Source: Bacteroidia bacterium (lineage in GTDB: Bacteria; Bacteroidota; Bacteroidia; M30B66). Taken from it: a DNA stretch of 64,000 nucleotides. The stretch covers positions 1,248,001 to 1,312,000 of the forward strand of contig OZ257142.1 of the NCBI GenBank assembly GCA_965279035.1, in the 5' to 3' direction. A model generated the notes under the pieces. The model did not search any database. It was not told the DNA's origin and saw only the letters and a list, made by a program, of their open reading frames with translations. Each line of letters begins with the position of its first letter. Within the stretch, counting starts at the first letter, position 1. The translations under genes were made by a program, and so were the position numbers. This document shows, piece by piece, positions 1 through 64,000 of this stretch.

Positions 1-1
1 A

Positions 2-82
2 TTAGTTCCAGGAATTTATTTTTATACGATCACGGATGGTAAAAAATCAATGACTCGTAAAATGATTGTTTCTCAGAACTAG
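2..82 (+). CDS. 3' end of a T9SS type A sorting-domain protein (partial)
   Basis: Frame 2 reads LVPGIYFYTITDGKKSMTRKMIVSQN*, a typical T9SS CTD ending (GxY...K-x-x-V); followed by a terminator. Confidence 0.75.
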   Translation, partial: LVPGIYFYTITDGKKSMTRKMIVSQN

Positions 83-103
83 TCAATTCATAATGAAATT
101 ATT

Positions 104-138
104 AACCCTGTTAGATTCTATTTCTAACAGGGTTTTTT
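104..138 (+). terminator. Intrinsic terminator
   Basis: AACCCTGTTAGA / TCTAACAGGGTT stem followed by a T-run. Confidence 0.85.
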
Positions 139-178
139 CATCTTTAGAACAAGCACAATTTTCACGCGTTTATTCGCT

Positions 179-1093
179 ATGTCATTTGAAGTAACAATTC
201 TAGGTTGTGGGTCTGCGACTCCTACTCTAACTCGAAATCCAACCGCACAATATGTAAGAATAAATTCTGCTGAATTTCTTATTGATTGCGGTGAAGGCAC
301 TCAACTTCAACTACTTCGGTTTAAATGCAAAGCCAATAAATTAAAAGCCATATTTATTTCTCATTTACATGGCGACCATTTTTTTGGTTTGCCTGGATTA
401 CTTTCTACCATGCATTTGATGGGAAGAAAAAATAAAATCACTATCTATGGCCCTGAACCTTTGAAAGGTATACTGAATCAACTGTTCGAGGCATCAGAAA
501 CAACATTACGTTTCCCAATCGAATTTATTTCTACCCAGTCTGATAAAAAAAATCTTCTGTTAGAAACTCAAACATTTTCTGTTTACTCATTTCCTCTAAA
601 CCACCGAATTCCTTGTACGGGCTTTATTTTTAAGGAAAAAGAGCATCCCCGAAATTTGAGAAGAGATATTATTCAAGAATTGAACATTCCGATTGCTTCG
701 ATGAAATCAATCAAAGCTGGAAACGACTTTATACAGCCAAGTGGTGAAGTAATTTTAAATAGTGAACTTACTTACCCGCTTCAGAAATCATATAGTTATG
801 CCTTTTGTTCTGATACAGCTCCGGATGAGCATATTGTTGAATCCTTAAAAGGAATTGATTGGTTATATCATGAAGCTACATTCCAAAAAGACTTGATTGA
901 TCGTGCAATAGATACCTTTCATAGTACTGCAGAACAAGCAGCACAAATGGCATTGCAATGCGGAGCGAAGACCTTATTGATTGGCCATTATTCGGCTAGA
1001 TATTCTGATATTGAAGAACTAAAACACGAAGCTGAATCGATATTTCCCAACGTAATTGCCGTTGAGGATGGGATGATTTTTACGATAGCATAA
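179..1093 (+). CDS. rnz: Ribonuclease Z
   Basis: ILGCGSATP, DCGEGTQ, SHLHGDH metallo-beta-lactamase motif, SDT, HEATF, HST, GHYSARY. Confidence 0.95.
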   Translation: MSFEVTILGCGSATPTLTRNPTAQYVRINSAEFLIDCGEGTQLQLLRFKCKANKLKAIFISHLHGDHFFGLPGLLSTMHLMGRKNKITIYGPEPLKGILNQLFEASETTLRFPIEFISTQSDKKNLLLETQTFSVYSFPLNHRIPCTGFIFKEKEHPRNLRRDIIQELNIPIASMKSIKAGNDFIQPSGEVILNSELTYPLQKSYSYAFCSDTAPDEHIVESLKGIDWLYHEATFQKDLIDRAIDTFHSTAEQAAQMALQCGAKTLLIGHYSARYSDIEELKHEAESIFPNVIAVEDGMIFTIA

Positions 1094-1162
1094 GAAAAAT
1101 GTAGTTAGAATCGTTCTTATTAAGAAAAAAATGTTAGTATCTTTATCAAAATTGCCATTCAG

Positions 1163-1915
1163 ATGACGATTACAAAAGACCGTATTCTGTTAGATATCGT
1201 AAAAGATAATCCGCTACTTGCTTCTGTAGTAGATCGTTTTGGGATATCTTATTCGAAATGGACTTTGAGTTTAGAAAAAGCATGTGAGATAGATCAGGTC
1301 AATGCAGGATTGCTTTTAGAAATGTTGAAAGCGTTTTCAGAAAATAATTATTTCCCAAAAGACGAACTTCGACAACTTCCTTTAGAATCATTGATTGAGT
1401 ATTTGATTAAAACTCACATCTATTATATTAATTCACGCTTGCCTCGTATTGAACAGTTTATTGATCTTTTAATTGATCATTATGGCAAGTTTGATATGCA
1501 GCTTTATTTACTAAAGGATTATTTTCAAGATTACAAACGCGATATGTATGCACATATTTGCATCGAAGAGCGTGAATTATTCCCATATGTTCTTAAGCTT
1601 ATTCGTAGTGTTGATGATACTGAATTAACGAATGTTGGTTTATTTAACCTACTCGAGAAAAACTCAATTACCAATTTCATCAACGAACATCATCATGTTG
1701 AAGATGATTTAGGTGAAATTCGTAGACGTTTAAATAATTATTCCGAAGCGAATAATCATAAAGTTCAAATCACAACGCTCTTCTATGAATTGCGAATATT
1801 TGAAATTGATTTATTAACGCATAGTAAAGTGGAAGATGAAATATTAATTCCACGTGCTCAAGAAATTGAAAATCTTCTCAAGAAAAAAATGCTGCATAAA
1901 GCAATCTTGAGTTAA
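1163..1915 (+). CDS. Hemerythrin-like / RIC (ScdA/YtfE)-family di-iron protein
   Basis: N-terminal RFGI...SLEKAC (ScdA_N-like); metal-ligand pattern THIYY, HICIEE, EHHHVE, HSKVED. Confidence 0.75.
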   Translation: MTITKDRILLDIVKDNPLLASVVDRFGISYSKWTLSLEKACEIDQVNAGLLLEMLKAFSENNYFPKDELRQLPLESLIEYLIKTHIYYINSRLPRIEQFIDLLIDHYGKFDMQLYLLKDYFQDYKRDMYAHICIEERELFPYVLKLIRSVDDTELTNVGLFNLLEKNSITNFINEHHHVEDDLGEIRRRLNNYSEANNHKVQITTLFYELRIFEIDLLTHSKVEDEILIPRAQEIENLLKKKMLHKAILS

Positions 1916-1924
1916 TTCAGTCAC

Positions 1925-2827
1925 TTAGTTTCTTAAATAGTTGCGAATAATTTCGTTTTCATCGCTTAGGGGATGAACCCAGTTTGCTTTTATTTTATTA
2001 TTGATCCAAGTAATTTGTCTTTTAGCATAACGTCGTGTATTCTGACGGATTAATTCTATAGCTTTTTCATAAGGAATATCTCCATCGATGTAACTAAATA
2101 GCTCCTTATAACCAACTGTTTGCAGGGCATTTAGTTTTCGAAATGGAACTAAAGACTTAGTTTCATCTAGCCAACCTTTGTCAAGCATTACCTGCGTTCG
2201 TTTATTGATATTACTATATAATTCTTCTCTGGGTAGATCAGTTGCCAAGTAAATTGTATCAAAAGAGCGCTCTGGATTTTTTCTTTGTCGAAGCGAAGTA
2301 TACGTTTTCCCGCTACTACGAATAAGTTCTAGTGCTCTAATTAAACGTTGAGGGTTTTGAAGATCTACCTGTGAAGCATACTCTGGATCTTTCTCGATAA
2401 GTTCTTTCTGAAGCAACTCTATCCCAGAAAATTGAAGTTGTTCCTCGATTTCTTCTCTAATTCCAGCTTGAATTTCTGGAAGTTCATCCAAACCATTGAT
2501 TAAAGCATCGATGTATAAACCTGTGCCACCACAAACAATTTGAACTGGATTTTCACAGAAAAGGGTTTCAAGGATTTTGAGTGATTCCTTCTCGAAAATT
2601 CCTGCATTGAACGGTTCATAAATATGCTTGTTCCCAATAAAATAATGGGGTGCCAAATTCAATTGATCTTCATCTGGCGCAGCACTTCCAATCTTTAGTT
2701 CCTTAAATACTTGCCTCGAATCGGCCGATATGATAGAACATTTTAATTGACGAGCAAGTCGAATACTTAAATCCGTTTTGCCTGATCCTGTTGGACCAGT
2801 TACAACCAGTATGACCGGTTTTTTCAT
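1925..2827 (-). CDS. miaA: tRNA dimethylallyltransferase
   Basis: GPTGSGKT P-loop, ISADSRQV, GGTGLY, TRRYAKRQITW. Confidence 0.96.
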   Translation of the reverse strand: MKKPVILVVTGPTGSGKTDLSIRLARQLKCSIISADSRQVFKELKIGSAAPDEDQLNLAPHYFIGNKHIYEPFNAGIFEKESLKILETLFCENPVQIVCGGTGLYIDALINGLDELPEIQAGIREEIEEQLQFSGIELLQKELIEKDPEYASQVDLQNPQRLIRALELIRSSGKTYTSLRQRKNPERSFDTIYLATDLPREELYSNINKRTQVMLDKGWLDETKSLVPFRKLNALQTVGYKELFSYIDGDIPYEKAIELIRQNTRRYAKRQITWINNKIKANWVHPLSDENEIIRNYLRN

Positions 2828-2831
2828 TTAA

Positions 2832-3605
2832 TCATTCATCGAAATCTCCACCACCGCCACCATATCCGCCACCGCTTCCATATTCATCTTCTTCACCACC
2901 TTCAGATCCAAATTCATCTTCATCATCTCCTCCACCAAAAGCATCTGCTTGACTATCGTTTTCATCAACCTCCGTTGTATTATTAAACTCTTCAGCAAGC
3001 TTAGCAATCTCATTATCGGTTTCTAAATCTTCTTCACTTAAGCCTATTTCTTCGGATTCAATTTCATCTGGTTCTTCTTCATCATCAACAGCTCCAGCTA
3101 AGGCCATCAACAATAAATCATCATCCTCTTCATCCACTTTCACTTTAGGTTTCCTGCCTCTTCCATCTTCTAATGGACGCTCTCTGGTTGGAATGATTAG
3201 AGTTTCCTTGTATTGAACTGGTGGAACTCCTACTGTACTTGCAACTTTAGGATAAACTGCTTTGTATTCTGGAGAACTCATAATCTTGATCAATTCAATA
3301 TTGAACGACCATTTAACTTCTTTGTCATAAACAAAAAGGAACTTTTGATGTGGATCATCAATATGATCAACTAAATCCACTTTTTTCATCAAAGTCATTT
3401 CAGATCCGCTGATAGTTCCTATCGACTCTCCTTTTCGCCAATTATGATCTGCTAGAAAAAATTCACCTTCATGAATAGTATCAAAACCAATCGACTTCAA
3501 TATCTCCAAAAAGAAATCAGCAAAACTGTGATCTACTTGTAAATCAATATCACGGTGGATGTCATCATAATCATCAAATGTGACGCGGAAACGGAGTATG
3601 CTCAT
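2832..3605 (-). CDS. pRiA4b ORF-3 / TnpR-like family protein with long acidic tail
   Basis: N-domain LRFRVTFD..RDI...IGFD...KFLFVYD...WSFNIELI; D/E/G-rich C-terminal ~100 aa; lies between cca and miaA. Confidence 0.65.
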   Translation of the reverse strand: MSILRFRVTFDDYDDIHRDIDLQVDHSFADFFLEILKSIGFDTIHEGEFFLADHNWRKGESIGTISGSEMTLMKKVDLVDHIDDPHQKFLFVYDKEVKWSFNIELIKIMSSPEYKAVYPKVASTVGVPPVQYKETLIIPTRERPLEDGRGRKPKVKVDEEDDDLLLMALAGAVDDEEEPDEIESEEIGLSEEDLETDNEIAKLAEEFNNTTEVDENDSQADAFGGGDDEDEFGSEGGEEDEYGSGGGYGGGGGDFDE

Positions 3606-3611
3606 ACGTAT

Positions 3612-5051
3612 TTATTCAATTTCAGAGATAGATTTTTTGAGAAGCGTTTTGGGTGTTAAGCCGAGTTTCGCTCCTTCATTCAACATAAACTGGTAAGCAT
3701 CTGCAAATCTATTTTGAATTTCTCCTTCTAAAACAGCTTCTCTTATTGCATTTTTAATTTGTCCAATTGCAATACCAGGGCTTATTCCAAAGGTTTCCAT
3801 AATATCTTTTCCGCTTACGGGTGGCTGCCAATTTCGAAGTCGGTCTTTTTCTTCTATCTCAAGGAGTTTTTGCTTGACGATTTCAAAGTTAGCCAAATAC
3901 CGCTTCACCTTCTCTTTGTTCTTGGATGTTATATCGGCTTGACAAAGAATCATCAAATCATCAATCTCATCACCCGCTTCAAATAAAAGTCGACGAACAG
4001 CCGAGTCGGTTACAGTTTCTTTGCTCAGTACGATGGGGCGTAAATGAAGTTGCACCAGTTTCTGAACATATTTCATTTTTTCATTCTGAGGAAGTTTCAG
4101 ATTCTTGAAAATATGAGGAACCATTCGGGCACCTTTATCTTCATGTCCATGAAACGTCCAACCATGTTCAGGTTCAAATCGTTTGGTAGCAGGTTTTGCA
4201 ATATCATGCAAGATAGCCGACCAGCGTAACCATAAATTTTCAGTGTGTAAACTGATATTATCTAATACCTGAAGTGTATGGTAAAAATTGTCCTTATGCG
4301 CTTTCCCTTTAATAACATCCACACCATAAAGTGCCGACATTTCAGGGAAAATAATGGATAATAAACCTGTGTCGAATAAATGTTTAAAGCCAATTGAGGG
4401 CACAGGTGATAAAACAATTTTATTAAGCTCTTCGGAGATACGTTCCTTTGAAACAATTCGAATTCGTTCTTTATTTCGGGCTATAGACGCAAGAGATTCT
4501 GCCTCAATTTGAAATCCCAATTGAGACGAAAATCGAATGGCTCTCATCATCCTTAATGGATCGTCGCTATACGTTTGATCAGGTGCTAAAGGCGTTCTTA
4601 AGATTCCATTCCGAAGATCGTCTAAGCCATGAAATGGATCAATCACTTCATTGCTATTCGAATGAAGTGCTATTGCCAATGCATTGATTGTAAAATCGCG
4701 ACGTTCCTGATCTTCTCCAATTGTCCCATCTTCAACAACGGGTTTTCTGGAATCTTTTCGGTAAGATTCTTTACGAGCCCCAACAAACTCCAACTCCAAA
4801 TCATCCAAATGGATCATTGCGGTACCGAAGTTTTTATAGATGTTCACATGAGCGCCTTTTCCAATTTTGGATGCAACTTTCTTGGCTAGTTCAATCCCAC
4901 TTCCTTCAACTACAATATCAATGTCTTTACATGGACGCCCTAATAATTCATCTCTCACAAATCCACCAATGACAAATGCACGAACATTTAATTCCGCAAC
5001 CGAATTTCGGAGCAATTCAAACACAGGGCCGGTAAGGTCTATTGTCGCCAA
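3612..5051 (-). CDS. cca: CCA tRNA nucleotidyltransferase with HD domain
   Basis: VIGGFVRD, DIDIV, RRDFTINA, DDPLRMMRAIRF, LHDIAK. Confidence 0.93.
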   Translation of the reverse strand: MATIDLTGPVFELLRNSVAELNVRAFVIGGFVRDELLGRPCKDIDIVVEGSGIELAKKVASKIGKGAHVNIYKNFGTAMIHLDDLELEFVGARKESYRKDSRKPVVEDGTIGEDQERRDFTINALAIALHSNSNEVIDPFHGLDDLRNGILRTPLAPDQTYSDDPLRMMRAIRFSSQLGFQIEAESLASIARNKERIRIVSKERISEELNKIVLSPVPSIGFKHLFDTGLLSIIFPEMSALYGVDVIKGKAHKDNFYHTLQVLDNISLHTENLWLRWSAILHDIAKPATKRFEPEHGWTFHGHEDKGARMVPHIFKNLKLPQNEKMKYVQKLVQLHLRPIVLSKETVTDSAVRRLLFEAGDEIDDLMILCQADITSKNKEKVKRYLANFEIVKQKLLEIEEKDRLRNWQPPVSGKDIMETFGISPGIAIGQIKNAIREAVLEGEIQNRFADAYQFMLNEGAKLGLTPKTLLKKSISEIE

Positions 5052-5090
5052 AGCGGGCGCAAATTAGGATTTTTATCCCGTTTCTCTTGC

Positions 5091-6056
5091 TCAGTTTCCA
5101 AGCACTTTTACGGAAAGTATCCCCTCGGCACATTTAAAATGACCTTTCGGACATGCTTTAAATCCATGCAATCCACATGGTCGGCATGGGAGATTTTCTT
5201 CTGTTTGAATAATAGTAGAATCGGTCGATAAAGGACCAAAGCCAAACGATAGTACTGTGCTACAGAATATTACAGTTACTGGTGCATCAACTGCAGAACA
5301 GATATGCATTGGAGCAGAATCATTCACATAATTCATTTTTGCCCCTTTCATGAATGCAGCCGATTCGAGCAGACCGAATTTGCCACATACATTGTAAATG
5401 TTTGTTCGATTTATCTTTTCAAGAATCCGATCACATAATTCGACATCACCTGGACCACCAATCAAATAAATAGCAGTTTCTTTTGGTAGTAAATGGATCA
5501 ACTCAACCCATTTATGTTCTGGCCATTGTTTCGTAAACCAAACCGATGCAGGAGCAATGCATACATACGGTTTCTCAGATTGAAAATCGAGTGGAGGAGG
5601 ATAAAGTTTAGGCTTTGGAATGCCTTGAATATTCAAATGTTCAATCAATTTTAAATTTCGTTCGCATTCGTGTAAACCATTGCTAATGGCATGCTTCACT
5701 TTATATTTAAAAAGAAAAGCAAAAGGGTTTTTATCAAATCCAACGGTCGATTTAGCACCTGAAAATCCAGTAAGAAATCCTGATGCAGCAAAGCGTTGAC
5801 AATTAATTACCAAGTCGTATTTCTGTCTTCGAATAGCAATTAAAAGCAGCAATAAGTTTTTGTATTTACTTCCTACTTTGTCCCAAACAAAAACGGTTTT
5901 TAAAAATGGATGTCGGTTGAAAAGTGCTTGATTTCCTTTTCGAACAACCATATCCAATCGAGCATCAGGATATGTAGCATGCAATGCTTCCAGAATTGGA
6001 GTTGCTAATATCACATCACCAATAAAAGCCGTTTGAATTATGAGGATCTTTTTCAA
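5091..6056 (-). CDS. Glycosyltransferase family 9 (heptosyltransferase-like)
   Basis: IQTAFIGDVILATP, KQWP, NDSAPMH, C-terminal CRPC..HG...CP...C. Confidence 0.9.
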   Translation of the reverse strand: MKKILIIQTAFIGDVILATPILEALHATYPDARLDMVVRKGNQALFNRHPFLKTVFVWDKVGSKYKNLLLLLIAIRRQKYDLVINCQRFAASGFLTGFSGAKSTVGFDKNPFAFLFKYKVKHAISNGLHECERNLKLIEHLNIQGIPKPKLYPPPLDFQSEKPYVCIAPASVWFTKQWPEHKWVELIHLLPKETAIYLIGGPGDVELCDRILEKINRTNIYNVCGKFGLLESAAFMKGAKMNYVNDSAPMHICSAVDAPVTVIFCSTVLSFGFGPLSTDSTIIQTEENLPCRPCGLHGFKACPKGHFKCAEGILSVKVLGN

Positions 6057-6068
6057 TCGAAAATAAAA

Positions 6069-6875
6069 TTAAACAGCTATATGATGTTCTCTTAATGCAT
6101 CATTCAATGAAGTCTTTAAGTCGGTTGAAGCTTTTCTTTTTCCAATAATTAAAGCACAAGGAACTTGAAATTCACCTGCAGGAAATTGTTTGGTATACGA
6201 TCCCGGAATGACTACTGAACGAGCAGGTACTTTTCCTTTATATTCGATCGGTTTATCACCCGAAACATCAATGATTTTAGTGCTTTGAGTTATGACAACG
6301 TTAGCACCTAAAACGGCTTCTTTTTCAACGTGAACACCTTCAACCACAATACAACGAGAGCCAATAAAACAACCATCTTCAATGATTACTGGACTAGCTT
6401 GAACCGGTTCTAAAACACCTCCAATTCCAACGCCTCCACTAAGATGGACATGCTTTCCAATTTGAGCACAAGAACCAACAGTTGCCCAAGTATCGACCAT
6501 CGTTCCTTCATCTACATAAGCACCTATATTTACATACGAAGGCATGAGTATCGTTCCTGAAGCCAAATAACTTCCGTATCGCGCAACAGCATGAGGAACA
6601 ACACGAACACCCAAAGCAGCATATCCAGTTTTGAGTTGCATTTTATCGTGAAATTCAAATGGACCGAGTTCAATGGTTTTCATTTGTTGAATTGGGAAAT
6701 ACAAAATCACCGCTTTCTTAACCCATTCATTCACAATCCAAGTTTCCCCATTCGGTTCAGCAACACGAATTCTTCCTTTATCAATTTCTTCGATCACTTG
6801 ACGGATCACTTTCTGAACCGATGTGTCTTTTAATAATTCCCTGTTTCCCCAGGCTTCTTCTATGATTGCTTGCAT
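6069..6875 (-). CDS. dapD: Tetrahydrodipicolinate N-succinyltransferase
   Basis: WVKKAVILYF, MPSYVNIGAYVD, VHLSGGVGIGGVLEP, hexapeptide repeats. Confidence 0.96.
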   Translation of the reverse strand: MQAIIEEAWGNRELLKDTSVQKVIRQVIEEIDKGRIRVAEPNGETWIVNEWVKKAVILYFPIQQMKTIELGPFEFHDKMQLKTGYAALGVRVVPHAVARYGSYLASGTILMPSYVNIGAYVDEGTMVDTWATVGSCAQIGKHVHLSGGVGIGGVLEPVQASPVIIEDGCFIGSRCIVVEGVHVEKEAVLGANVVITQSTKIIDVSGDKPIEYKGKVPARSVVIPGSYTKQFPAGEFQVPCALIIGKRKASTDLKTSLNDALREHHIAV

Positions 6876-6998
6876 AACGCGGCTAAGATACTCGATTGAA
6901 TCTACCTCGATTTAGTGCTCAATGAAATTTGTTAAAATTTTTCTGAATTGAACATTTTATCCATTACTCGATTTTCTTTCTTGCTCAAGAACATCCGC

Positions 6999-7006
6999 TA
7001 TATTCG
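6999..7006 (+). promoter_or_regulatory. Bacteroidota -7 element variant (TATATTCG)
   Basis: One mismatch to TAnnTTTG; ends 4 nt before ATG 7011. Confidence 0.5.
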
Positions 7007-7010
7007 CCCC

Positions 7011-8249
7011 ATGATTCACTATTCACGCTTTACTCTAAAAAATGGATTGAAAGTCATTGTGCATGAAGATGCTTCTACACCTTTGGCTTGTATTAATATT
7101 TTGTATGATGTTGGTGCACGAGATGAAAATCCTGAACAGACAGGCTTTGCGCATCTTTTTGAACATTTGATGTTTGGTGGCTCGATCAATATTCCAAGTT
7201 ACGATACACCTTTACAAGAGGCCGGAGGCGAAAACAATGCATTCACCAATAATGATATCACAAATTATTATTTAACACTTCCTGCTCAAAACCTCGAAAC
7301 TGGCTTTTGGTTGGAATCAGATCGTATGCTCAGTTTGGCATTTTCCGATAAAAGTTTGGAAGTGCAGCGAAGTGTCGTTATTGAAGAATTCAAACAACGT
7401 TATTTGAATCAACCCTATGGGGATGAATGGTTGTTGATTCGTCCGCTTGCCTATCATGTTCATCCGTATCGTTGGGCAACAATTGGTAAGGAAATAAAGC
7501 ACATCGAAGATGCTAAAATGGAAGATGTTCGGGCATTTTTCAATCGTTTCTATTTGCCTTCCAATGCCATTATGGTGGTAGCTGGTGATGTAAAATATGA
7601 TGATGTAAAACGACTTGCTGAAAAATGGTTTGAACCAATTCCTTCAGGCCAAAAGCCCATACGTTTAATTCCTGCCGAACCCAAACAAAGTTCTCCTCGA
7701 AGAGAAACTGTATACAGAGATGTGCCTTCTGATTCGATTCACAAAGTGTATCATATGGCAGCTCGCATGGATCCAGAATATCATGCACAAGACTTACTTT
7801 CGGATGTGCTTGGACGTGGACAATCATCTCGTTTATTTAATGCATTGGTAAAGGATCGTCAATTATTCACCGAAATTTCGGCGCATGTAAGTGGCAGTTT
7901 CGATAAAGGACTTTTCGTTATCAATGGACGATTACGAAATGGCGTTTCTCCCGAAGAAGCAGAATCAGGAATTCAACAAGAAATTGATCGAATTCTAATA
8001 GAAGGAATCTCGGAAAATGAACTCACCAAAGTGAAAAACAAAGCAGAAAGCACTCATGTTTTTGGTGAAGTAAGTGTGCTCAATAAAGCCATGAATTTAG
8101 CTTTTGGTGAATTGTTGGGTGATATTGAAATGATCAATACTGAAATTTCAAAATTGCAAGCAGTTACTTCCGAAGCTGTTTTGAATGAAGCTAAAAAAAT
8201 CCTTACCGAAGAAAATTGTTCTACACTTTACTACCTGCGAAATCAATGA
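7011..8249 (+). CDS. M16 (pitrilysin) family zinc peptidase, catalytic subunit
   Basis: GFAHLFEHLMF (HxxEH), NAFT; start moved from TTG 6948 to ATG 7011. Confidence 0.92.
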   Translation: MIHYSRFTLKNGLKVIVHEDASTPLACINILYDVGARDENPEQTGFAHLFEHLMFGGSINIPSYDTPLQEAGGENNAFTNNDITNYYLTLPAQNLETGFWLESDRMLSLAFSDKSLEVQRSVVIEEFKQRYLNQPYGDEWLLIRPLAYHVHPYRWATIGKEIKHIEDAKMEDVRAFFNRFYLPSNAIMVVAGDVKYDDVKRLAEKWFEPIPSGQKPIRLIPAEPKQSSPRRETVYRDVPSDSIHKVYHMAARMDPEYHAQDLLSDVLGRGQSSRLFNALVKDRQLFTEISAHVSGSFDKGLFVINGRLRNGVSPEEAESGIQQEIDRILIEGISENELTKVKNKAESTHVFGEVSVLNKAMNLAFGELLGDIEMINTEISKLQAVTSEAVLNEAKKILTEENCSTLYYLRNQ

Positions 8250-9529
8250 ATCAACTAGATCGTCAAACAGCACCTGCTATTTTCCCTGTTGATTCTGTGA
8301 ATCCGCAAATGCCTGAGCAATTCACGCTTTCCAATGGGATTGAAGTATATAGTCTTTCCGCTGGATCGCAGGAAGTGATCAAAGTGGAACTCGTTTTTTC
8401 TGCAGGAACTTCTCGTCACGAAAATCCACTTCTACCTTCGTTTACAACCTCCATGTTGCAAGAAGGAACTTCGAAACGTTCTGCTTCACAAATTGCCTCT
8501 GCGATTGATGATTACGGTGCATTTTTAGAACTCGATATCGACAAGGATTTTTCGGGTATCACCTTATATTCCTTGAACAAATACCTCGGACAAACACTTC
8601 CTGTAATTCAAGATTTGCTTATCGATGCACAGTTTCCAGAAAATGAATGGGAAATTTTGAGAGCCAATCGATTGCAGAAATACTCTGTAAATCTTGGCAA
8701 AGTGGGTTTTGTTGCTGGTAAACGATTTCAAGAATTATTATTCAATGGAACAGCGTATGGGACTTCATTCGATGAAGAAACGTATAAAGCATTAAAGAAA
8801 GAAGACTTACAGCGATTCTATCAATTGCATTATGCTCCTAAAGCAGCCAAACTATTTCTCAGTGGAAAGATTGAAGAAAATGTTAAATCACTGATCGAAT
8901 CTACATTTGGGAATTTACCTGGAAATGGGAATTTTCAACAGGCTTTAAGCATTGAAAAAAGTCATCGTTTAGAAGATCAGAAACAATTTATTTATAAGGA
9001 AGACGCAATACAATCAGCCATTCGAATTGGACGAAGATTATTTGCTAAAAATCATCCCGATTATTTCGGAATGAAGGTTCTTTCAACCATTCTTGGTGGA
9101 TATTTTGGATCACGATTGATGACGAACATTCGTGAAGATAAGGGCTATACCTATGGCATTGGTGCTGGTTCGGTAGCTTATCGATCGGATGGATATTTTT
9201 ACATCAGTACCGAAGTTGGAGCCGATGTTTGTGCCGATGCTTTGATAGAAATATACAAGGAAATTGACATTTTGAGGAATGAACTGGTTTCTACAGAGGA
9301 ATTGGAATTAGTGAAAAGTTATTTGCTTGGTTCGTTATTGAAGAGTTTCGAAGGACCTTTTGAACGAATGGATCGTTTTAAAAACGTATTTCTATTTGAT
9401 GGTGGCGATCTCTATTTTCAACGTTATACTGAAGAAATTCGTGGTATAACACCAGAGCGATTACTACAATTAGCACAAACTTGGCTTCGAGAAGAAGATT
9501 TAATTGAACTGGTTGTTGGAAAGAAATGA
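8246..9529 (+). CDS. M16 family peptidase, non-catalytic partner subunit
   Basis: No HxxEH; SRLMTNIREDKGYTYG R/Y motif; ATGA overlap with the upstream stop (start moved from 8216). Confidence 0.88.
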   Translation: MNQLDRQTAPAIFPVDSVNPQMPEQFTLSNGIEVYSLSAGSQEVIKVELVFSAGTSRHENPLLPSFTTSMLQEGTSKRSASQIASAIDDYGAFLELDIDKDFSGITLYSLNKYLGQTLPVIQDLLIDAQFPENEWEILRANRLQKYSVNLGKVGFVAGKRFQELLFNGTAYGTSFDEETYKALKKEDLQRFYQLHYAPKAAKLFLSGKIEENVKSLIESTFGNLPGNGNFQQALSIEKSHRLEDQKQFIYKEDAIQSAIRIGRRLFAKNHPDYFGMKVLSTILGGYFGSRLMTNIREDKGYTYGIGAGSVAYRSDGYFYISTEVGADVCADALIEIYKEIDILRNELVSTEELELVKSYLLGSLLKSFEGPFERMDRFKNVFLFDGGDLYFQRYTEEIRGITPERLLQLAQTWLREEDLIELVVGKK

Positions 9530-9628
9530 ATTCTAGAGCAAGCGATCGATTTAATTTCAAGTTGAAACCATCTTCTTGAATGGAAAAAATCTGCTCAAGA
9601 ATCCCATTTAATCAACTCTAAAAATTCC

Positions 9629-9636
9629 TACATTTG
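9629..9636 (+). promoter_or_regulatory. -7 promoter element (TACATTTG) of guaB
   Basis: Exact TAnnTTTG upstream of the guaB ATG. Confidence 0.65.
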
Positions 9637-9673
9637 CGCGCAATTCGGGACTAAGCCCGTATACCCGGTTGCC

Positions 9674-11137
9674 ATGGAACATCATTCAAAATTCGCGGAA
9701 GGCTTAACATACGACGACGTTCTTCTTATCCCAGATTATTCTGAAGTACTTCCCCGCGAAACTGACATTAGCACCCATTTTACACGTAAAATCCGACTCA
9801 ACGTTCCCATTGTTTCTGCGGCAATGGATACTGTTACCGAATCGGCTTTGGCTATTGCTATTGCTCAAGAAGGTGGAATTGGAGTTTTGCATAAAAACAT
9901 GAGCATAGCTCAGCAAGCTGCCGAGGTTAAAAAAGTGAAACGTTCCGAAAGCGGAATGATCATCGATCCCGTTGTGTTACATGAAAATGCCGTTGTTGCT
10001 GATGCGCTTCAACTCATGAAAGAAAATAAAATTGGCGGTATTCCTGTAGTTGACGACAATCGTAAACTGGTAGGTATTATCACCAATCGTGATCTTCGTT
10101 TCGAAAAGCGTTTTGATAAACCGGTGCGCGAAGTGATGACGAAGGAAAATCTAATCACTACAACACAAACAAATCTAGCTAAAGCAGAAATACTTCTTCA
10201 AGATTATAAAATAGAAAAGCTTCCTGTCGTTGATCAAGATTATAAACTCGTTGGGCTCATTACCTACAAAGACATCATCAAAAATCGCTTGCGTCCCAAT
10301 GCTTGCAAAGATGATTTTGGTCGATTACGTGTAGCTGCTGCAGTTGGCGTAACAGCCGACACTATTGAACGTGTTACTGCTTTGGTAAAAGCTGGAGCGG
10401 ATGCAGTTATCATTGATACTGCTCATGGACATTCCAAAGGTGTTATTGAAAAATTAAAGGAAGTAAAAGCAGCTTTTCCCGATCTTCAAGTGGTTGTAGG
10501 AAATATCGCTACTGCTTCGGCAGCTCGCATGCTAGTTGAAGCTGGTGCCGATGCAGTGAAAGTGGGAATTGGACCAGGTTCAATTTGTACAACACGTGTC
10601 ATTGCTGGAGTTGGTGTGCCTCAATTAACTGCTGTAATGGATGTGGCAAGAGAACTTCAAGGTTCGGGAGTTCCTGTGATAGCAGATGGAGGAATTCGTT
10701 TTTCGGGTGATATTGTAAAAGCCATAGCAGCTGGTGGTTCAACGATTATGGCAGGTTCGCTCTTTGCCGGTGTGGAAGAATCTCCGGGTGAAACAATCAT
10801 TTTTGAAGGAAGAAAATTCAAGTCATATCGTGGAATGGGTTCGATCGAAGCCATGCAAACAGGATCTAAAGACCGCTATTTTCAAGATGCCGAAGACGAT
10901 ATTAAAAAATTAGTTCCTGAAGGGATTGTTGGACAAGTTCCTTTTAAAGGCACACTGTCGGAAGTGCTTTATCAAATGATTGGTGGGCTTCGTGCCGGAA
11001 TGGGATATTGCGGAGCTCCTAATATTGAATCACTTCAAACGAAGAAATTAATTCGAATTACTGCTGCAGGAGTAAGAGAATCACATCCTCATGATGTAAA
11101 TATTACGCGTGAAGCTCCCAATTATTCTAGTAGATAG
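9674..11137 (+). CDS. guaB: IMP dehydrogenase
   Basis: [20 protein letters not shown] pair, [17 protein letters not shown]. Confidence 0.98.
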
Positions 11138-11139
11138 TT

Positions 11140-12027
11140 TTAAAACTTAATCCCATTATTCAATAGGATTTTCATCAAAATGAGCGTCGATGCAAGAATG
11201 ATTAGAAATTTATTTTCAATCATACCACTTTCTGGTAATCGGTAAATCATAATCATTCTGTTTTTCATTGCATTGATAAATATCGAAACAACAATAACGA
11301 ACATGGTGAATACCAAGCCTAAGTTCAAAATAAATGATCCGTCAGAAAAATAGATAAGCGAAACTCCTGAACAAATCAAATAGGGCAGAAGGACGGTTTG
11401 AAAAAGATAGATTAATCTACTTTCATTTTTAAAAACATGTTGAGTGCTGTTTGTTATTTGAATGAAAGGCTTTGCCGCTATTGCTCCAATGAAAATCAAC
11501 ACAAGTGTTGCGATAATAGATGCAATTAGTTTTGCAAAATCTTCCCAATACATATAATCAGCTACAATGCCTAAATAACTGGCATTTATACCTTGAGACC
11601 CAGTATTCTTAATGGGCATTAATACAAGTTCGGTACAGAAGAAATTTAAATAATGAATTCCTAGCCATAACCAAAAAGTCTTTAAAATCCCTGGTCGTTT
11701 TCTATAAAGTTTTTGAATTAAGAGTGCTATTATTCCTGCAATAAGGCAGAATGTTGGACCCGAAATAAATGTTTTTAATACTGATTCAATAGTCCATAAA
11801 TCGTAATTCGACGTGAATTCAACTTTGAAGAAGAATAGTTTGTAAAACAAATGAAATCGTTTAGCAAAAAGAGCTGTTACAACGTTAAAACTAACGTACG
11901 AAATCGCAAAAGCAGCCATATAAGCAACTGCCGAATTAATAATTCGATTGTTACGCTCTTGTTCAATTGACCCTTCTCTGCCTGGAAGTTTCTCAGTAAA
12001 ATCAAGTACTCTGTCTTTTGAATCCAC
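11140..12027 (-). CDS. Hypothetical polytopic membrane protein
   Basis: About seven hydrophobic segments; GTG start with TATATTTG upstream (12050-12057, minus strand). Confidence 0.7.
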   Translation of the reverse strand: MDSKDRVLDFTEKLPGREGSIEQERNNRIINSAVAYMAAFAISYVSFNVVTALFAKRFHLFYKLFFFKVEFTSNYDLWTIESVLKTFISGPTFCLIAGIIALLIQKLYRKRPGILKTFWLWLGIHYLNFFCTELVLMPIKNTGSQGINASYLGIVADYMYWEDFAKLIASIIATLVLIFIGAIAAKPFIQITNSTQHVFKNESRLIYLFQTVLLPYLICSGVSLIYFSDGSFILNLGLVFTMFVIVVSIFINAMKNRMIMIYRLPESGMIENKFLIILASTLILMKILLNNGIKF

Positions 12028-12157
12028 GATTTTATAATCCCATTTCTTGCAAATATATCTTAAAATCTGAAGGTTTTTTAAATGAATACATTCTACAAAT
12101 GTATCCTTTGATATATCTGATCATTCAACTATTTTCGCACGCTCTATTTAATGTAAA

Positions 12158-14194
12158 ATGAAAATGCTGAGAAACAAGATTTTAATTGCTGCTTGTATAC
12201 TATCAAGCACTATTGCTTTCGGTCAAACTACTGTAAAGAAAAAGCTTCCTTCAACTGCTCCTAAAGAAACGGTTGCTCCTCCCGCAATTCCAGTTGTTGA
12301 AGATCCTGTATTGCTTATTGTTGGTGGAGATCCCGTAACTCGAGGTGAATTCGAAAGTATTTATCGTAAGAACAATTCGAAAGAAACTTCTACCGATAGA
12401 AAAGCCTTAGAAGAATATCTTCAACTGTTCATCAATTTTAAATTAAAAGTAAAAGCGGCTAAAGTTGCTGGAAAAGATACTGCTACTTCTTTTCAAAATG
12501 AATTGAAAGGTTATCGCCGTCAGCTTGCTACACCTTATCTCACCGATAAAAACGTAAACGATAAATTGATCCAAGAGGCCTATGATCGAATGAAAAAAGA
12601 CATTCGCGCAAGCCATATATTAATCTCTTTGCCTGCTGATCCTCTTCCAAAAGATACATTGGCTGCTTATAACAAAGCAATGGCGATTCGTGCACGAATT
12701 CTTAAAGGAGAAGATTTTGCAACACTTGCTGGTCAAAATTCTGAAGATCCTTCTGCAAAACAAAATGGTGGTGATCTTGGCTATTTTACTTCAATGATGA
12801 TGGTTTATCCATTTGAAACAACAGCTTATACAACTCCTGTTGGTGAAGTTTCAATGCCAGTTCGTACAAAATTCGGGTACCATATTTTAAAAGTAACCAG
12901 TGTCCGCGATGCTCAAGGACAAGTTCATATTGCACATATCATGGTAAAGAATCCCGAAAACGCAAAGGATTCAGTGATTGCTGCGAATAAAAAGAAAATT
13001 GATGAGATCTATGAAAAAATTAAAAAAGGAGAAGATTTTGGGCAATTAGCTTCTCAATTTTCTGACGATAGAACTTCAGGGAAAAATGGTGGTCAGCTAC
13101 CTTGGTTTGGAACTGGTAAAATGGTTCCAGAATTCGAAAAAGTGGCGTTTGATTTAAAAGCCGACAATGAAGTAAGTGAACCATTTCGTACTCAATATGG
13201 ATGGCACATTGCAAAACGTCTAGAACGAAAAGGCATTCAAACATTTGATGAAGTAAAAGGTGAATTAAAACAAAAAATCTCTAAAGATTCTCGTTCTCAA
13301 GTAAGCCGTGATGCAGTCATTCAACGTGTAAAAAAAGAAAGTGGTTTTACTGAAGATCCAAAAGCGCTCAATGAATTAATTCTCAAAGTAGATACTTCTT
13401 TATTAAGTGCTCATTGGAAAGCAGAAGTAACAAATGGAATGGTAAAACCATTATTTAAAATAGGAGCTGAATCCTATACTCAAAACGATTTTGCTCAGTT
13501 CTTAGCACAAAATCAAAGTCGTCAACCAAAAGAATCTGTGGTAGAAGCTTTAGTTCGTAAGTCGTATGATTACTATCGGAACGAAAAAATAATTGGGTAT
13601 GAAGATGCTCGTTTAGAACAGAAATATCCTGAATTTAGAATGTTGATGCAGGAATATCGTGATGGAATATTATTGTTCGAGATCACCGATGAAAATGTTT
13701 GGTCTAAAGCATTGAAAGACACAGTTGGATTGGAGAAATTCCATGAGCAAAACAAAGGCAAATACATGTGGCCTGAGCGTGTTGACGTTGTTGTTTATAA
13801 AGCAAAAGATGTAGCAACTGCTAAAGCTGCAAGGAAGCTCGTTGAGAAAAGAGCGAAAAAAGGGACTTCATTAGATGAGATACGTACTAAAATCAACAAA
13901 TCCTCACAATTAAATCTTCAAACTGAAACAGGTGTGTTTTCTAAAGGGGATAATGAAATCGTTGATGCCGTAAATTGGACTGTAGGAATATCTCCTGATA
14001 AGATTAATGCTGATGGTTCAGTGACTTTTGTAGAAATAATTAAACTTCTCGAACCAAGCCCTAAAACACTTCTTGAGGCGCGTGGATTAATCACTGCTGA
14101 TTATCAAACATTCTTAGAACAAGAATGGATAAAAGAATTAAAGAGTAAGTACAATGTCGAAGTAAAACGCGATGTTTTTGATACGATAAAATAA
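12158..14194 (+). CDS. Exported parvulin-type peptidylprolyl isomerase (two rotamase domains)
   Basis: Signal peptide; ASHIL, SEDP..GGDLG, FGYHI; second AHIM..GGQLPWF..YGWHI. Confidence 0.9.
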   Translation: MKMLRNKILIAACILSSTIAFGQTTVKKKLPSTAPKETVAPPAIPVVEDPVLLIVGGDPVTRGEFESIYRKNNSKETSTDRKALEEYLQLFINFKLKVKAAKVAGKDTATSFQNELKGYRRQLATPYLTDKNVNDKLIQEAYDRMKKDIRASHILISLPADPLPKDTLAAYNKAMAIRARILKGEDFATLAGQNSEDPSAKQNGGDLGYFTSMMMVYPFETTAYTTPVGEVSMPVRTKFGYHILKVTSVRDAQGQVHIAHIMVKNPENAKDSVIAANKKKIDEIYEKIKKGEDFGQLASQFSDDRTSGKNGGQLPWFGTGKMVPEFEKVAFDLKADNEVSEPFRTQYGWHIAKRLERKGIQTFDEVKGELKQKISKDSRSQVSRDAVIQRVKKESGFTEDPKALNELILKVDTSLLSAHWKAEVTNGMVKPLFKIGAESYTQNDFAQFLAQNQSRQPKESVVEALVRKSYDYYRNEKIIGYEDARLEQKYPEFRMLMQEYRDGILLFEITDENVWSKALKDTVGLEKFHEQNKGKYMWPERVDVVVYKAKDVATAKAARKLVEKRAKKGTSLDEIRTKINKSSQLNLQTETGVFSKGDNEIVDAVNWTVGISPDKINADGSVTFVEIIKLLEPSPKTLLEARGLITADYQTFLEQEWIKELKSKYNVEVKRDVFDTIK

Positions 14195-14210
14195 ATTGAA
14201 TAAAATTCAG

Positions 14211-14257
14211 CGGCCCGTTTTGGTTAATAACGTACCGGAACGGGCCGTTTGGTTTTT
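14211..14257 (+). terminator. GC-rich hairpin, terminator or attenuator-like
   Basis: CGGCCCGTTTTGGT / ACCGGAACGGGCCG stem with G:U pairs, then TTTGGTTTTT. Confidence 0.6.
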
Positions 14258-14285
14258 AAACATTCTTTTTTTCAATTGCAATCCA

Positions 14286-15146
14286 GTGATTAGCATTTTT
14301 AAACATTTCATTTATTTAATTTTTCTATTTCCAATTCTATCCTGTGGGGACGGGACTGGTGAAAAGGAAATAATTGCACGTGTTTATGATAAAGAATTAT
14401 CAAAGACTGAATTAGCTCAATCATTACCTTATGGACTGTCGAAGCAAGATAGTGCCGCATTTGCTAATGATTTCATTGATCAATGGATAAAGAAAAATGT
14501 AGTACTTCGAAGAGCTGAAAGCAACTTAACTGAGAGTCAAAAAGATGTAAAACAGCAACTAGAAGATTACAGATCTTCTTTAATAATATTTGCCTATGAA
14601 CGCGAGCTTATTCGACAGAAATTAGACACTGTTGTTTCAAATGCTGAAATCGAAAATTACTATAAAGAAAATGCAGCAAATTTTGAGCTTAGAAGTAACA
14701 TTATTCGGTTAAGATATCTCAAGCTGCCAATTAAAACTCCCAATGCGGATAAGGCCAAAAAATGGTTTTTATCTTCGAATCAAGTCGACAAAAATAAATT
14801 GGAGCAATTTGCAAAACTATATGCCGTTAATTTTCTGCTCGATGATAGCAATTGGTTATTGTTGGATGATGTGATAAAGGAAATTCCAATGAATACCTAT
14901 TCAATGAATGACTTTAATGCGAATAAGCGACTTTTAGAACTCGATGATAAAGAATACCATTACCTTGTAGCCATTACTGGATTTATGGTAAAAGACAGCA
15001 ATGCTCCTTTGAGTTTTGAAAGAGAAAATATCCGGAATATTATTCTGAACAAGCGTAAAATTGTGCTGATTGAACAAATGCAACAAGACGCTTACAATGA
15101 TGCAATGAATGAAAAAAATATTGAACGACCTGGTTCAGGTAAATAA
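14286..15146 (+). CDS. Lipoprotein of the PPIase/SurA cluster
   Basis: Lipobox ILSC, IIARVYDKEL; start moved to GTG 14286 because the longer 5' extension spans the hairpin. Confidence 0.75.
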   Translation: MISIFKHFIYLIFLFPILSCGDGTGEKEIIARVYDKELSKTELAQSLPYGLSKQDSAAFANDFIDQWIKKNVVLRRAESNLTESQKDVKQQLEDYRSSLIIFAYERELIRQKLDTVVSNAEIENYYKENAANFELRSNIIRLRYLKLPIKTPNADKAKKWFLSSNQVDKNKLEQFAKLYAVNFLLDDSNWLLLDDVIKEIPMNTYSMNDFNANKRLLELDDKEYHYLVAITGFMVKDSNAPLSFERENIRNIILNKRKIVLIEQMQQDAYNDAMNEKNIERPGSGK

Positions 15147-16476
15147 GCTTTTAGGAACGATTTCACTTTTGTTTGTTGTTTTCGGGTTGTCAGCTCAACC
15201 TGTAAGCATCGATAAAATTGTTGCTGTAGTTGGAGATAAAGCCATTTTATTTTCAGATGTAGAAGCACAAGCAATGCAAGCAGAACAACAAGCAGGCACT
15301 AAAAATCCTGATTTACGTTGCAATGTTTTAGAAGATATGATTATTCAGAAACTCCTTTTAAATCAAGCAGAAAAGGATAGTGTAGTTGTTTCTGATGCAC
15401 AAGTTGATGGAGAGTTAAACAAGAAAATACGCTATTTCATTGGTCAAATAGGTTCAGTCGAAAAACTCGAAGCTTATCTCGGAAAATCAATTGTTCAGAT
15501 TAAAGATGATTTCAGAGAGCGTATACGGGATCAACTCATAGTTCAGCAAATGCAAGGTAAAATTGCGGGCGATGTTAAGGTTTCACCTGCCGAAGTGAAA
15601 GCATATTATGAGTCAATTCCTAAAGACAGCATTCCTTTTATTGAGAGTGAAATTCAAGTAGCACAAATCCTTAAAAAACCTCCAGTAAATCAATCGGAGC
15701 GTGAACGTGTGCGCAAAGAACTTCAAGATATTCGCCAGAAAATTCTTGATGGACGATCCTTCGCTTCAATGGCTGCTTTTTATTCCGAAGATGTTGTTTC
15801 AGCTGCTAAAGGTGGTGAATTGGGATTTATGAATCGTGGTGATTTAGTTCCCGAATTCGAAGCTGTTGCATTTTCTCTTAAAGGAAAAGAGATATCAGAG
15901 ATTGTTGAATCCAGTTTCGGTTTTCACATCATTCAATTAATCGAAAGAAGAGGGGAGACCATAAACGTACGTCACATTCTTATCTCTCCTAAAGCATCTT
16001 CATCCGATTTAGATTTAGCGCGTGTAAAATTGGATAGCATCTCCCAAGCCATCCGTTTAGGTAGAATTACTTTTGAAGAAGCAGCTTTGAAATATTCAGA
16101 TGATTCCGATACAAAAAACAATGGTGGAATATTGATAAATCCGAATTCAGGATCCACTTGGTTTGAAGTTTCACAAATGGATCAAAGCCTGTTTTTTGTC
16201 ATCGATAAAATGAAAATAGGAGAGCTATCTGATCCTGTTCCAGTTCGTGTTGGAGAGAAAAAAGAATCATATCGAATTGTTACAATGAAAGCTAGAACAG
16301 AGCCTCATCGAGCGAATCTAAAGGATGATTATCAAAAAATAATGCAAGCTGCCGAAGCAGAAAAAAAACAAAAACTTGTTAGTGAATGGATACAGCGTAA
16401 ACGCCAGTCTTTTTTTATCAAAATTGATCAGGAGTTCGTAAACTGTCCATTTCAAAATTCATGGAATAATCAATAA
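15109..16476 (+). CDS. surA: SurA-like periplasmic chaperone / PPIase
   Basis: IDKIVAVVG N-domain, KGGELG, FGFHIIQL, VRHIL; exact start uncertain. Confidence 0.85.
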   Translation: MKKILNDLVQVNKLLGTISLLFVVFGLSAQPVSIDKIVAVVGDKAILFSDVEAQAMQAEQQAGTKNPDLRCNVLEDMIIQKLLLNQAEKDSVVVSDAQVDGELNKKIRYFIGQIGSVEKLEAYLGKSIVQIKDDFRERIRDQLIVQQMQGKIAGDVKVSPAEVKAYYESIPKDSIPFIESEIQVAQILKKPPVNQSERERVRKELQDIRQKILDGRSFASMAAFYSEDVVSAAKGGELGFMNRGDLVPEFEAVAFSLKGKEISEIVESSFGFHIIQLIERRGETINVRHILISPKASSSDLDLARVKLDSISQAIRLGRITFEEAALKYSDDSDTKNNGGILINPNSGSTWFEVSQMDQSLFFVIDKMKIGELSDPVPVRVGEKKESYRIVTMKARTEPHRANLKDDYQKIMQAAEAEKKQKLVSEWIQRKRQSFFIKIDQEFVNCPFQNSWNNQ

Positions 16477-16490
16477 TTCAGTTGAGAAAT

Positions 16491-17459
16491 ATGCAAACGT
16501 TTAAATCCGATGTTGAAGCGATTGATAGCCTCCGAGATGCATATTTGCGCCTTGATGCGGAAATAGGAAAAGTTGTTATTGGTCAAGAAGATGTTGTTAA
16601 AGATGTAATCATTTCAATTTTTAGCCGAGGACATTGCCTATTAGTTGGTGTTCCTGGATTAGCTAAAACACTTCTTGTTACAACTATTTCAAGAGTTCTT
16701 GGCTTGGATTACAATCGTATTCAGTTTACTCCCGATTTGATGCCCTCCGACATTGTTGGTACTGAAATTTTAGATGAGGATCGTCATTTCCGTTTCATTA
16801 AAGGCCCCTTGTTCGCCAATATTATTTTAGCTGATGAGATCAATAGAACTCCACCTAAAACCCAAGCGGCTTTACTCGAAGCAATGCAGGAAAAAGCAAT
16901 TACTGCTGCAGGGAAACGATATGAATTAGGACAACCCTTTTTCGTTTTAGCAACACAAAATCCAATTGAACAAGAAGGAACATATCCATTACCTGAAGCA
17001 CAATTAGACAGATTCATGTTCAATATTTGGGTGGATTATCCTAAATATGAAGATGAGTTACTCGTTGTAAAAAGCACAACTTCCGATAATAAAATAGAAT
17101 TGAAGTCAATTCTATCAGCCGAAGAAATTTTATTCTATCAAGACTTAGTTCGTCGTGTCCCAGTTACAGATAAAGTATTGGAATACGCTGTAAAATTGGC
17201 AGTTAAAACCCGTCCAAATTCTGAACATGCTCCTGATATTGTGAAGAAATACCTTGCTTGGGGAGCTGGTCCACGTGCATCTCAATTTCTTGTTTTAGGT
17301 GCAAAATGTCATGCAGCTATTCGTGGTCGTTATTCGCCCGATATTGAAGATGTTAATGCAGTTGCTACTGCAATACTTCGCCATAGAATAATTCGGAATT
17401 ACAAGGCGGAAGCTGAAGGTCTCAGTGTTGAATCGATAATCAAACAGATAATGAATTAA
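16491..17459 (+). CDS. MoxR family AAA+ ATPase
   Basis: GVPGLAKT, RIQFTPDLMPSD, DEINRTPPKTQAALLEAM, ATQNPIEQEGTYPLPEAQLDRF. Confidence 0.95.
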   Translation: MQTFKSDVEAIDSLRDAYLRLDAEIGKVVIGQEDVVKDVIISIFSRGHCLLVGVPGLAKTLLVTTISRVLGLDYNRIQFTPDLMPSDIVGTEILDEDRHFRFIKGPLFANIILADEINRTPPKTQAALLEAMQEKAITAAGKRYELGQPFFVLATQNPIEQEGTYPLPEAQLDRFMFNIWVDYPKYEDELLVVKSTTSDNKIELKSILSAEEILFYQDLVRRVPVTDKVLEYAVKLAVKTRPNSEHAPDIVKKYLAWGAGPRASQFLVLGAKCHAAIRGRYSPDIEDVNAVATAILRHRIIRNYKAEAEGLSVESIIKQIMN

Positions 17460-17461
17460 TT

Positions 17462-17491
17462 AAAAAAGCCGGATACTAACTCCGGCTTTTT
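17462..17491. terminator. Bidirectional intrinsic terminator
   Basis: AAAAAAGCCGGA / TCCGGCTTTTT between convergent genes. Confidence 0.88.
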
Positions 17492-17537
17492 CATTTCAAC
17501 TTAATCCTTTGATAGGATTTTTAAGAATTATAGATTC

Positions 17538-19004
17538 TCAATAATAGGTCAATCGAATAACATCAGCAATGTGTTTTGCATAACGTATTACCTGACGTGT
17601 GTAGCCATATTCGTTATCGTACCAAACATACAATACAATGTTGCGTTTATCATTAGCTACGATAGTTGCAGGGCTATCTACAATGGATGCACATGGATTC
17701 CCAATCAAATCGCTTGATACCAATTCATTCGAAATCGAATATTGAATTTGTTCTACTAGATCTCCTTTTAAAGCAGCATTTCTTAAAACGCTGTTTACAT
17801 CATCTTTACTTGTATCAGTTTCAACTGTGAGTTTTAAAATCGCTAATGAAACATCGGGTGTTGGTACTCTCACAGAATTGGAAGTCAATTTACCTGCTAA
17901 TTCTGGAATTACCTTCGTTACAGCACTTCCTGCACCTGTTTCTGTAATAACCATATTCAATGCAGCAGAACGACCTCTACGGTATTTCTTATGGAAATTA
18001 TCCAATAAATTCTGATCGTTTGTATAAGAGTGAATAGTTTCGATATGACCAGTTGAAATTCCTAGATTTTTCTGAATCACTTTTAGAATTGGAACAATCG
18101 CATTGGTCGTACATGAAGCAGCTGAAAATATAGTTTCAGTTGTATGGTCGCATGATGCATGATTTACCCCATGAACAATATTAGGAATATCTCCTTTTCC
18201 TGGAGCAGTTAACAATACTTTACCAATCCCTTTCGCTTTTAAATGCTCGCTTAATCCTTCACGATCACGAGATGATCCTGTGTTGTCGATTAACAATGCA
18301 TCATGAATCCCAAATGAACTATAATCAATTTCTGCTGGATTACTTCCTGCAATCATTTTGACTGTATGTCCATTTATGATTAGTGCTTTATTTTCAAAAT
18401 CTTCGATCACAGTTCCTGGAAATGGACCATGCACTGAATCTGTTCTTAATAAAGCAGCTCTTTTACTAATATCTTCATTCGAATTGCTTCGTGTAACAAT
18501 AGCTCTTAATCGTAGTTGTTCACCTTTTCCAGCTTGTATAATTAACTCTCTTGCTGCAATTCTACCAATTCTACCAAAACCATATAAAACGATGTCTTTG
18601 GGTTTTAAAACGCGTTTGTCTTTACCTAAAAAAGAACTTAATTTATCTGAAATAAAAACAGAAGCAGATTCATAAGCTGCTTTTTCATTTAGCCATTCTG
18701 TTGCTAATCGTCCAATATCTAATCTTGCAGGTGCAATTTCAGCTGAAAGAATTTCTTTCGCTAGCAATAATGTATCTTGAATAGTAATCGGTTTTCCAAC
18801 CATATTCAACGCATAATTATGCAATTGAAGAATCTCACTCGCACTTCTATCAACTAATTGATTCCGAAAAATTACTAATTCAATACTGCGATCAAACCAT
18901 AATTCTCCAATAATATGGATGAGTTCAATTGCTGCTTTTTCATCCCTGATCCACTCATTCAGTTCGGTTTCATAGGCTGTAGCAGAACCATTTTCCTTTG
19001 ACAT
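17538..19004 (-). CDS. gap: Glyceraldehyde-3-phosphate dehydrogenase, long form with N-terminal extension
   Basis: GFGRIGR, AASCTTNA, RVPT, WYDNEYGY; ~135 aa N-terminal extension. Confidence 0.93.
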   Translation of the reverse strand: MSKENGSATAYETELNEWIRDEKAAIELIHIIGELWFDRSIELVIFRNQLVDRSASEILQLHNYALNMVGKPITIQDTLLLAKEILSAEIAPARLDIGRLATEWLNEKAAYESASVFISDKLSSFLGKDKRVLKPKDIVLYGFGRIGRIAARELIIQAGKGEQLRLRAIVTRSNSNEDISKRAALLRTDSVHGPFPGTVIEDFENKALIINGHTVKMIAGSNPAEIDYSSFGIHDALLIDNTGSSRDREGLSEHLKAKGIGKVLLTAPGKGDIPNIVHGVNHASCDHTTETIFSAASCTTNAIVPILKVIQKNLGISTGHIETIHSYTNDQNLLDNFHKKYRRGRSAALNMVITETGAGSAVTKVIPELAGKLTSNSVRVPTPDVSLAILKLTVETDTSKDDVNSVLRNAALKGDLVEQIQYSISNELVSSDLIGNPCASIVDSPATIVANDKRNIVLYVWYDNEYGYTRQVIRYAKHIADVIRLTYY

Positions 19005-19094
19005 AGTGTTATTGTTTGAGATTTGCGACGCGAAATTATGAATTTCTACATCCTAATCACGAAAGAGTTCATCCTTTTATCAAATACCAAATAC

Positions 19095-19131
19095 AAAAAA
19101 AGCCCGTCTTTTATTATAAAGACGGGCTTTT
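19095..19131 (-). terminator. Intrinsic terminator downstream of degP-like gene
   Basis: AAAAAAAGCCCGTCTTT / AAAGACGGGCTTTT. Confidence 0.88.
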
Positions 19132-19147
19132 CTATTCGCAGATATTT

Positions 19148-20590
19148 TTAAATACCCAAACCGTAATATGCTCTTGCCCCATTTGGATATAATCCTTCAA
19201 TTAGGAGGCCTTTTCTTTCGGATTTTAAAGCTTCAGTCAGGTCTTCAATCGAGTTTACAGCCTTTTCACCAATGTTGGTTATAATAAAACCTTCTCGAAT
19301 GCCGATGTTTCTTAATCTTCCTTCTCGGATATTTTGGACTCGAAGTCCATTTTGGATTTTCAGAGCACTTTTCTCATTTGAATTAATTGGAGTGAATTCA
19401 GCACCTAATTCTTCTTTTATCGACTCAGTATACCGTACTAGACGAGTATCTCCATTTTTATTTTTAAGCACAACTGAAATCTCTTTTTCACTTCCGCCTC
19501 TGTTAATGGTTAATTGAACCTTGTCTCCTGGTCTGTATCGACCTATTTGTTCTTGTAATTCAGGAACATTATTAACAGTCACATCTTGAATCTTCAAAAT
19601 AATATCTCCTTCTTTTACACCACTTTCTTCGGCGGCTCCACCTGCATTTAAACCTGAAACATACACACCTTTTAATTCAGAAATATCTTTTCTTTTACCT
19701 AAATCGGCGTTCAAGTCTTCTAAGACTACGCCTATAAATGCTCTTTGTACTTCTCCAAATTCCAAAAGATCAGCAACAACCTTTCGAACAATATTGACTG
19801 GAACTGCGAAAGAATATCCTGAATAAGATCCTGTATTAGAAGCAATAGCTGAATTTATTCCGATAAGCTCCCCATTGGCGTTTACTAATGCTCCTCCGCT
19901 ATTTCCTGGATTCACTGCGGCATCTGTTTGAATAAAGGATTCTATCGCAAATTTCTCATTTAAAATATTGATGTTTCGTCCTTTAGCACTGATGATTCCG
20001 GCTGTTACTGTAGATGTTAAACTAAAGGGATTTCCAACGGCAAGAGCCCATTCACCTACTTTTACTTGATCAGAATTTCCGTAATAAATGAATGGGAGAT
20101 TTTTAGCATCTACTTTCAACAAAGCTAAATCGGTGCTTGGATCTCGCCCAATAACTTCTGCATTATATTCACGTTTGTCATTTAAAACGATTTCAACTTT
20201 ATCTGCATTTTGAATCACATGGTTATTTGTTACGATATAACCATCTTCCGATATAATAACACCTGAACCAGATGCCATCGCTTTTTGAGCTGGTGCATCC
20301 CGGTAAGGGTTTCCAAAAAAGAAATCATAAAAAGGATCATAGCTAGCAGCTCTTCTATTATTTGTGACTGTTTTTACATGGACAACTCCATGTACTGATT
20401 GTTCTGCAGCTTGAGTTAAATCTGGGGCATTTGATAAATTGCTTCCATGAACGGATGTTTGTTGTACCGGTAAACGTTCACTTGTCAATCTTTCAAATCC
20501 ATCTGGTGATGAATAGAAAAAGTGACTGAAGCTCAATGCTGCTAAGCCCCCCACACAAGCAATTCCGAGGGTTGAAAGAAACTTTTTCAT
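19148..20590 (-). CDS. degP: HtrA/DegP (Do) serine endopeptidase with two PDZ domains
   Basis: GSGVI, VTNNHV, TDLALLK, QTDAAVNPGNSGG. Confidence 0.93.
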   Translation of the reverse strand: MKKFLSTLGIACVGGLAALSFSHFFYSSPDGFERLTSERLPVQQTSVHGSNLSNAPDLTQAAEQSVHGVVHVKTVTNNRRAASYDPFYDFFFGNPYRDAPAQKAMASGSGVIISEDGYIVTNNHVIQNADKVEIVLNDKREYNAEVIGRDPSTDLALLKVDAKNLPFIYYGNSDQVKVGEWALAVGNPFSLTSTVTAGIISAKGRNINILNEKFAIESFIQTDAAVNPGNSGGALVNANGELIGINSAIASNTGSYSGYSFAVPVNIVRKVVADLLEFGEVQRAFIGVVLEDLNADLGKRKDISELKGVYVSGLNAGGAAEESGVKEGDIILKIQDVTVNNVPELQEQIGRYRPGDKVQLTINRGGSEKEISVVLKNKNGDTRLVRYTESIKEELGAEFTPINSNEKSALKIQNGLRVQNIREGRLRNIGIREGFIITNIGEKAVNSIEDLTEALKSERKGLLIEGLYPNGARAYYGLGI

Positions 20591-20795
20591 AGTAAAATTT
20601 TAGTGTTTTTTAAAATTCGCCCTCAAAAATAATGCCTTCAGATAAGTAAAACAACAATGAACATTTTGCTGTTTATCATTCATTTTGAAAGCAATTCGTT
20701 TAAGGTCTGTTTTCATTTAGGTTTGCACATGAACGGTTGAAACGAAATTCTGTTGTTTCTATTTCTAGTTTTAACCTTTATTTTGAATTGATTGA

Positions 20796-21467
20796 ATGAA
20801 AAATCAAGGTGGTAAAACAATTTTCTTTCTCAGCGGAATCTTAATTGGGATTCTTGCCGGGCTTGGATTGGTATTTATTCTCCTCAACGATATTAATCCT
20901 TTTGCAATATTTAAATCATCTGGAAATAATTCGTATGACACACTTGTCGACAAAACACAAAAAAATGAAACGACTTTAGTGAGGTCTCCAAAAAATCGTC
21001 TCGAAAAAAATACTCAACAAAATACTGAGTTCATTGATACTTCAAACTCAACTGTTCCTTTTGATTCAAATTCAAATTTAACAGATGAGCAATTGAATTC
21101 GGATGATATTATTGTCCAAAGGGATAAACTCATTGAAACGCGTGAATTGAAATTAATTCAGATTGAAAAGAATGGATCTAAAGGAAAATCCGATTCTTTA
21201 CTGAAAGTCTTTCAAGGATCTTCTTCGAATTCAATTGAATTTAGAATTGAATTCTGGAATTCTCCAATCAATTACAAAGGATATAAATTTGTCAGAAATG
21301 TTATTGTGGCTTTTGGTTTAGATACCCAAGATCCAAGCAAATTATTTCTTTTCGAAGACAAATATTATCTCAAACACGGAGCTTCGGTTTTTAAAATAAT
21401 GAATACCGAAAAATTCGAACCGTATTATAAAGTCACTGACGAGAACTTGATAAAACAATTACGTTGA
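20796..21467 (+). CDS. Hypothetical membrane-anchored protein
   Basis: N-terminal TM helix, S/T/N-rich linker, C-domain FWNSPINYKGYK; TGATG-coupled to dapF. Confidence 0.75.
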   Translation: MKNQGGKTIFFLSGILIGILAGLGLVFILLNDINPFAIFKSSGNNSYDTLVDKTQKNETTLVRSPKNRLEKNTQQNTEFIDTSNSTVPFDSNSNLTDEQLNSDDIIVQRDKLIETRELKLIQIEKNGSKGKSDSLLKVFQGSSSNSIEFRIEFWNSPINYKGYKFVRNVIVAFGLDTQDPSKLFLFEDKYYLKHGASVFKIMNTEKFEPYYKVTDENLIKQLR

Positions 21468-22261
21468 TGCGTATTAAATTTCAAAAATACCAAGCAGCAG
21501 GAAACGATTTCATTTTAATTGATGATCGAGATCGAAAATTTGATGTTAAGAATAGCAGTCTAATTCAGACTTTGTGTCATCGCAGATTTGGAATTGGAGC
21601 CGATGGATTGATTTTATTTCGTACCGATCCTACTGTCGACTTTAGAATGATTTATTTTAATTCTGATGGATATGAAGGTTCGATGTGCGGAAATGGTGGA
21701 CGTTGTGCAGCTGCATTTGGGGCGCAGTTCTTCCCCGAAAAACATCAGTTTAGTTTTAATGCTTTTGATGGATTGCATACTGCCGAATTATTGTCCTCTA
21801 AAGGAGATGGATTTATTGTTCGACTTCAAATGCAACAAGTAGCACTACCAGAAATTATTGGAGAAGATCTCTTATTAAATACAGGTTCTCCTCACTACGT
21901 TCATTTTGTAGAAGACGCTGGAGCCATTGACGTACCAACTGAAGGTCGGACAATTCGAAATTCAACACGATTTTTACGTGAAGGAGTGAATGTTAATTTT
22001 GTTGAAGTTCATCGAGATTCACTTACTGTTAGGACCTATGAAAGAGGTGTTGAAGAAGAAACACTTTCCTGCGGAACAGGAGTAACGGCATCAGTAATTG
22101 CCGCATTTGTTCGTGGTAAAATTAGCAATCAACCGGTTCAGGTTTTTACTCGTGGAGGTGAAATGAAAGTATCTTTTAATCCTTCTCCAGAAGGCGATTT
22201 TAACGATGTCTTCCTCACTGGAGAAGCAATGCCAGTTTTTATGGGCGAGATAGAATTATGA
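21467..22261 (+). CDS. dapF: Diaminopimelate epimerase
   Basis: GNDFI, GIGADG, SMCGNGGRC, TYERGVEEETLSCGTG. Confidence 0.96.
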   Translation: MRIKFQKYQAAGNDFILIDDRDRKFDVKNSSLIQTLCHRRFGIGADGLILFRTDPTVDFRMIYFNSDGYEGSMCGNGGRCAAAFGAQFFPEKHQFSFNAFDGLHTAELLSSKGDGFIVRLQMQQVALPEIIGEDLLLNTGSPHYVHFVEDAGAIDVPTEGRTIRNSTRFLREGVNVNFVEVHRDSLTVRTYERGVEEETLSCGTGVTASVIAAFVRGKISNQPVQVFTRGGEMKVSFNPSPEGDFNDVFLTGEAMPVFMGEIEL

Positions 22262-22797
22262 GTTTTTCATATCCACTGAAAAATATTGTTCCTTTAGAAT
22301 TACCTCTAGATAATCATCCACATATCTTAATTCTCCATGCGGACAAACAACCTGTTCATGTTGCTTTCGTTTGGAATGAACTCTATTATTCCCTTACTTA
22401 CAAAGGTCCCGAAACAGCTATTCCTCTCTCTACTCGACTTAAATTAATTCGAATTCGTCGAATTCCTTGTCTGTGGTTAAAACTAAATCTCCCCTTAATT
22501 TCAATAAATAAAGAAAGAATTAATTCAATTTTTAATCAATATCCTCCTTTAAATAGTAGCGAAACTTGCTTAACTCCCATTTGGGATTTTCTTCAAATAG
22601 CTTATTCTATCCCCTCAGGAAAGCCACTTATTTTTGGCTTGCTTGATTCAATTGCAGAACATAAACTCTTATTACAAATTGCCTCTTTTCAATTAGATAA
22701 TATTGTTAATGGAGAATTTTCTCTGCCTTATTATTCCTCTGAAAGCGTTGAAAATAGAATCACTTTATTAGCATCTACTTTGAAAAAGAAATTCTGA
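22258..22797 (+). CDS. Hypothetical protein, possible permuted papain-like fold
   Basis: ATGA overlap with dapF; PVHVAF...YYS, later Y...ETC. Confidence 0.6.
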   Translation: MSFSYPLKNIVPLELPLDNHPHILILHADKQPVHVAFVWNELYYSLTYKGPETAIPLSTRLKLIRIRRIPCLWLKLNLPLISINKERINSIFNQYPPLNSSETCLTPIWDFLQIAYSIPSGKPLIFGLLDSIAEHKLLLQIASFQLDNIVNGEFSLPYYSSESVENRITLLASTLKKKF

Positions 22798-22846
22798 TGT
22801 AACTTTTGCATCTTTATTTTACTCAAAGTTTCCCAATCCTATTTCT

Positions 22847-25800
22847 ATGAAGTTATTCTATACGTTTCTTACTTTATTCTTTTTATCAATCAGTTCAATA
22901 AATCTTAAAGCTCAAGAGGATAAATTAATTCCTCCAATAGCTCCTCGTTCATTTTGGTCAGATACCATTCATGGAGACATTCGTTTGGATGAATATCATT
23001 GGATGAGGCAGAAAACAGAACCTCAAACAATCAATCATCTCTATGCCGAAAATGGGTATTCCGACAGAGTAATGGCTGGTTCTTCATTATTAATGAAGAA
23101 AATGTTTGAAGAATTAAAAAGCCGAATTCCAGACAAAACTGAATCCTTACCATCTCGATTAAAAAAGTACCTCTATTATTCTCGATATGAATCGGGAATG
23201 GATTATCCAGTCTATTATAGAAAAGCCGATTCTTTAAATTCAACAGAGAAACTATTAATCGACTTTAATGAAATCGCAAAATCTTATAATTATTTCAATA
23301 TCGCAGCACTAGGAATTAGCCCTGACAATCAGAAAATGTATTATGGAGTTGATGGAAAAGGAGATCGAATCTTCAATCTGTATTTTAAAAATTTACAAAC
23401 TGATGCGTATTTGTCTGATACATTGAAAGGAATAAATGGTGTTTGTTGGTTAGGCAATGATGCTGTATTATATACTGTTCCAGAAGCAAATACAAAACGT
23501 TCTTTTAAAGTAATTAAACATGTTTTAGGTAGACCTTTAACCGAAGACATTCTTTTATTCGAAGAGAAGGACGTAACGTTTAATATTGGCTTATCACGTT
23601 CAGATTCAGAACGTTTTATCTTCCTTGTTAGTTCTCAAACACTTTCGGATGAAGTTTGGATTATGGACGTCCAAAACAGTGAAGCTGGATTTCGAATCAT
23701 TGAACCGCGAAGAAAAAATCATTTATATAGTTTAGAGCATTATGAAGGTGATCAATTTTACATTTTATCTGATGATAATGCTCCGAATCAAAAAATACTC
23801 ACCTGTCCAATAAATACTCCTCAACAGAAATATTGGAAAGAATTAATTCCTCATCGAAGTGATGTATTGATTGCTGGTTTTCAAATATCCAACGGGAAAA
23901 TAATTCTAACAGAACAATTCGATGCACGTCAACGTGTTGCAGTAATTGATCCTAAAGATTTATCAAAAACATATTTACCAATTCCAGAAGAACCAGCATC
24001 GGTTGGAGTAAGCGGCTATTACGAATTTAATGAACCTAAAATTCGCTATTCATTTTCCAGCAATCGATTTCCAACTGAAGTTTGGGATTATGATTTAAAT
24101 TCTGGTGAAAGAGTATTAATTCGAAGAGATACTGTGAAAGGAGGATACAATCCAGATAATTATATTTCTGAACGTATTTATGCGACTGCTTCTGATAGCA
24201 CCCAAATCCCAATAACATTAATCTATAAAAAAGGACTAAAAAAAGACGGAAATAATCCTACTTGGTTAAGCGCCTATGGTTCATATGGCAATCCTTCACT
24301 TCCAGGATTTTCAACAGGAAATTTAGCCTTATTAGATAGAGGTTTCGTGGTTGCTGAAGCTCATATTCGTGGTGGAAATGATTGTGGTCGACTTTGGTAC
24401 GAAAACGGAAAACTCCTAAAAAAGAAAAATACGTTTACTGATTTTATAGCCTGTGCAGAGAAACTAATTTCAGATGCATATACAAACCCTAAAAAATTAG
24501 CTATACAAGGCGGTAGTGCAGGAGGATTATTAATGGGAGCAGTAGTTAATATGCGTCCTGATTTATTTGCAGCTGTTGTTGCAAATGTTCCTTTTGTTGA
24601 TGTTGTAAACACAATGCTAGACCCAACATTGCCCTTAACAACCTTTGAATACGATGAATGGGGAAATCCGAATGATCCCGTTTATTATAATTACATAAAA
24701 TCCTATGCTCCTTATGAAAATGTAAAATCCCAGAATTATCCTTCGATGTTGGTTACTGGTGGTTACAATGATTCTCAAGTACCTTATTGGGAGCCAGCAA
24801 AATGGGTTGCTCGTTTAAGAGCACTTAAAACGGATTCAAACCTATTACTTCTAAAAATAAATATGGATGCCGGTCATGGCGGTAGTTCTGGGCGCTTTGG
24901 TGGACTTAAAGACCGATCATTTGAAATGGCTTTTGTTCTTCGTGCTTTAGGTGTGAAAGAGGATTATCTCACCATTAAAGGTCGTACAACCGATACGCAA
25001 GGGAACGAACTTCCTTTTGTCAATGTCTTTATTGAAGGTTCAACCATAGGAACTGCATCTAATGAAAATGGACAGTTTAGCCTTGATCTTCGGCAAAAAA
25101 ATTCTCAAAACATCGTTTTCTCATCGATTGGATTTAAAAAGAAAGTGGTCCCGATCACCTTAAAAACGGATATCAATAATTTAAAAGTAGCCCTTGAACC
25201 CGAGAATTATCAAATTAAAACGTTTGAAGTAAAAGCCAATGCAAAAGATCCTGCTTATGCGGTGATGAAAAATGCAATCAGAATGCGCAAAAGCCATCTT
25301 GAACAAGTAGATGCTTACTCTTCTGATATTTATATAAAGGGAAGCGTTCGCTTGAATGAAATCCCTAAGAAAATGCCATTCTTTATTTCGAAAGAATCTA
25401 TGCCCGATTCAAATGATTTGGGTTTAGTTTATTTATCTGAATCGGTTGCAAGATATCATGTTCGTCAACCTTCGGATTACAAAGAAGAAATGATTGCATC
25501 CAAAATAGCCGGTATGAAACAAGGCTTTAGTTGGAATCGAGTTTCTGATGTACTCTTGAATTTTTACGAAAATCTTGTTGATTTCGATTATTATGCAGAT
25601 CGTGGTTTTGTTTCTCCTGTCTCTGAATCAGCCATGTTTTATTACAAATTTAAAATGATCGGAACGTTCATAGAAAATGGGAAAACAATCAATCGAATTG
25701 CTCTAGAACCTAAACGAAAATCCGATCCATGCTTTCGTGGTGAAATCTTTATTGTGGATGATTCATGGCATATTCACAGTGTGGATATGATGCTTACAAA

Positions 25801-27394
25801 AGATGCCCAAATTCAATATGTGGATACGCTATATATCAAGCAGGAATATGTTCCTATGGAAGATAGCCTTTGGATGCCTCTATCCATGCAGCTGAAAAGT
25901 CACATTAAATTTTTTGGTTTTGGTGCAACAGATAAATCAATAGGTGTTTTTTCAAATTATAAACTTCATCCCGTATATCCGAAAAACTTTTTTGGAAATG
26001 AGGTCTTTAAAGTGGAAGATAAAGCCAATAAAAAAGACACAGTTTATTGGATTGAAACACGCCCAATGACTTTAACTCCCGAAGAAGAGCGAAACTACCG
26101 CAAAGCCGATAGCACCGAAGCTGTTCAAACGACAAAACCCTACATGGATTCTTTAGATAGAATCAACAATAAAATAAGCATTAGCAAAATGCTCATCTCT
26201 GGTCTCTCATTTCGAGATTCCTATAATAAATCAGGATTAAATATCAATCCACTCATTGCCATGGTCTCTTTTAATGCTACCGAAGGTTTGGTTTTTAAGC
26301 CTGTTGTTCAATATTATAAAGCCTATGAAGACAACCATTCCTGGTTTGTAGATGCAGAAGGTCGATATGGAGTTTCAGATAATCGATTCAAAGGTGGACT
26401 GCGTTATTGGACCATGACCAATCGGAAGAAATTTAATTGGTGGCATTTGGAAGCAGGGCGATTTGTTACTCAGTTAAACGGATCAAACCCAATTTCACCT
26501 TTAGTGAATGCAGCATATAGTTTAATCGATAAACAAAATCTAATTCGTCTTTATGATAAAACTGGTGCAACCGTCACATGGAATCGTGAAGTTGTAAATG
26601 GAATTATGCTTCAAGCTGCAGCAACATGGCAGGATCGTAAAAGTTATTCAAATAGAACAGACTACAGTTGGAGCAATAAAACACTTCAACCGTATGCATC
26701 AAACTACTCAGTAGGTTCTGATTCAATCGGAAATCAAACAAATTCTCAATTGGCTGAGATTTCAATCAAAGCGCGGTTTCGAATCAATCAGAAATATGAA
26801 TCCCGTGAGAATTTAAAAATCATCAAAGATTCTAAATGGCCTTCATTTTTTGTCGAATTATCGCAAGCCATCCCTAAAATTGCAGGTTCCGACATTCAAT
26901 ACACGCATCTTGAAGGAGCTATTGGAGATGAACTCAAATTTGGATTATTGGGAGATAGCAAATACAAAATTATTGCTGGTTGCTTTTTAGGAACATCAGG
27001 TATGCAATTCGTCGATAATCAACATTTCAATGGGAATGAGACATTTCTATTAAGAAATTTCAATTCCACCTTGCCGTTCGATTTCTTTCAGTCTTCGCTT
27101 CGTCGATTTAACGCCCTGCATTATTACTCAAACAGTACAAATAACTCTTACCTTGAAATTCATTATGAGCACCAGTTCTATAATTGGTTAACGAATAAAG
27201 TTCCATTGTTGAGAAAAACATTATTTGGAACTGTTGCTGGAGCTAATATTCTTTGGGTAGATCATCACCCATTATACTCCGAACTTTATGTAGGAGTTGA
27301 TAATATTTTGAAAGTTCTTCGGATTGATTTTGTTAGTCAATATACTCCTGGGCAAGCTTTAAAACCCTTGATACGATTTGGGTTGAAACTATAA
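22847..27394 (+). CDS. Fusion of S9A oligopeptidase B, a carboxypeptidase-regulatory-like domain and a DUF5686-type outer-membrane barrel
   Basis: Signal peptide; GGSAGG, EYDEWGNP, NDSQV, AGHGG; then IKGRTTD..LPFVNV..GT.SNENGQF..FSSIGF; DPAYAVMKNAI, YLSES; C-terminal IRFGLKL. Confidence 0.85.
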   Translation: MKLFYTFLTLFFLSISSINLKAQEDKLIPPIAPRSFWSDTIHGDIRLDEYHWMRQKTEPQTINHLYAENGYSDRVMAGSSLLMKKMFEELKSRIPDKTESLPSRLKKYLYYSRYESGMDYPVYYRKADSLNSTEKLLIDFNEIAKSYNYFNIAALGISPDNQKMYYGVDGKGDRIFNLYFKNLQTDAYLSDTLKGINGVCWLGNDAVLYTVPEANTKRSFKVIKHVLGRPLTEDILLFEEKDVTFNIGLSRSDSERFIFLVSSQTLSDEVWIMDVQNSEAGFRIIEPRRKNHLYSLEHYEGDQFYILSDDNAPNQKILTCPINTPQQKYWKELIPHRSDVLIAGFQISNGKIILTEQFDARQRVAVIDPKDLSKTYLPIPEEPASVGVSGYYEFNEPKIRYSFSSNRFPTEVWDYDLNSGERVLIRRDTVKGGYNPDNYISERIYATASDSTQIPITLIYKKGLKKDGNNPTWLSAYGSYGNPSLPGFSTGNLALLDRGFVVAEAHIRGGNDCGRLWYENGKLLKKKNTFTDFIACAEKLISDAYTNPKKLAIQGGSAGGLLMGAVVNMRPDLFAAVVANVPFVDVVNTMLDPTLPLTTFEYDEWGNPNDPVYYNYIKSYAPYENVKSQNYPSMLVTGGYNDSQVPYWEPAKWVARLRALKTDSNLLLLKINMDAGHGGSSGRFGGLKDRSFEMAFVLRALGVKEDYLTIKGRTTDTQGNELPFVNVFIEGSTIGTASNENGQFSLDLRQKNSQNIVFSSIGFKKKVVPITLKTDINNLKVALEPENYQIKTFEVKANAKDPAYAVMKNAIRMRKSHLEQVDAYSSDIYIKGSVRLNEIPKKMPFFISKESMPDSNDLGLVYLSESVARYHVRQPSDYKEEMIASKIAGMKQGFSWNRVSDVLLNFYENLVDFDYYADRGFVSPVSESAMFYYKFKMIGTFIENGKTINRIALEPKRKSDPCFRGEIFIVDDSWHIHSVDMMLTKDAQIQYVDTLYIKQEYVPMEDSLWMPLSMQLKSHIKFFGFGATDKSIGVFSNYKLHPVYPKNFFGNEVFKVEDKANKKDTVYWIETRPMTLTPEEERNYRKADSTEAVQTTKPYMDSLDRINNKISISKMLISGLSFRDSYNKSGLNINPLIAMVSFNATEGLVFKPVVQYYKAYEDNHSWFVDAEGRYGVSDNRFKGGLRYWTMTNRKKFNWWHLEAGRFVTQLNGSNPISPLVNAAYSLIDKQNLIRLYDKTGATVTWNREVVNGIMLQAAATWQDRKSYSNRTDYSWSNKTLQPYASNYSVGSDSIGNQTNSQLAEISIKARFRINQKYESRENLKIIKDSKWPSFFVELSQAIPKIAGSDIQYTHLEGAIGDELKFGLLGDSKYKIIAGCFLGTSGMQFVDNQHFNGNETFLLRNFNSTLPFDFFQSSLRRFNALHYYSNSTNNSYLEIHYEHQFYNWLTNKVPLLRKTLFGTVAGANILWVDHHPLYSELYVGVDNILKVLRIDFVSQYTPGQALKPLIRFGLKL

Positions 27395-27399
27395 TATGC

Positions 27400-28785
27400 T
27401 CAACGCATAAACCATTTTGCTAGTTTCAATTTCCATTTGAAAGGAGCATACCGAACAGGAATATCTGGGAAAAATCCTGTCCGCATAATGGCTTTGCGAT
27501 GAGAAAAAGTTTCGAAGCCAGCATGTCCATGGTAATTCCCCATTCCGCTCGTTCCAACTCCGCCAAATGGAAGTTCTGGATTTGTTAAATGAATAAGCAA
27601 TATGTTTACACCACCTCCTCCGAAACGAATGTTGGATAAATAAAATTCTTCGGTTTTACGGCTTTTTGTAAATATATAACACGAAAGTGGATAGGGATTT
27701 AAGCCAACTTGAGCGATAACTTCTTCCTTTTTTCGATACGGTATGATTGGTAAAATAGGTCCAAAAATTTCTTCACGCATACACATCGAATCTGCTGATA
27801 AATCAGTGATCAATGTTGGTTCGATATACAATTGACTTGCGTCTGTTTTGCCGCCATAAAGAATCTTTCCTTGCTCCAAATAAGAACTTAATACATCAAA
27901 TCGCTTTTGATTGATAATTCGTCCATACGAGCTGCTTTTTGAGGCATCATCTCCATAGAATTCTTTCACCCAATGAATATACTGCGCAACAAATTCATCA
28001 AACACATCCTCATGAACTAGTGCGTAATCAGGACCAATACACGTTTGTCCTGCATTCCAAAGTTTTCCCCAGGCAATTCGTTTTGCTGAAATAGAGATAT
28101 TGGCATCTTCAGCAATAATTACCGGACTCTTTCCACCTAATTCTAATGTAACAGGACTTAAATGTTCTGCCGCCATTTTCATCACGTCTTTTCCAACTTG
28201 GGCGCTGCCTGTAAAAAAGATATGATCAAATCGGTACTTTTTAATCAATTCAGTTCCAATCAAAGCGCCAGGACCTTGAATAACACAAACAAAGTTGCTC
28301 GGGAAAATTTCTGTGATTAGCTTTTCAACAATTTGTGCAGTTGTGGGAGCTTGATTTGAAGGTTTGATAAATGCACAATTTCCAGCGGCGATGGCACTAA
28401 TTAGAGGAGCCATCAATAACATAAATGGATAATTCCAAGGTCCAATAATTAGAACTACTCCAAGCGGATCTTTCAAAATAAAACTGGTCGAAGGAAAATG
28501 CACAAATGGTGTTGAGACATATTCTGTTTTGCTCCATTCATCTAAAGAACGGAGTGTATGACTGATCTCCATTTTTACGGTTCCAACTTCGCTCGAATAT
28601 GCTTCGTAGGCATGCTTTCCTAAATCAGCATTTAATGCTGCTAGAATTTCAGTTTCATAGGTTCCTAAAGCGGTGTATAAGGAGGAAAGCATCTCCTTTC
28701 GAAATGATATAGCTCTAGTTTTTCCGCTAAGAAAAAAGGATTGCTGAGACTTAAAAAGGGATTCGATTTGTTCGGATGAACTCAT
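27400..28785 (-). CDS. Aldehyde dehydrogenase (class 3-like)
   Basis: IGPWNYP, FFTGS, LELGGKSP, NAGQTC, EEIFGP, PFGGVG. Confidence 0.94.
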   Translation of the reverse strand: MSSSEQIESLFKSQQSFFLSGKTRAISFRKEMLSSLYTALGTYETEILAALNADLGKHAYEAYSSEVGTVKMEISHTLRSLDEWSKTEYVSTPFVHFPSTSFILKDPLGVVLIIGPWNYPFMLLMAPLISAIAAGNCAFIKPSNQAPTTAQIVEKLITEIFPSNFVCVIQGPGALIGTELIKKYRFDHIFFTGSAQVGKDVMKMAAEHLSPVTLELGGKSPVIIAEDANISISAKRIAWGKLWNAGQTCIGPDYALVHEDVFDEFVAQYIHWVKEFYGDDASKSSSYGRIINQKRFDVLSSYLEQGKILYGGKTDASQLYIEPTLITDLSADSMCMREEIFGPILPIIPYRKKEEVIAQVGLNPYPLSCYIFTKSRKTEEFYLSNIRFGGGGVNILLIHLTNPELPFGGVGTSGMGNYHGHAGFETFSHRKAIMRTGFFPDIPVRYAPFKWKLKLAKWFMR

Positions 28786-28817
28786 GATGTAAATATGGAA
28801 CGAATCTCTTTAATTAT

Positions 28818-30377
28818 CTATTTTTTTAAATAACGAGCAACAGCTTCAGCACAATTTTGACCATCCATAGCCGCAGAAACAATTCCTCCAGCATATCCAG
28901 CACCTTCGCCACATGGGAAAAAACCTTGCATTTGAATATGCTGTAAAGTTTCTGCATCACGAGGAATTCTGACAGGTGTTGAGGTTCTTGATTCTACTGC
29001 GTGCAATAAAGCCTCGTTCGTAAAATATCCTTTCATCTTTTTCCCAAATGCAGGAAAAGCAGCCTGAAGTCTACTTGCTATGGCATGTGGTAAAACCTGA
29101 TTTAAATTCACCGATTTAATTCCCGGTTGATAGGAAGAATCGGGTAAACTAACACTGATTTTATTTTGGACAAAATCGACCATGCGTTGAGCAGGAGCAA
29201 CTTGAGTATTTCCTCCTGCAATACAAGATGCTTGTTCTATTGCTTGTTGAAATTTCATGCCTGCTAAAGCGCCAAATGCTTCATAAGGTTGCAAATCTTC
29301 GGGTTTAATTTCTACTACAATCCCTGAATTTGCAAATGGATTATTCCGTTTAGATGGCGACCAACCATTTGTAACTACTTCACCCGGAGAAGTAGCACAG
29401 GGAGCAATAATTCCTCCCGGACACATGCAAAATGAATATACACCTCGACCATTTACTTGATCAACGAGCGAGTAGGAGGAAGGCGGTAAATATTCTCCTC
29501 GTGAATCACAATGATACTGGATAGAATCAATTAGAGATTGTGGATGTTCGGCTCTAACCCCAATAGCAAATGGTTTAAATTCTAAATGAACTCCAGCTTG
29601 ATAGAGGATTTCATAAATATCTCTAGCCGAATGTCCCGTTGCAAGTATAATTGCTTGTGCTTGAACTGAACTTCCTGTTTGAGTTTTAATTCCTGTAAAG
29701 ACCTGATTCTTGAAATCAAAATCGCAAATCCGTGTATCAAAATGGATTTCTCCACCATGATTGAGAATGGTTTCTCGCATGGCAACAATAATCCCCGGTA
29801 ATTTATTTGTCCCAATATGAGGATGAGTATCAATCAGGATTTCTTCAACAGCACCATGAACAAAAAACGTATCTAGTACTGCCTTTATATTTCCTCGTTT
29901 GTTTGATCTCGTATAGAGTTTACCATCCGAATAAGTTCCTGCTCCACCTTCGCCAAAACAATAATTTGAGTCCGGATTAACTACATGGTTTTTATTTATA
30001 GCAGCTAAATCTCTTCTTCGATCTTTCACATTTTTTCCTCGTTCAAGAAGAATGGGTTTATACCCCAATTCAATCAAACGTAAAGCTGCAAAAAGCCCAG
30101 CTGGACCAGCACCTGCAATGATCACAGTTGGTGCATTCTTTACGTTTTTATAACTTGGAATTTGAATCGAACTTGAAGGAATTTCTTCATTTACATAAAC
30201 AGCTACTTTTAAATTGACAATAACTGTTCTGCTTCGCGCATCAATGGAACGACGCAATGGAATAACAAACAAGCGATCTGTTTGTGATAATTTCAATAAT
30301 GTTCGAAGATGTACTTTAAGAAGTTCTGGATCAAAACCCAGTTCAGGGCTCAGTGTTAACTGGAGTTCCTGATGCAT
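28818..30377 (-). CDS. FAD-dependent oxidoreductase
   Basis: GAGPAG, FGEGGAGTYSDGKL, SFCMCPGG, GEGAGYAGGIVSAA. Confidence 0.88.
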   Translation of the reverse strand: MHQELQLTLSPELGFDPELLKVHLRTLLKLSQTDRLFVIPLRRSIDARSRTVIVNLKVAVYVNEEIPSSSIQIPSYKNVKNAPTVIIAGAGPAGLFAALRLIELGYKPILLERGKNVKDRRRDLAAINKNHVVNPDSNYCFGEGGAGTYSDGKLYTRSNKRGNIKAVLDTFFVHGAVEEILIDTHPHIGTNKLPGIIVAMRETILNHGGEIHFDTRICDFDFKNQVFTGIKTQTGSSVQAQAIILATGHSARDIYEILYQAGVHLEFKPFAIGVRAEHPQSLIDSIQYHCDSRGEYLPPSSYSLVDQVNGRGVYSFCMCPGGIIAPCATSPGEVVTNGWSPSKRNNPFANSGIVVEIKPEDLQPYEAFGALAGMKFQQAIEQASCIAGGNTQVAPAQRMVDFVQNKISVSLPDSSYQPGIKSVNLNQVLPHAIASRLQAAFPAFGKKMKGYFTNEALLHAVESRTSTPVRIPRDAETLQHIQMQGFFPCGEGAGYAGGIVSAAMDGQNCAEAVARYLKK

Positions 30378-30380
30378 AAT

Positions 30381-31121
30381 TTATTCAAATGTGATCGAAA
30401 AATAAATGGCTTTTGAATGCAAACTATTTAACCCAAGTGTATAGAGGTTATTATCTTGAACCAATAGGTTTTTCAAGCCATACGACATTTTAATTTCGGG
30501 AGTAAATTTGAAATATTGGGAATAGAAATCAAAACCAAAACCGATTTCATAATTAAAATCATTCCTTTTTAGCTTCAGAATTTTCTCACCCTTATCATCT
30601 ACCTTATCCTGTGAAGCAAGGTCAATAACTGGTTTGAAGCCTCCAATGATATAAGCTCTTCCATTATTTAATCGTGCTGATTTAAATTTCAAAAGAAGTG
30701 GAAATTCAAGGAATGTTGATTCAACACGCTTTGTTCTTGAAATAACAGAATCTTGTGAGACAAGCCGAATTTTATAATCCAAACGTTTTTCTCCAAAGGA
30801 CAGGGTTGGTAAAAAGCGAAGGTCAAAATTATCTCCAATGTGAAGATTTGAAATGATTCCTAATGTGAAACCAGCTGCGGCACCAGGTTCAATGGTTAAA
30901 ACAGAATCGATGTTTCTTAAATCCTTGATTGGTGTTGGGATAAAATTAAACGAGTTAGTTCCCAACAAAAAACCAAAGTGTATGGTTTGCTTATCGTAGT
31001 TAGGTAAATTCAATACTTTTCGCTTTTGAGCAGAAAGTGTTGAGGCAGAAAATCCTGTCAGCAAGAGCATCAACAGGAGGATTCGATTAGAGAACACTAT
31101 TTTGGTAATAGGTAGTTTCAA
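30381..31121 (-). CDS. porT: T9SS outer-membrane protein PorT/SprT
   Basis: Signal peptide, NLPNYD...HFGF, DLRFLP, EFPLLLK, KFTPEI, C-terminal FE; directly downstream of ubiE. Confidence 0.85.
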   Translation of the reverse strand: MKLPITKIVFSNRILLLMLLLTGFSASTLSAQKRKVLNLPNYDKQTIHFGFLLGTNSFNFIPTPIKDLRNIDSVLTIEPGAAAGFTLGIISNLHIGDNFDLRFLPTLSFGEKRLDYKIRLVSQDSVISRTKRVESTFLEFPLLLKFKSARLNNGRAYIIGGFKPVIDLASQDKVDDKGEKILKLKRNDFNYEIGFGFDFYSQYFKFTPEIKMSYGLKNLLVQDNNLYTLGLNSLHSKAIYFSITFE

Positions 31122-31137
31122 CGCAAAACCGTGTAAA

Positions 31138-31860
31138 TTATTTTATTCCTGTGTACAGACTTACGATTCCGAAAGTTACACGCTTTGCTTGCAATCCTTT
31201 GAAACCACTATTCTTAGCAATGGAAAGAAATTGATCTCCTTCGGGAAATGCATTAACCGATTCGTATAAATAACGATAGGCTGCATTGTCTTTCGAAACC
31301 ACTTTCCCCCACCAAGGGCAAAAGTACCTGAAATAGAAATCATAAAGTTGCCTAATTGGAAAAATTCTTGGACGAGAAAATTCAAGAATCACCACTTTAC
31401 CTCCTGGTTTCATTACGCGTTGCATTTCGTCCAATCCTTTACTTAATGTTTCAAAATTTCGAACACCAAATGCAACGGTAATAACATCAAACGTATTCGA
31501 TTCAAAGGGTAGGTTTTCTGAATCTCCTTGCTGCAATTGAATTAATTCCTCTAAACCATTCTTCTTCACTTTAATTCTTCCAACAGCCAACATCCCTTCC
31601 GAAATATCTACTCCAACAATTGCTTTAGGTTTTAGTTTACTTGCTGCGATCGCAACATCTGCTGTACCTGTTGCAATATCTAAAAGCTTTTCAATGTGAA
31701 GTCCTTTTAATTCCTTCATCATTTTCTTTCTCCACCAAATATCAATACCAAAGGAAAGTGATCGATTTAAAAAGTCATACTTGGAAGAAATGTTATCAAA
31801 CATCTGTTCCACTTGTTTTTTCTTTGTCTCTGATGAGCCTTCGTATGGGGTAACTTTCAT
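31138..31860 (-). CDS. ubiE: Demethylmenaquinone methyltransferase (UbiE/MenG)
   Basis: MFDNIS..YD, LDIATGTAD, AFGVRNF, YRYLYESV; ATG 31860 preferred over 31875. Confidence 0.94.
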   Translation of the reverse strand: MKVTPYEGSSETKKKQVEQMFDNISSKYDFLNRSLSFGIDIWWRKKMMKELKGLHIEKLLDIATGTADVAIAASKLKPKAIVGVDISEGMLAVGRIKVKKNGLEELIQLQQGDSENLPFESNTFDVITVAFGVRNFETLSKGLDEMQRVMKPGGKVVILEFSRPRIFPIRQLYDFYFRYFCPWWGKVVSKDNAAYRYLYESVNAFPEGDQFLSIAKNSGFKGLQAKRVTFGIVSLYTGIK

Positions 31861-31905
31861 GGTGAAGTGAAACATCGCCGGAGCGTGCTTTGTTCTTTGA
31901 AATTC

Positions 31906-32910
31906 TTATTCCGGGATTTTCTTTAATTCGACCAATGCTTCGGAAAATAGTGAAGCCGCATCAACTGGAACAACGCCAGGTTTTTCGCATACACTTCCTC
32001 CAGCAAGATTCGCAATAAATGCACTCGTTTTCATATCCGCTCCAGCTGCCATGCAAAGTGCAGCTGTACTTATTACCGTATCTCCCGCTCCGCTAACATC
32101 CGAAATTGTTACAGGTCTTGAGGATACTTGAATAATCTCACTTCCATTACTTGCAAACATTCCATATTCCGAAAGTGTAATCAAACTCCATTGATGTTGC
32201 AATTCTTTTCGTAATAATTGATCTGCATTCTTTAATGATTCCAACGATTTAGGATCTACTTCTATCTTCAAACCTTCTCGAATTTCTTTCAAGTTAGGTT
32301 TGAATAAATCCACATTTCCATAGGAAAGAAAATTACGTTTCTTCGGATCCACCGCCACAAAAATTTTCTTTTCTCGAGCAATTGAAACAATCGATTTTAT
32401 TATGGTTTCGGAGATAAGTCCTTTGTCATAATCTTCAAAAATGATCACATCAAATTCTTCTAGTTCAATCAGAGATTTCAGATGTTCCTCCAATTTTTTA
32501 GATTCATTATCGGGTAACAATTGATCATCTTCCTCATCCACACGTAATAACTGATGCTGATTCCCAATAATTCTGGTCTTTACTGTTGTTGGTCTATTTA
32601 CTTGAAGTATTCCTTTCTGAGTTAATCCTTCTTGTTCTAATAAACCTAAAAAAGTATCGCCATCTCGATCATTTCCAATAACAGATGCTAAAACCGCTTT
32701 TGCTCCTAAAGCTTGAATATTCAAAGCAACATTAGCTGCGCCTCCTAAACGATGTTCTTTTCTTTGAACAGCAACCACTGCTACAGGTGCTTCTGGAGAA
32801 ATTCGATCTACTTTTCCCCAAACATAACTATCCACCATCACATCCCCAATGATGAGTACACGTTGTTTTTGGAAACATTCGAAAATCCGCTGAAGTTCCT
32901 GTTGGTTCAT
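31906..32910 (-). CDS. rfaE1: Heptose-7-phosphate kinase (RfaE domain I, PfkB family)
   Basis: IGDVMVD, RISPEAPV, LGGAANVA, PNLKE, DVSGAGDT. Confidence 0.88.
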   Translation of the reverse strand: MNQQELQRIFECFQKQRVLIIGDVMVDSYVWGKVDRISPEAPVAVVAVQRKEHRLGGAANVALNIQALGAKAVLASVIGNDRDGDTFLGLLEQEGLTQKGILQVNRPTTVKTRIIGNQHQLLRVDEEDDQLLPDNESKKLEEHLKSLIELEEFDVIIFEDYDKGLISETIIKSIVSIAREKKIFVAVDPKKRNFLSYGNVDLFKPNLKEIREGLKIEVDPKSLESLKNADQLLRKELQHQWSLITLSEYGMFASNGSEIIQVSSRPVTISDVSGAGDTVISTAALCMAAGADMKTSAFIANLAGGSVCEKPGVVPVDAASLFSEALVELKKIPE

Positions 32911-34103
32911 GCTTCTAAACTTTCAAGTCCTGCTTTTAAACGTTTAACCGATTCAATGATGATTTCCTCTGAAGTAGCATAGGATAATCGAATGGATTTA
33001 TCACAACCAAAAGCCTCTCCTCCAACTGTTGCCAAATGAAATTGATTGATGAGATACATGGTAAGCTCGATACTCGTATTAATTTGCTGCCCATTTCCTT
33101 TCTTGCCTAAAAATGCAGAAACATCAGGGAAAAAATAAAAGGCTCCTTCAGGTTCATTTACTTTCAATCCTGTAATCTCGCGCAACAATCCAAGCATTAA
33201 ATCTCGTCGTTTATGAAAGCCTTCCACCATCGGTTGAATTACTTTTGGATCAGCATTTAATGCGGCGATTGCTGCTCTTTGAGTGATGGTACAGGTTCCT
33301 GAAGTGATTTGGCCTTGAAATTTATCACATGCATCGGCAATCCATTTGGGAGCACCAATATATCCTAAACGCCAACCGGTCATAGCAAAACTTTTCGATA
33401 AGCCATTCACAGTTACTACCCGTTCTTTCATGTTAGGCAAAGAGGCGATACTACAGTGTTTTCCCTTAAAACGGATATGCTCATAAATTTCATCCGAAAT
33501 AATAATTACTTCTGGATAGTCTTGAAAAAATGAAGCTATCGATTCTAATTCTTGTCGCGAATAAACCGATCCTGTTGGATTACATGGAGATGAGAATATC
33601 ATCATCCTCGTTTTATCCGAAATAGATGGTCGAAGTTGATCTGGTGTTACTTTAAAATCCTGCTCAATTCCAGCATAAATCACCTTAGGAATTCCTCCTG
33701 CAAGTTTAATAATCTCAATATAACTCACCCAATAAGGTGCAGGTAATAAAACCTCGTCGCCTGGATTTATTAAACTCAAAATCGCATTCGCAATTGATTG
33801 TTTAGCTCCTGTAGAAACTACAATCTGATCGGGGGCATATTCAATAGCATTATCTCTTTTAAATTTCAACGAAACCGCTTCTCGAAGTTCTGGATATCCA
33901 GCAACTGGAGGATAATGCGTAAAATTTTCATCTATAGCTTTTTTAGCTGCTTCCTTTATGAACATTGGAGTGTCATAATCGGGTTCACCAAGGCTAAGAC
34001 TAATAACATCTATTCCTTGTGCTTTTAATTCCCTTGTTCGGCGCGCCATTGCCAGAGTCTCAGACTCACTGAGTACCATTAGCCTATTGGATACACGGTT
34101 CAT
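32907..34103 (-). CDS. Class I PLP aminotransferase (aspartate aminotransferase-like)
   Basis: GEPDY, STGAKQ, PCNPTG, SDEIY, SKSFAMTGWRLG. Confidence 0.93.
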   Translation of the reverse strand: MNRVSNRLMVLSESETLAMARRTRELKAQGIDVISLSLGEPDYDTPMFIKEAAKKAIDENFTHYPPVAGYPELREAVSLKFKRDNAIEYAPDQIVVSTGAKQSIANAILSLINPGDEVLLPAPYWVSYIEIIKLAGGIPKVIYAGIEQDFKVTPDQLRPSISDKTRMMIFSSPCNPTGSVYSRQELESIASFFQDYPEVIIISDEIYEHIRFKGKHCSIASLPNMKERVVTVNGLSKSFAMTGWRLGYIGAPKWIADACDKFQGQITSGTCTITQRAAIAALNADPKVIQPMVEGFHKRRDLMLGLLREITGLKVNEPEGAFYFFPDVSAFLGKKGNGQQINTSIELTMYLINQFHLATVGGEAFGCDKSIRLSYATSEEIIIESVKRLKAGLESLEA

Positions 34104-34213
34104 TTTGTGTTGATTTTGGCCTGCGAAACTACGTGAATTTTTAGAATCGAAAGGAATCGAGTAATATTGCAGCCCGGTTGCAGTTTACAGAAAAGTCCGG
34201 TACCCTTCTGCCA

Positions 34214-35146
34214 ATGCGCATTTCGGCTTCAATTAGCTCTATTCAACAACGACAAATTCCTTCTACAGTTAATCAACTAGATGAAGCAGGTGTCAACTTT
34301 TACCATTTGGATAGTGTTGAAAACCGGGAGATATTCACTTTTGCGAAAATGCTTGGAGGTTTAACTAAAACCCCCATGGATCTTCATCTCATCACTTCTG
34401 ATCCAGTTAAATATTGGGATGAAATAAGAAATTCAGGTATCATTTCTACGGTCATTCAATTAGAATCATTGCATTCTACGCTTTTCGTACCAGTAGATCT
34501 TCGTGGAAAAGTTGGCCTTGCAATACTTTCCTCTAGCTCACCCGAATTATTTCGTCCTTACGAGAAAGTAGCTTCTTGTCTTTTAATCATGACTACAACT
34601 CCCGGTTATAGTGGCGGGAAATTTCAAAAAGAACAATTCGCTAACATCATTCGGTTTCGCATACTTTATCCAAGAACTCCATTAATTGTTGATGGTGGTG
34701 TGAATGCAGATGTAGCATCAGTTTTACAACTTTTAGGAATTGAGCAAGTTGTTTCTGGATCCTACCTTTTTTCTGGAGAATCGATTCATGAAACAGTGAA
34801 TAATCTTCGTGAAGAACCAATAAAAGACCAACGTTTAGTTGATATTCTTCTTGCTGAACCAGAAATCCTTTCTAATCTCGATTTGAGACTACCCGAAATG
34901 ATTCATTTCATCAATGAACAAGGAGTGATATCCAAACGTTTAATTCCCGATTCTTGGCTTTCTTCCATTGGTGCTAAAACGGTCGCTATGCATTTTAGTC
35001 CTTTCCCTGTTATCTGGGCCGATGAACGTTTATCGCTCAATACCTTAAACACAATTCTGCCTTCTTTGTCTGAACAACCTCATATTGTCATTACAATCAA
35101 TGAAGCGGAAGAAGTTTCCGGGTTGATTTGTTTGACTTCATATTAA
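34214..35146 (+). CDS. Divergent ribulose-phosphate 3-epimerase-fold protein with degenerate CBS-like C-terminus
   Basis: MRISASI, HLD, DLH, MTTTPGYSGGKF, VDGGVN, VSGSYLF; ~105 aa tail ending TINEAEEVSGLI; start moved to ATG 34214. Confidence 0.75.
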   Translation: MRISASISSIQQRQIPSTVNQLDEAGVNFYHLDSVENREIFTFAKMLGGLTKTPMDLHLITSDPVKYWDEIRNSGIISTVIQLESLHSTLFVPVDLRGKVGLAILSSSSPELFRPYEKVASCLLIMTTTPGYSGGKFQKEQFANIIRFRILYPRTPLIVDGGVNADVASVLQLLGIEQVVSGSYLFSGESIHETVNNLREEPIKDQRLVDILLAEPEILSNLDLRLPEMIHFINEQGVISKRLIPDSWLSSIGAKTVAMHFSPFPVIWADERLSLNTLNTILPSLSEQPHIVITINEAEEVSGLICLTSY

Positions 35147-35152
35147 CTTCCT

Positions 35153-36151
35153 ATGATTCTTCATTTACAACATACGCTTTCAACATATAAAACAGCCGAA
35201 CTTGCTTTAAAACACCAAGCTGTTTTTTATTCAAATAAGGAGAATATCATATTTGTCCTACCTTCAGCAATTAAGTCGGTTCCCGAAGAATTAAAACCCT
35301 TTACTGAAGAGTCTTGGGTTACTGATTCGGATATTCAACTCGCTTCAAAATCGTATCGGAAAAATATACGTGAAGTTCGTTGGGGCAATACCGTTATTGG
35401 TGGTGATTCTAGATCAACAGTGATGATTGCTGGCCCTTGTTCCGTTGAATCAGAAGAACAACTCGAATCAACAGCATCGCTTCTCAATGAATTGAATATT
35501 AAAAACATGAGAGCCGGAGCATTCAAACCAAGAACATCGCCTTATTCATTTCAAGGAATGGGTGAAGATGGTTTGAAATTATTGGCTAAAATGCGTGAAA
35601 AATATGGGTTTTCTATTGTTACTGAAGTTCGCGATGCTACCAATGTAGAAGCCATTATCGAATATGCAGATGTGATTCAAATTGGTGCCAAATCAATGTA
35701 TGATCATGGAATTTTACGTCGTTGTGGAAAAGCAAATAAACCCGTTTTACTTAAGCGTGGATTCGGTTCTACGTTACAAGAGTTTGTTCAATGTGCTGAA
35801 TTTATTCTCTCTGGAGGAAATGAAAATGTGATGCTTTGTGAACGTGGAATAAGAACCTTCGAAACGAAAACACGCTTTACCCTCGATTTATGTGGTGTTT
35901 CATATCTGAAAGAATACACAAATCTTCCTGTTGTTTTAGATCCTAGTCATGCAATGGGTTATGCATACGGAGTCGCTGATCTTTCTCGTGCATGTATCGC
36001 CATGGGAATTGATGGACTTCTTGTAGAAACTCATCCAAATCCTAAAGTCGCGAAATCGGATGCCTCGCAACAATTAAATCATGATGAGTTCAGAGCATTA
36101 ATGCAAACGCTTAACCCTGTAGCTCTAGCTGTAGGATATAAAATGGTATAA
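35153..36151 (+). CDS. Type I-beta DAH7P synthase-like aldolase
   Basis: IAGPCSVE, FKPRTSPYSFQG, LKRG, CERGIRTF, DPSH, ETHP, SD; ~65 aa N-terminal domain. Confidence 0.88.
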   Translation: MILHLQHTLSTYKTAELALKHQAVFYSNKENIIFVLPSAIKSVPEELKPFTEESWVTDSDIQLASKSYRKNIREVRWGNTVIGGDSRSTVMIAGPCSVESEEQLESTASLLNELNIKNMRAGAFKPRTSPYSFQGMGEDGLKLLAKMREKYGFSIVTEVRDATNVEAIIEYADVIQIGAKSMYDHGILRRCGKANKPVLLKRGFGSTLQEFVQCAEFILSGGNENVMLCERGIRTFETKTRFTLDLCGVSYLKEYTNLPVVLDPSHAMGYAYGVADLSRACIAMGIDGLLVETHPNPKVAKSDASQQLNHDEFRALMQTLNPVALAVGYKMV

Positions 36152-36840
36152 TGAATCTTCTTAAAAAAAATACTGCTTTTTTACTTCAAAATTCAACTCA
36201 TTCATCATTCATTAGCAATGCGTTAAAAGAGAAGTTGCATCTTTATGTGAATGGCTCTACTGATCTTATATCACCTGAAGTTTTAACAGAAATTTCGGCT
36301 GAAATAGGATGGCTTATTGATACGCTCATTCAAGAAGATATCTCAACTCAATCGCTCGTTCCGAGTGAAATTAAAATGCTCGTGTTCGATGTTGATGGTG
36401 TGATGACCGATGCTGGAATGTATTATTCAGAATCGGGTGATGAGTTTAAGAAATTCAATGCACGCGATGGACTTGCAATTCGAGAATTAAATAAAAGTGG
36501 TTGGCTTACAGGAATAATCAGCCATGGAATAAATATTAATTTGATTCAACGTCGTGCCGATTTATTGGGAATTCAACACGTATATGCTGGAAATAAACCA
36601 AAAACAGATGTCTTGGCCGATTGGTGTAATCAACTGGGATTAACTTTTTCTCAAATAGGGTACATCGGTGATGATATAAACGATCTACCAATCATACGGA
36701 TAGTTGGCTTTTCTGCTTGCCCCGCAGATGCAGCGAATGAAGTAAAAAAGGAAGTCAATCTTGTTCTCTCCACCAAAGGGGGTGAAGGGGCAATTCGTGA
36801 ATGGATTGATCGTTGTTTTTCTAAATCAGCCTCCATTTAA
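36151..36840 (+). CDS. KdsC-family HAD phosphatase with N-terminal XRE-HTH-like extension
   Basis: FDVDGVMTD, KFNARDG, GDDIND, ACPADA, GGEGAIRE; TAATG-coupled to the upstream gene. Confidence 0.87.
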   Translation: MNLLKKNTAFLLQNSTHSSFISNALKEKLHLYVNGSTDLISPEVLTEISAEIGWLIDTLIQEDISTQSLVPSEIKMLVFDVDGVMTDAGMYYSESGDEFKKFNARDGLAIRELNKSGWLTGIISHGININLIQRRADLLGIQHVYAGNKPKTDVLADWCNQLGLTFSQIGYIGDDINDLPIIRIVGFSACPADAANEVKKEVNLVLSTKGGEGAIREWIDRCFSKSASI

Positions 36841-36870
36841 TAACACATTTCAAAGCAATACTAACCTTTT

Positions 36871-36878
36871 TACCTTTG
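36871..36878 (+). promoter_or_regulatory. -7 promoter element (TACCTTTG) of hemE
   Basis: Exact TAnnTTTG ending 4 nt before the ATG. Confidence 0.65.
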
Positions 36879-36882
36879 CAGT

Positions 36883-37917
36883 ATGCAATTGAAAAATGAT
36901 ATAATTCTACGAGCTGCTCGAGGTGAGAAAACAGAAAGAACTCCTGTTTGGCTTATGCGTCAAGCTGGACGAATTTTACCTGAATACAGAGAAGTTCGAT
37001 CTCGCGTTAGTGGTTTTATTGAACTAGTTGAAACACCCGAATTAGCAGCAGAAGTAACAATCCAACCAGTTGATATTTTAGGTGTTGATGCAGCCATTAT
37101 CTTTTCTGATATTTTGGTTATCCCTCAAGCAATGGGTTGTCCTTATAAAATGATTGAGCAAAAAGGGCCTTGGTTTGAACAAACAATTCGGAATCAAAAC
37201 GATTTCAAAAAGCTCCATATTGCTCGGCCTGAAGAAGATCTCAATTTCGTACTTGAAGCAATCAGAATTACTAAGAAAGAATTAAACGGTCGAGTTCCTT
37301 TGATTGGTTTTGCTGGTGCCCCATGGACAATTTTCGCTTATATGACAGAAGGTTCAGGATCTAAAACATTCTCAATAGCTAGGAAGTTATTATACACCGA
37401 TCCTAAATTTTCGGAGCAATTGCTTGAAATGATTACAACAAGCACAATTGCCTATCTGAAAGCACAAATACACGCAGGAGCTGATATGGTTCAGCTTTTC
37501 GACTCTTGGGCAGGAATATTATCACCAGAGCAATATGAACGGTTTTCTCTTCGCTATATCAGTCGAATTTGTGATCAAATAACAGAAGTTCCTGTTACTG
37601 TTTTTGCCAAAGGGGCATTTTTCGCTCGAAGCCAAATGAGTAAACTTTCGTGCAGAACAATTGGCCTTGATTGGAATATGGATATTTCAGAATCTAGAAA
37701 CCTAATTGGTCATGACAAAACCTTGCAAGGAAATTTAGATCCCTGTCTTTTATATAGTGACTTTGATACTATAAAAATTGCAACAGAAAATATGTTAAAG
37801 CAATTTGGACCTACTAAACACATTGCAAATTTGGGACACGGACTATATCCAGATACAAATCCTGAAGCGGTTAAAGTATTCATCGAAACTGTGAAAAATT
37901 ATAAATTCCAGAATTAG
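36883..37917 (+). CDS. hemE: Uroporphyrinogen decarboxylase
   Basis: [34 protein letters not shown]. Confidence 0.97.
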
Positions 37918-37934
37918 ATATTCATCATTTTATA

Positions 37935-38699
37935 TTGAACACATTGAATAGCATTAAATCTGATAGCCTAGTTATTATTCCAACATACAATGAACGTGAA
38001 AACGTTGAACGTATGATTAGGAAAGTAATGTCCTTAGACAAACAATTTGATCTCCTCATAATTGATGATGGTTCTCCAGATGGTACAGCTGATATTGTTA
38101 AAAGATTAATGATCGAATTTAAAGGACGACTTTTTATTGAAGAAAGAGCTGGAAAACTAGGGCTTGGAACTGCCTACATTCATGGATTTAGATGGGCATT
38201 AAAACATGATTATCTCTTCATTTTTGAAATGGATTGCGATTTTTCCCACAATCCTGAAGACTTAATTCGACTTTATAATTGTTGCCATATTGATGAGGCT
38301 GATTTGGCTATTGGATCACGTTACATAAACGGTGTAAACGTTGTGAACTGGCCAATGAAAAGAGTTTTAATGTCGTATTATGCTTCTGCCTATGTTCGCA
38401 TCATTACTCGAATGAAAATTCGAGATACAACCGCAGGCTTTAAATGCTATAAAAGAAATGTGCTTGAAACATTAGAATTGGATAAAATCCGATTTATGGG
38501 CTATGCTTTTCAAATTGAAATGAAGTTTACTGCATGGAAATGCGGATTTATTATCAAAGAAGTACCAATAATTTTTTATGATCGAACCGAAGGTCAATCT
38601 AAAATGTCGGGTACTATTTTTAGAGAAGCAATTTTGGGAGTTATTGAAATGAAACTGAAAAGTTGGTTTAGAAAATTTCCACAGTCTAAAACCGCATAG
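37935..38699 (+). CDS. Polyprenol-monophosphomannose synthase-like GT2
   Basis: IIPTYNE, DDGSPDGT, GLGTAY, MDCDFSHNP, GSRY. Confidence 0.9.
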   Translation: MNTLNSIKSDSLVIIPTYNERENVERMIRKVMSLDKQFDLLIIDDGSPDGTADIVKRLMIEFKGRLFIEERAGKLGLGTAYIHGFRWALKHDYLFIFEMDCDFSHNPEDLIRLYNCCHIDEADLAIGSRYINGVNVVNWPMKRVLMSYYASAYVRIITRMKIRDTTAGFKCYKRNVLETLELDKIRFMGYAFQIEMKFTAWKCGFIIKEVPIIFYDRTEGQSKMSGTIFREAILGVIEMKLKSWFRKFPQSKTA

Positions 38700-38773
38700 T
38701 TCAATACACAGCATAGTTCTCAACAGACGATAATGAGACTATTCTTAATAAAGAGCCCATTTCATAGGAATAA

Positions 38774-40471
<1,698 letters not shown>

Positions 40472-40481
40472 TCTCTTTGAT

Positions 40482-40521
40482 AAAAAAAAGCCCTGTTCTT
40501 TATAGGAAACAGGGCTTTTTT
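40482..40521. terminator. Bidirectional intrinsic terminator
   Basis: AAAAAAAAGCCCTGTT / AACAGGGCTTTTTT between convergent pyrG and pckA. Confidence 0.88.
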
Positions 40522-40537
40522 CAGCATTTATTGTGAA

Positions 40538-42157
40538 TTAAACTTCAGATGTAACTTTCGATTTTGGTGAAGCGGCCATTATTTCTTCATTGGCAAAATC
40601 GGCATATTGAGTAAAATTCTTCACAAATTTATCGGCAAGTTCAGCTGCTTTTTGGTCAAACATTTCCTTATTTGGCCAAGCATTTCTTGGATATAATAGC
40701 TCAGACGGAACATCTGGACAGGATACAGGTGTTTTTAACCCAAAGAATGGTGTTTCTTTATATTCAATGGTATTAAGCTCTCCTTTAAGAGCAGCAGAAA
40801 TCATAGCTCTTGTGTATTTGAGTTTAATTCTAGAGCCAATTCCATATGGACCACCGCACCAGCCAGTATTAATTAACCAAACATTTACATCTGACTCTTT
40901 TAATTTTTTGCCCAATAGTTCTGCATATCGAGTAGGATGTAGAGGTAAAAATGCCTTTCCAAAACATGCTGAGAAAGTAACTTGTGGTTCAGTTATTCCG
41001 ACCTCAGTTCCAGCTACTTTTGCAGTGTAACCAGAAATGAAATGGTACATCGCTTGGGCAGGACTTAATTTTGAAATTGGAGGTAAAACACCAAAAGCAT
41101 CTGCTGTTAAAAAGAAAATGTTCTTTGGAACATCTCCAATTGAAGGCTGCATAATATTGTCTATAAGCTCAATCGGGTATGCAACTCGAGTATTCTCGGT
41201 TTTTTTAATATCGGAAAAATCAACTGTTCTAGTTCCTTCGAAATAATTGATGTTTTCTAATAAAGCTCCAAATCGAATGGCATTAAATATTTGGGGTTCT
41301 TTTTCTGCTGATAGATCAACACATTTAGCATAACAGCCGCCTTCAAAATTAAATACTGCTTTGTTTGACCAGCCATGTTCATCATCACCAATTAATTTTC
41401 TCTCAGGATCCGCAGACAATGTTGTTTTGCCTGTTCCACTTAATCCAAAAAATACTGCTGTATCTCCATCTTTCCCAACATTTGCAGAACAATGCATTGA
41501 AAGAACATTCTTTTCATGGGGAAGTATGAAATTGAGTACTGAAAAAATCCCCTTCTTAATTTCTCCTGTATACCCTGAACCACCAATTAAGATTATTTTC
41601 TTGGTAAAATTGATAATAGTGAAATTATGTTGTCGAGTTCCATCAATAGCTGGATCTGCTTTAAATCCAGGTGCATTTATAATATGCCATTCAGGCACAA
41701 ATGAACTTAATTCTTCAATAGAAGGCCTGAGAAATAGGTTGTTAGCAAATAAATTTGACCAAGGTAACTCGGTTACAACACGAATATTTAATCTGTATTC
41801 AGGATCAGCACAAGCATAACTATCACGAACATATACTTCCGCATTATTGAAATAAGCGCAAACACGATTGTATAGTTTATCAAAATCAGCTGATTCAAAT
41901 CGGTGATTTACATCTCCCCACCAAACAGCATCTTTGGTTTTTTCATCATAAACTACATATTTATCTTTGGGGGAGCGACCAGTGAATTCACCTGTGTCGA
42001 TTGCCAATGCGCCAGTGTCTGATAGAGTACCTTCTCCACTGATTAAGGTTTCTTCAACCAATTCAGCTGGACTTAAGTTCCAATGAGCCATAGCAACATG
42101 ACCAAGACCAACATCAGCCAATGACGCTGATGTGCTCTTAATGCCGGTTTCTTGCAT
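40538..42157 (-). CDS. pckA: Phosphoenolpyruvate carboxykinase (ATP)
   Basis: TGRSPKDK, GEIKK, GLSGTGKTT, IGDDEHGW, NFEGGCYAK. Confidence 0.97.
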   Translation of the reverse strand: MQETGIKSTSASLADVGLGHVAMAHWNLSPAELVEETLISGEGTLSDTGALAIDTGEFTGRSPKDKYVVYDEKTKDAVWWGDVNHRFESADFDKLYNRVCAYFNNAEVYVRDSYACADPEYRLNIRVVTELPWSNLFANNLFLRPSIEELSSFVPEWHIINAPGFKADPAIDGTRQHNFTIINFTKKIILIGGSGYTGEIKKGIFSVLNFILPHEKNVLSMHCSANVGKDGDTAVFFGLSGTGKTTLSADPERKLIGDDEHGWSNKAVFNFEGGCYAKCVDLSAEKEPQIFNAIRFGALLENINYFEGTRTVDFSDIKKTENTRVAYPIELIDNIMQPSIGDVPKNIFFLTADAFGVLPPISKLSPAQAMYHFISGYTAKVAGTEVGITEPQVTFSACFGKAFLPLHPTRYAELLGKKLKESDVNVWLINTGWCGGPYGIGSRIKLKYTRAMISAALKGELNTIEYKETPFFGLKTPVSCPDVPSELLYPRNAWPNKEMFDQKAAELADKFVKNFTQYADFANEEIMAASPKSKVTSEV

Positions 42158-42193
42158 AACAGATTTGTTTTAGGATTTGCATTTGGGATTGCA

Positions 42194-42201
42194 CAAAATT
42201 A
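42194..42201 (-). promoter_or_regulatory. -7 promoter element (TAATTTTG) of pckA
   Basis: Exact TAnnTTTG on the minus strand upstream of the ATG. Confidence 0.55.
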
Positions 42202-42266
42202 AAACAAATTCCGGTTTTGCTTACAATTCTAAGAGCTTAGATTTATATAAATGAATTGAATGCGTT

Positions 42267-42764
42267 TTATCTCCTTCTTTTATTACAAATAGCATTTTCA
42301 GTTGAATGTACCATTGAGCTTTTTCTTAGAATAGTATTGGAATTATTCTTGAAAGTTTCGATTTCTTTCTCCTTGAGATTGAATAATTGGATGCAAAAGT
42401 CAACCTCGCCCTCTCTTCCCCATGGTACTCTTTCATAACTAAATGAATTACTGTAGTTTTCTTTATTTTCATTTAAAAAGTTAATATATTCTTTCAATAT
42501 GGTTCGGTCAATTCCTGATCCTATGCTATAAAATGAAACTACCAAATCATATTTCATTGTATCCGATTTTATCTCATTTTGCTTTTTATTTTCATTAACA
42601 ATTTCAGATAAATTCACTGATGAAATAGTAGTATCAATATTTATTTTTTCTGAAGTTTCAATTTTACCTGAATCCCCTTTATTCAAAGTAGCTTTTTCAG
42701 CATGTTTGCATGAACAAAATACAAGTTGAGATATAATAAAAAATAGAACGATGGAATTTTTCAT
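42267..42764 (-). CDS. Hypothetical lipoprotein
   Basis: Lipobox-like FCSC; C-domain VSFYSIGSGID...WGREGEVDFC; TAGATTTG upstream (42783-42790). Confidence 0.75.
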   Translation of the reverse strand: MKNSIVLFFIISQLVFCSCKHAEKATLNKGDSGKIETSEKINIDTTISSVNLSEIVNENKKQNEIKSDTMKYDLVVSFYSIGSGIDRTILKEYINFLNENKENYSNSFSYERVPWGREGEVDFCIQLFNLKEKEIETFKNNSNTILRKSSMVHSTENAICNKRRR

Positions 42765-42863
42765 GATAAAATATTATAGAAGCAAATCTATGGTTTTGTG
42801 GACAAAAATTTTATTCTTTAAAAGCTTTAACGATAAGCTTAGCAATTAATTTTAATAATTAAT

Positions 42864-43259
42864 CTAGATCGATTTTATTTTATTCCCTTTCAGAAAAACC
42901 AATAACCAAGCTGAAATGAGCAAAATACCTCCAATAGGAGTTAAAGGCCATAAATAACTAAAGATACTGATATCTAATAATTTGTTAAAAGTCAATAGGT
43001 AAATTGAAAAACTAAAACAGATAATGCCATAAATTATTAATAAGGATGCTTGTCTTTTCAATTTTTCATTTATTGACATTTCTGAAATTGCTAACAAGGC
43101 TATCGAATGTATTAGCTCTAGTTCTCCTGCTACTTTTAATGAATTTAATGATTTTAGAGGCAGTTTATCTTCAAGATAATGAGAGGCTAATGCTAATATG
43201 ACCACTGAAATTACTCCAAAAAAACCAGCAATTCTATAAATTGAAAATAGTGATTTCAT
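42864..43259 (-). CDS. DUF423 (YgdD/TMEM256) membrane protein
   Basis: LASH, HSIALL, FSFSIYLL, LTPIGG. Confidence 0.82.
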   Translation of the reverse strand: MKSLFSIYRIAGFFGVISVVILALASHYLEDKLPLKSLNSLKVAGELELIHSIALLAISEMSINEKLKRQASLLIIYGIICFSFSIYLLTFNKLLDISIFSYLWPLTPIGGILLISAWLLVFLKGNKIKSI

Positions 43260-43268
43260 TTATTAACT

Positions 43269-43652
43269 CTAACTTAAATATGAAGTGACAGTAATTTCAA
43301 CATTCACATTTTTAGGTAAACCTGCAACCTGAATAGTTTCTCTAGCAGGAAAATCATCATTGAAATAGCTTGCATAAACTTCATTTACCCGAGAAAAATT
43401 GTTCATATCAGTTAGAAATATTGACGTTTTAACTATAGTGTCAAATGAGACACCTGCTTGGGCTAAAATTGATCGAATATTTTCCATGACTTGTCTTGTT
43501 TCTGCTTCAATAGTATTCATTACAAGTTCTCCTGTTACTGGATGAATTGCGATTTGCCCACTAATGAACAAGAAATTTCCAGCTTTTACAGCTTGGCTAT
43601 ATGGTCCTATTGGAGCAGGAGCTTGATCTGATCGAACAATTTGTTTTTTCAT
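43269..43652 (-). CDS. ridA: RidA family reactive-intermediate deaminase
   Basis: APAPIGPYSQA, ISGQI, PARE, LPK..VEI. Confidence 0.93.
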   Translation of the reverse strand: MKKQIVRSDQAPAPIGPYSQAVKAGNFLFISGQIAIHPVTGELVMNTIEAETRQVMENIRSILAQAGVSFDTIVKTSIFLTDMNNFSRVNEVYASYFNDDFPARETIQVAGLPKNVNVEITVTSYLS

Positions 43653-43760
43653 ATTATTTTCTTTTAAACTTCAAACCGAAATTAAATTAGACTTTGCTTT
43701 AGATTTTTCTAATTTGTTGACAGTCTTTTAATTGAAACTATTTATGCAAGTATATATTTG

Positions 43761-43791
43761 AAAAAGGAATGTTCAAAATTCCATTTTGAAC
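43761..43791 (-). terminator. Possible terminator after yidC
   Basis: GTTCAAAAT / ATTTTGAAC stem; minus-strand ATTCCTTTTT follows. Confidence 0.45.
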
Positions 43792-43799
43792 TTATTAAA

Positions 43800-45665
43800 T
43801 TATTTTTGAGATGGTTTGATCCCTTTGGATTTTGCCATTTCTTCAAGTTTTTGCTGAAAGGAAGAAGCCTTTGCTTTTTTAGGCTTCATCTTATTTTCTT
43901 GGATTTTTGCATGAATCTTTGAATCATCTACAAGTTTTCTGAATGCAAATTGTTGGGCAAATGTGATAATGTTGGCCAAGAAATAATAATAATTCAATCC
44001 AGCTGCATAGCTATTTAATACAAATAAGAATATTACTGGCATCAAATACATCATCCATTTTAATTGTGGCATCATTTGCGAACTGCCAGCTGATAATTGA
44101 TTGTTCATTCTCGTATATATAATAGTAGAAACAGTCATCATCAAAGCAAATAAACTTATATGATTTCCATAGAATGGTATTGTAAATGGTAGATTTACAA
44201 TTGAATCATAAGTTGATAAGTCATCTGCCCATAAAAAACCTTCTTGTCTTAATTCAATTGCATTTGGGAAAAAATTAAATAGAGCAAATAGTATGGGTAT
44301 TTGAAACAACATAGGTAAACATCCTCCCAATGGATTTACACCCGCACTCCTATATAGTTCCATAACTGCTTGCTGCTTCTTAATTGGATCATCTTCCTTA
44401 TATTTCTCATTAAGTTCATCCATTTCTGGTTTAAGAACTCTCATTTTAGCTTGAGACATATATGATTTAAATTGGAAGGCCAAAAGCAAAATTTTAATAT
44501 AGAGTGTAAGTAGTAAAATTACAAGTCCGTAACCAAGGTTAAATTGTCCTAAGAAATTGAATGCTGGTATGACAATTAGTTTATTTACCCAGCCAAAAAT
44601 ACCCCATCCTAATGGAATTTGTTTTTGTAAATCATTTCCAGCTTTTTGCAATGTTGCATAATGCGTTGGTCCAAAATACCATGAGTAATTTAAGCTGTTG
44701 TTAACTTTTGATGAAGTTGAAACATTAAATTTAGCACTCATGTATTTAGTGGTTGAGTCTGATCCTGAGTTTATTGTTTCAATAATAGCACCAGATTGAA
44801 TAGGTTTTTCAGGTATAAAAACTGAAGTGAAAAACTGTTGTTTAAAACCAATCCATTGTAATCCTTTATCAGAAGTATATTTTTCAATTGTAAGCGGGTT
44901 TATTTTATCAACTTCATTCTCTATATTATCATAGTAAATTGTTGTATTATTCCTTTCATTTGAAAGATTTTTTTCTTGCCTAGGGGCTAATTGATTCCAA
45001 TTAATAGTAAGTGATTCATTATTGACAATATTTTCAAAAAAGATTGTGTTATGAACCTTATAATCATTACCAAAAAAGGTGAATTTAAAGTTAACAGATT
45101 CTCCTGTTAAACTTTTTGAAGTCAATATAAAACTGATAGAATCTTTGCCCGAAATGACATAACTACTTTGATTACTATTATTAATGAAAAATAGGTCTGA
45201 AGTAGATAATGTTAAATTTTGATTTCTAAAATCTATAGAAAATAATGAGGAATCTGAACTTAATAATTTGAGTGGTTTATGATCCCAAGTTTTGTATTTC
45301 TTTAATGTGATTTGATCAATAATAGCTCCTTTAGGATTAATATTTACTTGAAACAGGTCTGTTTCTACGGTTATATCTTTCGAATTGTTTGGTAAAGTTG
45401 CATTTGCGAAATTTCCAAAGTTTTGATTTCTTATATTATTTTGAATCGAATCATTTTGTAATGTATCCGATTGAGATTTTATTATGTTGGAATCCTGATT
45501 TTTTTTAATTTCATTTTTTGATTCTACAATTTTAGAAAGACTGTCATTCTTGGATTGTTCAATTTTTGCTTTTTCTAATGCCTCTCTATCCGGCTTATTA
45601 TAAATAGTAAAGCCTATCATGATAGCTCCTATAAGTAATAGTCCGATTATTGAATTCTTATCCAT
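43800..45665 (-). CDS. yidC: Membrane protein insertase YidC
   Basis: MDKNSIIG, FKQQFF, YFGP, LGWGIFGWVN, GVNPLGGCLP, FLWADDLS; start moved to ATG 45665. Confidence 0.96.
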   Translation of the reverse strand: MDKNSIIGLLLIGAIMIGFTIYNKPDREALEKAKIEQSKNDSLSKIVESKNEIKKNQDSNIIKSQSDTLQNDSIQNNIRNQNFGNFANATLPNNSKDITVETDLFQVNINPKGAIIDQITLKKYKTWDHKPLKLLSSDSSLFSIDFRNQNLTLSTSDLFFINNSNQSSYVISGKDSISFILTSKSLTGESVNFKFTFFGNDYKVHNTIFFENIVNNESLTINWNQLAPRQEKNLSNERNNTTIYYDNIENEVDKINPLTIEKYTSDKGLQWIGFKQQFFTSVFIPEKPIQSGAIIETINSGSDSTTKYMSAKFNVSTSSKVNNSLNYSWYFGPTHYATLQKAGNDLQKQIPLGWGIFGWVNKLIVIPAFNFLGQFNLGYGLVILLLTLYIKILLLAFQFKSYMSQAKMRVLKPEMDELNEKYKEDDPIKKQQAVMELYRSAGVNPLGGCLPMLFQIPILFALFNFFPNAIELRQEGFLWADDLSTYDSIVNLPFTIPFYGNHISLFALMMTVSTIIYTRMNNQLSAGSSQMMPQLKWMMYLMPVIFLFVLNSYAAGLNYYYFLANIITFAQQFAFRKLVDDSKIHAKIQENKMKPKKAKASSFQQKLEEMAKSKGIKPSQK

Positions 45666-45686
45666 GATTTTTTTATTTTGGGAGTG

Positions 45687-45694
45687 CAAAGATA
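45687..45694 (-). promoter_or_regulatory. -7 promoter element (TATCTTTG) of yidC
   Basis: Exact TAnnTTTG; contains the ORF track's TTG start. Confidence 0.65.
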
Positions 45695-45980
45695 GAGTTA
45701 TTCACTATTCTCTGTTATGATTCATTTCCTACATTATAATAGACATTCAAATCTTAATCTACTATTTTGTTGATGATCACGTTTTTACATACATTTATGT
45801 AAGAGATCACTTGAAAAAGCATAAATATTTTCAAGAATTAATATGAACTGCTTAATTTATAAGGGGTTTCTAGTGAAATCTTTTTTACCGAAAGATTTTT
45901 TTCTCTGCAAGAATTAGATATTTTTGCTCGGGTTACATAGTGTAATCTTTTTTCAGCCAAATCAAAATCAAAACAATTTT

Positions 45981-46508
45981 ATGAAACAGTGCTTACGCGT
46001 TCAGCTTTTACTGGTTTTCAGTCTAATGCTGATTCCTCTTGCCAGCTTTTCTCAAAGCTCTGCCAAAAGAGGCACCACACCAATCCCTTATCCCAAACTT
46101 AAGTCAACTGGCAATTCTGAGGCGGATATTAAAAATCATGCAAAGGCAGTTGAAGTTTGGAAAGAAATGGAGCGTAAACGATTGGAATATTTGCGTACAA
46201 ATCAACCTGATGCTTCCAATACTTCGTCTAAACCAAGTAAAGAATCTTCAGAACGCATTTTAGCAAAGAATCAAGGAATTGTTTCACAGTCTGAGAATAG
46301 TCATAATCAAAGAGCTTTAACAATTCTTGATCTTCCAGGATATCCTAAATACATTACAACAGGAAATCCTCAACTTGATGAAAAGAATTATCAAATTGCC
46401 AAAGCTAAATGGATGGAAGAACATTCTGACTTGTACAAACAATATGTTCAACAACATTCAGGTCATTCTGGAAAATTAAAACGAACAACAATTCAATCGG
46501 GTAAATAA
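45981..46508 (+). CDS. Small basic exported protein with a duplicated YPKxxxTGN motif
   Basis: Signal peptide MKQCLRVQLLLVFSLMLIPLASFSQ; two ~30 aa repeats; start moved to ATG 45981. Confidence 0.8.
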   Translation: MKQCLRVQLLLVFSLMLIPLASFSQSSAKRGTTPIPYPKLKSTGNSEADIKNHAKAVEVWKEMERKRLEYLRTNQPDASNTSSKPSKESSERILAKNQGIVSQSENSHNQRALTILDLPGYPKYITTGNPQLDEKNYQIAKAKWMEEHSDLYKQYVQQHSGHSGKLKRTTIQSGK

Positions 46509-46550
46509 TTTTCACGGACATACATATATATGTATCAAGAACGAGAGACA

Positions 46551-49500
46551 ATGAAAAAACTATACTCCATTTTTATCACACTGCTTCTTTTGACTTTTGC
46601 GTCAAATAGTTTAAAAGCACAATGTCCTTACGATAATAATTTCTACACTACACTTAGTGCTCCTTCTGTAATAGGTGCTTCTGTTGGTGGCGGAGATTGT
46701 ATCTATGCTGGTGAATATTACAGAATTTCTGGACTTCAGGCTGGAAGTACATATCGAATATCCACTTGTAATACTACTGACGTAGCAGATACTCGTGTTA
46801 CTGTTTATGCCGAAGGTGGTGTAGGTGCTGCATTAACATTTAATGATGATTTTTGTGGACTACTCTCTAGAGTTGATTTTACTCCATCAGTTTCTGGAAA
46901 TTATGATGTACTTGTAGATGCAACTGGTTCAGGTAATACATGCGTTAGTATTAATGAATGTGTAGAATTAACAGTTACACTTATTGGAACTTCTGGATCT
47001 GTTTCATATTGTATTCCTTCTTATACTGTGGGAACTTCAAACGGAGACTTTATAAATGGTGTTAGTCTTGGTTTAATTAATAATCAAAATTCTGGATCAG
47101 CTTCTGGTCCTGCTTATCATGATTATACAAATTTGGCAACGAGTTTAAATTCATCATCTTCATATACTCTTGCAGTAAAAAATAATCCTGATTTCTCTGA
47201 AATTGTTTCTGCATGGATTGATTATAATCAAGATTTTGAATTTTCTGAAGATGAAAGATTAGGTCAAGTTTCCATTGCGGCAAATGGCACTGGAAATATT
47301 AATTTCACAACAGCATCAAATCCATTGGCTGGACCAACTCGTATGCGAGTTAGAATGGTTTTTTCTGTTCCAGTTTCTGGCGGCTCTGTTTCTCCTTGTT
47401 TATCATCTCAATTTGGTGAAACCGAAGACTATACTGTAAATTTCTCATCAGACCCTCCAGGGCCACCTTCAGCATTAACATTTTCAACTGCTTGTGGTTT
47501 ATCCACTTCAATTCAAGACAACGCCTGTCCTAATAATACATTATCAACAGTTACTGTATCTGGCTTAACTAGTTTAGGTACTGGTCATATTTTGACTTCT
47601 GCTGCTATAATTATTGAGCATCCAATGGCTGCTGATCTTGATATTTATCTTGAGTCTCCAACTGGTGAGATTGTAGAATTATCAACTGATAATGGAGGTT
47701 CAGGTTCTGATTACGGACAATATACAATTGGTAATTGTTCGCAAACAGCTAAGTTCATTATGTCTGCTTCTACTCCTGTTTCAGGAAGCAGCGCACCATT
47801 TATTGGGTCATACATTCCAGAAGGAGATTTGAATAATTTTAATGCTGGGGTAAATCCTAATGGATTGTGGAAGCTTCGTGTTTGTGATGATTTTTCTGGT
47901 GACATTGGAACAATTCGATATTTTGAATTGAATTTTGACCTAAATGCAACAGAACCACCTGCATGTGCAGATTCCTACACAATCATTGATGGTTCATCTA
48001 ACGTTGAATTGAATCAAATTCTAAGTTGGACCGCAGGAAGTGGTAATCCAACTTCTTACGATGTATACTTCGGAACAGCAGTTGATGCCTTGGTTCTTGT
48101 TTCTAATAATCAATCGGGAACTAGTTTTGATCCAGGAGCTTATAATCCCAATACAACATATTATTATCAAGTTATTCCATCTAATAATGCTGGGGATGCA
48201 ACTGGATGTCCAGTCGTTTCTTTTACAACTGTTGATGCTGGTGCAACTACTATTCTTCAAAGTAATGGTAGTGTAACAACATGTGCAGGGAATTTCTTTG
48301 ATTCAGGTGGTGTAAATGGAAACTATGATAATAACGAGTTCTCCATGTTAACCATTTATCCTGAAACACCAGGATCAGCAATTGAAGTAGATTTTACATC
48401 TTTTGACTTAGATGCATCATTCGATTTCTTAGCAATTGCAGATGGAATTGATGGAAATGCTCCTGTAATAGGCTTATACTCAGGCAATACATCTCCTGGT
48501 ACTGTTACTGCGACAAATCCTGATGGAGCATTAACTTTCTTATTCTCTTCAGATGATATTGGAACTTTTGATGGTTGGGTTGCAACTGTTAATTGCGTTC
48601 CTCTTCAAGCTTTACCTGAATGTTCTGTCAATAACTTACCTTCAGATGGATCGGTAGATCAATCGATAACTTCTCAACTCTCATGGGATGCTGTTTCTGG
48701 AGCAACAGGATATGATGTATATTTTGGTACTGATGCAAATCCAGTTTTAGTTGCTTCTGGTATTACTGAAATTACCTATGATCCAGGTGTCCTTTTAAAT
48801 CAAACAATCTATTACTATAAGATTGTACCTGTGAATTTAAATGGTTCTGCAGTATCATGTTCGACTTACAGCTTTTCAACTGTAAATGCTCCGGGGAATA
48901 TTATTTTGATGCAAGAAGGAACTGTATCTACTTGTGATGCTCAATTCTTTGATAGCGGAAATAGTACAAGTAATTACAGTAATGATGAAAATACAACTCT
49001 AACTATTAGTCCATCAACTGCCAATAGTGTTGTTGAAGTTGTATTTAATTCATTTGCATCAGAACAGGATTTAGACAACTTGTTAATTTACAATGGTTCT
49101 AATACAAGTGGTACACTACTTCAAACATTAACAGGTACTATTTCTGGGCCTGTCACTGTAACATCAACTTCTTCTGATGGAGCATTAACATTTGTTTTCT
49201 CTTCAGATTTTCAAGTAAATAATGCTGGTTGGGATGCTACAATTTCATGTATCGCTTTACCTGATGCTCCAACTTGCGTTATTCCTAGTTCACCAGTTAA
49301 TTTAGCTAGTGATGTTGCTTTAGATGCTACTTTAAGTTGGACACAAGGTGTAGGAGAAACTCCTGATTCATATGATGTTTACTTTGGAACAGCTTCTGAT
49401 GCTCTAGTATTAGTTTCTGACAACCAAGTTGGTACAAGTTATTCACCAGTTGGATTACTTAATAGTACTACATATTATTGGTCTGTTATTGCTAGTAATG

Positions 49501-52500
49501 CTGGTGGTTCGTCAGCAAATAATCCTTCAGATTGTTTTGTAAATAGTTTTACAACAATTGCTTTACCTACTACTCCTACATGTCCAGTTCTTTCTGGTCC
49601 TGCAGATGCATCAACTAATGTTGCCTTAGATGTAACACTTTCTTGGACTGCCGGTATAGGTGCACCAACAGAATCTTACAATGTATATTTTGGAACAGCA
49701 GCTGATGCACTCGTACAACTTTCCTCTGGTGAAATATTTACAACATATTCACCTTCTTCATTATTAAATAACACTACATACTATTGGTCAATTACTGCAA
49801 CTAATACAGAAGGTACTTCTTCAAATTGTGATGTATACAACTTTACTACATTACCTGTTGTTCTTGAAGCACCATCTTGTGTTGTACCTTCTTCACCAAT
49901 TGATGCTGCAATTGATATAGCAATTGATGCAACCATTTCTTGGAGTGCTGGCTTAGGTGGAGCTCCAGATTCATATGATGTTTATTTCGGAACTGCAGCA
50001 GATGCATTAGTTTTAGTTTCTAATGATCAAGTTGGAACAAGCTATACTCCAACTGGAATGTTAAATGGCACTACCTATTACTGGTCTGTTATCGCAACTA
50101 ATACAGCCGGATCTTCTGCAAATATTCCTGCAGATTGTTTTGTAAATAGTTTCACTACTATCGACCAAGTTAATCCTACAGATATCATTATGCAAAATGG
50201 ATCTGTAACTGCTTGTTCAGGTAACTTCTACGATTCTGGATCTTTGGCAGATAATTATTCAGATGATGAATCTTATGTTTTAACTGTTACTCCTGATGTT
50301 TCTGGAAATTTATTACAAGTAAATTTCACAGCTTTTGATGTTGAGCAAGATTTTGATTCTCTATACGTATACGATGGTAATTCCATAGCGGCTCCATTGA
50401 TTGGAGCTTATTCAGGAACTCTAACTCCTTTTATTGTTACTTCTTCTGCAACTGATGGTTCTTTAACTTTCAAATTTACTTCAGATGCAAGTGCAAATTT
50501 TGCTGGTTGGGAAGCTGAATTGTCTTGTATAGATCCTAATGTTGCTCCTTCTTGTGCAAGTAATTTATCACCTGCAGATTTATCAACAGGAATATTTACT
50601 TCTCCAACATTAACATGGGAAAATGGCGGAGGATTAGTAACAGGTTATGATGTTTATTTTGGAACTGCTTCTGATGCATTAGTTCTTGTTTCTGATAATC
50701 AAACAGGTACTTCATTTGATCCAGGAAGCTTAGATCTGAACACTACATATTACTGGCAAATTATTCCAAGTAATGGTAGTTTAGCTGCAAGTGGATGTTC
50801 AATTAATTCTTTTACAACTTCTGCAGTTCTTCAAGTATTAATGAGTAATGCTACTGTTACAACTTGTGAAGCAGAATTTTATGATTCAGGGGCAGCTGAT
50901 AATGATTATTCTCTTGAAGAATATTCATTAATTACTTTCTTACCTGAAACTCCTAATAATGCTATTCAGGTTACTTTCAATTCATTCGATTTAGAGCAAA
51001 GTACTTTTACAGGAACTATATACGATTCTTTAATTGTATATAATGGTCCAGATGCAACCTATCCAATCATTGGTGTTTACTCTGGAACTACTATTCCTGG
51101 ACCATTTGTTTCCTCAGATCCTTCAGGAGCTCTTTCATTCCATTTCTCCTCAGATGTTTCTGTAACTAGAGCTGGTTGGGATGCAAATGTTATTTGTATT
51201 TCTACTACTGATGCACCTTCATGTGCAACTAATTTTGCACCAAGTGATTTGTCTACCGATGTTTCTGTTGCTCCAGAATTAACATGGACAAGTGGTGGAG
51301 GTATTGTTACCGGATATGATGTTTATTTTGGTACTGCTTCTGATGCTTTAGTGCTAGTTTCTTCCGCTCAAACTGCGACTTCGTTTAGTCCAGGTGCTTT
51401 AGAATTAAATACTACCTATTACTGGCAAGTTGTTCCTGCAAATGGTGCTTTAAGTGCAACTGATTGTTCTGTAAATTCATTCACTACAGAAGCTGTAGCA
51501 AATATTATTATGCAGAATAATTCACTTACAGTATGTAATGCTAATTTCTTCGATTCTGGAAATTCTACAAGTGACTATACTTCTGGAGAAAACTTCACAC
51601 TTTCATTATTGCCAGCTACACCAGGAAATGTACTGGAAGTTATCTTCTCTGAATTTGATCTTGAACAAAGTACTTTTGATGGAACTATTTATGATTCTCT
51701 CATTGTTTATGATGGACCAGATGCAACATTTCCTGTAATTGGTGTTTATTCTGGAACAACAATACCAGGTCCTTTTGTTTCGACCGATGCTTCTGGTGCT
51801 TTAACGTTCCATTTTTCTTCTGATATATCTGTTACTCATGCTGGTTGGGTTGCTTCTGTTAATTGTATTGACCCTGAAGGATTACCTAATTGCGCTGAAA
51901 ACTTTAGTCCAGCAGATGCTGCTACTGATGTTTTGGTTACTTCGACTTCACTGTCATGGACATCTGGAGGAGGTAATGTAACTGGATACGATGTTTATTT
52001 TGGAACAGACATTAGTTCACTTCCAATAGTATCTCCAAATCAAGCAGGTACAACATATTCATTGGGTACCCTTGATTTGAACACAACATATTACTGGCAA
52101 ATTGTTCCAATCAATGCGAATGGCTCTGCAACAGGTTGTTCAATTAATTCATTTACAACATCTCCAAATCTTGATGTGTTAATGACTACTGCAACAATAA
52201 CAACGTGTGCTGCTAATTTCTTTGACTCGGGAGGACCTGATAATGACTATCAAAATGGAGAAAGCTCTTTAATTACTTTCATCCCTGAAACTCCTAACAG
52301 TGCAATTCAAGTTACGTTTAATACATTCGATATTGAACAAAGTACTTTCAGTAGTACGATTTACGATTCGTTAATTGTTTATAATGGACCTGATGCTACT
52401 TATCCTATTATTGGAGTTTATTCAGGTACTACTATTCCAGGTCCTTTTGTTTCATCAGATCCATCTGGAGCCCTTTCTTTCTATTTTTCTTCTGATATAT

Positions 52501-55500
52501 CAGTTGCACATTTTGGATGGGATGCCGATGTAGCTTGTATTTCTACTCAAGATGTTCCTACATGTGCGACCAATTTATCACCTGCTGATTTAGCAACTGA
52601 TGTTTCATTTATATCTCAATTATCATGGACTGCACCTTCAGGAGTAGTAACAGGATATGATGTGTATTTTGGAACTGCATCTGATGCACTAGTTTTAGTT
52701 TCGAATGATCAAGTTGGAACTTCATATGATCCAGGTGCACTTGAATTAAATACAACTTACTATTGGCAAATAATTCCTGTAAATACAGCAGGAGAAGCAG
52801 TAGGTTGTTCTGTTCAAAGTTTTACAACTTCTCCTAATGCAGATTTTGTAATTTTTAATGGTGAAACCACTATTTGCGATGCGAATTTGTTTGATACTGG
52901 TGGTTCTGCTGGTGATTATCAATTGAATGAGGATTTTACACTAACAATTTATCCTTCTACTCCTGGAGCTTTAATTCAATTGGACTTTAATGCTTTTGAT
53001 ATTGAAGATGGTTGGGATTTCTTAGATGTTTATTATGGAAATTCGGCTACTGGAACTGCTGCATTTAATTTGACTGGAAATGTATTACCAGCTCAAATTA
53101 TATCTACTGCTACAGATGGAAGCATTACTTTACATTTCACATCTGATGATATAAATGTGGGGCCAGGATTTGACATTTCTATTTCTTGTTTTGTTCCTAC
53201 TTCTGTACCAGAGTGTGTAACTAATCCTTCACCTGCTGATGCAGCGATTGGTTCAGCTATAAATACTTCAATCTCTTGGACGGCTGCCACTGGTTTCCCA
53301 ACTGGATATGATGTTTATTTTGGTACAGACCCAAGTGCTCTTGTTTTAGTTTCTGATAATCAAACTGGAACATCCTATACTCCAAGTGGGTTATTGGCTG
53401 GAACTACTTACTACTGGCAAATAGTACCTTATAATGATCAAGGTTCTTCAGTAGGTTGTTCGGTGTACTCATTTACTACTGGGCAAGAAGAAAATGTGAA
53501 TATGTTTACAGGTACTGTAACTACATGTGCTGCTAATTTCTATGATTCTGGTGGACCTGCTGCAGCATATCAAAATGGAGAAAATTCATTATTGACTTTC
53601 CTTCCAGCTACACCTAACAATGCAATTAAAGTCACCTTTAATTCATTTGATATTGAACAAGGATTTGGTTTCTATGACTCACTAATTGTTTATAACGGAC
53701 CTGATGCAACTTTCCCTGTTCTTGGTATTTTCTCTGGTTTGAATATCCCTGGTCCATTTGTTTCTACTGATCCTTCTGGAGCTTTATCATTCCATTTCTC
53801 TTCAGATATTTCTGTTACACATGTTGGATGGGATGCTGATGTGATTTGTGTTAGCACTACTGAAATCCCAGGATGTGTTATAAATCCTTCACCTGCTGAT
53901 GCTGCTACTGATGTTAATGCTGCTTCTGCTCCATTAATTTGGTATTCAAGTACTGGTATAGCTACTGGATATGATGTTTATTTTGGAACTGATCCAAGTG
54001 CTTTAGCATTAATATCTGCTGGTCAATCTGGAACTTCATTTGATCCAGGTCAATTGGATTTAAATACTACATACTATTGGCAAATCATTCCTTCAAATTT
54101 GATTGGTTCTGCTTCTGATTGTCAAGTGTTCTCATTTACAACTGGCGGTTCAATAGATGTATTGATGTCGAATGCTACAATAACAACATGTGCTGCTAAT
54201 TTCTATGATTCTGGTGGTTCCGCAGGTACATATCAAAATAATGAGAGTTCTTTAATTACTTTCATACCTGCAACAGCAAATAATGCAATTCAAGTAATTT
54301 TTACTGAATTTAATCTTGAACAGAGTACATTCAATAATTTCATATTCGATTCATTGATTGTATACAACGGACCAGATGCGACTTATCCAGTAATTGGAAT
54401 TTATTCTGGAACAACTATTCCAGGACCTTTTGTTTCTTCAGATCCTTCAGGAGCAATATCATTCCATTTCTCATCTGATGTTTCAGTGACTAGATTAGGT
54501 TGGGCTGCTACTGTAAATTGTATAGATGCAAGTCTTCCACCTTCTTGCGCTACAATTTCTACAGGTCCTGCAGATGGATCTACTGATATTTGTGTGAATG
54601 AAGCTGTATTCACTTGGGCTAGTGGTCCTGGTGCTCCTGCAACTTCATATGATGTTTATTTTGACTTTGGTAGTGGATTAATCTTAGTTTCTGATGATCA
54701 AACAGCTAGTTCATTTGACCCAGGTATTTTAGATACGAATACTACGTATTCTATTCAAATCATTCCTTCAAATGCTAATGGATCAGCTGTTGGATGTTTA
54801 CCAATAACCTTTACAACAGGTACTTGCCTTCACTATTGCGATGCTGGAGCAACAACATGTGATGAGTTTATTGCCAATGTTGAATTAGGTAATATCAACA
54901 ATGCTACTGATTGTACTCCTGGAGGTTATAATGATTATACTGCTTTATCAGCTGATTTATATGTAGGAACTTCATCACCTATCACAATCACAAATGGTTC
55001 AACACAATGGACTGGTGATCAGTGTGGTGTTTGGATTGACTGGAACCATGATGGAGATTTTGGGGACGCCAATGAAACCATTACTGTAACAGGTACTCCA
55101 GGTACTGGACCATATACAGCTTCAATAACACCTCCGGTTGATGCATTTATTGGTTCAACTACAATGCGTGTTAGAATTACTTTTACAGGTCTTGTTGATC
55201 CATGTGGAATAGCTGGTTTTGGTGAAGTAGAGGATTATACAATAAACGTTTTACCTGCATTAACTTGTCCTTTCCCTAATAACATTTTAACATCAGAAAC
55301 TACAACAACTTCTACTGTTGTTACTTGGGATGCTGTTACAGATGTGCTTGAGTACCAAATTCGTTACAGATTAGCTTCTGAACCAACTACAGTTGCTACT
55401 TGGTCAACTCCATTGGTTGTTCCTGCACCATTAACTTTCACATTCTTGGAAAACTTAACAGCATGTGAAGATTACATCATTCAAATTGGAAGTGTTTGTG

Positions 55501-57614
55501 AAGTAGGAGCCGATGTTACTTTCTCTTCAAACATTAATTTTGGTACACATTGTATTGAATGTACTGCTGATTTAACTCCAGAAGGTGAAGATTGTGGTTT
55601 AGATGTTAATGGAGGTTGTAATTCTGGAACATTTGGTTCTATCACATGTGGGGAAACTATATGCGGAACCTCATTTTTTGATGGAAATACACGTGATACT
55701 GATTGGTTCAATTTCGATGTTCCTTCAACAGGTGTTTATACTGTAAATATTTTAGCTGAATTTGATGGTACTGTTTTCTTTGCTGATGCATCAGACTGTA
55801 ACAACATTTTAACACCAAGTCAAGGAAACTTCACAGCAACTGAACCATTTACTTTAGCTACTTCCTTAACTCCTGGAACTTACACGTTAATCTTAGTTCC
55901 ATCTTTCGATAACGCTCCTTTCACTTGTACAGGCTTCAATGCTTATACACTTGGTTTAAGCAGTGGAAATACACAGATTGCTCCTGTTGCAGATGTTTGT
56001 GAAACAACTCCAGCATTTGATTTATTTGCTATTCCATCTGGTGGTATCTGGTCTGGAACTGGTATTACAGACGCATCAACAGGAACTTTCGATCCTTCTG
56101 TTACAGGTGTAGGTTCATTTGATGTTATTTATGAAGCAGTTGGAACTGGTTGTGCTTCTACTGATACTATTACTATCAATGTTGGTGCAGCTCCTGTTGC
56201 TGATTTTGTAGGTCTTGCATCTACTTATTGTTCAACTGTTGAAAGTGTTGTCCTTACAGGAATCCCTGCAGGTGGTAACTTCTCAATTAGTCCTTCAATT
56301 CCAGGTGCTATTGCAGGAAACATTTTCCTACCAAGCCTACTTACTGCAGGTTCTTATGATGTTACTTATACTGTAAGTGTTCCAAATAGTGTTTGTTCAG
56401 GAACTATAACTCAAACAGTTGTTATTGTTGATGGTCCATCCGTTACGATTGATCCTATTGCTCCTGCAGTTTGTTCTCAAGATGCTGCTATTACACTATC
56501 TGGTACACCTTCAACTGGTGTATTTAGTGGAAATGGTGTCATAGGTTCTACATTTGATCCTACTTTATCAGGTACAGGTAATCAGACTATAACATACACT
56601 GTTACTGAAGCTGGAAATGCATGTCCTGGTATTGCAACTACTCAAATTCAAGTCAATCCAGCCCCTATTGTTTCCATTAGTGGTGTTTCTGGTGACTACT
56701 GCTTGAACTCAGGTGCTGTAACAATGATTGGCTTACCTGCACTCGGTACTTTCTTAATTGATGGTGTTGCTTCAGGTGCTTCGTTTGATCCTGCTGTTGC
56801 TGGTTTAGGTTCTCATACATTACGTTATGAATTCAATAATGGAACATGTACTGGCTTTGACGAAGTAACAGTGAATGTTGTAAATAACTTAAGTGTTACT
56901 ATCAATAACCTTCCTGCAACAATTTGTTCTAAAGACGATCCAATTTTATTGACTTCAACACCTGCTGGGGCTGTATTTAGTGGTCAAGGTGTAATAGGGG
57001 GAAATACTTTTGATCCATCTCAAGTAACAGTTGGTAGTCATTCTATTACTGCTACTTATTCTAACGGTAATTGTTCAGCTACAGCATCTCAATCAATTGT
57101 TGTGAATCCTGAGCCAACTGCTAGTTTCAATTACAGTGCAAATGGTTCTAGTGTAGTATTTAGTAATACATCTTCAAATGCTACAAGCTATTCTTGGAAT
57201 TTTGGCGATGGAAGTGCTCCAAGTACTGCAACAAATCCAACTCACAATTATTCCTCAAATGGATCTTACACAATCCAATTGACTGCATCTTCTGCAAATT
57301 GTGGTGACGCTACATTCTCAGTTCAATTAGAACTTTCAGTAGGAATAGGAAGTATCGATGGTGTTGATATGATTCAATTATATCCTAACCCAACAAGTGG
57401 AAATGTGATGCTTTCATTTAATTCATTGAATCAACAATCTTTTGAAGTTCGTATTACGGATGCAACTGGTCGTTTAATTCAAACGGAAGCTTTAACAAAC
57501 TACGTTGGTAAATTCAATAAGATGTTTGATCTTAGTGATAAGGCTAAAGGAGTTTATATTTTCACAGTTTCTTCTGAGAAAGGTTCGATTAACTTCCGAG
57601 TTGTTCGCGACTAA
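46551..57614 (+). CDS. Giant T9SS-secreted multidomain surface protein (GEVED, P-domain, 9 CUB, 12 FnIII-like, Ig-like, PKD, type A CTD)
   Basis: Signal peptide; GETEDY and GEVEDY; ADLDIYLESP..NGLWKLRVCD; repeated C...F(F/Y)DSG and YDVYFG modules; SWNFGDG; LYPNP...KGVY. Confidence 0.9.
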   Translation: MKKLYSIFITLLLLTFASNSLKAQCPYDNNFYTTLSAPSVIGASVGGGDCIYAGEYYRISGLQAGSTYRISTCNTTDVADTRVTVYAEGGVGAALTFNDDFCGLLSRVDFTPSVSGNYDVLVDATGSGNTCVSINECVELTVTLIGTSGSVSYCIPSYTVGTSNGDFINGVSLGLINNQNSGSASGPAYHDYTNLATSLNSSSSYTLAVKNNPDFSEIVSAWIDYNQDFEFSEDERLGQVSIAANGTGNINFTTASNPLAGPTRMRVRMVFSVPVSGGSVSPCLSSQFGETEDYTVNFSSDPPGPPSALTFSTACGLSTSIQDNACPNNTLSTVTVSGLTSLGTGHILTSAAIIIEHPMAADLDIYLESPTGEIVELSTDNGGSGSDYGQYTIGNCSQTAKFIMSASTPVSGSSAPFIGSYIPEGDLNNFNAGVNPNGLWKLRVCDDFSGDIGTIRYFELNFDLNATEPPACADSYTIIDGSSNVELNQILSWTAGSGNPTSYDVYFGTAVDALVLVSNNQSGTSFDPGAYNPNTTYYYQVIPSNNAGDATGCPVVSFTTVDAGATTILQSNGSVTTCAGNFFDSGGVNGNYDNNEFSMLTIYPETPGSAIEVDFTSFDLDASFDFLAIADGIDGNAPVIGLYSGNTSPGTVTATNPDGALTFLFSSDDIGTFDGWVATVNCVPLQALPECSVNNLPSDGSVDQSITSQLSWDAVSGATGYDVYFGTDANPVLVASGITEITYDPGVLLNQTIYYYKIVPVNLNGSAVSCSTYSFSTVNAPGNIILMQEGTVSTCDAQFFDSGNSTSNYSNDENTTLTISPSTANSVVEVVFNSFASEQDLDNLLIYNGSNTSGTLLQTLTGTISGPVTVTSTSSDGALTFVFSSDFQVNNAGWDATISCIALPDAPTCVIPSSPVNLASDVALDATLSWTQGVGETPDSYDVYFGTASDALVLVSDNQVGTSYSPVGLLNSTTYYWSVIASNAGGSSANNPSDCFVNSFTTIALPTTPTCPVLSGPADASTNVALDVTLSWTAGIGAPTESYNVYFGTAADALVQLSSGEIFTTYSPSSLLNNTTYYWSITATNTEGTSSNCDVYNFTTLPVVLEAPSCVVPSSPIDAAIDIAIDATISWSAGLGGAPDSYDVYFGTAADALVLVSNDQVGTSYTPTGMLNGTTYYWSVIATNTAGSSANIPADCFVNSFTTIDQVNPTDIIMQNGSVTACSGNFYDSGSLADNYSDDESYVLTVTPDVSGNLLQVNFTAFDVEQDFDSLYVYDGNSIAAPLIGAYSGTLTPFIVTSSATDGSLTFKFTSDASANFAGWEAELSCIDPNVAPSCASNLSPADLSTGIFTSPTLTWENGGGLVTGYDVYFGTASDALVLVSDNQTGTSFDPGSLDLNTTYYWQIIPSNGSLAASGCSINSFTTSAVLQVLMSNATVTTCEAEFYDSGAADNDYSLEEYSLITFLPETPNNAIQVTFNSFDLEQSTFTGTIYDSLIVYNGPDATYPIIGVYSGTTIPGPFVSSDPSGALSFHFSSDVSVTRAGWDANVICISTTDAPSCATNFAPSDLSTDVSVAPELTWTSGGGIVTGYDVYFGTASDALVLVSSAQTATSFSPGALELNTTYYWQVVPANGALSATDCSVNSFTTEAVANIIMQNNSLTVCNANFFDSGNSTSDYTSGENFTLSLLPATPGNVLEVIFSEFDLEQSTFDGTIYDSLIVYDGPDATFPVIGVYSGTTIPGPFVSTDASGALTFHFSSDISVTHAGWVASVNCIDPEGLPNCAENFSPADAATDVLVTSTSLSWTSGGGNVTGYDVYFGTDISSLPIVSPNQAGTTYSLGTLDLNTTYYWQIVPINANGSATGCSINSFTTSPNLDVLMTTATITTCAANFFDSGGPDNDYQNGESSLITFIPETPNSAIQVTFNTFDIEQSTFSSTIYDSLIVYNGPDATYPIIGVYSGTTIPGPFVSSDPSGALSFYFSSDISVAHFGWDADVACISTQDVPTCATNLSPADLATDVSFISQLSWTAPSGVVTGYDVYFGTASDALVLVSNDQVGTSYDPGALELNTTYYWQIIPVNTAGEAVGCSVQSFTTSPNADFVIFNGETTICDANLFDTGGSAGDYQLNEDFTLTIYPSTPGALIQLDFNAFDIEDGWDFLDVYYGNSATGTAAFNLTGNVLPAQIISTATDGSITLHFTSDDINVGPGFDISISCFVPTSVPECVTNPSPADAAIGSAINTSISWTAATGFPTGYDVYFGTDPSALVLVSDNQTGTSYTPSGLLAGTTYYWQIVPYNDQGSSVGCSVYSFTTGQEENVNMFTGTVTTCAANFYDSGGPAAAYQNGENSLLTFLPATPNNAIKVTFNSFDIEQGFGFYDSLIVYNGPDATFPVLGIFSGLNIPGPFVSTDPSGALSFHFSSDISVTHVGWDADVICVSTTEIPGCVINPSPADAATDVNAASAPLIWYSSTGIATGYDVYFGTDPSALALISAGQSGTSFDPGQLDLNTTYYWQIIPSNLIGSASDCQVFSFTTGGSIDVLMSNATITTCAANFYDSGGSAGTYQNNESSLITFIPATANNAIQVIFTEFNLEQSTFNNFIFDSLIVYNGPDATYPVIGIYSGTTIPGPFVSSDPSGAISFHFSSDVSVTRLGWAATVNCIDASLPPSCATISTGPADGSTDICVNEAVFTWASGPGAPATSYDVYFDFGSGLILVSDDQTASSFDPGILDTNTTYSIQIIPSNANGSAVGCLPITFTTGTCLHYCDAGATTCDEFIANVELGNINNATDCTPGGYNDYTALSADLYVGTSSPITITNGSTQWTGDQCGVWIDWNHDGDFGDANETITVTGTPGTGPYTASITPPVDAFIGSTTMRVRITFTGLVDPCGIAGFGEVEDYTINVLPALTCPFPNNILTSETTTTSTVVTWDAVTDVLEYQIRYRLASEPTTVATWSTPLVVPAPLTFTFLENLTACEDYIIQIGSVCEVGADVTFSSNINFGTHCIECTADLTPEGEDCGLDVNGGCNSGTFGSITCGETICGTSFFDGNTRDTDWFNFDVPSTGVYTVNILAEFDGTVFFADASDCNNILTPSQGNFTATEPFTLATSLTPGTYTLILVPSFDNAPFTCTGFNAYTLGLSSGNTQIAPVADVCETTPAFDLFAIPSGGIWSGTGITDASTGTFDPSVTGVGSFDVIYEAVGTGCASTDTITINVGAAPVADFVGLASTYCSTVESVVLTGIPAGGNFSISPSIPGAIAGNIFLPSLLTAGSYDVTYTVSVPNSVCSGTITQTVVIVDGPSVTIDPIAPAVCSQDAAITLSGTPSTGVFSGNGVIGSTFDPTLSGTGNQTITYTVTEAGNACPGIATTQIQVNPAPIVSISGVSGDYCLNSGAVTMIGLPALGTFLIDGVASGASFDPAVAGLGSHTLRYEFNNGTCTGFDEVTVNVVNNLSVTINNLPATICSKDDPILLTSTPAGAVFSGQGVIGGNTFDPSQVTVGSHSITATYSNGNCSATASQSIVVNPEPTASFNYSANGSSVVFSNTSSNATSYSWNFGDGSAPSTATNPTHNYSSNGSYTIQLTASSANCGDATFSVQLELSVGIGSIDGVDMIQLYPNPTSGNVMLSFNSLNQQSFEVRITDATGRLIQTEALTNYVGKFNKMFDLSDKAKGVYIFTVSSEKGSINFRVVRD
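47952..54828 (+). repeat. Intragenic tandem array of FnIII-like (F) and CUB (C) modules, ~660 bp per pair
   Basis: Order read from the translation: F C F C F F F C F C F C F C F C F C F C F. Confidence 0.85.
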
Positions 57615-57630
57615 TTAAATAGTATAATTG

Positions 57631-57665
57631 AAAAGCCGCTTTGTTCAATCAAAGCGGCTTTTTTT
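57631..57665 (+). terminator. Intrinsic terminator of the giant gene
   Basis: AAAAGCCGCTTTG / CAAAGCGGCTTTTTTT. Confidence 0.9.
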
Positions 57666-57714
57666 ATGCTCGTTATTTCATAAAATATATTCAGAACACT
57701 ATTCAAGTGTCTGC

Positions 57715-57744
57715 AAAAAAAAAGAGCCTATTTAAAGGCTCTTT
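57715..57744 (-). terminator. Intrinsic terminator of hpt-adk
   Basis: A-run then AAAGAGCCT / AGGCTCTTT. Confidence 0.8.
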
Positions 57745-57770
57745 CATATAGTCGGAATTCTATTATTTTG

Positions 57771-58337
57771 TTATTCTAATGCTTTACAAAGTGCATTGAA
57801 AATTTCTTCGAGACTTCCTTCTCCTTTAATTGATTTGAATTTATTCTGTGCGTTATAGTGTGAAGCTACGGGTGATGTTTTGTCATTATATTCTTTAATT
57901 CTATTTCTAATAATAGAAACATCTTGATCATCACTTCTTCCAGAATCTTTACCTCTATTCAAAAGTCTTTTCACTAATTCATCTTCATTTACTTCTAATG
58001 CAAGCATAGCAGTAATTGACGTATTTAGCTCTTGAAGCAAATTGTCTAACGCTTGAGCTTGAGGAATTGTCCTCGGAAAGCCATCAAATATGAAACCCTG
58101 TGCTTTAGGATTTGATTCTAGTTTTGATCGTATCATTCCAATCACAACTTCATCAGGAACTAATATCCCTTGATCCATTAATTTTTTTGCTTCTAAACCT
58201 AGCTTAGTCCCTGCCGTAATCTCACTGCGCAGTAAATCACCAGTCGATAAATGATTTAAATGAAAGTGATTTACAAGGAAACTAGACTGTGTTCCCTTTC
58301 CAGCACCAGGAGGACCGAATAGAACGATGTTGAGCAT
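57771..58337 (-). CDS. adk: Adenylate kinase (short form)
   Basis: GPPGAGKGT, STGDLLR, FDGFPRT, GRSDD. Confidence 0.96.
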   Translation of the reverse strand: MLNIVLFGPPGAGKGTQSSFLVNHFHLNHLSTGDLLRSEITAGTKLGLEAKKLMDQGILVPDEVVIGMIRSKLESNPKAQGFIFDGFPRTIPQAQALDNLLQELNTSITAMLALEVNEDELVKRLLNRGKDSGRSDDQDVSIIRNRIKEYNDKTSPVASHYNAQNKFKSIKGEGSLEEIFNALCKALE

Positions 58338-58343
58338 GTTATT

Positions 58344-58877
58344 TCAAGTAAGTTGGTAAATGTCAGGTAAATTTCGTCCTATACCATTAAGATCTAAACC
58401 GTAGCCAACGACAAATTTCTCTGGAATAGAAAAGCAAATATAATCGGGTTTTATATTTTCAATTAAAGATTCTGGTTTGAATAATAAAGCTGCTATTTTA
58501 ATCGAATTCGGTTTTTTATTTATTAGTTGATTTATAATTGATTTCATTGTTTGTCCTGTATCAATAATATCTTCAAGTAAAATAATATCTCTACCTTCAA
58601 TTGATTCTTGAAGTCCAACAAGTTCTTTCACTATACCGCTTGTTGAAGTACCAGAATATGAAGAAAGTTTTATAAAACTGATTTCACATTGAATCGATAT
58701 TTTTTTTAAAAGATCAGAAGTGAACATGAATGAACCATTAAGGACACTTATAAATAGTGGTTTTTTATCTGAATATTGACTATTTATTTGATCAGCAATC
58801 CCTTGAATTGCAGTTAATATTTCATTTTCGGAAATATAAAGACCAAAGGTTTTATCCTCAATTATTACTTGTTTCAT
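58344..58877 (-). CDS. hpt: Hypoxanthine phosphoribosyltransferase
   Basis: VLNGSFMF, LLEDIIDTG, FVVGYGLD, RNLP. Confidence 0.95.
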   Translation of the reverse strand: MKQVIIEDKTFGLYISENEILTAIQGIADQINSQYSDKKPLFISVLNGSFMFTSDLLKKISIQCEISFIKLSSYSGTSTSGIVKELVGLQESIEGRDIILLEDIIDTGQTMKSIINQLINKKPNSIKIAALLFKPESLIENIKPDYICFSIPEKFVVGYGLDLNGIGRNLPDIYQLT

Positions 58878-58917
58878 AGAAGTCAGCCAAAATATACAAT
58901 TTCTTCATGCCACATGG

Positions 58918-58925
58918 TATATTTG
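58918..58925 (+). promoter_or_regulatory. -7 promoter element (TATATTTG) of purKE
   Basis: Exact TAnnTTTG ending 4 nt before the ATG. Confidence 0.6.
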
Positions 58926-58929
58926 GCAA

Positions 58930-60075
58930 ATGCAATCAAAGCAAAAACACAATACTAAAATAGGAATCCTTGGTGGAGGTCAACTTGGTAGAATGTTCAT
59001 TCAGCAGGCAATTTCTTATAATCAAGAAATTCATGTTTTAGATCCTGATCCAAATGCCCCTTGTAAAAACATTGCTTCTCATTTTGTAGAAGGTGATTTT
59101 AGGGATTTTGAAACAGTTATAGCGTTTGGGAGAAGTGTAGATATTTTAACTATTGAAATTGAACAAGTAAATATAGAAGCACTTGAGCAACTTGAAAGAG
59201 AAGGGATTGACGTATTTCCACAATCATCTGTAATAAGAACAATTCAAGATAAAGGCACTCAAAAATTCTTTTATACGAATAATCAAATTCCTACTTCACC
59301 TTTTATTTTGATTGATTCACAAGAAGATATTAAGGAATTAGATCCTTCTTGGTTTCCATGTTTTGTTAAGAGTAGAAAGGATGGTTATGATGGAAAAGGA
59401 GTGCAACTGTTAAGCTCACCACTTGATTATATTCTTTCATTTGATGTTCCTTCAATTATAGAAAAAGCTGTTCAAATCGAGCTCGAATTTGCAGTTATCA
59501 TTGCATCAAATGGACAAGGTGATATTAAAAGTTTCCCATTAATCGATATGGAATTTAATCCTCAATTAAATCTCGTAGATACATTATCAGCACCGTCTCG
59601 ATTAACTGAGGATATTCAGTCTGAAGCAATTGATATTGCACAAAGAATTATTGAGAAACTTGGAATTCGTGGAATATTGGCCATTGAGTTTTTTCTAACA
59701 AAAGAGGGTGAAATTTTAGTAAATGAAATGGCACCTCGTACTCATAATTCGGGGCATCATACAATAGAAGGGAATGCAACTAGTCAATTTGAGCAGCACT
59801 TTAGAGCGATATTAGGTTGGCCTTTAGGTGATTCACGTACATTAATGCCTGCAGTTATGATTAATTTATTGGGTGAAGATGGATATCAAGGCCCGGTTAA
59901 AATCCAAGGCTTAGAGGAAATATTGAAAATACCAATGACTTATGTACATCTTTATGGTAAAAATAGTACGAAGCCATTCCGAAAAATGGGACATGTAACT
60001 ATTCTTGCTAATAGTTATCATGAAGCTCATCAGAATGCTAATATTGTAAAAGAGAAATTAAAAATAATCAGCTAG
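58930..60075 (+). CDS. purK: N5-CAIR synthetase
   Basis: [37 protein letters not shown]. Confidence 0.96.
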
Positions 60076-60080
60076 AAATT

Positions 60081-60611
60081 ATGGGATCATTAACTGCGAA
60101 AGTCTCAATTATAATGGGTAGTCAAAGTGATTTGCCAATACTCCAGGAAGCTGCATTTTATTTGGATAAATTTGAAATTCCTTTCGAAATATCCATTGTT
60201 TCTGCACATAGAACCCCAGAAAGAATGGTTGAGTATGCTCAATCAGCGCGAGCTCGTGGAATCAAAGTAATTATTGCAGGAGCAGGTGGTGCCGCTCATT
60301 TACCTGGAATGGTTGCTTCGTTAACTACCTTGCCAGTTATTGGGGTTCCTGTTAAATCAAGTAATTCGATTGATGGATGGGATTCAGTTTTATCAATTTT
60401 GCAAATGCCTACTGGAGTTCCAGTCGCAACTGTGGCATTGAATGGAGCTGCTAATGCAGGAATTCTAGCGGCTCAGATGCTTTCCATAAGTGATTCAGAA
60501 ATTGCTGAAAAACTTCATTCATTTAAAATTGAACTTAAGGAAAAAGTCCAGGCTTCTATTTCTAAAGTTGAAGGTTTGTCATTTAAATACTTGACACCAA
60601 CATCATTTTAA
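60081..60611 (+). CDS. purE: N5-CAIR mutase
   Basis: [35 protein letters not shown]. Confidence 0.97.
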
Positions 60612-60666
60612 GAGTTTTTAAACAAGCTATTGTTGTTTAGAAAATTAGCATGTATTTTAGATTCTG

Positions 60667-61491
60667 ATGAAGCACTTGTATTTAACATGTTTAGGAATAT
60701 TCTTTATTTCAGTTATTCAAGCTGGAAATGACAATACACATTTTGGAGCACGTTCGGCCGCATTAGGAAATGCATCTGTAACATTATCTGATGTATGGTC
60801 TGCTCATCATAATCAAGCTGGATTAGGATTTATTACAAAAGCATGTGCAGGAGTTTCTTATGAAAATCGTTTTTTAGTTCCCGAATTGGGTTTAAGTGGA
60901 GCTGTCGTTGCATTGCCATTAAAAGAAAAGCGAGGTACGTTTGGGTTAAGCATCCGAAAATTTGGATATTCACAATACAGTGAAAGTAAAATAGGATTAG
61001 GTTTTGGCCGAGCTTTCGGTGAGCATTTGAGTATTGGAATGCAAATTAACTATCAAAATGTACAATTTGCAGATGTGTATGGGAGTAAAACAGCCTTTAC
61101 AGTAGAAGCAGGTGCTATTTATAAATTATCTCCAGTTTTAACTGTTGCTGCTCATGTATTTAATCCTAACCGTTCACGATTAACAGAATTAGATCAAGAT
61201 CGATTGCCTGTTGCTATGCGTTTTGGATTGAGGTATCAATTTTCAAATATGGTTTTTATTGCTGCTGAAACAGAAAAGGACAGTTATAATAAACCGGTTT
61301 TTAGAGCTGGAATAGAATACATGGCTGGTAGTGTACTTTATTTAAGAGCTGGAATGGGCAGTCAACCTATTAGCAGTTCATTTGGGTTTGGTTTGAAGTT
61401 GAAAAAACTTCAAATAGATATGGCCGGAAATTTCCATCCAGTACTTGGTTTCTCTCCTCAATTTTCATTGACTTATCAATTTCGCGATTGA
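60667..61491 (+). CDS. Putative outer-membrane beta-barrel (PorV/FadL-like superfamily)
   Basis: Signal peptide, GARSAALG, NQAGL, alternating beta-strand pattern, LRAG, C-terminal LTYQF. Confidence 0.65.
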   Translation: MKHLYLTCLGIFFISVIQAGNDNTHFGARSAALGNASVTLSDVWSAHHNQAGLGFITKACAGVSYENRFLVPELGLSGAVVALPLKEKRGTFGLSIRKFGYSQYSESKIGLGFGRAFGEHLSIGMQINYQNVQFADVYGSKTAFTVEAGAIYKLSPVLTVAAHVFNPNRSRLTELDQDRLPVAMRFGLRYQFSNMVFIAAETEKDSYNKPVFRAGIEYMAGSVLYLRAGMGSQPISSSFGFGLKLKKLQIDMAGNFHPVLGFSPQFSLTYQFRD

Positions 61492-61493
61492 GT

Positions 61494-63587
61494 ATGATGA
61501 AAATTAATTACTACTCAAGCTTTCTCATTTTATTCTTGATTTTATCTGAGTCAATTTATGCTCAAGTAAGTCCAAAGAATGATAATTTTTTAGAACGAAA
61601 AATTGAAAACCTAGCTGAGAATACTACACAGGATGTTGATTACACGAATATTTTCGACAATCTCGCTTTCTTGCAAGAACATCCGATGGATTTGAATTCA
61701 GCGACATCTGATCAACTTGAGCAATTGCTCATTTTAAATGATTTTCAGATAGCCAATTTGATCAAACACCGTGAGGATTATGGAAAATTACTTTCTGTTT
61801 TTGAGCTACAAGCTGTTGAAGGATTTGATCTCGCATTAATTTATCAGTTACTACCTTATGTAAAAGTAGATCGAGACTTAAATCGTTTGAATATTTCTTT
61901 AAAAGATATGATGCGCTATTCAACGCAGGAACTATTCTTTCGTGTATCTCAAACAATTGAACAGCAAAAAGGATTTTCACCCATTAGTTCTGAAGATTTA
62001 GCTGCAAATCCGAATGCCCGATATTTAGGTAGTCCGCAACGGCTTTTTACTCGATATCGATATAAATACGGAAATTATTTTAGTGCAGGTTTTACTGCGG
62101 AAAAAGATGCTGGGGAAGAATTTTTTAAAGGTTCGCAAAAGCAAGGTTTCGACTTTATGACTGGACATATTGCAGTTCAGAATATTGGCAAATTAAAATC
62201 GTTGAATATTGGTGATTATCAAGCTCAATTTGGACAAGGACTAACTTTTTGGTCCGGATTTGCATTTGGAAAGACTGCTGATGTTTTGAGTATTAAACGC
62301 AGTGCAATTGGATTAAAGCCCTATACTTCAGTAAATGAAAATTTGTTTTTAAGAGGAGCCGCTACAACTTGGAGAATAGGAAAATTTGAAGCAACTGTTT
62401 TTGGTTCTGATAAAAAGGTGAATACAAATGCTGCATCGATTGATTCTGTTAGTCAGGATTTACAAGCATTTTCCAACTTCAATTTAAGTGGTTTTCATAG
62501 AACTCCTTCCGAATTATTAGATAAAGGAAATATTCGTGAAAGGATTGCAGGTACACATATCGCCTTTAAGAAACGATCTTTCCAACTTGGTGTTACTGGA
62601 GTTCATTATAACTATAGCGCTCCATTAACTAGAAGTTTGTCACCTTATAATGCATTCGAATTCCGTGGTCAAACAGCTACTAATATTGGAATGGATTATA
62701 ATTGGATTTATCGGAATTTTAATTTATTTGGTGAATTTGCTCGAAGTGCAAATGGTGGATTAGCCTGCACAAATGGGTTTATAGCTAGCTTAGATCCAAG
62801 ACTCACTTTTACTTTTCTTTACCGGAATTTTGCACGCGATTATCATTCTATATATGGTGCAACTATTAGTGAAGGATCTCGAAATATTAATGAAAAAGGA
62901 ACGTATATCGGAATGGTTGCAAAACCAATCAATTACTTTACGATTTCGGCCTATTTTGATCGTTGGCAATTTCCTTGGCTTAAATATTTAGTTGATGCAC
63001 CATCGGGTGGATATGATGGTTTGGTTCAAGTGAATTATACTCCATCTAAAACAGTCGATATGTATTTCCGATATCGAGATAGAATACGTTCTCGAAATAT
63101 TACAGGGGAAGATGATATCGATATTGATTATCCAATTGGTCAACATCAACAAAATTTCCGATTTGATATTTCGTACAAAATATCACCCTCATTTAAACTT
63201 AGAAATCGTATTGAATATGTGAGATTTAATCAACCTAATCATGCCATGGAAACCGGCTATGTCATGTTGCAAGACATAGTTTATAAACCTCTCGGGAAGC
63301 CAGTTACATTCTCATTTCGTTATGCACTTTTTGATACTGATGGGTATAATTCTAGAATTTATGCATACGAGAGTGATGTACTTTATTCGTTTTCTATTCC
63401 AGCATATTTCTATAAAGGTTCACGAACTTATTTAACTCTACAATACGATATTACTCGTAAAATAGATATGTGGTTCCGTATAGCTCAATTCTATTATTCA
63501 AATAAAGATTATACAGGTTCAGGATTATCAGAAGTGCAAGGACATGTCCGTTCCGATTTCCGTATTCAAATCCGATTTAAGTTTTAA
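61494..63587 (+). CDS. Helix-hairpin-helix (ComEA-like) domain outer-membrane protein
   Basis: Signal peptide; PMDLNSAT..QL...YG...ELQAVEG HhH; AEKDAGE, YAYESDV; C-terminal QIRFKF. Confidence 0.82.
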   Translation: MMKINYYSSFLILFLILSESIYAQVSPKNDNFLERKIENLAENTTQDVDYTNIFDNLAFLQEHPMDLNSATSDQLEQLLILNDFQIANLIKHREDYGKLLSVFELQAVEGFDLALIYQLLPYVKVDRDLNRLNISLKDMMRYSTQELFFRVSQTIEQQKGFSPISSEDLAANPNARYLGSPQRLFTRYRYKYGNYFSAGFTAEKDAGEEFFKGSQKQGFDFMTGHIAVQNIGKLKSLNIGDYQAQFGQGLTFWSGFAFGKTADVLSIKRSAIGLKPYTSVNENLFLRGAATTWRIGKFEATVFGSDKKVNTNAASIDSVSQDLQAFSNFNLSGFHRTPSELLDKGNIRERIAGTHIAFKKRSFQLGVTGVHYNYSAPLTRSLSPYNAFEFRGQTATNIGMDYNWIYRNFNLFGEFARSANGGLACTNGFIASLDPRLTFTFLYRNFARDYHSIYGATISEGSRNINEKGTYIGMVAKPINYFTISAYFDRWQFPWLKYLVDAPSGGYDGLVQVNYTPSKTVDMYFRYRDRIRSRNITGEDDIDIDYPIGQHQQNFRFDISYKISPSFKLRNRIEYVRFNQPNHAMETGYVMLQDIVYKPLGKPVTFSFRYALFDTDGYNSRIYAYESDVLYSFSIPAYFYKGSRTYLTLQYDITRKIDMWFRIAQFYYSNKDYTGSGLSEVQGHVRSDFRIQIRFKF

Positions 63588-64000
63588 TTGTTGATTTCTT
63601 GTCTTACGAATTCAAGTAATTCTTGAACATATTCAGGTGAAAAATCAAATTTAATATCCGCCATTTCGTATAATTCCGGTAATGTTTTGGTATAGCCAAG
63701 ACTCAATGTATGCTCAAATGCACTTAATGCTTTTGTTGGGTTTGTCTTATAATTTCTCCAAATTCCAATTGCAGCAAGTTGAGCTATACCATATTCTATA
63801 TAATAAAACGGTACTTCAAAAACATGAAGTTGTCGATGCCATGCGGATTGTTCAAACTCAGGATAAGAAGTTCTATCAATGATCTTCCCTGAAAAACGGC
63901 GATAAACTGAAAGCCATGCATTTTTTCTTTCTTCTCTTGAATGATTGGGATTTTCGTAAATCCAATGTTGAAAAGCATCTATGGTTGCAATCCAAGGAAG
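63584..64000 (-). CDS. M3 family oligoendopeptidase F, 3' part (partial)
   Basis: Minus frame reads ...WHRQLHVFEVPFYYIEYGIAQLAAIGIW...LPELYEMADIKFDFS...QEINN*; not in the ORF track. Confidence 0.88.
   Translation of the reverse strand, partial: LPWIATIDAFQHWIYENPNHSREERKNAWLSVYRRFSGKIIDRTSYPEFEQSAWHRQLHVFEVPFYYIEYGIAQLAAIGIWRNYKTNPTKALSAFEHTLSLGYTKTLPELYEMADIKFDFSPEYVQELLEFVRQEINN

Follow-up and report, generated by a model that had tools for sequence, protein, structure and literature searches.

An oligopeptidase-B-like serine peptidase fused in one reading frame to a full-length DUF5686 protein in a Bacteroidia bacterium

The window analysed here, a stretch of 64,000 nucleotides from a Bacteroidia bacterium (contig OZ257142.1), carries a single in-frame open reading frame (22847..27394, forward strand; 1515 aa plus stop; protein P0001) that codes for a signal peptide, an S9A peptidase, a SusC-type NTE and a full-length DUF5686 region; the fusion noticed in a sequence-only reading of the same DNA is confirmed. 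The preferred explanation, to which a probability of roughly 0.55 is assigned, is that of an oligopeptidase which resides in the periplasm, is tied to the outer membrane through its DUF5686 part and cuts short Arg/Lys peptides at the inner face of that membrane. The gene product would be one exported polypeptide with its C-terminal barrel embedded in the outer membrane and its N-terminal parts hanging in the periplasm, namely, in this order, an active oligopeptidase-B-type serine peptidase, the SusC-type NTE, a linker resembling a TonB box, the LolA-like domain and a second, helical linker; the peptidase would therefore be a periplasmic enzyme that never leaves the inner side of the outer membrane. 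Its substrates would be short Arg/Lys-containing peptides that are already across this membrane, and the DUF5686 part would retain its own role, as in the many bacteria where DUF5686 stands alone.

All the features of the protein lie on the forward strand. The probable Sec signal peptide (residues 1-22; 22847..22912) was read from the sequence: Gln23 follows the likely cleavage site, is preceded by 'LKA' and agrees with the majority in the consensus of 49 fused proteins. The S9A beta-propeller domain (residues 38-426; 22958..24124) is recognised by Pfam Peptidase_S9_N (PF02897, E 3e-87) and was aligned with the oligopeptidase B (OpB) structure 7ywp_A, and the S9 alpha/beta-hydrolase catalytic domain (residues 488-702; 24308..24952) is recognised by Pfam Peptidase_S9 (PF00326, E 1e-66). 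The junction K704-Y707 (24956..24967) leads into the NTE, a CarboxypepD_reg-like domain (residues 709-791; 24971..25219) identified by Pfam (CarbopepD_reg_2, residues 710-791, E 1e-15) as well as by a model match to SusC-dex 9hfj_A. The linker that follows holds a degenerate TonB-box-like segment (Q789-A797; 25211..25237) of low confidence in the model (pLDDT 61-70). Pfam DUF5686 (PF18939) spans residues 806-1484 and is matched over its entire length (model positions 1-669 of 669; 667.1 bits, cut-off 39.2). The predicted models split this region into a LolA-superfamily-like open beta-barrel domain, which makes up the N-terminal half of DUF5686 (approximately residues 801-1056; 25247..26014), a helical linker seen by DSSP on both models (approximately residues 1066-1117; 26042..26197) and a C-terminal beta-barrel with a fold nearest to Omp85-family barrels (approximately residues 1124-1515; 26216..27391). 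The equation of DUF5686 with a barrel is thus retained for the C-terminal part and given up for the remainder.

By sequence comparison, the peptidase half is an OpB-like S9A peptidase, short of a certified equivalog. Residues 28-699 align end to end with the solved OpB 7ywp_A (chain 2-673 of 676, E 7e-171); OpB chains as a group score from E 7e-171 to 2.5e-126, and prolyl endopeptidases are far weaker (1.8e-72 at best). The motifs GGSAGG (residues 555-560; 24509-24526), EYDEWG (from 601), NDSQV (from 641) and AGHGG (from 675) lie where the earlier reading had placed them, and the catalytic residues Ser557 (24515-24517), Asp642 (24770-24772) and His677 (24875-24877), together with Glu604, are invariant in 112/112 fused proteins, which points to selection on the enzyme and bears out the view of an intact peptidase. 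The acidic residues of the pocket E601-Y-D603-E604 (24647..24658) are putative determinants of a P1 preference for Arg/Lys, a role that reportedly emerged from work on Salmonella OpdB; among the fused proteins, E601 is kept in 92/112 (His in the other 20), and an acidic residue (D or E) occupies position 603 in 88/112. Against NF007511, the NCBIfam equivalog model for oligopeptidase B, the protein scores 556.7 bits, below the cut-off of 1313, so the Arg/Lys specificity is inferred rather than shown. OpdB-type enzymes probably admit short peptides only.

A search for the S9 plus DUF5686 architecture elsewhere, which the earlier reading had suggested as a check, found it in about 110 database clusters at 38-75% identity and, in one frame, in 4/80 metagenomic DUF5686 loci. 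Another 92 proteins share this set of domains at 75-38% identity, three of them truncated and the other 89 between 1449 and 1547 aa long, and all 101 DUF5686 homologues that reach 1421 aa are the same S9 fusion. The last helix of the peptidase and the strand that opens the next domain are only four residues apart; this junction (consensus K-E-N-Y) is gap-free in 49/49 aligned fused proteins, in agreement with the near-absence of a linker noted earlier around 24960. Contigs of 49-57 kb from four runs span positions 24000-26000 with no difference, although these runs represent one sample, which is possibly the window's own source. An assembly chimera, or a recent stop-codon loss that joined neighbouring genes to no biological effect, is refuted by the conserved architecture, the gap-free junction and the bridging contigs; the probability left to such an artefact is negligible. 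Apart from the fact that the peptidase and DUF5686 gene families are usually separate, no evidence in its support was found, and against it stand the about 110 independent clusters and four metagenome contigs with the same in-frame arrangement, in which catalytic residues remain invariant despite divergence down to 38% identity.

A branch of the DUF5686 tree with an SH-like support of 99 splits 112 fused and 10 standalone rows from 55 standalone rows, and the peptidase tree sets 112 fused and three truncated fused rows against 94 others with a support of only 59. On these alignments and trees, the fusion is genuine, evolutionarily conserved, old and of single origin. It is also rare: it was absent from all of the 401 sampled Bacteroidota genomes (0/401). 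DUF5686 itself is present in 122 of the 201 Bacteroidota genomes sampled, frequently as two or three copies, and was found in B. thetaiotaomicron alone among 14 control genomes.

The side of the membrane on which the peptidase lies is indicated by the domain next to it. The predicted NTE matches that of SusC-dex 9hfj_A closely (Z 13.8, rmsd 1.6 A, 80 residues aligned), and the DUF5686 family profile matches the chains 9gbc_A (E 5.5e-19) and 8aa4_A (E 1e-13) in alignments that run through the TonB-box position. At this position, the consensus of standalone DUF5686 proteins reads L-K-E-V-V-I, which aligns with V-D-E-V-V-V of BT1763 (6ytc_A) and with SusC 8aa4_A; the TonB box of BT1763 has been validated by mutation (PMC7782687). 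Since the BT1763 TonB box must reach periplasmic TonB, the NTE should be periplasmic, and since only four residues join the peptidase to the NTE, the peptidase most likely faces the periplasm as well. In standalone DUF5686 proteins, the signal peptide directly precedes the NTE, and a DUF5686 protein is entered as outer-membrane in a proteome table of Tannerella forsythia vesicles (PMC10682907). In the window's own subclade, the segment is degenerate (Q-I-K-T-F-E-V-K-A) and TonB coupling may therefore have been lost there. Further, an L-x-E-V-V-V segment also follows the NTE in barrel-less P0106-type proteins, so it may be a feature of the NTE domain instead of a working TonB box. Pfam scans of the protein gave no match to the TonB-receptor plug or barrel (PF07715, PF00593), and TonB-receptor barrels match the predicted C-terminal barrel at Z 10.3-12.6 only. 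The earlier picture of a periplasmic peptidase tethered under an outer-membrane channel is accordingly kept as regards the side, which the NTE and TonB-box homology make most likely, but not as regards a simple channel, the barrel being most Omp85-like.

The middle domain (model m005fdc8a0160; pLDDT 88, pTM 0.82) is matched by VIA to 4z48_B (Z 9.9), 3bk5_A (Z 9.6) and P. gingivalis LolA3 (9tp6_A, Z 9.5), and by Foldseek to 4z48_A (E 1.5e-7). All of its top matches by either method belong to the LolA/LolB superfamily, at moderate Z values, and Pfam scans of the protein gave no LolA-type match; the model suggests an open beta-barrel fold with helices of the LolA/LolB superfamily. A long conserved helix (approximately residues 801-818) follows the NTE in the predicted models.

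Structure prediction, named earlier as a means of checking the C-terminal half, returned a beta-barrel for its last approximately 390 residues (pLDDT 86.8, pTM 0.80). Its best VIA matches are Sam50 (7btw_A, Z 18.1), TamA (9xdc_A, Z 17.7) and F. johnsoniae BamA (9n2d_A, Z 17.1), with BamA 5or1 at E 4e-8 by Foldseek and the best barrel outside the Omp85 family at Z 13.9. The models thus suggest a barrel most like those of the Omp85 family, without sequence-level support: PF01103 has no match in the protein at E up to 10 and in five genomes matches genes other than their DUF5686 genes, and a profile-profile comparison of DUF5686 with Bacteroidota Omp85 barrels (hhalign) gives a probability of 0.8%. 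The DSSP string does not yield a clean count of 16 strands. The Pfam scans showed no POTRA family, and the domain before the barrel is LolA-like. A conserved loop of 50 residues, located by alignment and DSSP, precedes the last approximately five strands, and H1393-F-N-G-N1397 (27023-27037), in conserved columns of the 49-sequence alignment, belongs to a conserved long loop of the barrel domain. Proteins of the Omp85 family act as insertases or translocases and not as channels for nutrients.

An order of enzyme followed by an Omp85-like barrel also occurs in type Vd autotransporters, which export the enzyme, and is a counterpoint to the preferred explanation; PlpD is presumably built in this order. 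The barrel could accordingly carry the N-terminal peptidase across the outer membrane for display or release at the surface, in the way that PlpD handles its lipase. The Omp85-family proteins that make up the barrel's best fold matches include two translocators of two-partner secretion, FhaC (Z 15.5) and CdiB (Z 15.0), and the helix after the NTE recalls, by position, the pore-plugging helix of FhaC. Such export is nevertheless considered improbable, as the NTE and TonB-box homology indicates the periplasm, the link between peptidase and NTE is too short to cross a barrel, and the POTRA, PF01103 and profile-profile results given above are negative. Moreover, most members of the DUF5686 family are without any passenger, and in all 101 long members the passenger is the S9 domain, in place of the diverse passengers typical of type V systems.

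Gene neighbourhoods bear on a possible sharing of substrate between the two halves. No OpdB was present within up to 8 kb in 76/80 metagenomic DUF5686 loci, and in the 401 sampled genomes, DUF5686 and OpdB are encoded by two distinct genes that, in the cases with both locations listed, mostly lie far apart. Substrate hand-over between the two halves would have little comparative support, because the standalone genes are unlinked in most genomes. The suggestion that the fusion acts as a Rosetta stone for peptide import by DUF5686 is weakened by this general lack of linkage and retains some footing in rare neighbours: a pair of M16 peptidases with signal peptides lies directly downstream of DUF5686 in 5/80 metagenomic loci from two lineages, and an S9A gene does so in 1/30 genome loci (L197; 197 nt, same strand).

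These two further and independent oligopeptidase links would suit a coupled machine, in which the DUF5686 part imports or extracts a hydrophobic or lipid-bearing peptide (such as a lipopeptide or the remnant of a lipoprotein N-terminus); the hydrophobic portion would lodge in the LolA-like cavity and the basic peptide portion would be cleaved by the attached oligopeptidase, perhaps with TonB as the driver. The predicted LolA-superfamily fold, the TonB-box-like segment of the family and the rigid, conserved junction of four residues are consistent with it. However, the links are rare when set against the 76/80 loci without OpdB nearby, L120 and L108 are close relatives of the M16-linked loci and are without the M16 pair, the LolA-like Z is moderate (at most 9.9), no ligand is known and the presumed restriction of OpdB-type enzymes to short peptides tells against it; the coupled arrangement is rated as unlikely. 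A broader proposal, held to be somewhat more doubtful still, is that DUF5686 is an unrecognised outer-membrane machine of Bacteroidota (SusC-type NTE and TonB box, LolA-like lipid-holding domain, Omp85-like barrel) that carries peptides with attached lipid, or pieces of lipoproteins, through the outer membrane or removes them from it, the fusion and the M16 and S9A neighbours revealing a peptide cargo degraded in the periplasm.

The name of the DUF5686 family barely appears in the literature searched, and its rare mentions there include no paper studying the family, in keeping with its earlier description as uncharacterised. The fusion physically ties this widespread family to an enzyme of known chemistry and is a first functional handle on it. 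The predicted build, with a SusC-like N-terminus, a LolA-like domain and an Omp85-like barrel, is unusual. Together, the fusion and the models provide an anonymous family with testable hypotheses on how peptides or lipopeptides are handled at the outer membrane.

Compared with oligopeptidase B (MEROPS S9A; Serratia proteamaculans 7ywp, Trypanosoma brucei 4bp8, Leishmania major 2xe4), the peptidase half shares the full-length propeller and catalytic domain, the Ser/Asp/His triad and the acidic E-x-D/E-E pocket, but has a signal peptide and continues covalently into an outer-membrane protein; we know of no oligopeptidase B with covalent anchoring to an outer-membrane barrel. SusC-like TonB-dependent transporters (BT1763, SusC-dex BT3090) have the NTE fold in common with the window's protein, as well as a sequence match through the TonB-box position, whereas here the TonB-box-like segment is putative, and a plug domain and a 22-stranded receptor barrel are absent. 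The Omp85 superfamily (BamA, TamA, Sam50, Toc75, FhaC) shares the predicted barrel fold (Z 14.4-18.1, Foldseek E down to 4e-8), in contrast to the missing POTRA and PF01103 signals and the profile-profile probability of 0.8%; the final Phe seen in 12 Bacteroidota Omp85 proteins examined is also lacking at the C-terminus. Standalone DUF5686 proteins (PF18939, Bacteroidota, approximately 770-980 aa) have the same order of NTE, linker and DUF5686 and share 31-43% identity with the C-terminal half of the window's protein, but are without the peptidase and have a better conserved TonB-box-like segment. The combination of an Omp85-like barrel with a LolA-like domain recurs in the Borrelia BBJ25 cluster, where a LolA-like protein is encoded near an Omp85-family protein and the movement of a non-polar ligand to the outer membrane has been proposed (PMC13078400); there, these are separate genes with an ABC transporter and no peptidase, in a different phylum. 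Members of the LolA/LolB superfamily (DUF1329 4z48, 3bk5, P. gingivalis LolA3 9tp6, LolB 9tpm) match the middle domain over 170-191 residues, with Z from 7.9 to 9.9 and Foldseek E from 1.5e-7 to 1e-4; here, however, the domain is part of an outer-membrane protein and no soluble carrier or lipoprotein.

The fused gene occupies 22847-27394 on the forward strand and encodes a protein of 1515 residues (P0001), in which Pfam places Peptidase_S9_N at residues 38-426, Peptidase_S9 at 488-702, CarbopepD_reg_2 at 710-791 and DUF5686 at 806-1484, the last covering all 669 model positions with 667 bits. Judged from its residues, the protein begins with a probable Sec signal peptide whose likely cleavage site precedes Gln23. 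The Serratia oligopeptidase B (OpB) structure 7ywp_A aligns end to end with residues 28-699 (E 7e-171), prolyl endopeptidases giving far weaker matches (E 1.8e-72 at best), and the peptidase motifs reported in the sequence-only reading lie exactly where it had placed them. Against the NCBIfam equivalog model for oligopeptidase B the peptidase reaches 556.7 bits, where 1313 would be needed, and it is therefore named OpB-like and not certified as an equivalog. No second OpdB or DUF5686 copy was found within the 64 kb window, and an Rfam scan of the window gave 0 matches. Directly upstream of the fused gene, two ORFs without a Pfam family (20796-21467 and 22258-22797) lie on either side of dapF; an HtrA/DegP-type protease with Trypsin_2 and PDZ domains (19148-20590, reverse strand) and a small OMP_b-brl_2 barrel protein (30381-31121, reverse strand) are further cell-envelope proteins encoded nearby.

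The fusion of OpB to DUF5686, first observed from the sequence alone, is confirmed by relatives, assemblies, the junction and the catalytic residues. A search for the architecture elsewhere recovered 92 more proteins that share these domains at 38-75% identity, of which 89 measure 1449-1547 residues and three are cut off at contig ends; in addition, 4/80 metagenomic DUF5686 loci carry an in-frame peptidase directly abutting the DUF5686 part. All long relatives of the C-terminal half (101/101 of at least 1421 residues) have the same S9 fusion, and no other N-terminal partner for DUF5686 occurs among them. Four sequencing runs of one sample, which may be the source of the window's own assembly, yielded contigs (49-57 kb) that show zero differences across the junction (24000-26000). 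The peptidase is joined to the SusC-type N-terminal extension (NTE) without gaps in 49/49 aligned full-length fused proteins, through four residues (consensus K-E-N-Y) between the last peptidase helix and the first NTE strand. Ser557, Asp642, His677 and Glu604 are retained in 112/112 fused proteins. A chimera or a recent loss of a stop codon is thus excluded by the relatives, the multi-run contigs, the gap-free junction and the kept catalytic residues. The acidic pocket is more variable: position 601 is Glu in 92/112 and His in 20/112 fused proteins, position 603 is acidic in 88/112, and standalone OpdB relatives have Glu at the first pocket position in 89/89. Judging by these substitutions, the fused proteins with His601 may have shifted their substrate preference.

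The S9-DUF5686 fusion is rare. DUF5686 itself is carried by 122/201 genomes, frequently in 2-3 copies, while no frame above 977 residues was present among the 150 matches listed for these 201 genomes (29 more matches lay beyond), and a junction-spanning match was found in 0 of 401 evenly drawn Bacteroidota genomes. Among 14 control genomes, DUF5686 was detected in B. thetaiotaomicron alone. A further 80 genome-contig loci, those listed from a scan with peptidase patterns, were all OpdB-only and are uninformative on the absence of the fusion from that collection. Tandem DUF5686 paralogues, 32% and 28% identical to the C-terminal half of P0001, were observed in genome G205 (locus L199:5998-11342, reverse strand).

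Trees were built with FastTree only. The DUF5686 tree comprises 112 fused rows and 65 standalone ones, and a branch with support of 99 separates all fused rows plus 10 standalone rows from the other 55 standalone rows. Of these ten, at least two (P0095 and P0098, among the nested standalone proteins P0094-P0105) lie on contigs of about 3 kb and are possible fragments; the DUF5686 gene at locus L097 is genuinely standalone and encodes a signal peptide of its own. In the peptidase-part tree (209 rows), 112 fused and three truncated fused proteins are set apart from 94 others with a support of just 59. Both topologies are compatible with a single old fusion followed by a few later losses.

Structure prediction for residues 705-1515 (pLDDT 86.8, pTM 0.80) yielded a model whose first 86 residues resemble the NTE of a SusC transporter (9hfj_A) with a Z score of 13.8 and an rmsd of 1.6 A and whose last ~390 residues are predicted to form a barrel. 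The best structural matches of this barrel are Omp85-family proteins throughout, namely Sam50 (7btw_A, Z 18.1), TamA (9xdc_A, Z 17.7), Toc75 (7vcf_B, Z 17.7), F. johnsoniae BamA (9n2d_A, Z 17.1) and FhaC (Z 15.5), with non-Omp85 barrels at Z <=13.9; Foldseek likewise returned BamA 5or1 (E 4e-8). A separate model of residues 795-1130 (pLDDT 88, pTM 0.82) is LolA-superfamily-like, with Foldseek E-values from 1.5e-7 and matches to a DUF1329 protein (4z48_B, Z 9.9), 3bk5_A (Z 9.6), P. gingivalis LolA3 (9tp6_A, Z 9.5) and P. gingivalis LolB (9tpm_A, Z 7.9). These modelled likenesses to Omp85 and LolA are at the level of fold alone. In both halves of DUF5686, Pfam at E up to 10 detected DUF5686 only; the DUF5686 family profile matched NTE domains and nothing else among PDB sequences; and when 59 DUF5686 proteins were compared by hhalign with Omp85 barrels from Bacteroidota (12 sequences), the probability was 0.8%. 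Sequence homology of the barrel to Omp85 is absent by Pfam, PDB-sequence profile and hhalign. Searches with PF01103 in five genomes produced matches on genes other than DUF5686.

Behind the NTE, standalone DUF5686 proteins carry a conserved segment (consensus L-K-E-V-V-I) and then a conserved helix starting E-D-P-A-Y. The family profile aligns this segment to V-D-E-V-V-V of BT1763 (6ytc_A), L-D-E-V-V-V of the SusC homologue 8aa4_A and L-N-E-V-V-V of the TonB-linked receptor 9gbc_A; in the BT1763 study, V-D-E-V-V-V is identified as the TonB box by deletion and alanine replacement (PMC7782687). The motif is retained in many fused proteins and degenerate in the window's subclade (Q-I-K-T-F-E-V-K-A), where the stretch is modelled with a pLDDT of 61-70, as expected of a flexible linker. 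The same segment follows the NTE in a second, barrel-less OpdB-NTE architecture (P0106, P0113, P0115, P0117, P0118 and P0120; 1156-1173 residues), and thus may be a property of the NTE module and no proof of TonB dependence. These P0106-type proteins comprise a signal peptide, the NTE, an L-x-E-V-V-V segment, a helix, ~370 residues without a Pfam family and a full C-terminal OpdB. hhalign relates them to DUF5686 (probability 98.8) over the signal peptide, NTE and helix start only; their middle part shows no significant similarity to the LolA-like part by hhalign (0.6%) or HMM search. The Atlas places a DUF5686 cluster at rank 11 for this middle part (score 0.87), a weak lead.

The TonB box and NTE of SusC-type proteins face the periplasm. 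Standalone DUF5686 proteins carry the signal peptide immediately before the NTE, and in the fused protein the peptidase is inserted between the two, with the four-residue joint. On the simplest reading, all parts ahead of the barrel, the peptidase included, would be periplasmic, and the fused protein would represent a periplasmic oligopeptidase anchored to the outer membrane. The order of an enzyme followed by an Omp85-like barrel would also suit export of the peptidase through the barrel in the manner of type V secretion, but several points count against such export: the homology of the NTE and the TonB box, the lack of a POTRA domain and of a linker, and the occurrence of only one kind of "passenger". 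The interpretation put forward in the sequence-only reading is supported in part: periplasmic tethering is the likely arrangement, and the putative peptide import channel proposed along with it does not agree well with the predicted folds. In the vesicle proteome of Tannerella, a DUF5686 protein is classed as outer-membrane in a tabulated entry (PMC10682907).

Whether the peptidase and DUF5686 share a substrate can be weighed from the fusion and from gene neighbourhoods. Coupling is favoured by the retention of the fusion over a long time and by its rigid joint. Furthermore, insulinase-type M16 gene pairs with signal-peptide-like N-termini on both genes lie directly downstream of standalone DUF5686, on the same strand, at 5/80 metagenomic loci from two lineages (L093:3458-6158, L096:10384-13155 and L099:10624-13323 in one; L107:4036-6732 and L113:10401-13081 in the other), and a full S9A prolyl-oligopeptidase-type gene (L197:3777-5804, reverse strand, genome G257) follows a standalone DUF5686 gene on the same strand after a gap of 197 nt. 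The M16 and S9A neighbours constitute two independent, weak links of DUF5686 to oligopeptidases. Nevertheless, several observations argue against coupling: OpdB is absent from the flanks at 76/80 metagenomic DUF5686 loci, M16 neighbours occur at 0/30 genome loci, an S9A gene of any kind is nearby at just 2/30, close relatives of the M16-linked L107 (L120 and L108) are without the M16 pair, and fused genes have no conserved neighbour. None of the window's five flanking proteins recurs next to the fused genes in L098, L100 or L103, and Pfam assigns the neighbours in L098 and L103 to unrelated housekeeping genes. As separate observations, an M16-like peptidase gene pair in the window (7014-9340, forward strand), which shows 32% and 22% identity to that of L096, precedes the fused gene by ~13.5 kb, and at L204 (genome G001) 3.7 kb separate DUF5686 from an OpdB gene on the opposite strand.

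The fused sequences are already recorded in databases, as "DUF5686 family protein" or "oligopeptidase B", and their build is undiscussed in the literature searched. There, the name DUF5686 was encountered in a proteome table and a retron survey only, and searches on OpB at the outer membrane, on Omp85 with carboxypeptidase-regulatory domains and on Omp85 with LolA-like proteins, all in Bacteroidota, returned nothing on the OpB-DUF5686 architecture. The fusion offers an entry point into DUF5686, a large uncharacterised outer-membrane family, for which the nearest concept is the BBJ25 cluster of Borrelia, where an Omp85 protein is paired with a LolA-like protein (PMC13078400).

Follow-up and report, generated by a model that had tools for sequence, protein, structure and literature searches.

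Here, we describe a three-gene operon in a Bacteroidia genome that very probably takes over from KdsD and KdsA in providing KdsB and WaaA with their ulosonic acid; judged from the sequences, Kdo itself is a somewhat better than even candidate for the product. As a self-contained, non-orthologous module, the operon would replace the first three steps of the CMP-Kdo pathway. Within the class Bacteroidia, its occurrence complements that of kdsA and kdsD. Kdo is the sugar acid that links lipid A to the rest of lipopolysaccharide (LPS); nearly all Gram-negative bacteria are held to make it, and both KdsA and KdsD serve as targets for antibiotics. A large share of Bacteroidia that is abundant in the environment appears to do without kdsA and kdsD, and we found no description in print of an operon that substitutes for the two enzymes. 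The operon lies in a window of 64,000 nucleotides, i.e., the whole stretch of DNA that was analysed, and all positions below are counted from its first letter.

Organization of the operon

The features of the locus are collected in Table 1. The three genes had been predicted to be tightly coupled, and both the open reading frames (ORFs) and the junctions, read from the sequence, confirm it: the stop codon TAA of gene 1 (35144-35146) is followed after 6 bases by the ATG of gene 2 (35153), and genes 2 and 3 share TAATG at 36149-36153, a one-base overlap, with gene 3 ending in TAA at 36838-36840. The divergent gene expected upstream is there as well and encodes an aminotransferase. For gene 1, the listed ATG is favoured over the alternative start, as the equivalent M(R/K)ISAS is the start in 11 of 13 aligned homologues. 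On the downstream side, TACCTTTG at 36869-36876, upstream of the hemE start, may correspond to the Bacteroidota -7 promoter element. A scan for the sigma-70 consensus gave four sites against a mean of 9.3 in shuffled sequence, none of them within the divergent intergenic region.

Table 1. The operon and its neighbours in the window
Feature	Position	Strand	Remark
Gene 1, RPE-like barrel with CBS-like tail	34214..35146	+	alternative TTG start at 34178
Gene 1 tail, predicted shortened degenerate CBS pair	34814..35143	+	
Gene 2, aldolase derived from type Ibeta DAH7PS	35153..36151	+	
Gene 3, KdsC-type HAD phosphatase	36151..36840	+	
Divergent intergenic region, aminotransferase gene/operon	34104..34213	no strand	presumed promoter region
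Aminotransferase, divergent upstream neighbour	32907-34103	minus	
hemE, downstream neighbour	starts 36883		

No shikimate-pathway family was matched among the 43 window ORFs scanned with Pfam, out of 47 long ones (omitted: 31138-31875, 38804-40471, 46530-57614, and 63584-64000), so the statement that the window has no other aro gene holds for these 43. Among the omitted ORFs, 31138-31875 is putatively ubiE-like and 38804-40471 is pyrG-like.

Family assignment of the three proteins

The first protein had been described as an RPE-fold epimerase with a CBS-like tail. The RPE fold is borne out by its match to PF00834 (55.2 bits) and by its aligned catalytic residues, and a CBS-like tail is indicated by the tails of its relatives. 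Two more specific identities were rejected: a standard rpe product (TIGR01163, 62.5 bits vs a cut-off of 212.6) and AlsE (34 bits vs 271). All 48 homologues match TIGR01163, with a best E-value of 1.3e-26 and with given scores (62.5 and 92.5) below the cut-off. H43, D45, H70, and D172 (322-aa numbering) correspond in alignment to the metal and catalytic positions of human RPE (HxD, H, D), whose metal-binding and catalytic roles we assume from the RPE literature; all four are invariant across 13 homologues, and across the 48, no substitution occurs at H70 or D172, with H43 and D45 at least 90% conserved. Pentulose RPE models outscore the hexulose AlsE model for each of the 48 RPE-like proteins, which fits a four-carbon aldose slightly better than a five-carbon one.

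With respect to a SIS domain, gene 1 gives no kpsF (TIGR00393) match at an E-value of 0.01 or better; in the carriers, this model is matched only at about 150-267, i.e., its CBS part, with none of nine carriers passing the cut-off and no SIS match. Pfam CBS models do not match the tail of the window protein. The tails of its close relatives, in turn, align with the Pfam-positive CBS tails of distant homologues (hhalign probability 92.9%, E = 3.6e-7), and KpsF/KdsD models match the tail in 20 of the 48 homologues with the best E-values among CBS-containing families, reaching 73-74 bits in one locus (L084). By these profile comparisons, the CBS tail of the distant homologues is of the KdsD type, and the tail of the window protein is a putative, degenerate version of it.

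The second protein passes the cut-offs of NF006421 (359.5 bits vs 335) and TIGR01361 (316.6 vs 267.75), in agreement with the DAH7PS-like aldolase foreseen for it. Canonical KDO8P synthase KdsA was rejected as its identity, as TIGR01362 gives 127.4 against a cut-off of 314 and the protein has KPRTS, not KANRS. Its best solved relatives are the DAH7PS of A. pernix, P. furiosus, and T. maritima (254-266 bits), with KDO8PS structures at 93 bits or less, and its N-terminus is extended by about 75 residues. KPRT(S) is kept in every pattern-checked ORF of this aldolase subtype, and a canonical KdsA of the same class has KANRTS; according to what is reported from the Parker laboratory, KPRT(S) marks erythrose-4-phosphate enzymes and KANRS the KDO8P synthases. 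In place of the QIGARNxQN(F/Y) of canonical enzymes, the protein further shows QIGAKSMYDH; the Arg of the canonical GARN loop binds the PEP phosphate.

Of 41 ORFs of the subtype, 38 have GAK(S/A) and three were missed by the pattern, and in a quick tree the subtype forms a discrete clade (SH-aLRT 96-99) with the signature G(A/S/T)K(S/A/C)M(Y/F). Among the best 150 of 8172 matches, which come from 1.84 billion cluster representatives, the signature was recognized by pattern or alignment in eight top-ranked entries (P0121-P0123 and P0126-P0130) and GAR or GSR in 117; a pattern match in P0125 was spurious, and the rest of the 150 gave none. One of the eight, P0122, is a fusion of the aldolase subtype with a KdsC-like domain. 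The subtype, delimited by a score gap (2.1e-128 vs 2.5e-82), is present in 71 of 300 Bacteroidia genomes, including all 66 that carry the RPE-like gene with the CBS tail.

The third protein matches TIGR01670 above its cut-off (135.9 bits vs 106.95, residues 74-220), and the KdsC-type phosphatase of the original prediction is thereby upheld. It scores below both the KdsC equivalog NF007019 (131 vs 208) and the KDN-9-P phosphatase equivalog (141.6 vs 180), and we therefore assign it to the KdsC-type family and not to one substrate. Its N-terminus is extended by about 70 residues, a feature particular to the window's lineage, and no Pfam family matches its first 75 residues. Three class-search loci outside the window's syntenic group (L044, L048, and L050) have, directly after the aldolase, a protein in which the TIGR01670 match starts at residues 62-73.

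Conservation of gene order

All three genes are syntenic in the seven related genome loci that span the trio; in two more related loci (L005 and L007), the contig breaks off within the RPE-like gene. In a class-wide search, the RPE-like gene lies directly before the aldolase in 20 of 20 genome loci, at RPE-like identities of 34-58%, with the outer neighbours kept only in the first eight of these. The gene set is single-copy in the five near-complete carriers, and all five have the three genes adjacent. Metagenome loci give a similar result: of 80 loci, 24 have an aldolase with the clade signature, and these have an RPE-like gene directly upstream in 19 cases and a KdsC-like gene downstream in 18, whereas neither neighbour occurs in any of the 56 loci without the signature. 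The subtype was found beside aro or trp genes in none of the loci examined, and in most carriers the operon is located among housekeeping genes. The gene order is thus kept far beyond close relatives, i.e., more than by chance, and the conservation of the trio on which the original prediction rested is affirmed by the class-wide and the signature-bearing metagenome loci alike.

Several loci tie the operon physically to the Kdo pathway. In G083/L077, L084, and L087, the RPE-like gene is preceded by a kdsB in the same orientation. In L084, kdsB, the RPE-like gene, and the aldolase gene are followed by a HAD-IA phosphatase, a methyltransferase, and two ORFs without a family match, and a further gene there matches models of surface-carbohydrate glycosyltransferases at scores below their cut-offs.

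Distribution of the operon in Bacteroidia

The distribution was taken from 300 Bacteroidia genomes, with the window's own genome outside the count. The RPE-like gene with the CBS tail occurs in 66 of them, about a fifth. Please note that many sampled genomes are incomplete metagenome bins and that the genomes are related, so that the counts given here are not independent and Fisher p-values overstate the case. kdsA is found in none of the 66 carriers vs 222 of the 234 other genomes, and a kdsD/kpsF-like match in a single carrier, below the family cut-off, vs 176 of the others. kdsB above the cut-off, on the other hand, is present in 62 of 66 carriers and 225 of 234 others; the E-values of the carrier kdsB are within the range of the others, and with the kdsB equivalog model it gives some of the highest scores. 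waaA is found in all five near-complete carriers. In the four genomes of related loci, the operon aldolase is the best match to the KDO8P-synthase model, with no match above the cut-off.

The supply of aromatic precursors seems to be covered separately. A chorismate-mutase-fused DAH7PS is present in five of five near-complete carriers and in three of the four genomes of related loci, and two carriers have a third DAH7PS that is linked to the trp operon and shows the canonical GARN motif; in the five near-complete carriers, we found no member of the DAH7PS/KDO8PS family beyond the operon aldolase and the aromatic-linked DAH7PS. Carriers also have a normal rpe gene. Carriers without kdsA and kdsD, with kdsB and waaA retained and with a second, aro-linked DAH7PS are what the original prediction anticipated, and on each of these points the genomes agree with it. 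The operon is patchy across orders: one has it in 13 of 121 genomes, a second in 20 of 24. As a separate observation, another fusion replaces kdsD beside kdsA in 49 genomes.

The aldolase subtype also occurs in three kdsA-positive genomes (G018, G027, and G116), each with a kdsD-type gene, although the match in G027 is below the cut-off. A search of these three with the 48-sequence profile of the RPE-like family gave only an rpe-sized, tail-less match in two and none in G027. That no RPE-like gene was found where a kdsD-type gene is present is as expected if both supply the same substrate, and the pairing of the aldolase with kdsD, observed in these three genomes only, favours arabinose 5-phosphate and Kdo over a seven-carbon analogue. 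In G116, the order is kdsA-kdsD-aldolase; the first two genes overlap, and 3 bases separate kdsD from the aldolase gene. No DAH7PS-family gene besides those for the aldolase and KdsA was found in this genome of uncertain completeness, and aroC is present, so the aldolase may act there as an ordinary DAH7PS.

Proposed pathway and alternative products

In our preferred reading, the RPE-like barrel would make D-arabinose 5-phosphate from the pentose-phosphate pool, most likely by epimerising ribose 5-phosphate at C2 via a metal-bound 1,2-enediolate; RPE and allulose-6-phosphate 3-epimerase use metal-bound enediolate chemistry on ketoses. The aldolase, as a specialised offshoot of type Ibeta DAH7PS, would then join the aldose phosphate with PEP to give Kdo 8-phosphate, the phosphatase would, going by its family, free Kdo, and this would pass to the canonical KdsB and WaaA, whose genes lie elsewhere in the genome. 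The look-alike of KdsD-KdsA-KdsC making a 3-deoxy-ulosonic acid, as originally predicted, stands on gene order, on the distributions of kdsA/kdsD and kdsB/waaA and on the additional DAH7PS. Less well supported is its preferred product, a seven-carbon sugar proposed from the KPRTS motif: the KdsD-type CBS tail, the undiverged KdsB, and the genomes that pair the aldolase with kdsD lean to the arabinose 5-phosphate route, which it had offered as its other option. Some observations do speak against Kdo, namely the retention of KPRT(S) in all pattern-checked aldolase ORFs, the far greater proximity of the aldolase to DAH7PS than to KDO8PS, and its possible role as an ordinary DAH7PS in G116. Moreover, the RPE-like gene accompanies kdsA in none of the 222 kdsA-positive genomes, unlike the other kdsD-replacing fusion, so the intermediate could be other than arabinose 5-phosphate.

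These observations lead to the alternative that a seven-carbon Kdo analogue, 3-deoxy-D-lyxo-heptulosonate, takes the place of Kdo in LPS, which we regard as rather doubtful. Erythrose 4-phosphate would be C2-epimerised to D-threose 4-phosphate by the RPE-like enzyme and condensed with PEP by the aldolase to 3-deoxy-D-lyxo-heptulosonate 7-phosphate, on which the phosphatase, KdsB, and WaaA would act next. The strictly kept KPRT(S), the 254-266 bits to DAH7PS structures that use erythrose 4-phosphate, and the higher scores of RPE over AlsE models throughout the family are in line with this route, as are the lack of any pairing of the RPE-like gene with kdsA and the presence of the aldolase subtype in every RPE-like carrier. 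Two chemical arguments can be added: erythrose 4-phosphate is ribulose 5-phosphate minus C1, so that the RPE geometry fits directly, and the lyxo product shares the ring configuration of Kdo at C4-C6, which makes an unchanged KdsB compatible with it. In a paper on the LPS of a likely carrier genus, Kdo is assumed, not identified (PMC8707317). Against the heptulosonate stand the high equivalog scores of carrier KdsB, the KdsD-type CBS tail, and the occurrence of the aldolase without an RPE-like gene in the three kdsD-type genomes, directly after kdsD in G116. The patchiness across the two orders also weighs against it: it suggests transfer, in which case KdsB, WaaA, and the core transferases of the recipient must accept the product at once, and this is simplest if the product is Kdo.

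It is improbable, in our judgment, that the aldolase is an ordinary shikimate DAH7PS isozyme with unrelated RPE-like and KdsC-like neighbours and that Kdo is made by enzymes not yet recognised. DAH7PS isozymes are common, the aldolase passes the NCBI cut-offs for the DAH7PS subfamily and domain, and G116 has aroC with no other DAH7PS found. Carriers, however, already have one or two aromatic-linked DAH7PS genes, and the five near-complete ones keep kdsB and waaA with no further DAH7PS/KDO8PS member to serve them. The association with RPE-like and KdsC-like genes is specific to the subtype, the aldolase is naturally fused to a KdsC-like domain in one case, and kdsB is linked in three loci, none of which fits an isozyme well. 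Still less probable, and in our view very unlikely, is a different ulosonic acid, e.g., a Kdo epimer, made for a capsule or surface glycan besides or instead of the LPS core. The methyltransferase and glycosyltransferase-like surroundings in L084 would suit such a product, and in E. coli, kpsF and kpsU are capsule-dedicated paralogues of kdsD and kdsB (PMC12199768). Yet the operon sits mostly among housekeeping genes, is a single-copy set in the near-complete carriers and is the only candidate source of a Kdo-type sugar in the carriers.

Implications and comparison with known systems

Annotation pipelines name the aldolase 3-deoxy-7-phosphoheptulonate synthase and the RPE-like protein a CBS domain-containing protein or ribulose-phosphate 3-epimerase, and metabolic reconstructions will show a false gap in LPS synthesis together with a false extra shikimate enzyme. 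If Kdo is the product, the operon would exemplify the natural recruitment of a DAH7PS scaffold into Kdo synthesis, which bears on the debated relationship of DAH7PS and KDO8PS, and would possibly involve a new reaction on the RPE scaffold; we know of no description of arabinose 5-phosphate production on an epimerase scaffold. Should the seven-carbon product turn out to be true instead, about a fifth of the sampled Bacteroidia would build LPS on a new inner-core sugar by a new activity, an RPE-fold aldose-phosphate 2-epimerase, and a retooled DAH7P synthase, and there would be a bacterial model for the unexplained origin of the plant sugar Dha.

The closest functional counterpart is the canonical KdsD-KdsA-KdsC of E. 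coli, which has the same three-step logic and the same phosphatase family (TIGR01670). The likeness extends to the KdsD-type CBS pair, present on the first enzyme of the operon in most lineages, and to the retained KdsB and WaaA; where KdsD has a SIS domain, the first enzyme is built on an RPE-type barrel, and in contrast to KdsA, the second belongs to the DAH7PS branch. There, the closest solved relatives are type Ibeta DAH7PS (PDB ID: 1ZCO, P. furiosus; 1VS1, A. pernix; 1RZM, T. maritima), with which the aldolase has in common KPRTS and the Cys/His/Glu/Asp columns of the metal site, invariant in the alignment; it differs in GAK(S/A)MYD for GARNxQN and in changed loops (GFG; HAMGYAYG). Schofield and colleagues reportedly found in 2005 that the P. 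furiosus enzyme is not restricted to erythrose 4-phosphate and also uses arabinose 5-phosphate and ribose 5-phosphate. Gene 1 resembles RPE and AlsE in the PF00834 fold, the His/Asp/His/Asp set, and the Gly-rich phosphate-binding loops, but it has a shorter loop after HxD and the C-terminal CBS pair, and its proposed substrate would be an aldose phosphate, not a ketose phosphate.

Other departures from the SIS+CBS architecture of KdsD exist in Bacteroidota. The arabinose-5-phosphate isomerase of Bacteroides fragilis, said to have been described by Cech and colleagues in 2014, is a single-domain enzyme that keeps SIS and has no CBS; the operon is the opposite, with SIS gone and CBS kept. A second substitute for KdsD, in which a KdsD-type CBS pair is joined to an FSA-like barrel, occurs outside the operon, and in the window's order the fused FSA domain is without its Schiff-base lysine. 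By FSA-type enzymes, arabinose 5-phosphate is formed from, or cleaved to, glycolaldehyde and glyceraldehyde 3-phosphate, a reaction that is used in synthetic pathways (PMC9947464 and PMC13550131). Taken together, the comparison suggests at least two replacements of the first pathway step within a single class, with the KdsD-type CBS module kept each time.

Gene content and boundaries of the operon

The operon consists of three co-directional ORFs (Table). Gene 1 encodes a very divergent member of the RPE fold (PF00834, 55 bits; rpe equivalog, 62.5 against a cut-off of 212.6), for which a profile search of NCBIfam returned no naming model. Gene 2 encodes an aldolase that scores over the NCBI cut-off for type Ibeta DAH7P synthase (359.5 vs 335) and under that for KDO8P synthase (127 vs 314), and gene 3 encodes a phosphatase over the KdsC-family cut-off (135.9 vs 106.95). 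The junctions in the original prediction are borne out by the sequence, i.e., a gap of 6 bases between genes 1 and 2 and a TAATG overlap between genes 2 and 3, and its statement that the window holds no other aro gene is consistent with a Pfam scan of 43 of the 47 long ORFs, in which shikimate-pathway families are absent. The upstream aminotransferase gene is divergent from the operon and ends at 34103; downstream, hemE starts at 36883 with a TACCTTTG element ahead of it. Translation of gene 1 more likely begins at the ATG at 34214, where 11 of 13 homologues start. The first ~75 residues of the KdsC-like protein form an extension that has zero Pfam matches and is missing from L044, L048, and L050, three class-search loci outside the window's syntenic group.

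Table. Coordinates of the operon genes, of related loci, and of other features of the window.
Feature	Sequence	Coordinates	Strand	Remark
Gene 1, RPE-like	window	34178/34214-35146	+	ORF call
Gene 2, aldolase	window	35153-36151	+	ORF call
Gene 3, KdsC-like	window	36151-36840	+	ORF call
N-terminal extension of KdsC-like protein	window	36151-36375	+	
RfaE domain I-like kinase	window	31906-32910	-	
Family 9 glycosyltransferase	window	5091-6056	-	
Single long ORF	window	46530-57614	+	~3690 residues
Prolyl oligopeptidase	window	22847-27394	+	1515 residues
GAPDH-family protein	window	17538-19004	-	488 residues
kdsB, RPE-like+CBS, aldolase, HAD-IA phosphatase	L084	2808-9330	+	divergent lineage
kdsB, RPE-like+CBS, aldolase, HAD-IA phosphatase	L085	1071-3874	+	divergent lineage
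kdsA-kdsD-aldolase	L166 (G116)	5834-8601	-	tight operon
Aldolase and KdsC-like pair	L168 (G027)	7134-8972	-	
FSA+CBS	L080	1501-2511	+	also L081-L083
FSA+CBS in operon carrier	L024	1480-2487	-	
FSA+CBS in operon carrier	L023	1483-2481	-	
FSA+CBS in operon carrier	L079	1501-2508	-	

Elsewhere in the window, the prolyl oligopeptidase joins beta-propeller and S9 domains to CarboxypepD_reg and DUF5686, and the GAPDH-family protein has a ~135-residue N-terminal extension before its NAD-binding domain.

Conservation of the gene order

The original prediction turned on whether this gene order is conserved, and it is. Nine related loci were found, two of them cut at a contig end, and the trio is in order in all seven that reach the three genes; these loci say little alone because the wider neighbourhood is conserved there as well. 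In the class-wide search the RPE-like gene lies directly before the aldolase gene in 20/20 best loci, with identity down to 34% (RPE-like) and 60% (aldolase) and with the outer neighbours kept only in the first eight, and the three genes are adjacent in all five near-complete carriers (genomes with the RPE-like+CBS gene). Of the 80 loci with Ibeta DAH7PS-like genes recovered in a metagenome scan, 24 show the signature of the aldolase subtype. The RPE-like gene is directly upstream in 19 of the 24 and within 5 kb in one more (L091); contig ends truncate two others, and at the remaining two, L086 and L125, the scan did not find it. A KdsC-like gene is downstream in 18/24, and the other 56 loci have neither an RPE-like nor a KdsC-like neighbour in any case. 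The phosphatase of L084 and L085 is a HAD-IA enzyme (beta-phosphoglucomutase family), not KdsC; therefore, the constant core is the RPE-like gene plus the aldolase. In L084 the phosphatase gene is followed by a methyltransferase gene, two ORFs without a family match, and a last gene that fits surface-carbohydrate glycosyltransferase models with scores below their cut-offs.

The aldolase is probably not the aromatic-pathway enzyme

A chorismate-mutase-fused DAH7PS is present in 5/5 near-complete carriers and in three of the four genomes of the related loci, the fourth being a 2.2 Mb bin; two carriers have an additional trp-operon-linked DAH7PS with the canonical GARN loop. The operon aldolase is thus probably not the aromatic enzyme. 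It retains the KPRT(S) motif, and G(A/S/T)K(S/A/C)M(Y/F) replaces the canonical GARNxQN. A search of 1.84 billion representatives gave 8172 matches; within the best 150 of these, this signature is seen in eight top-ranked entries only; GAR or GSR is found in 117 others, and the remainder match no pattern. The subtype forms a supported clade (SH-aLRT 96-99, from a quick tree rather than a careful search), and the solved structures nearest to it are those of archaeal and Thermotoga DAH7P synthases.

Phyletic pattern and links to the Kdo pathway

Presence and absence were scored in relatives rather than in the window's own genome: 300 genomes sampled from the class were used, together with those that hold the related loci. 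The RPE-like+CBS gene (E <= 1.3e-27, frames of 318-465 aa) is cleanly set apart by E-value from ordinary rpe (E >= 1.6e-17, frames mostly ~220-290 aa) and occurs in 66/300 genomes. The original prediction asked whether carriers lack kdsA and kdsD and keep kdsB and waaA, and this is the pattern seen: kdsA is present in 222/300 genomes and in 0/66 carriers; a kdsD/kpsF-like gene is present in 177/300, among them a single carrier (G298) with a match below the cut-off; kdsB is over its cut-off in 62/66 carriers vs 225/234 others, with similar scores; and waaA is found in all five near-complete carriers. Two of the non-carriers counted, G097 and G181, are unpublished genomes; without them each denominator drops by two and the conclusions are unchanged. 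These counts are not independent events because the genomes are related and many are incomplete bins. The operon is patchy, occurring in 20/24 genomes of the window's order vs 13/121 of another order, and the idea that carriers form a single clade was dropped on these figures.

The aldolase subtype occurs in 71/300 genomes, including all 66 carriers, with an E-value gap from 2.1e-128 to 2.5e-82. Of the five further genomes with the aldolase, G185 has a divergent RPE-like+CBS gene adjoining the aldolase, the contig of G112 ends at the aldolase, and G018, G027, and G116 have kdsA. In G027, the gene for a 612-residue ABC exporter (ABC_membrane and ABC_tran domains) immediately precedes the aldolase and KdsC-like pair.

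At G083 (L077), L084, and L087, kdsB is upstream of the operon on the same strand. One cluster-representative protein, P0122 (521 aa), joins the aldolase subtype to a KdsC-like domain, a possible gene-calling artefact; it is Ala/Arg-rich, and its source organism is probably high-GC. In the window, the opposite strand encodes, two genes upstream of the operon, a kinase like RfaE domain I (the D-glycero-beta-D-manno-heptose-7-phosphate kinase; 325.9 bits vs a cut-off of 345). This kinase and the family 9 (heptosyltransferase-type) glycosyltransferase point to a heptose-containing LPS core.

Which sugar is made

In the pathway that we favor, ribose 5-P would be epimerised to arabinose 5-P, from which Kdo would be made; alternatively, erythrose 4-P would be epimerised to threose 4-P, from which a 7-carbon analogue sharing Kdo's ring configuration would form. 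The original prediction preferred the latter because of the KPRT(S) motif, which is indeed kept; the aldolase is also near DAH7PS, RPE models score above AlsE for the RPE-like family, and the RPE-like gene is never paired with kdsA. The CBS tail seen in the RPE-like family, however, argues for Kdo. Pfam detects no CBS domain in gene 1 of the window, but homologues at 28-32% identity bear PF00571, and their CBS tails align with the tails present in close relatives of the window (hhalign, 92.9%, E 3.6e-7). In 20 of 48 homologues, the intact CBS tail fits KpsF/KdsD models above any other CBS-containing family, and the tail of L084 reaches 73-74 bits against them, i.e., it is of the KdsD type.

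Kdo is also favored by the patchy spread, which calls for a product usable at once by recipient genomes, and by the three kdsA-positive genomes G018, G027, and G116, which have the aldolase with a kdsD-type gene, in G116 in the order kdsA-kdsD-aldolase; a family profile search found no RPE-like+CBS gene in any of them. The G116 aldolase is of the studied subtype (KPRTS, QIGAKSMYDH). The aldolase may still accept erythrose 4-P because G116 has aroC and no other DAH7PS was found there. Divergence of KdsB as a sign of an altered substrate was dropped, since carrier KdsB is undiverged, which is itself weak evidence for Kdo. Taken together, we lean toward Kdo as the product of the operon and consider the 7-carbon analogue rather unlikely.

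A second apparent replacement of KdsD

An FSA+CBS fusion, in which a fructose-6-phosphate-aldolase/TalC-like barrel (PF00923; TIGR00875, 159 bits) is joined to a KdsD-type CBS pair, is an apparent second KdsD replacement. The full-length fusion occurs in 57/300 genomes, including 49 of the 50 that are kdsA-positive and kdsD-less; kdsB is 0.8-1.6 kb from it on the same strand in seven genomes, and in L080 a divergent KdsC-like gene follows it. Six operon carriers, all of the window's order, also have the fusion. In the three aligned carrier copies (G001, G003, and G270), the Schiff-base lysine of the FSA domain is replaced (IISLPVT, ILRVASS, and YFSLPVT vs FKIPVS elsewhere), so the fusion of the window's order was rejected as an arabinose 5-P source that would prove the aldolase substrate. 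The CBS pair is highly conserved in these lysine-less copies, and the same lineage has a degenerate CBS tail on the RPE-like protein itself; a regulatory role of the dead fusion is possible.

Comparison with known pathways

Neither the operon, nor a threose-4-phosphate route, nor a KANRS/KPRS comparison is described in the literature searched, which included few subscription journals and no supplements. In the portions available, an Echinicola LPS paper only assumes Kdo (PMC8707317), a paper on Dha describes the activated form of this sugar as not yet identified and gives no route to Dha (PMC3355719), and the KdsB contacts named are those to the C5 hydroxyl only (PMC12199768). We regard the operon as a novel variation on an established pathway, one that may include a new enzyme activity.
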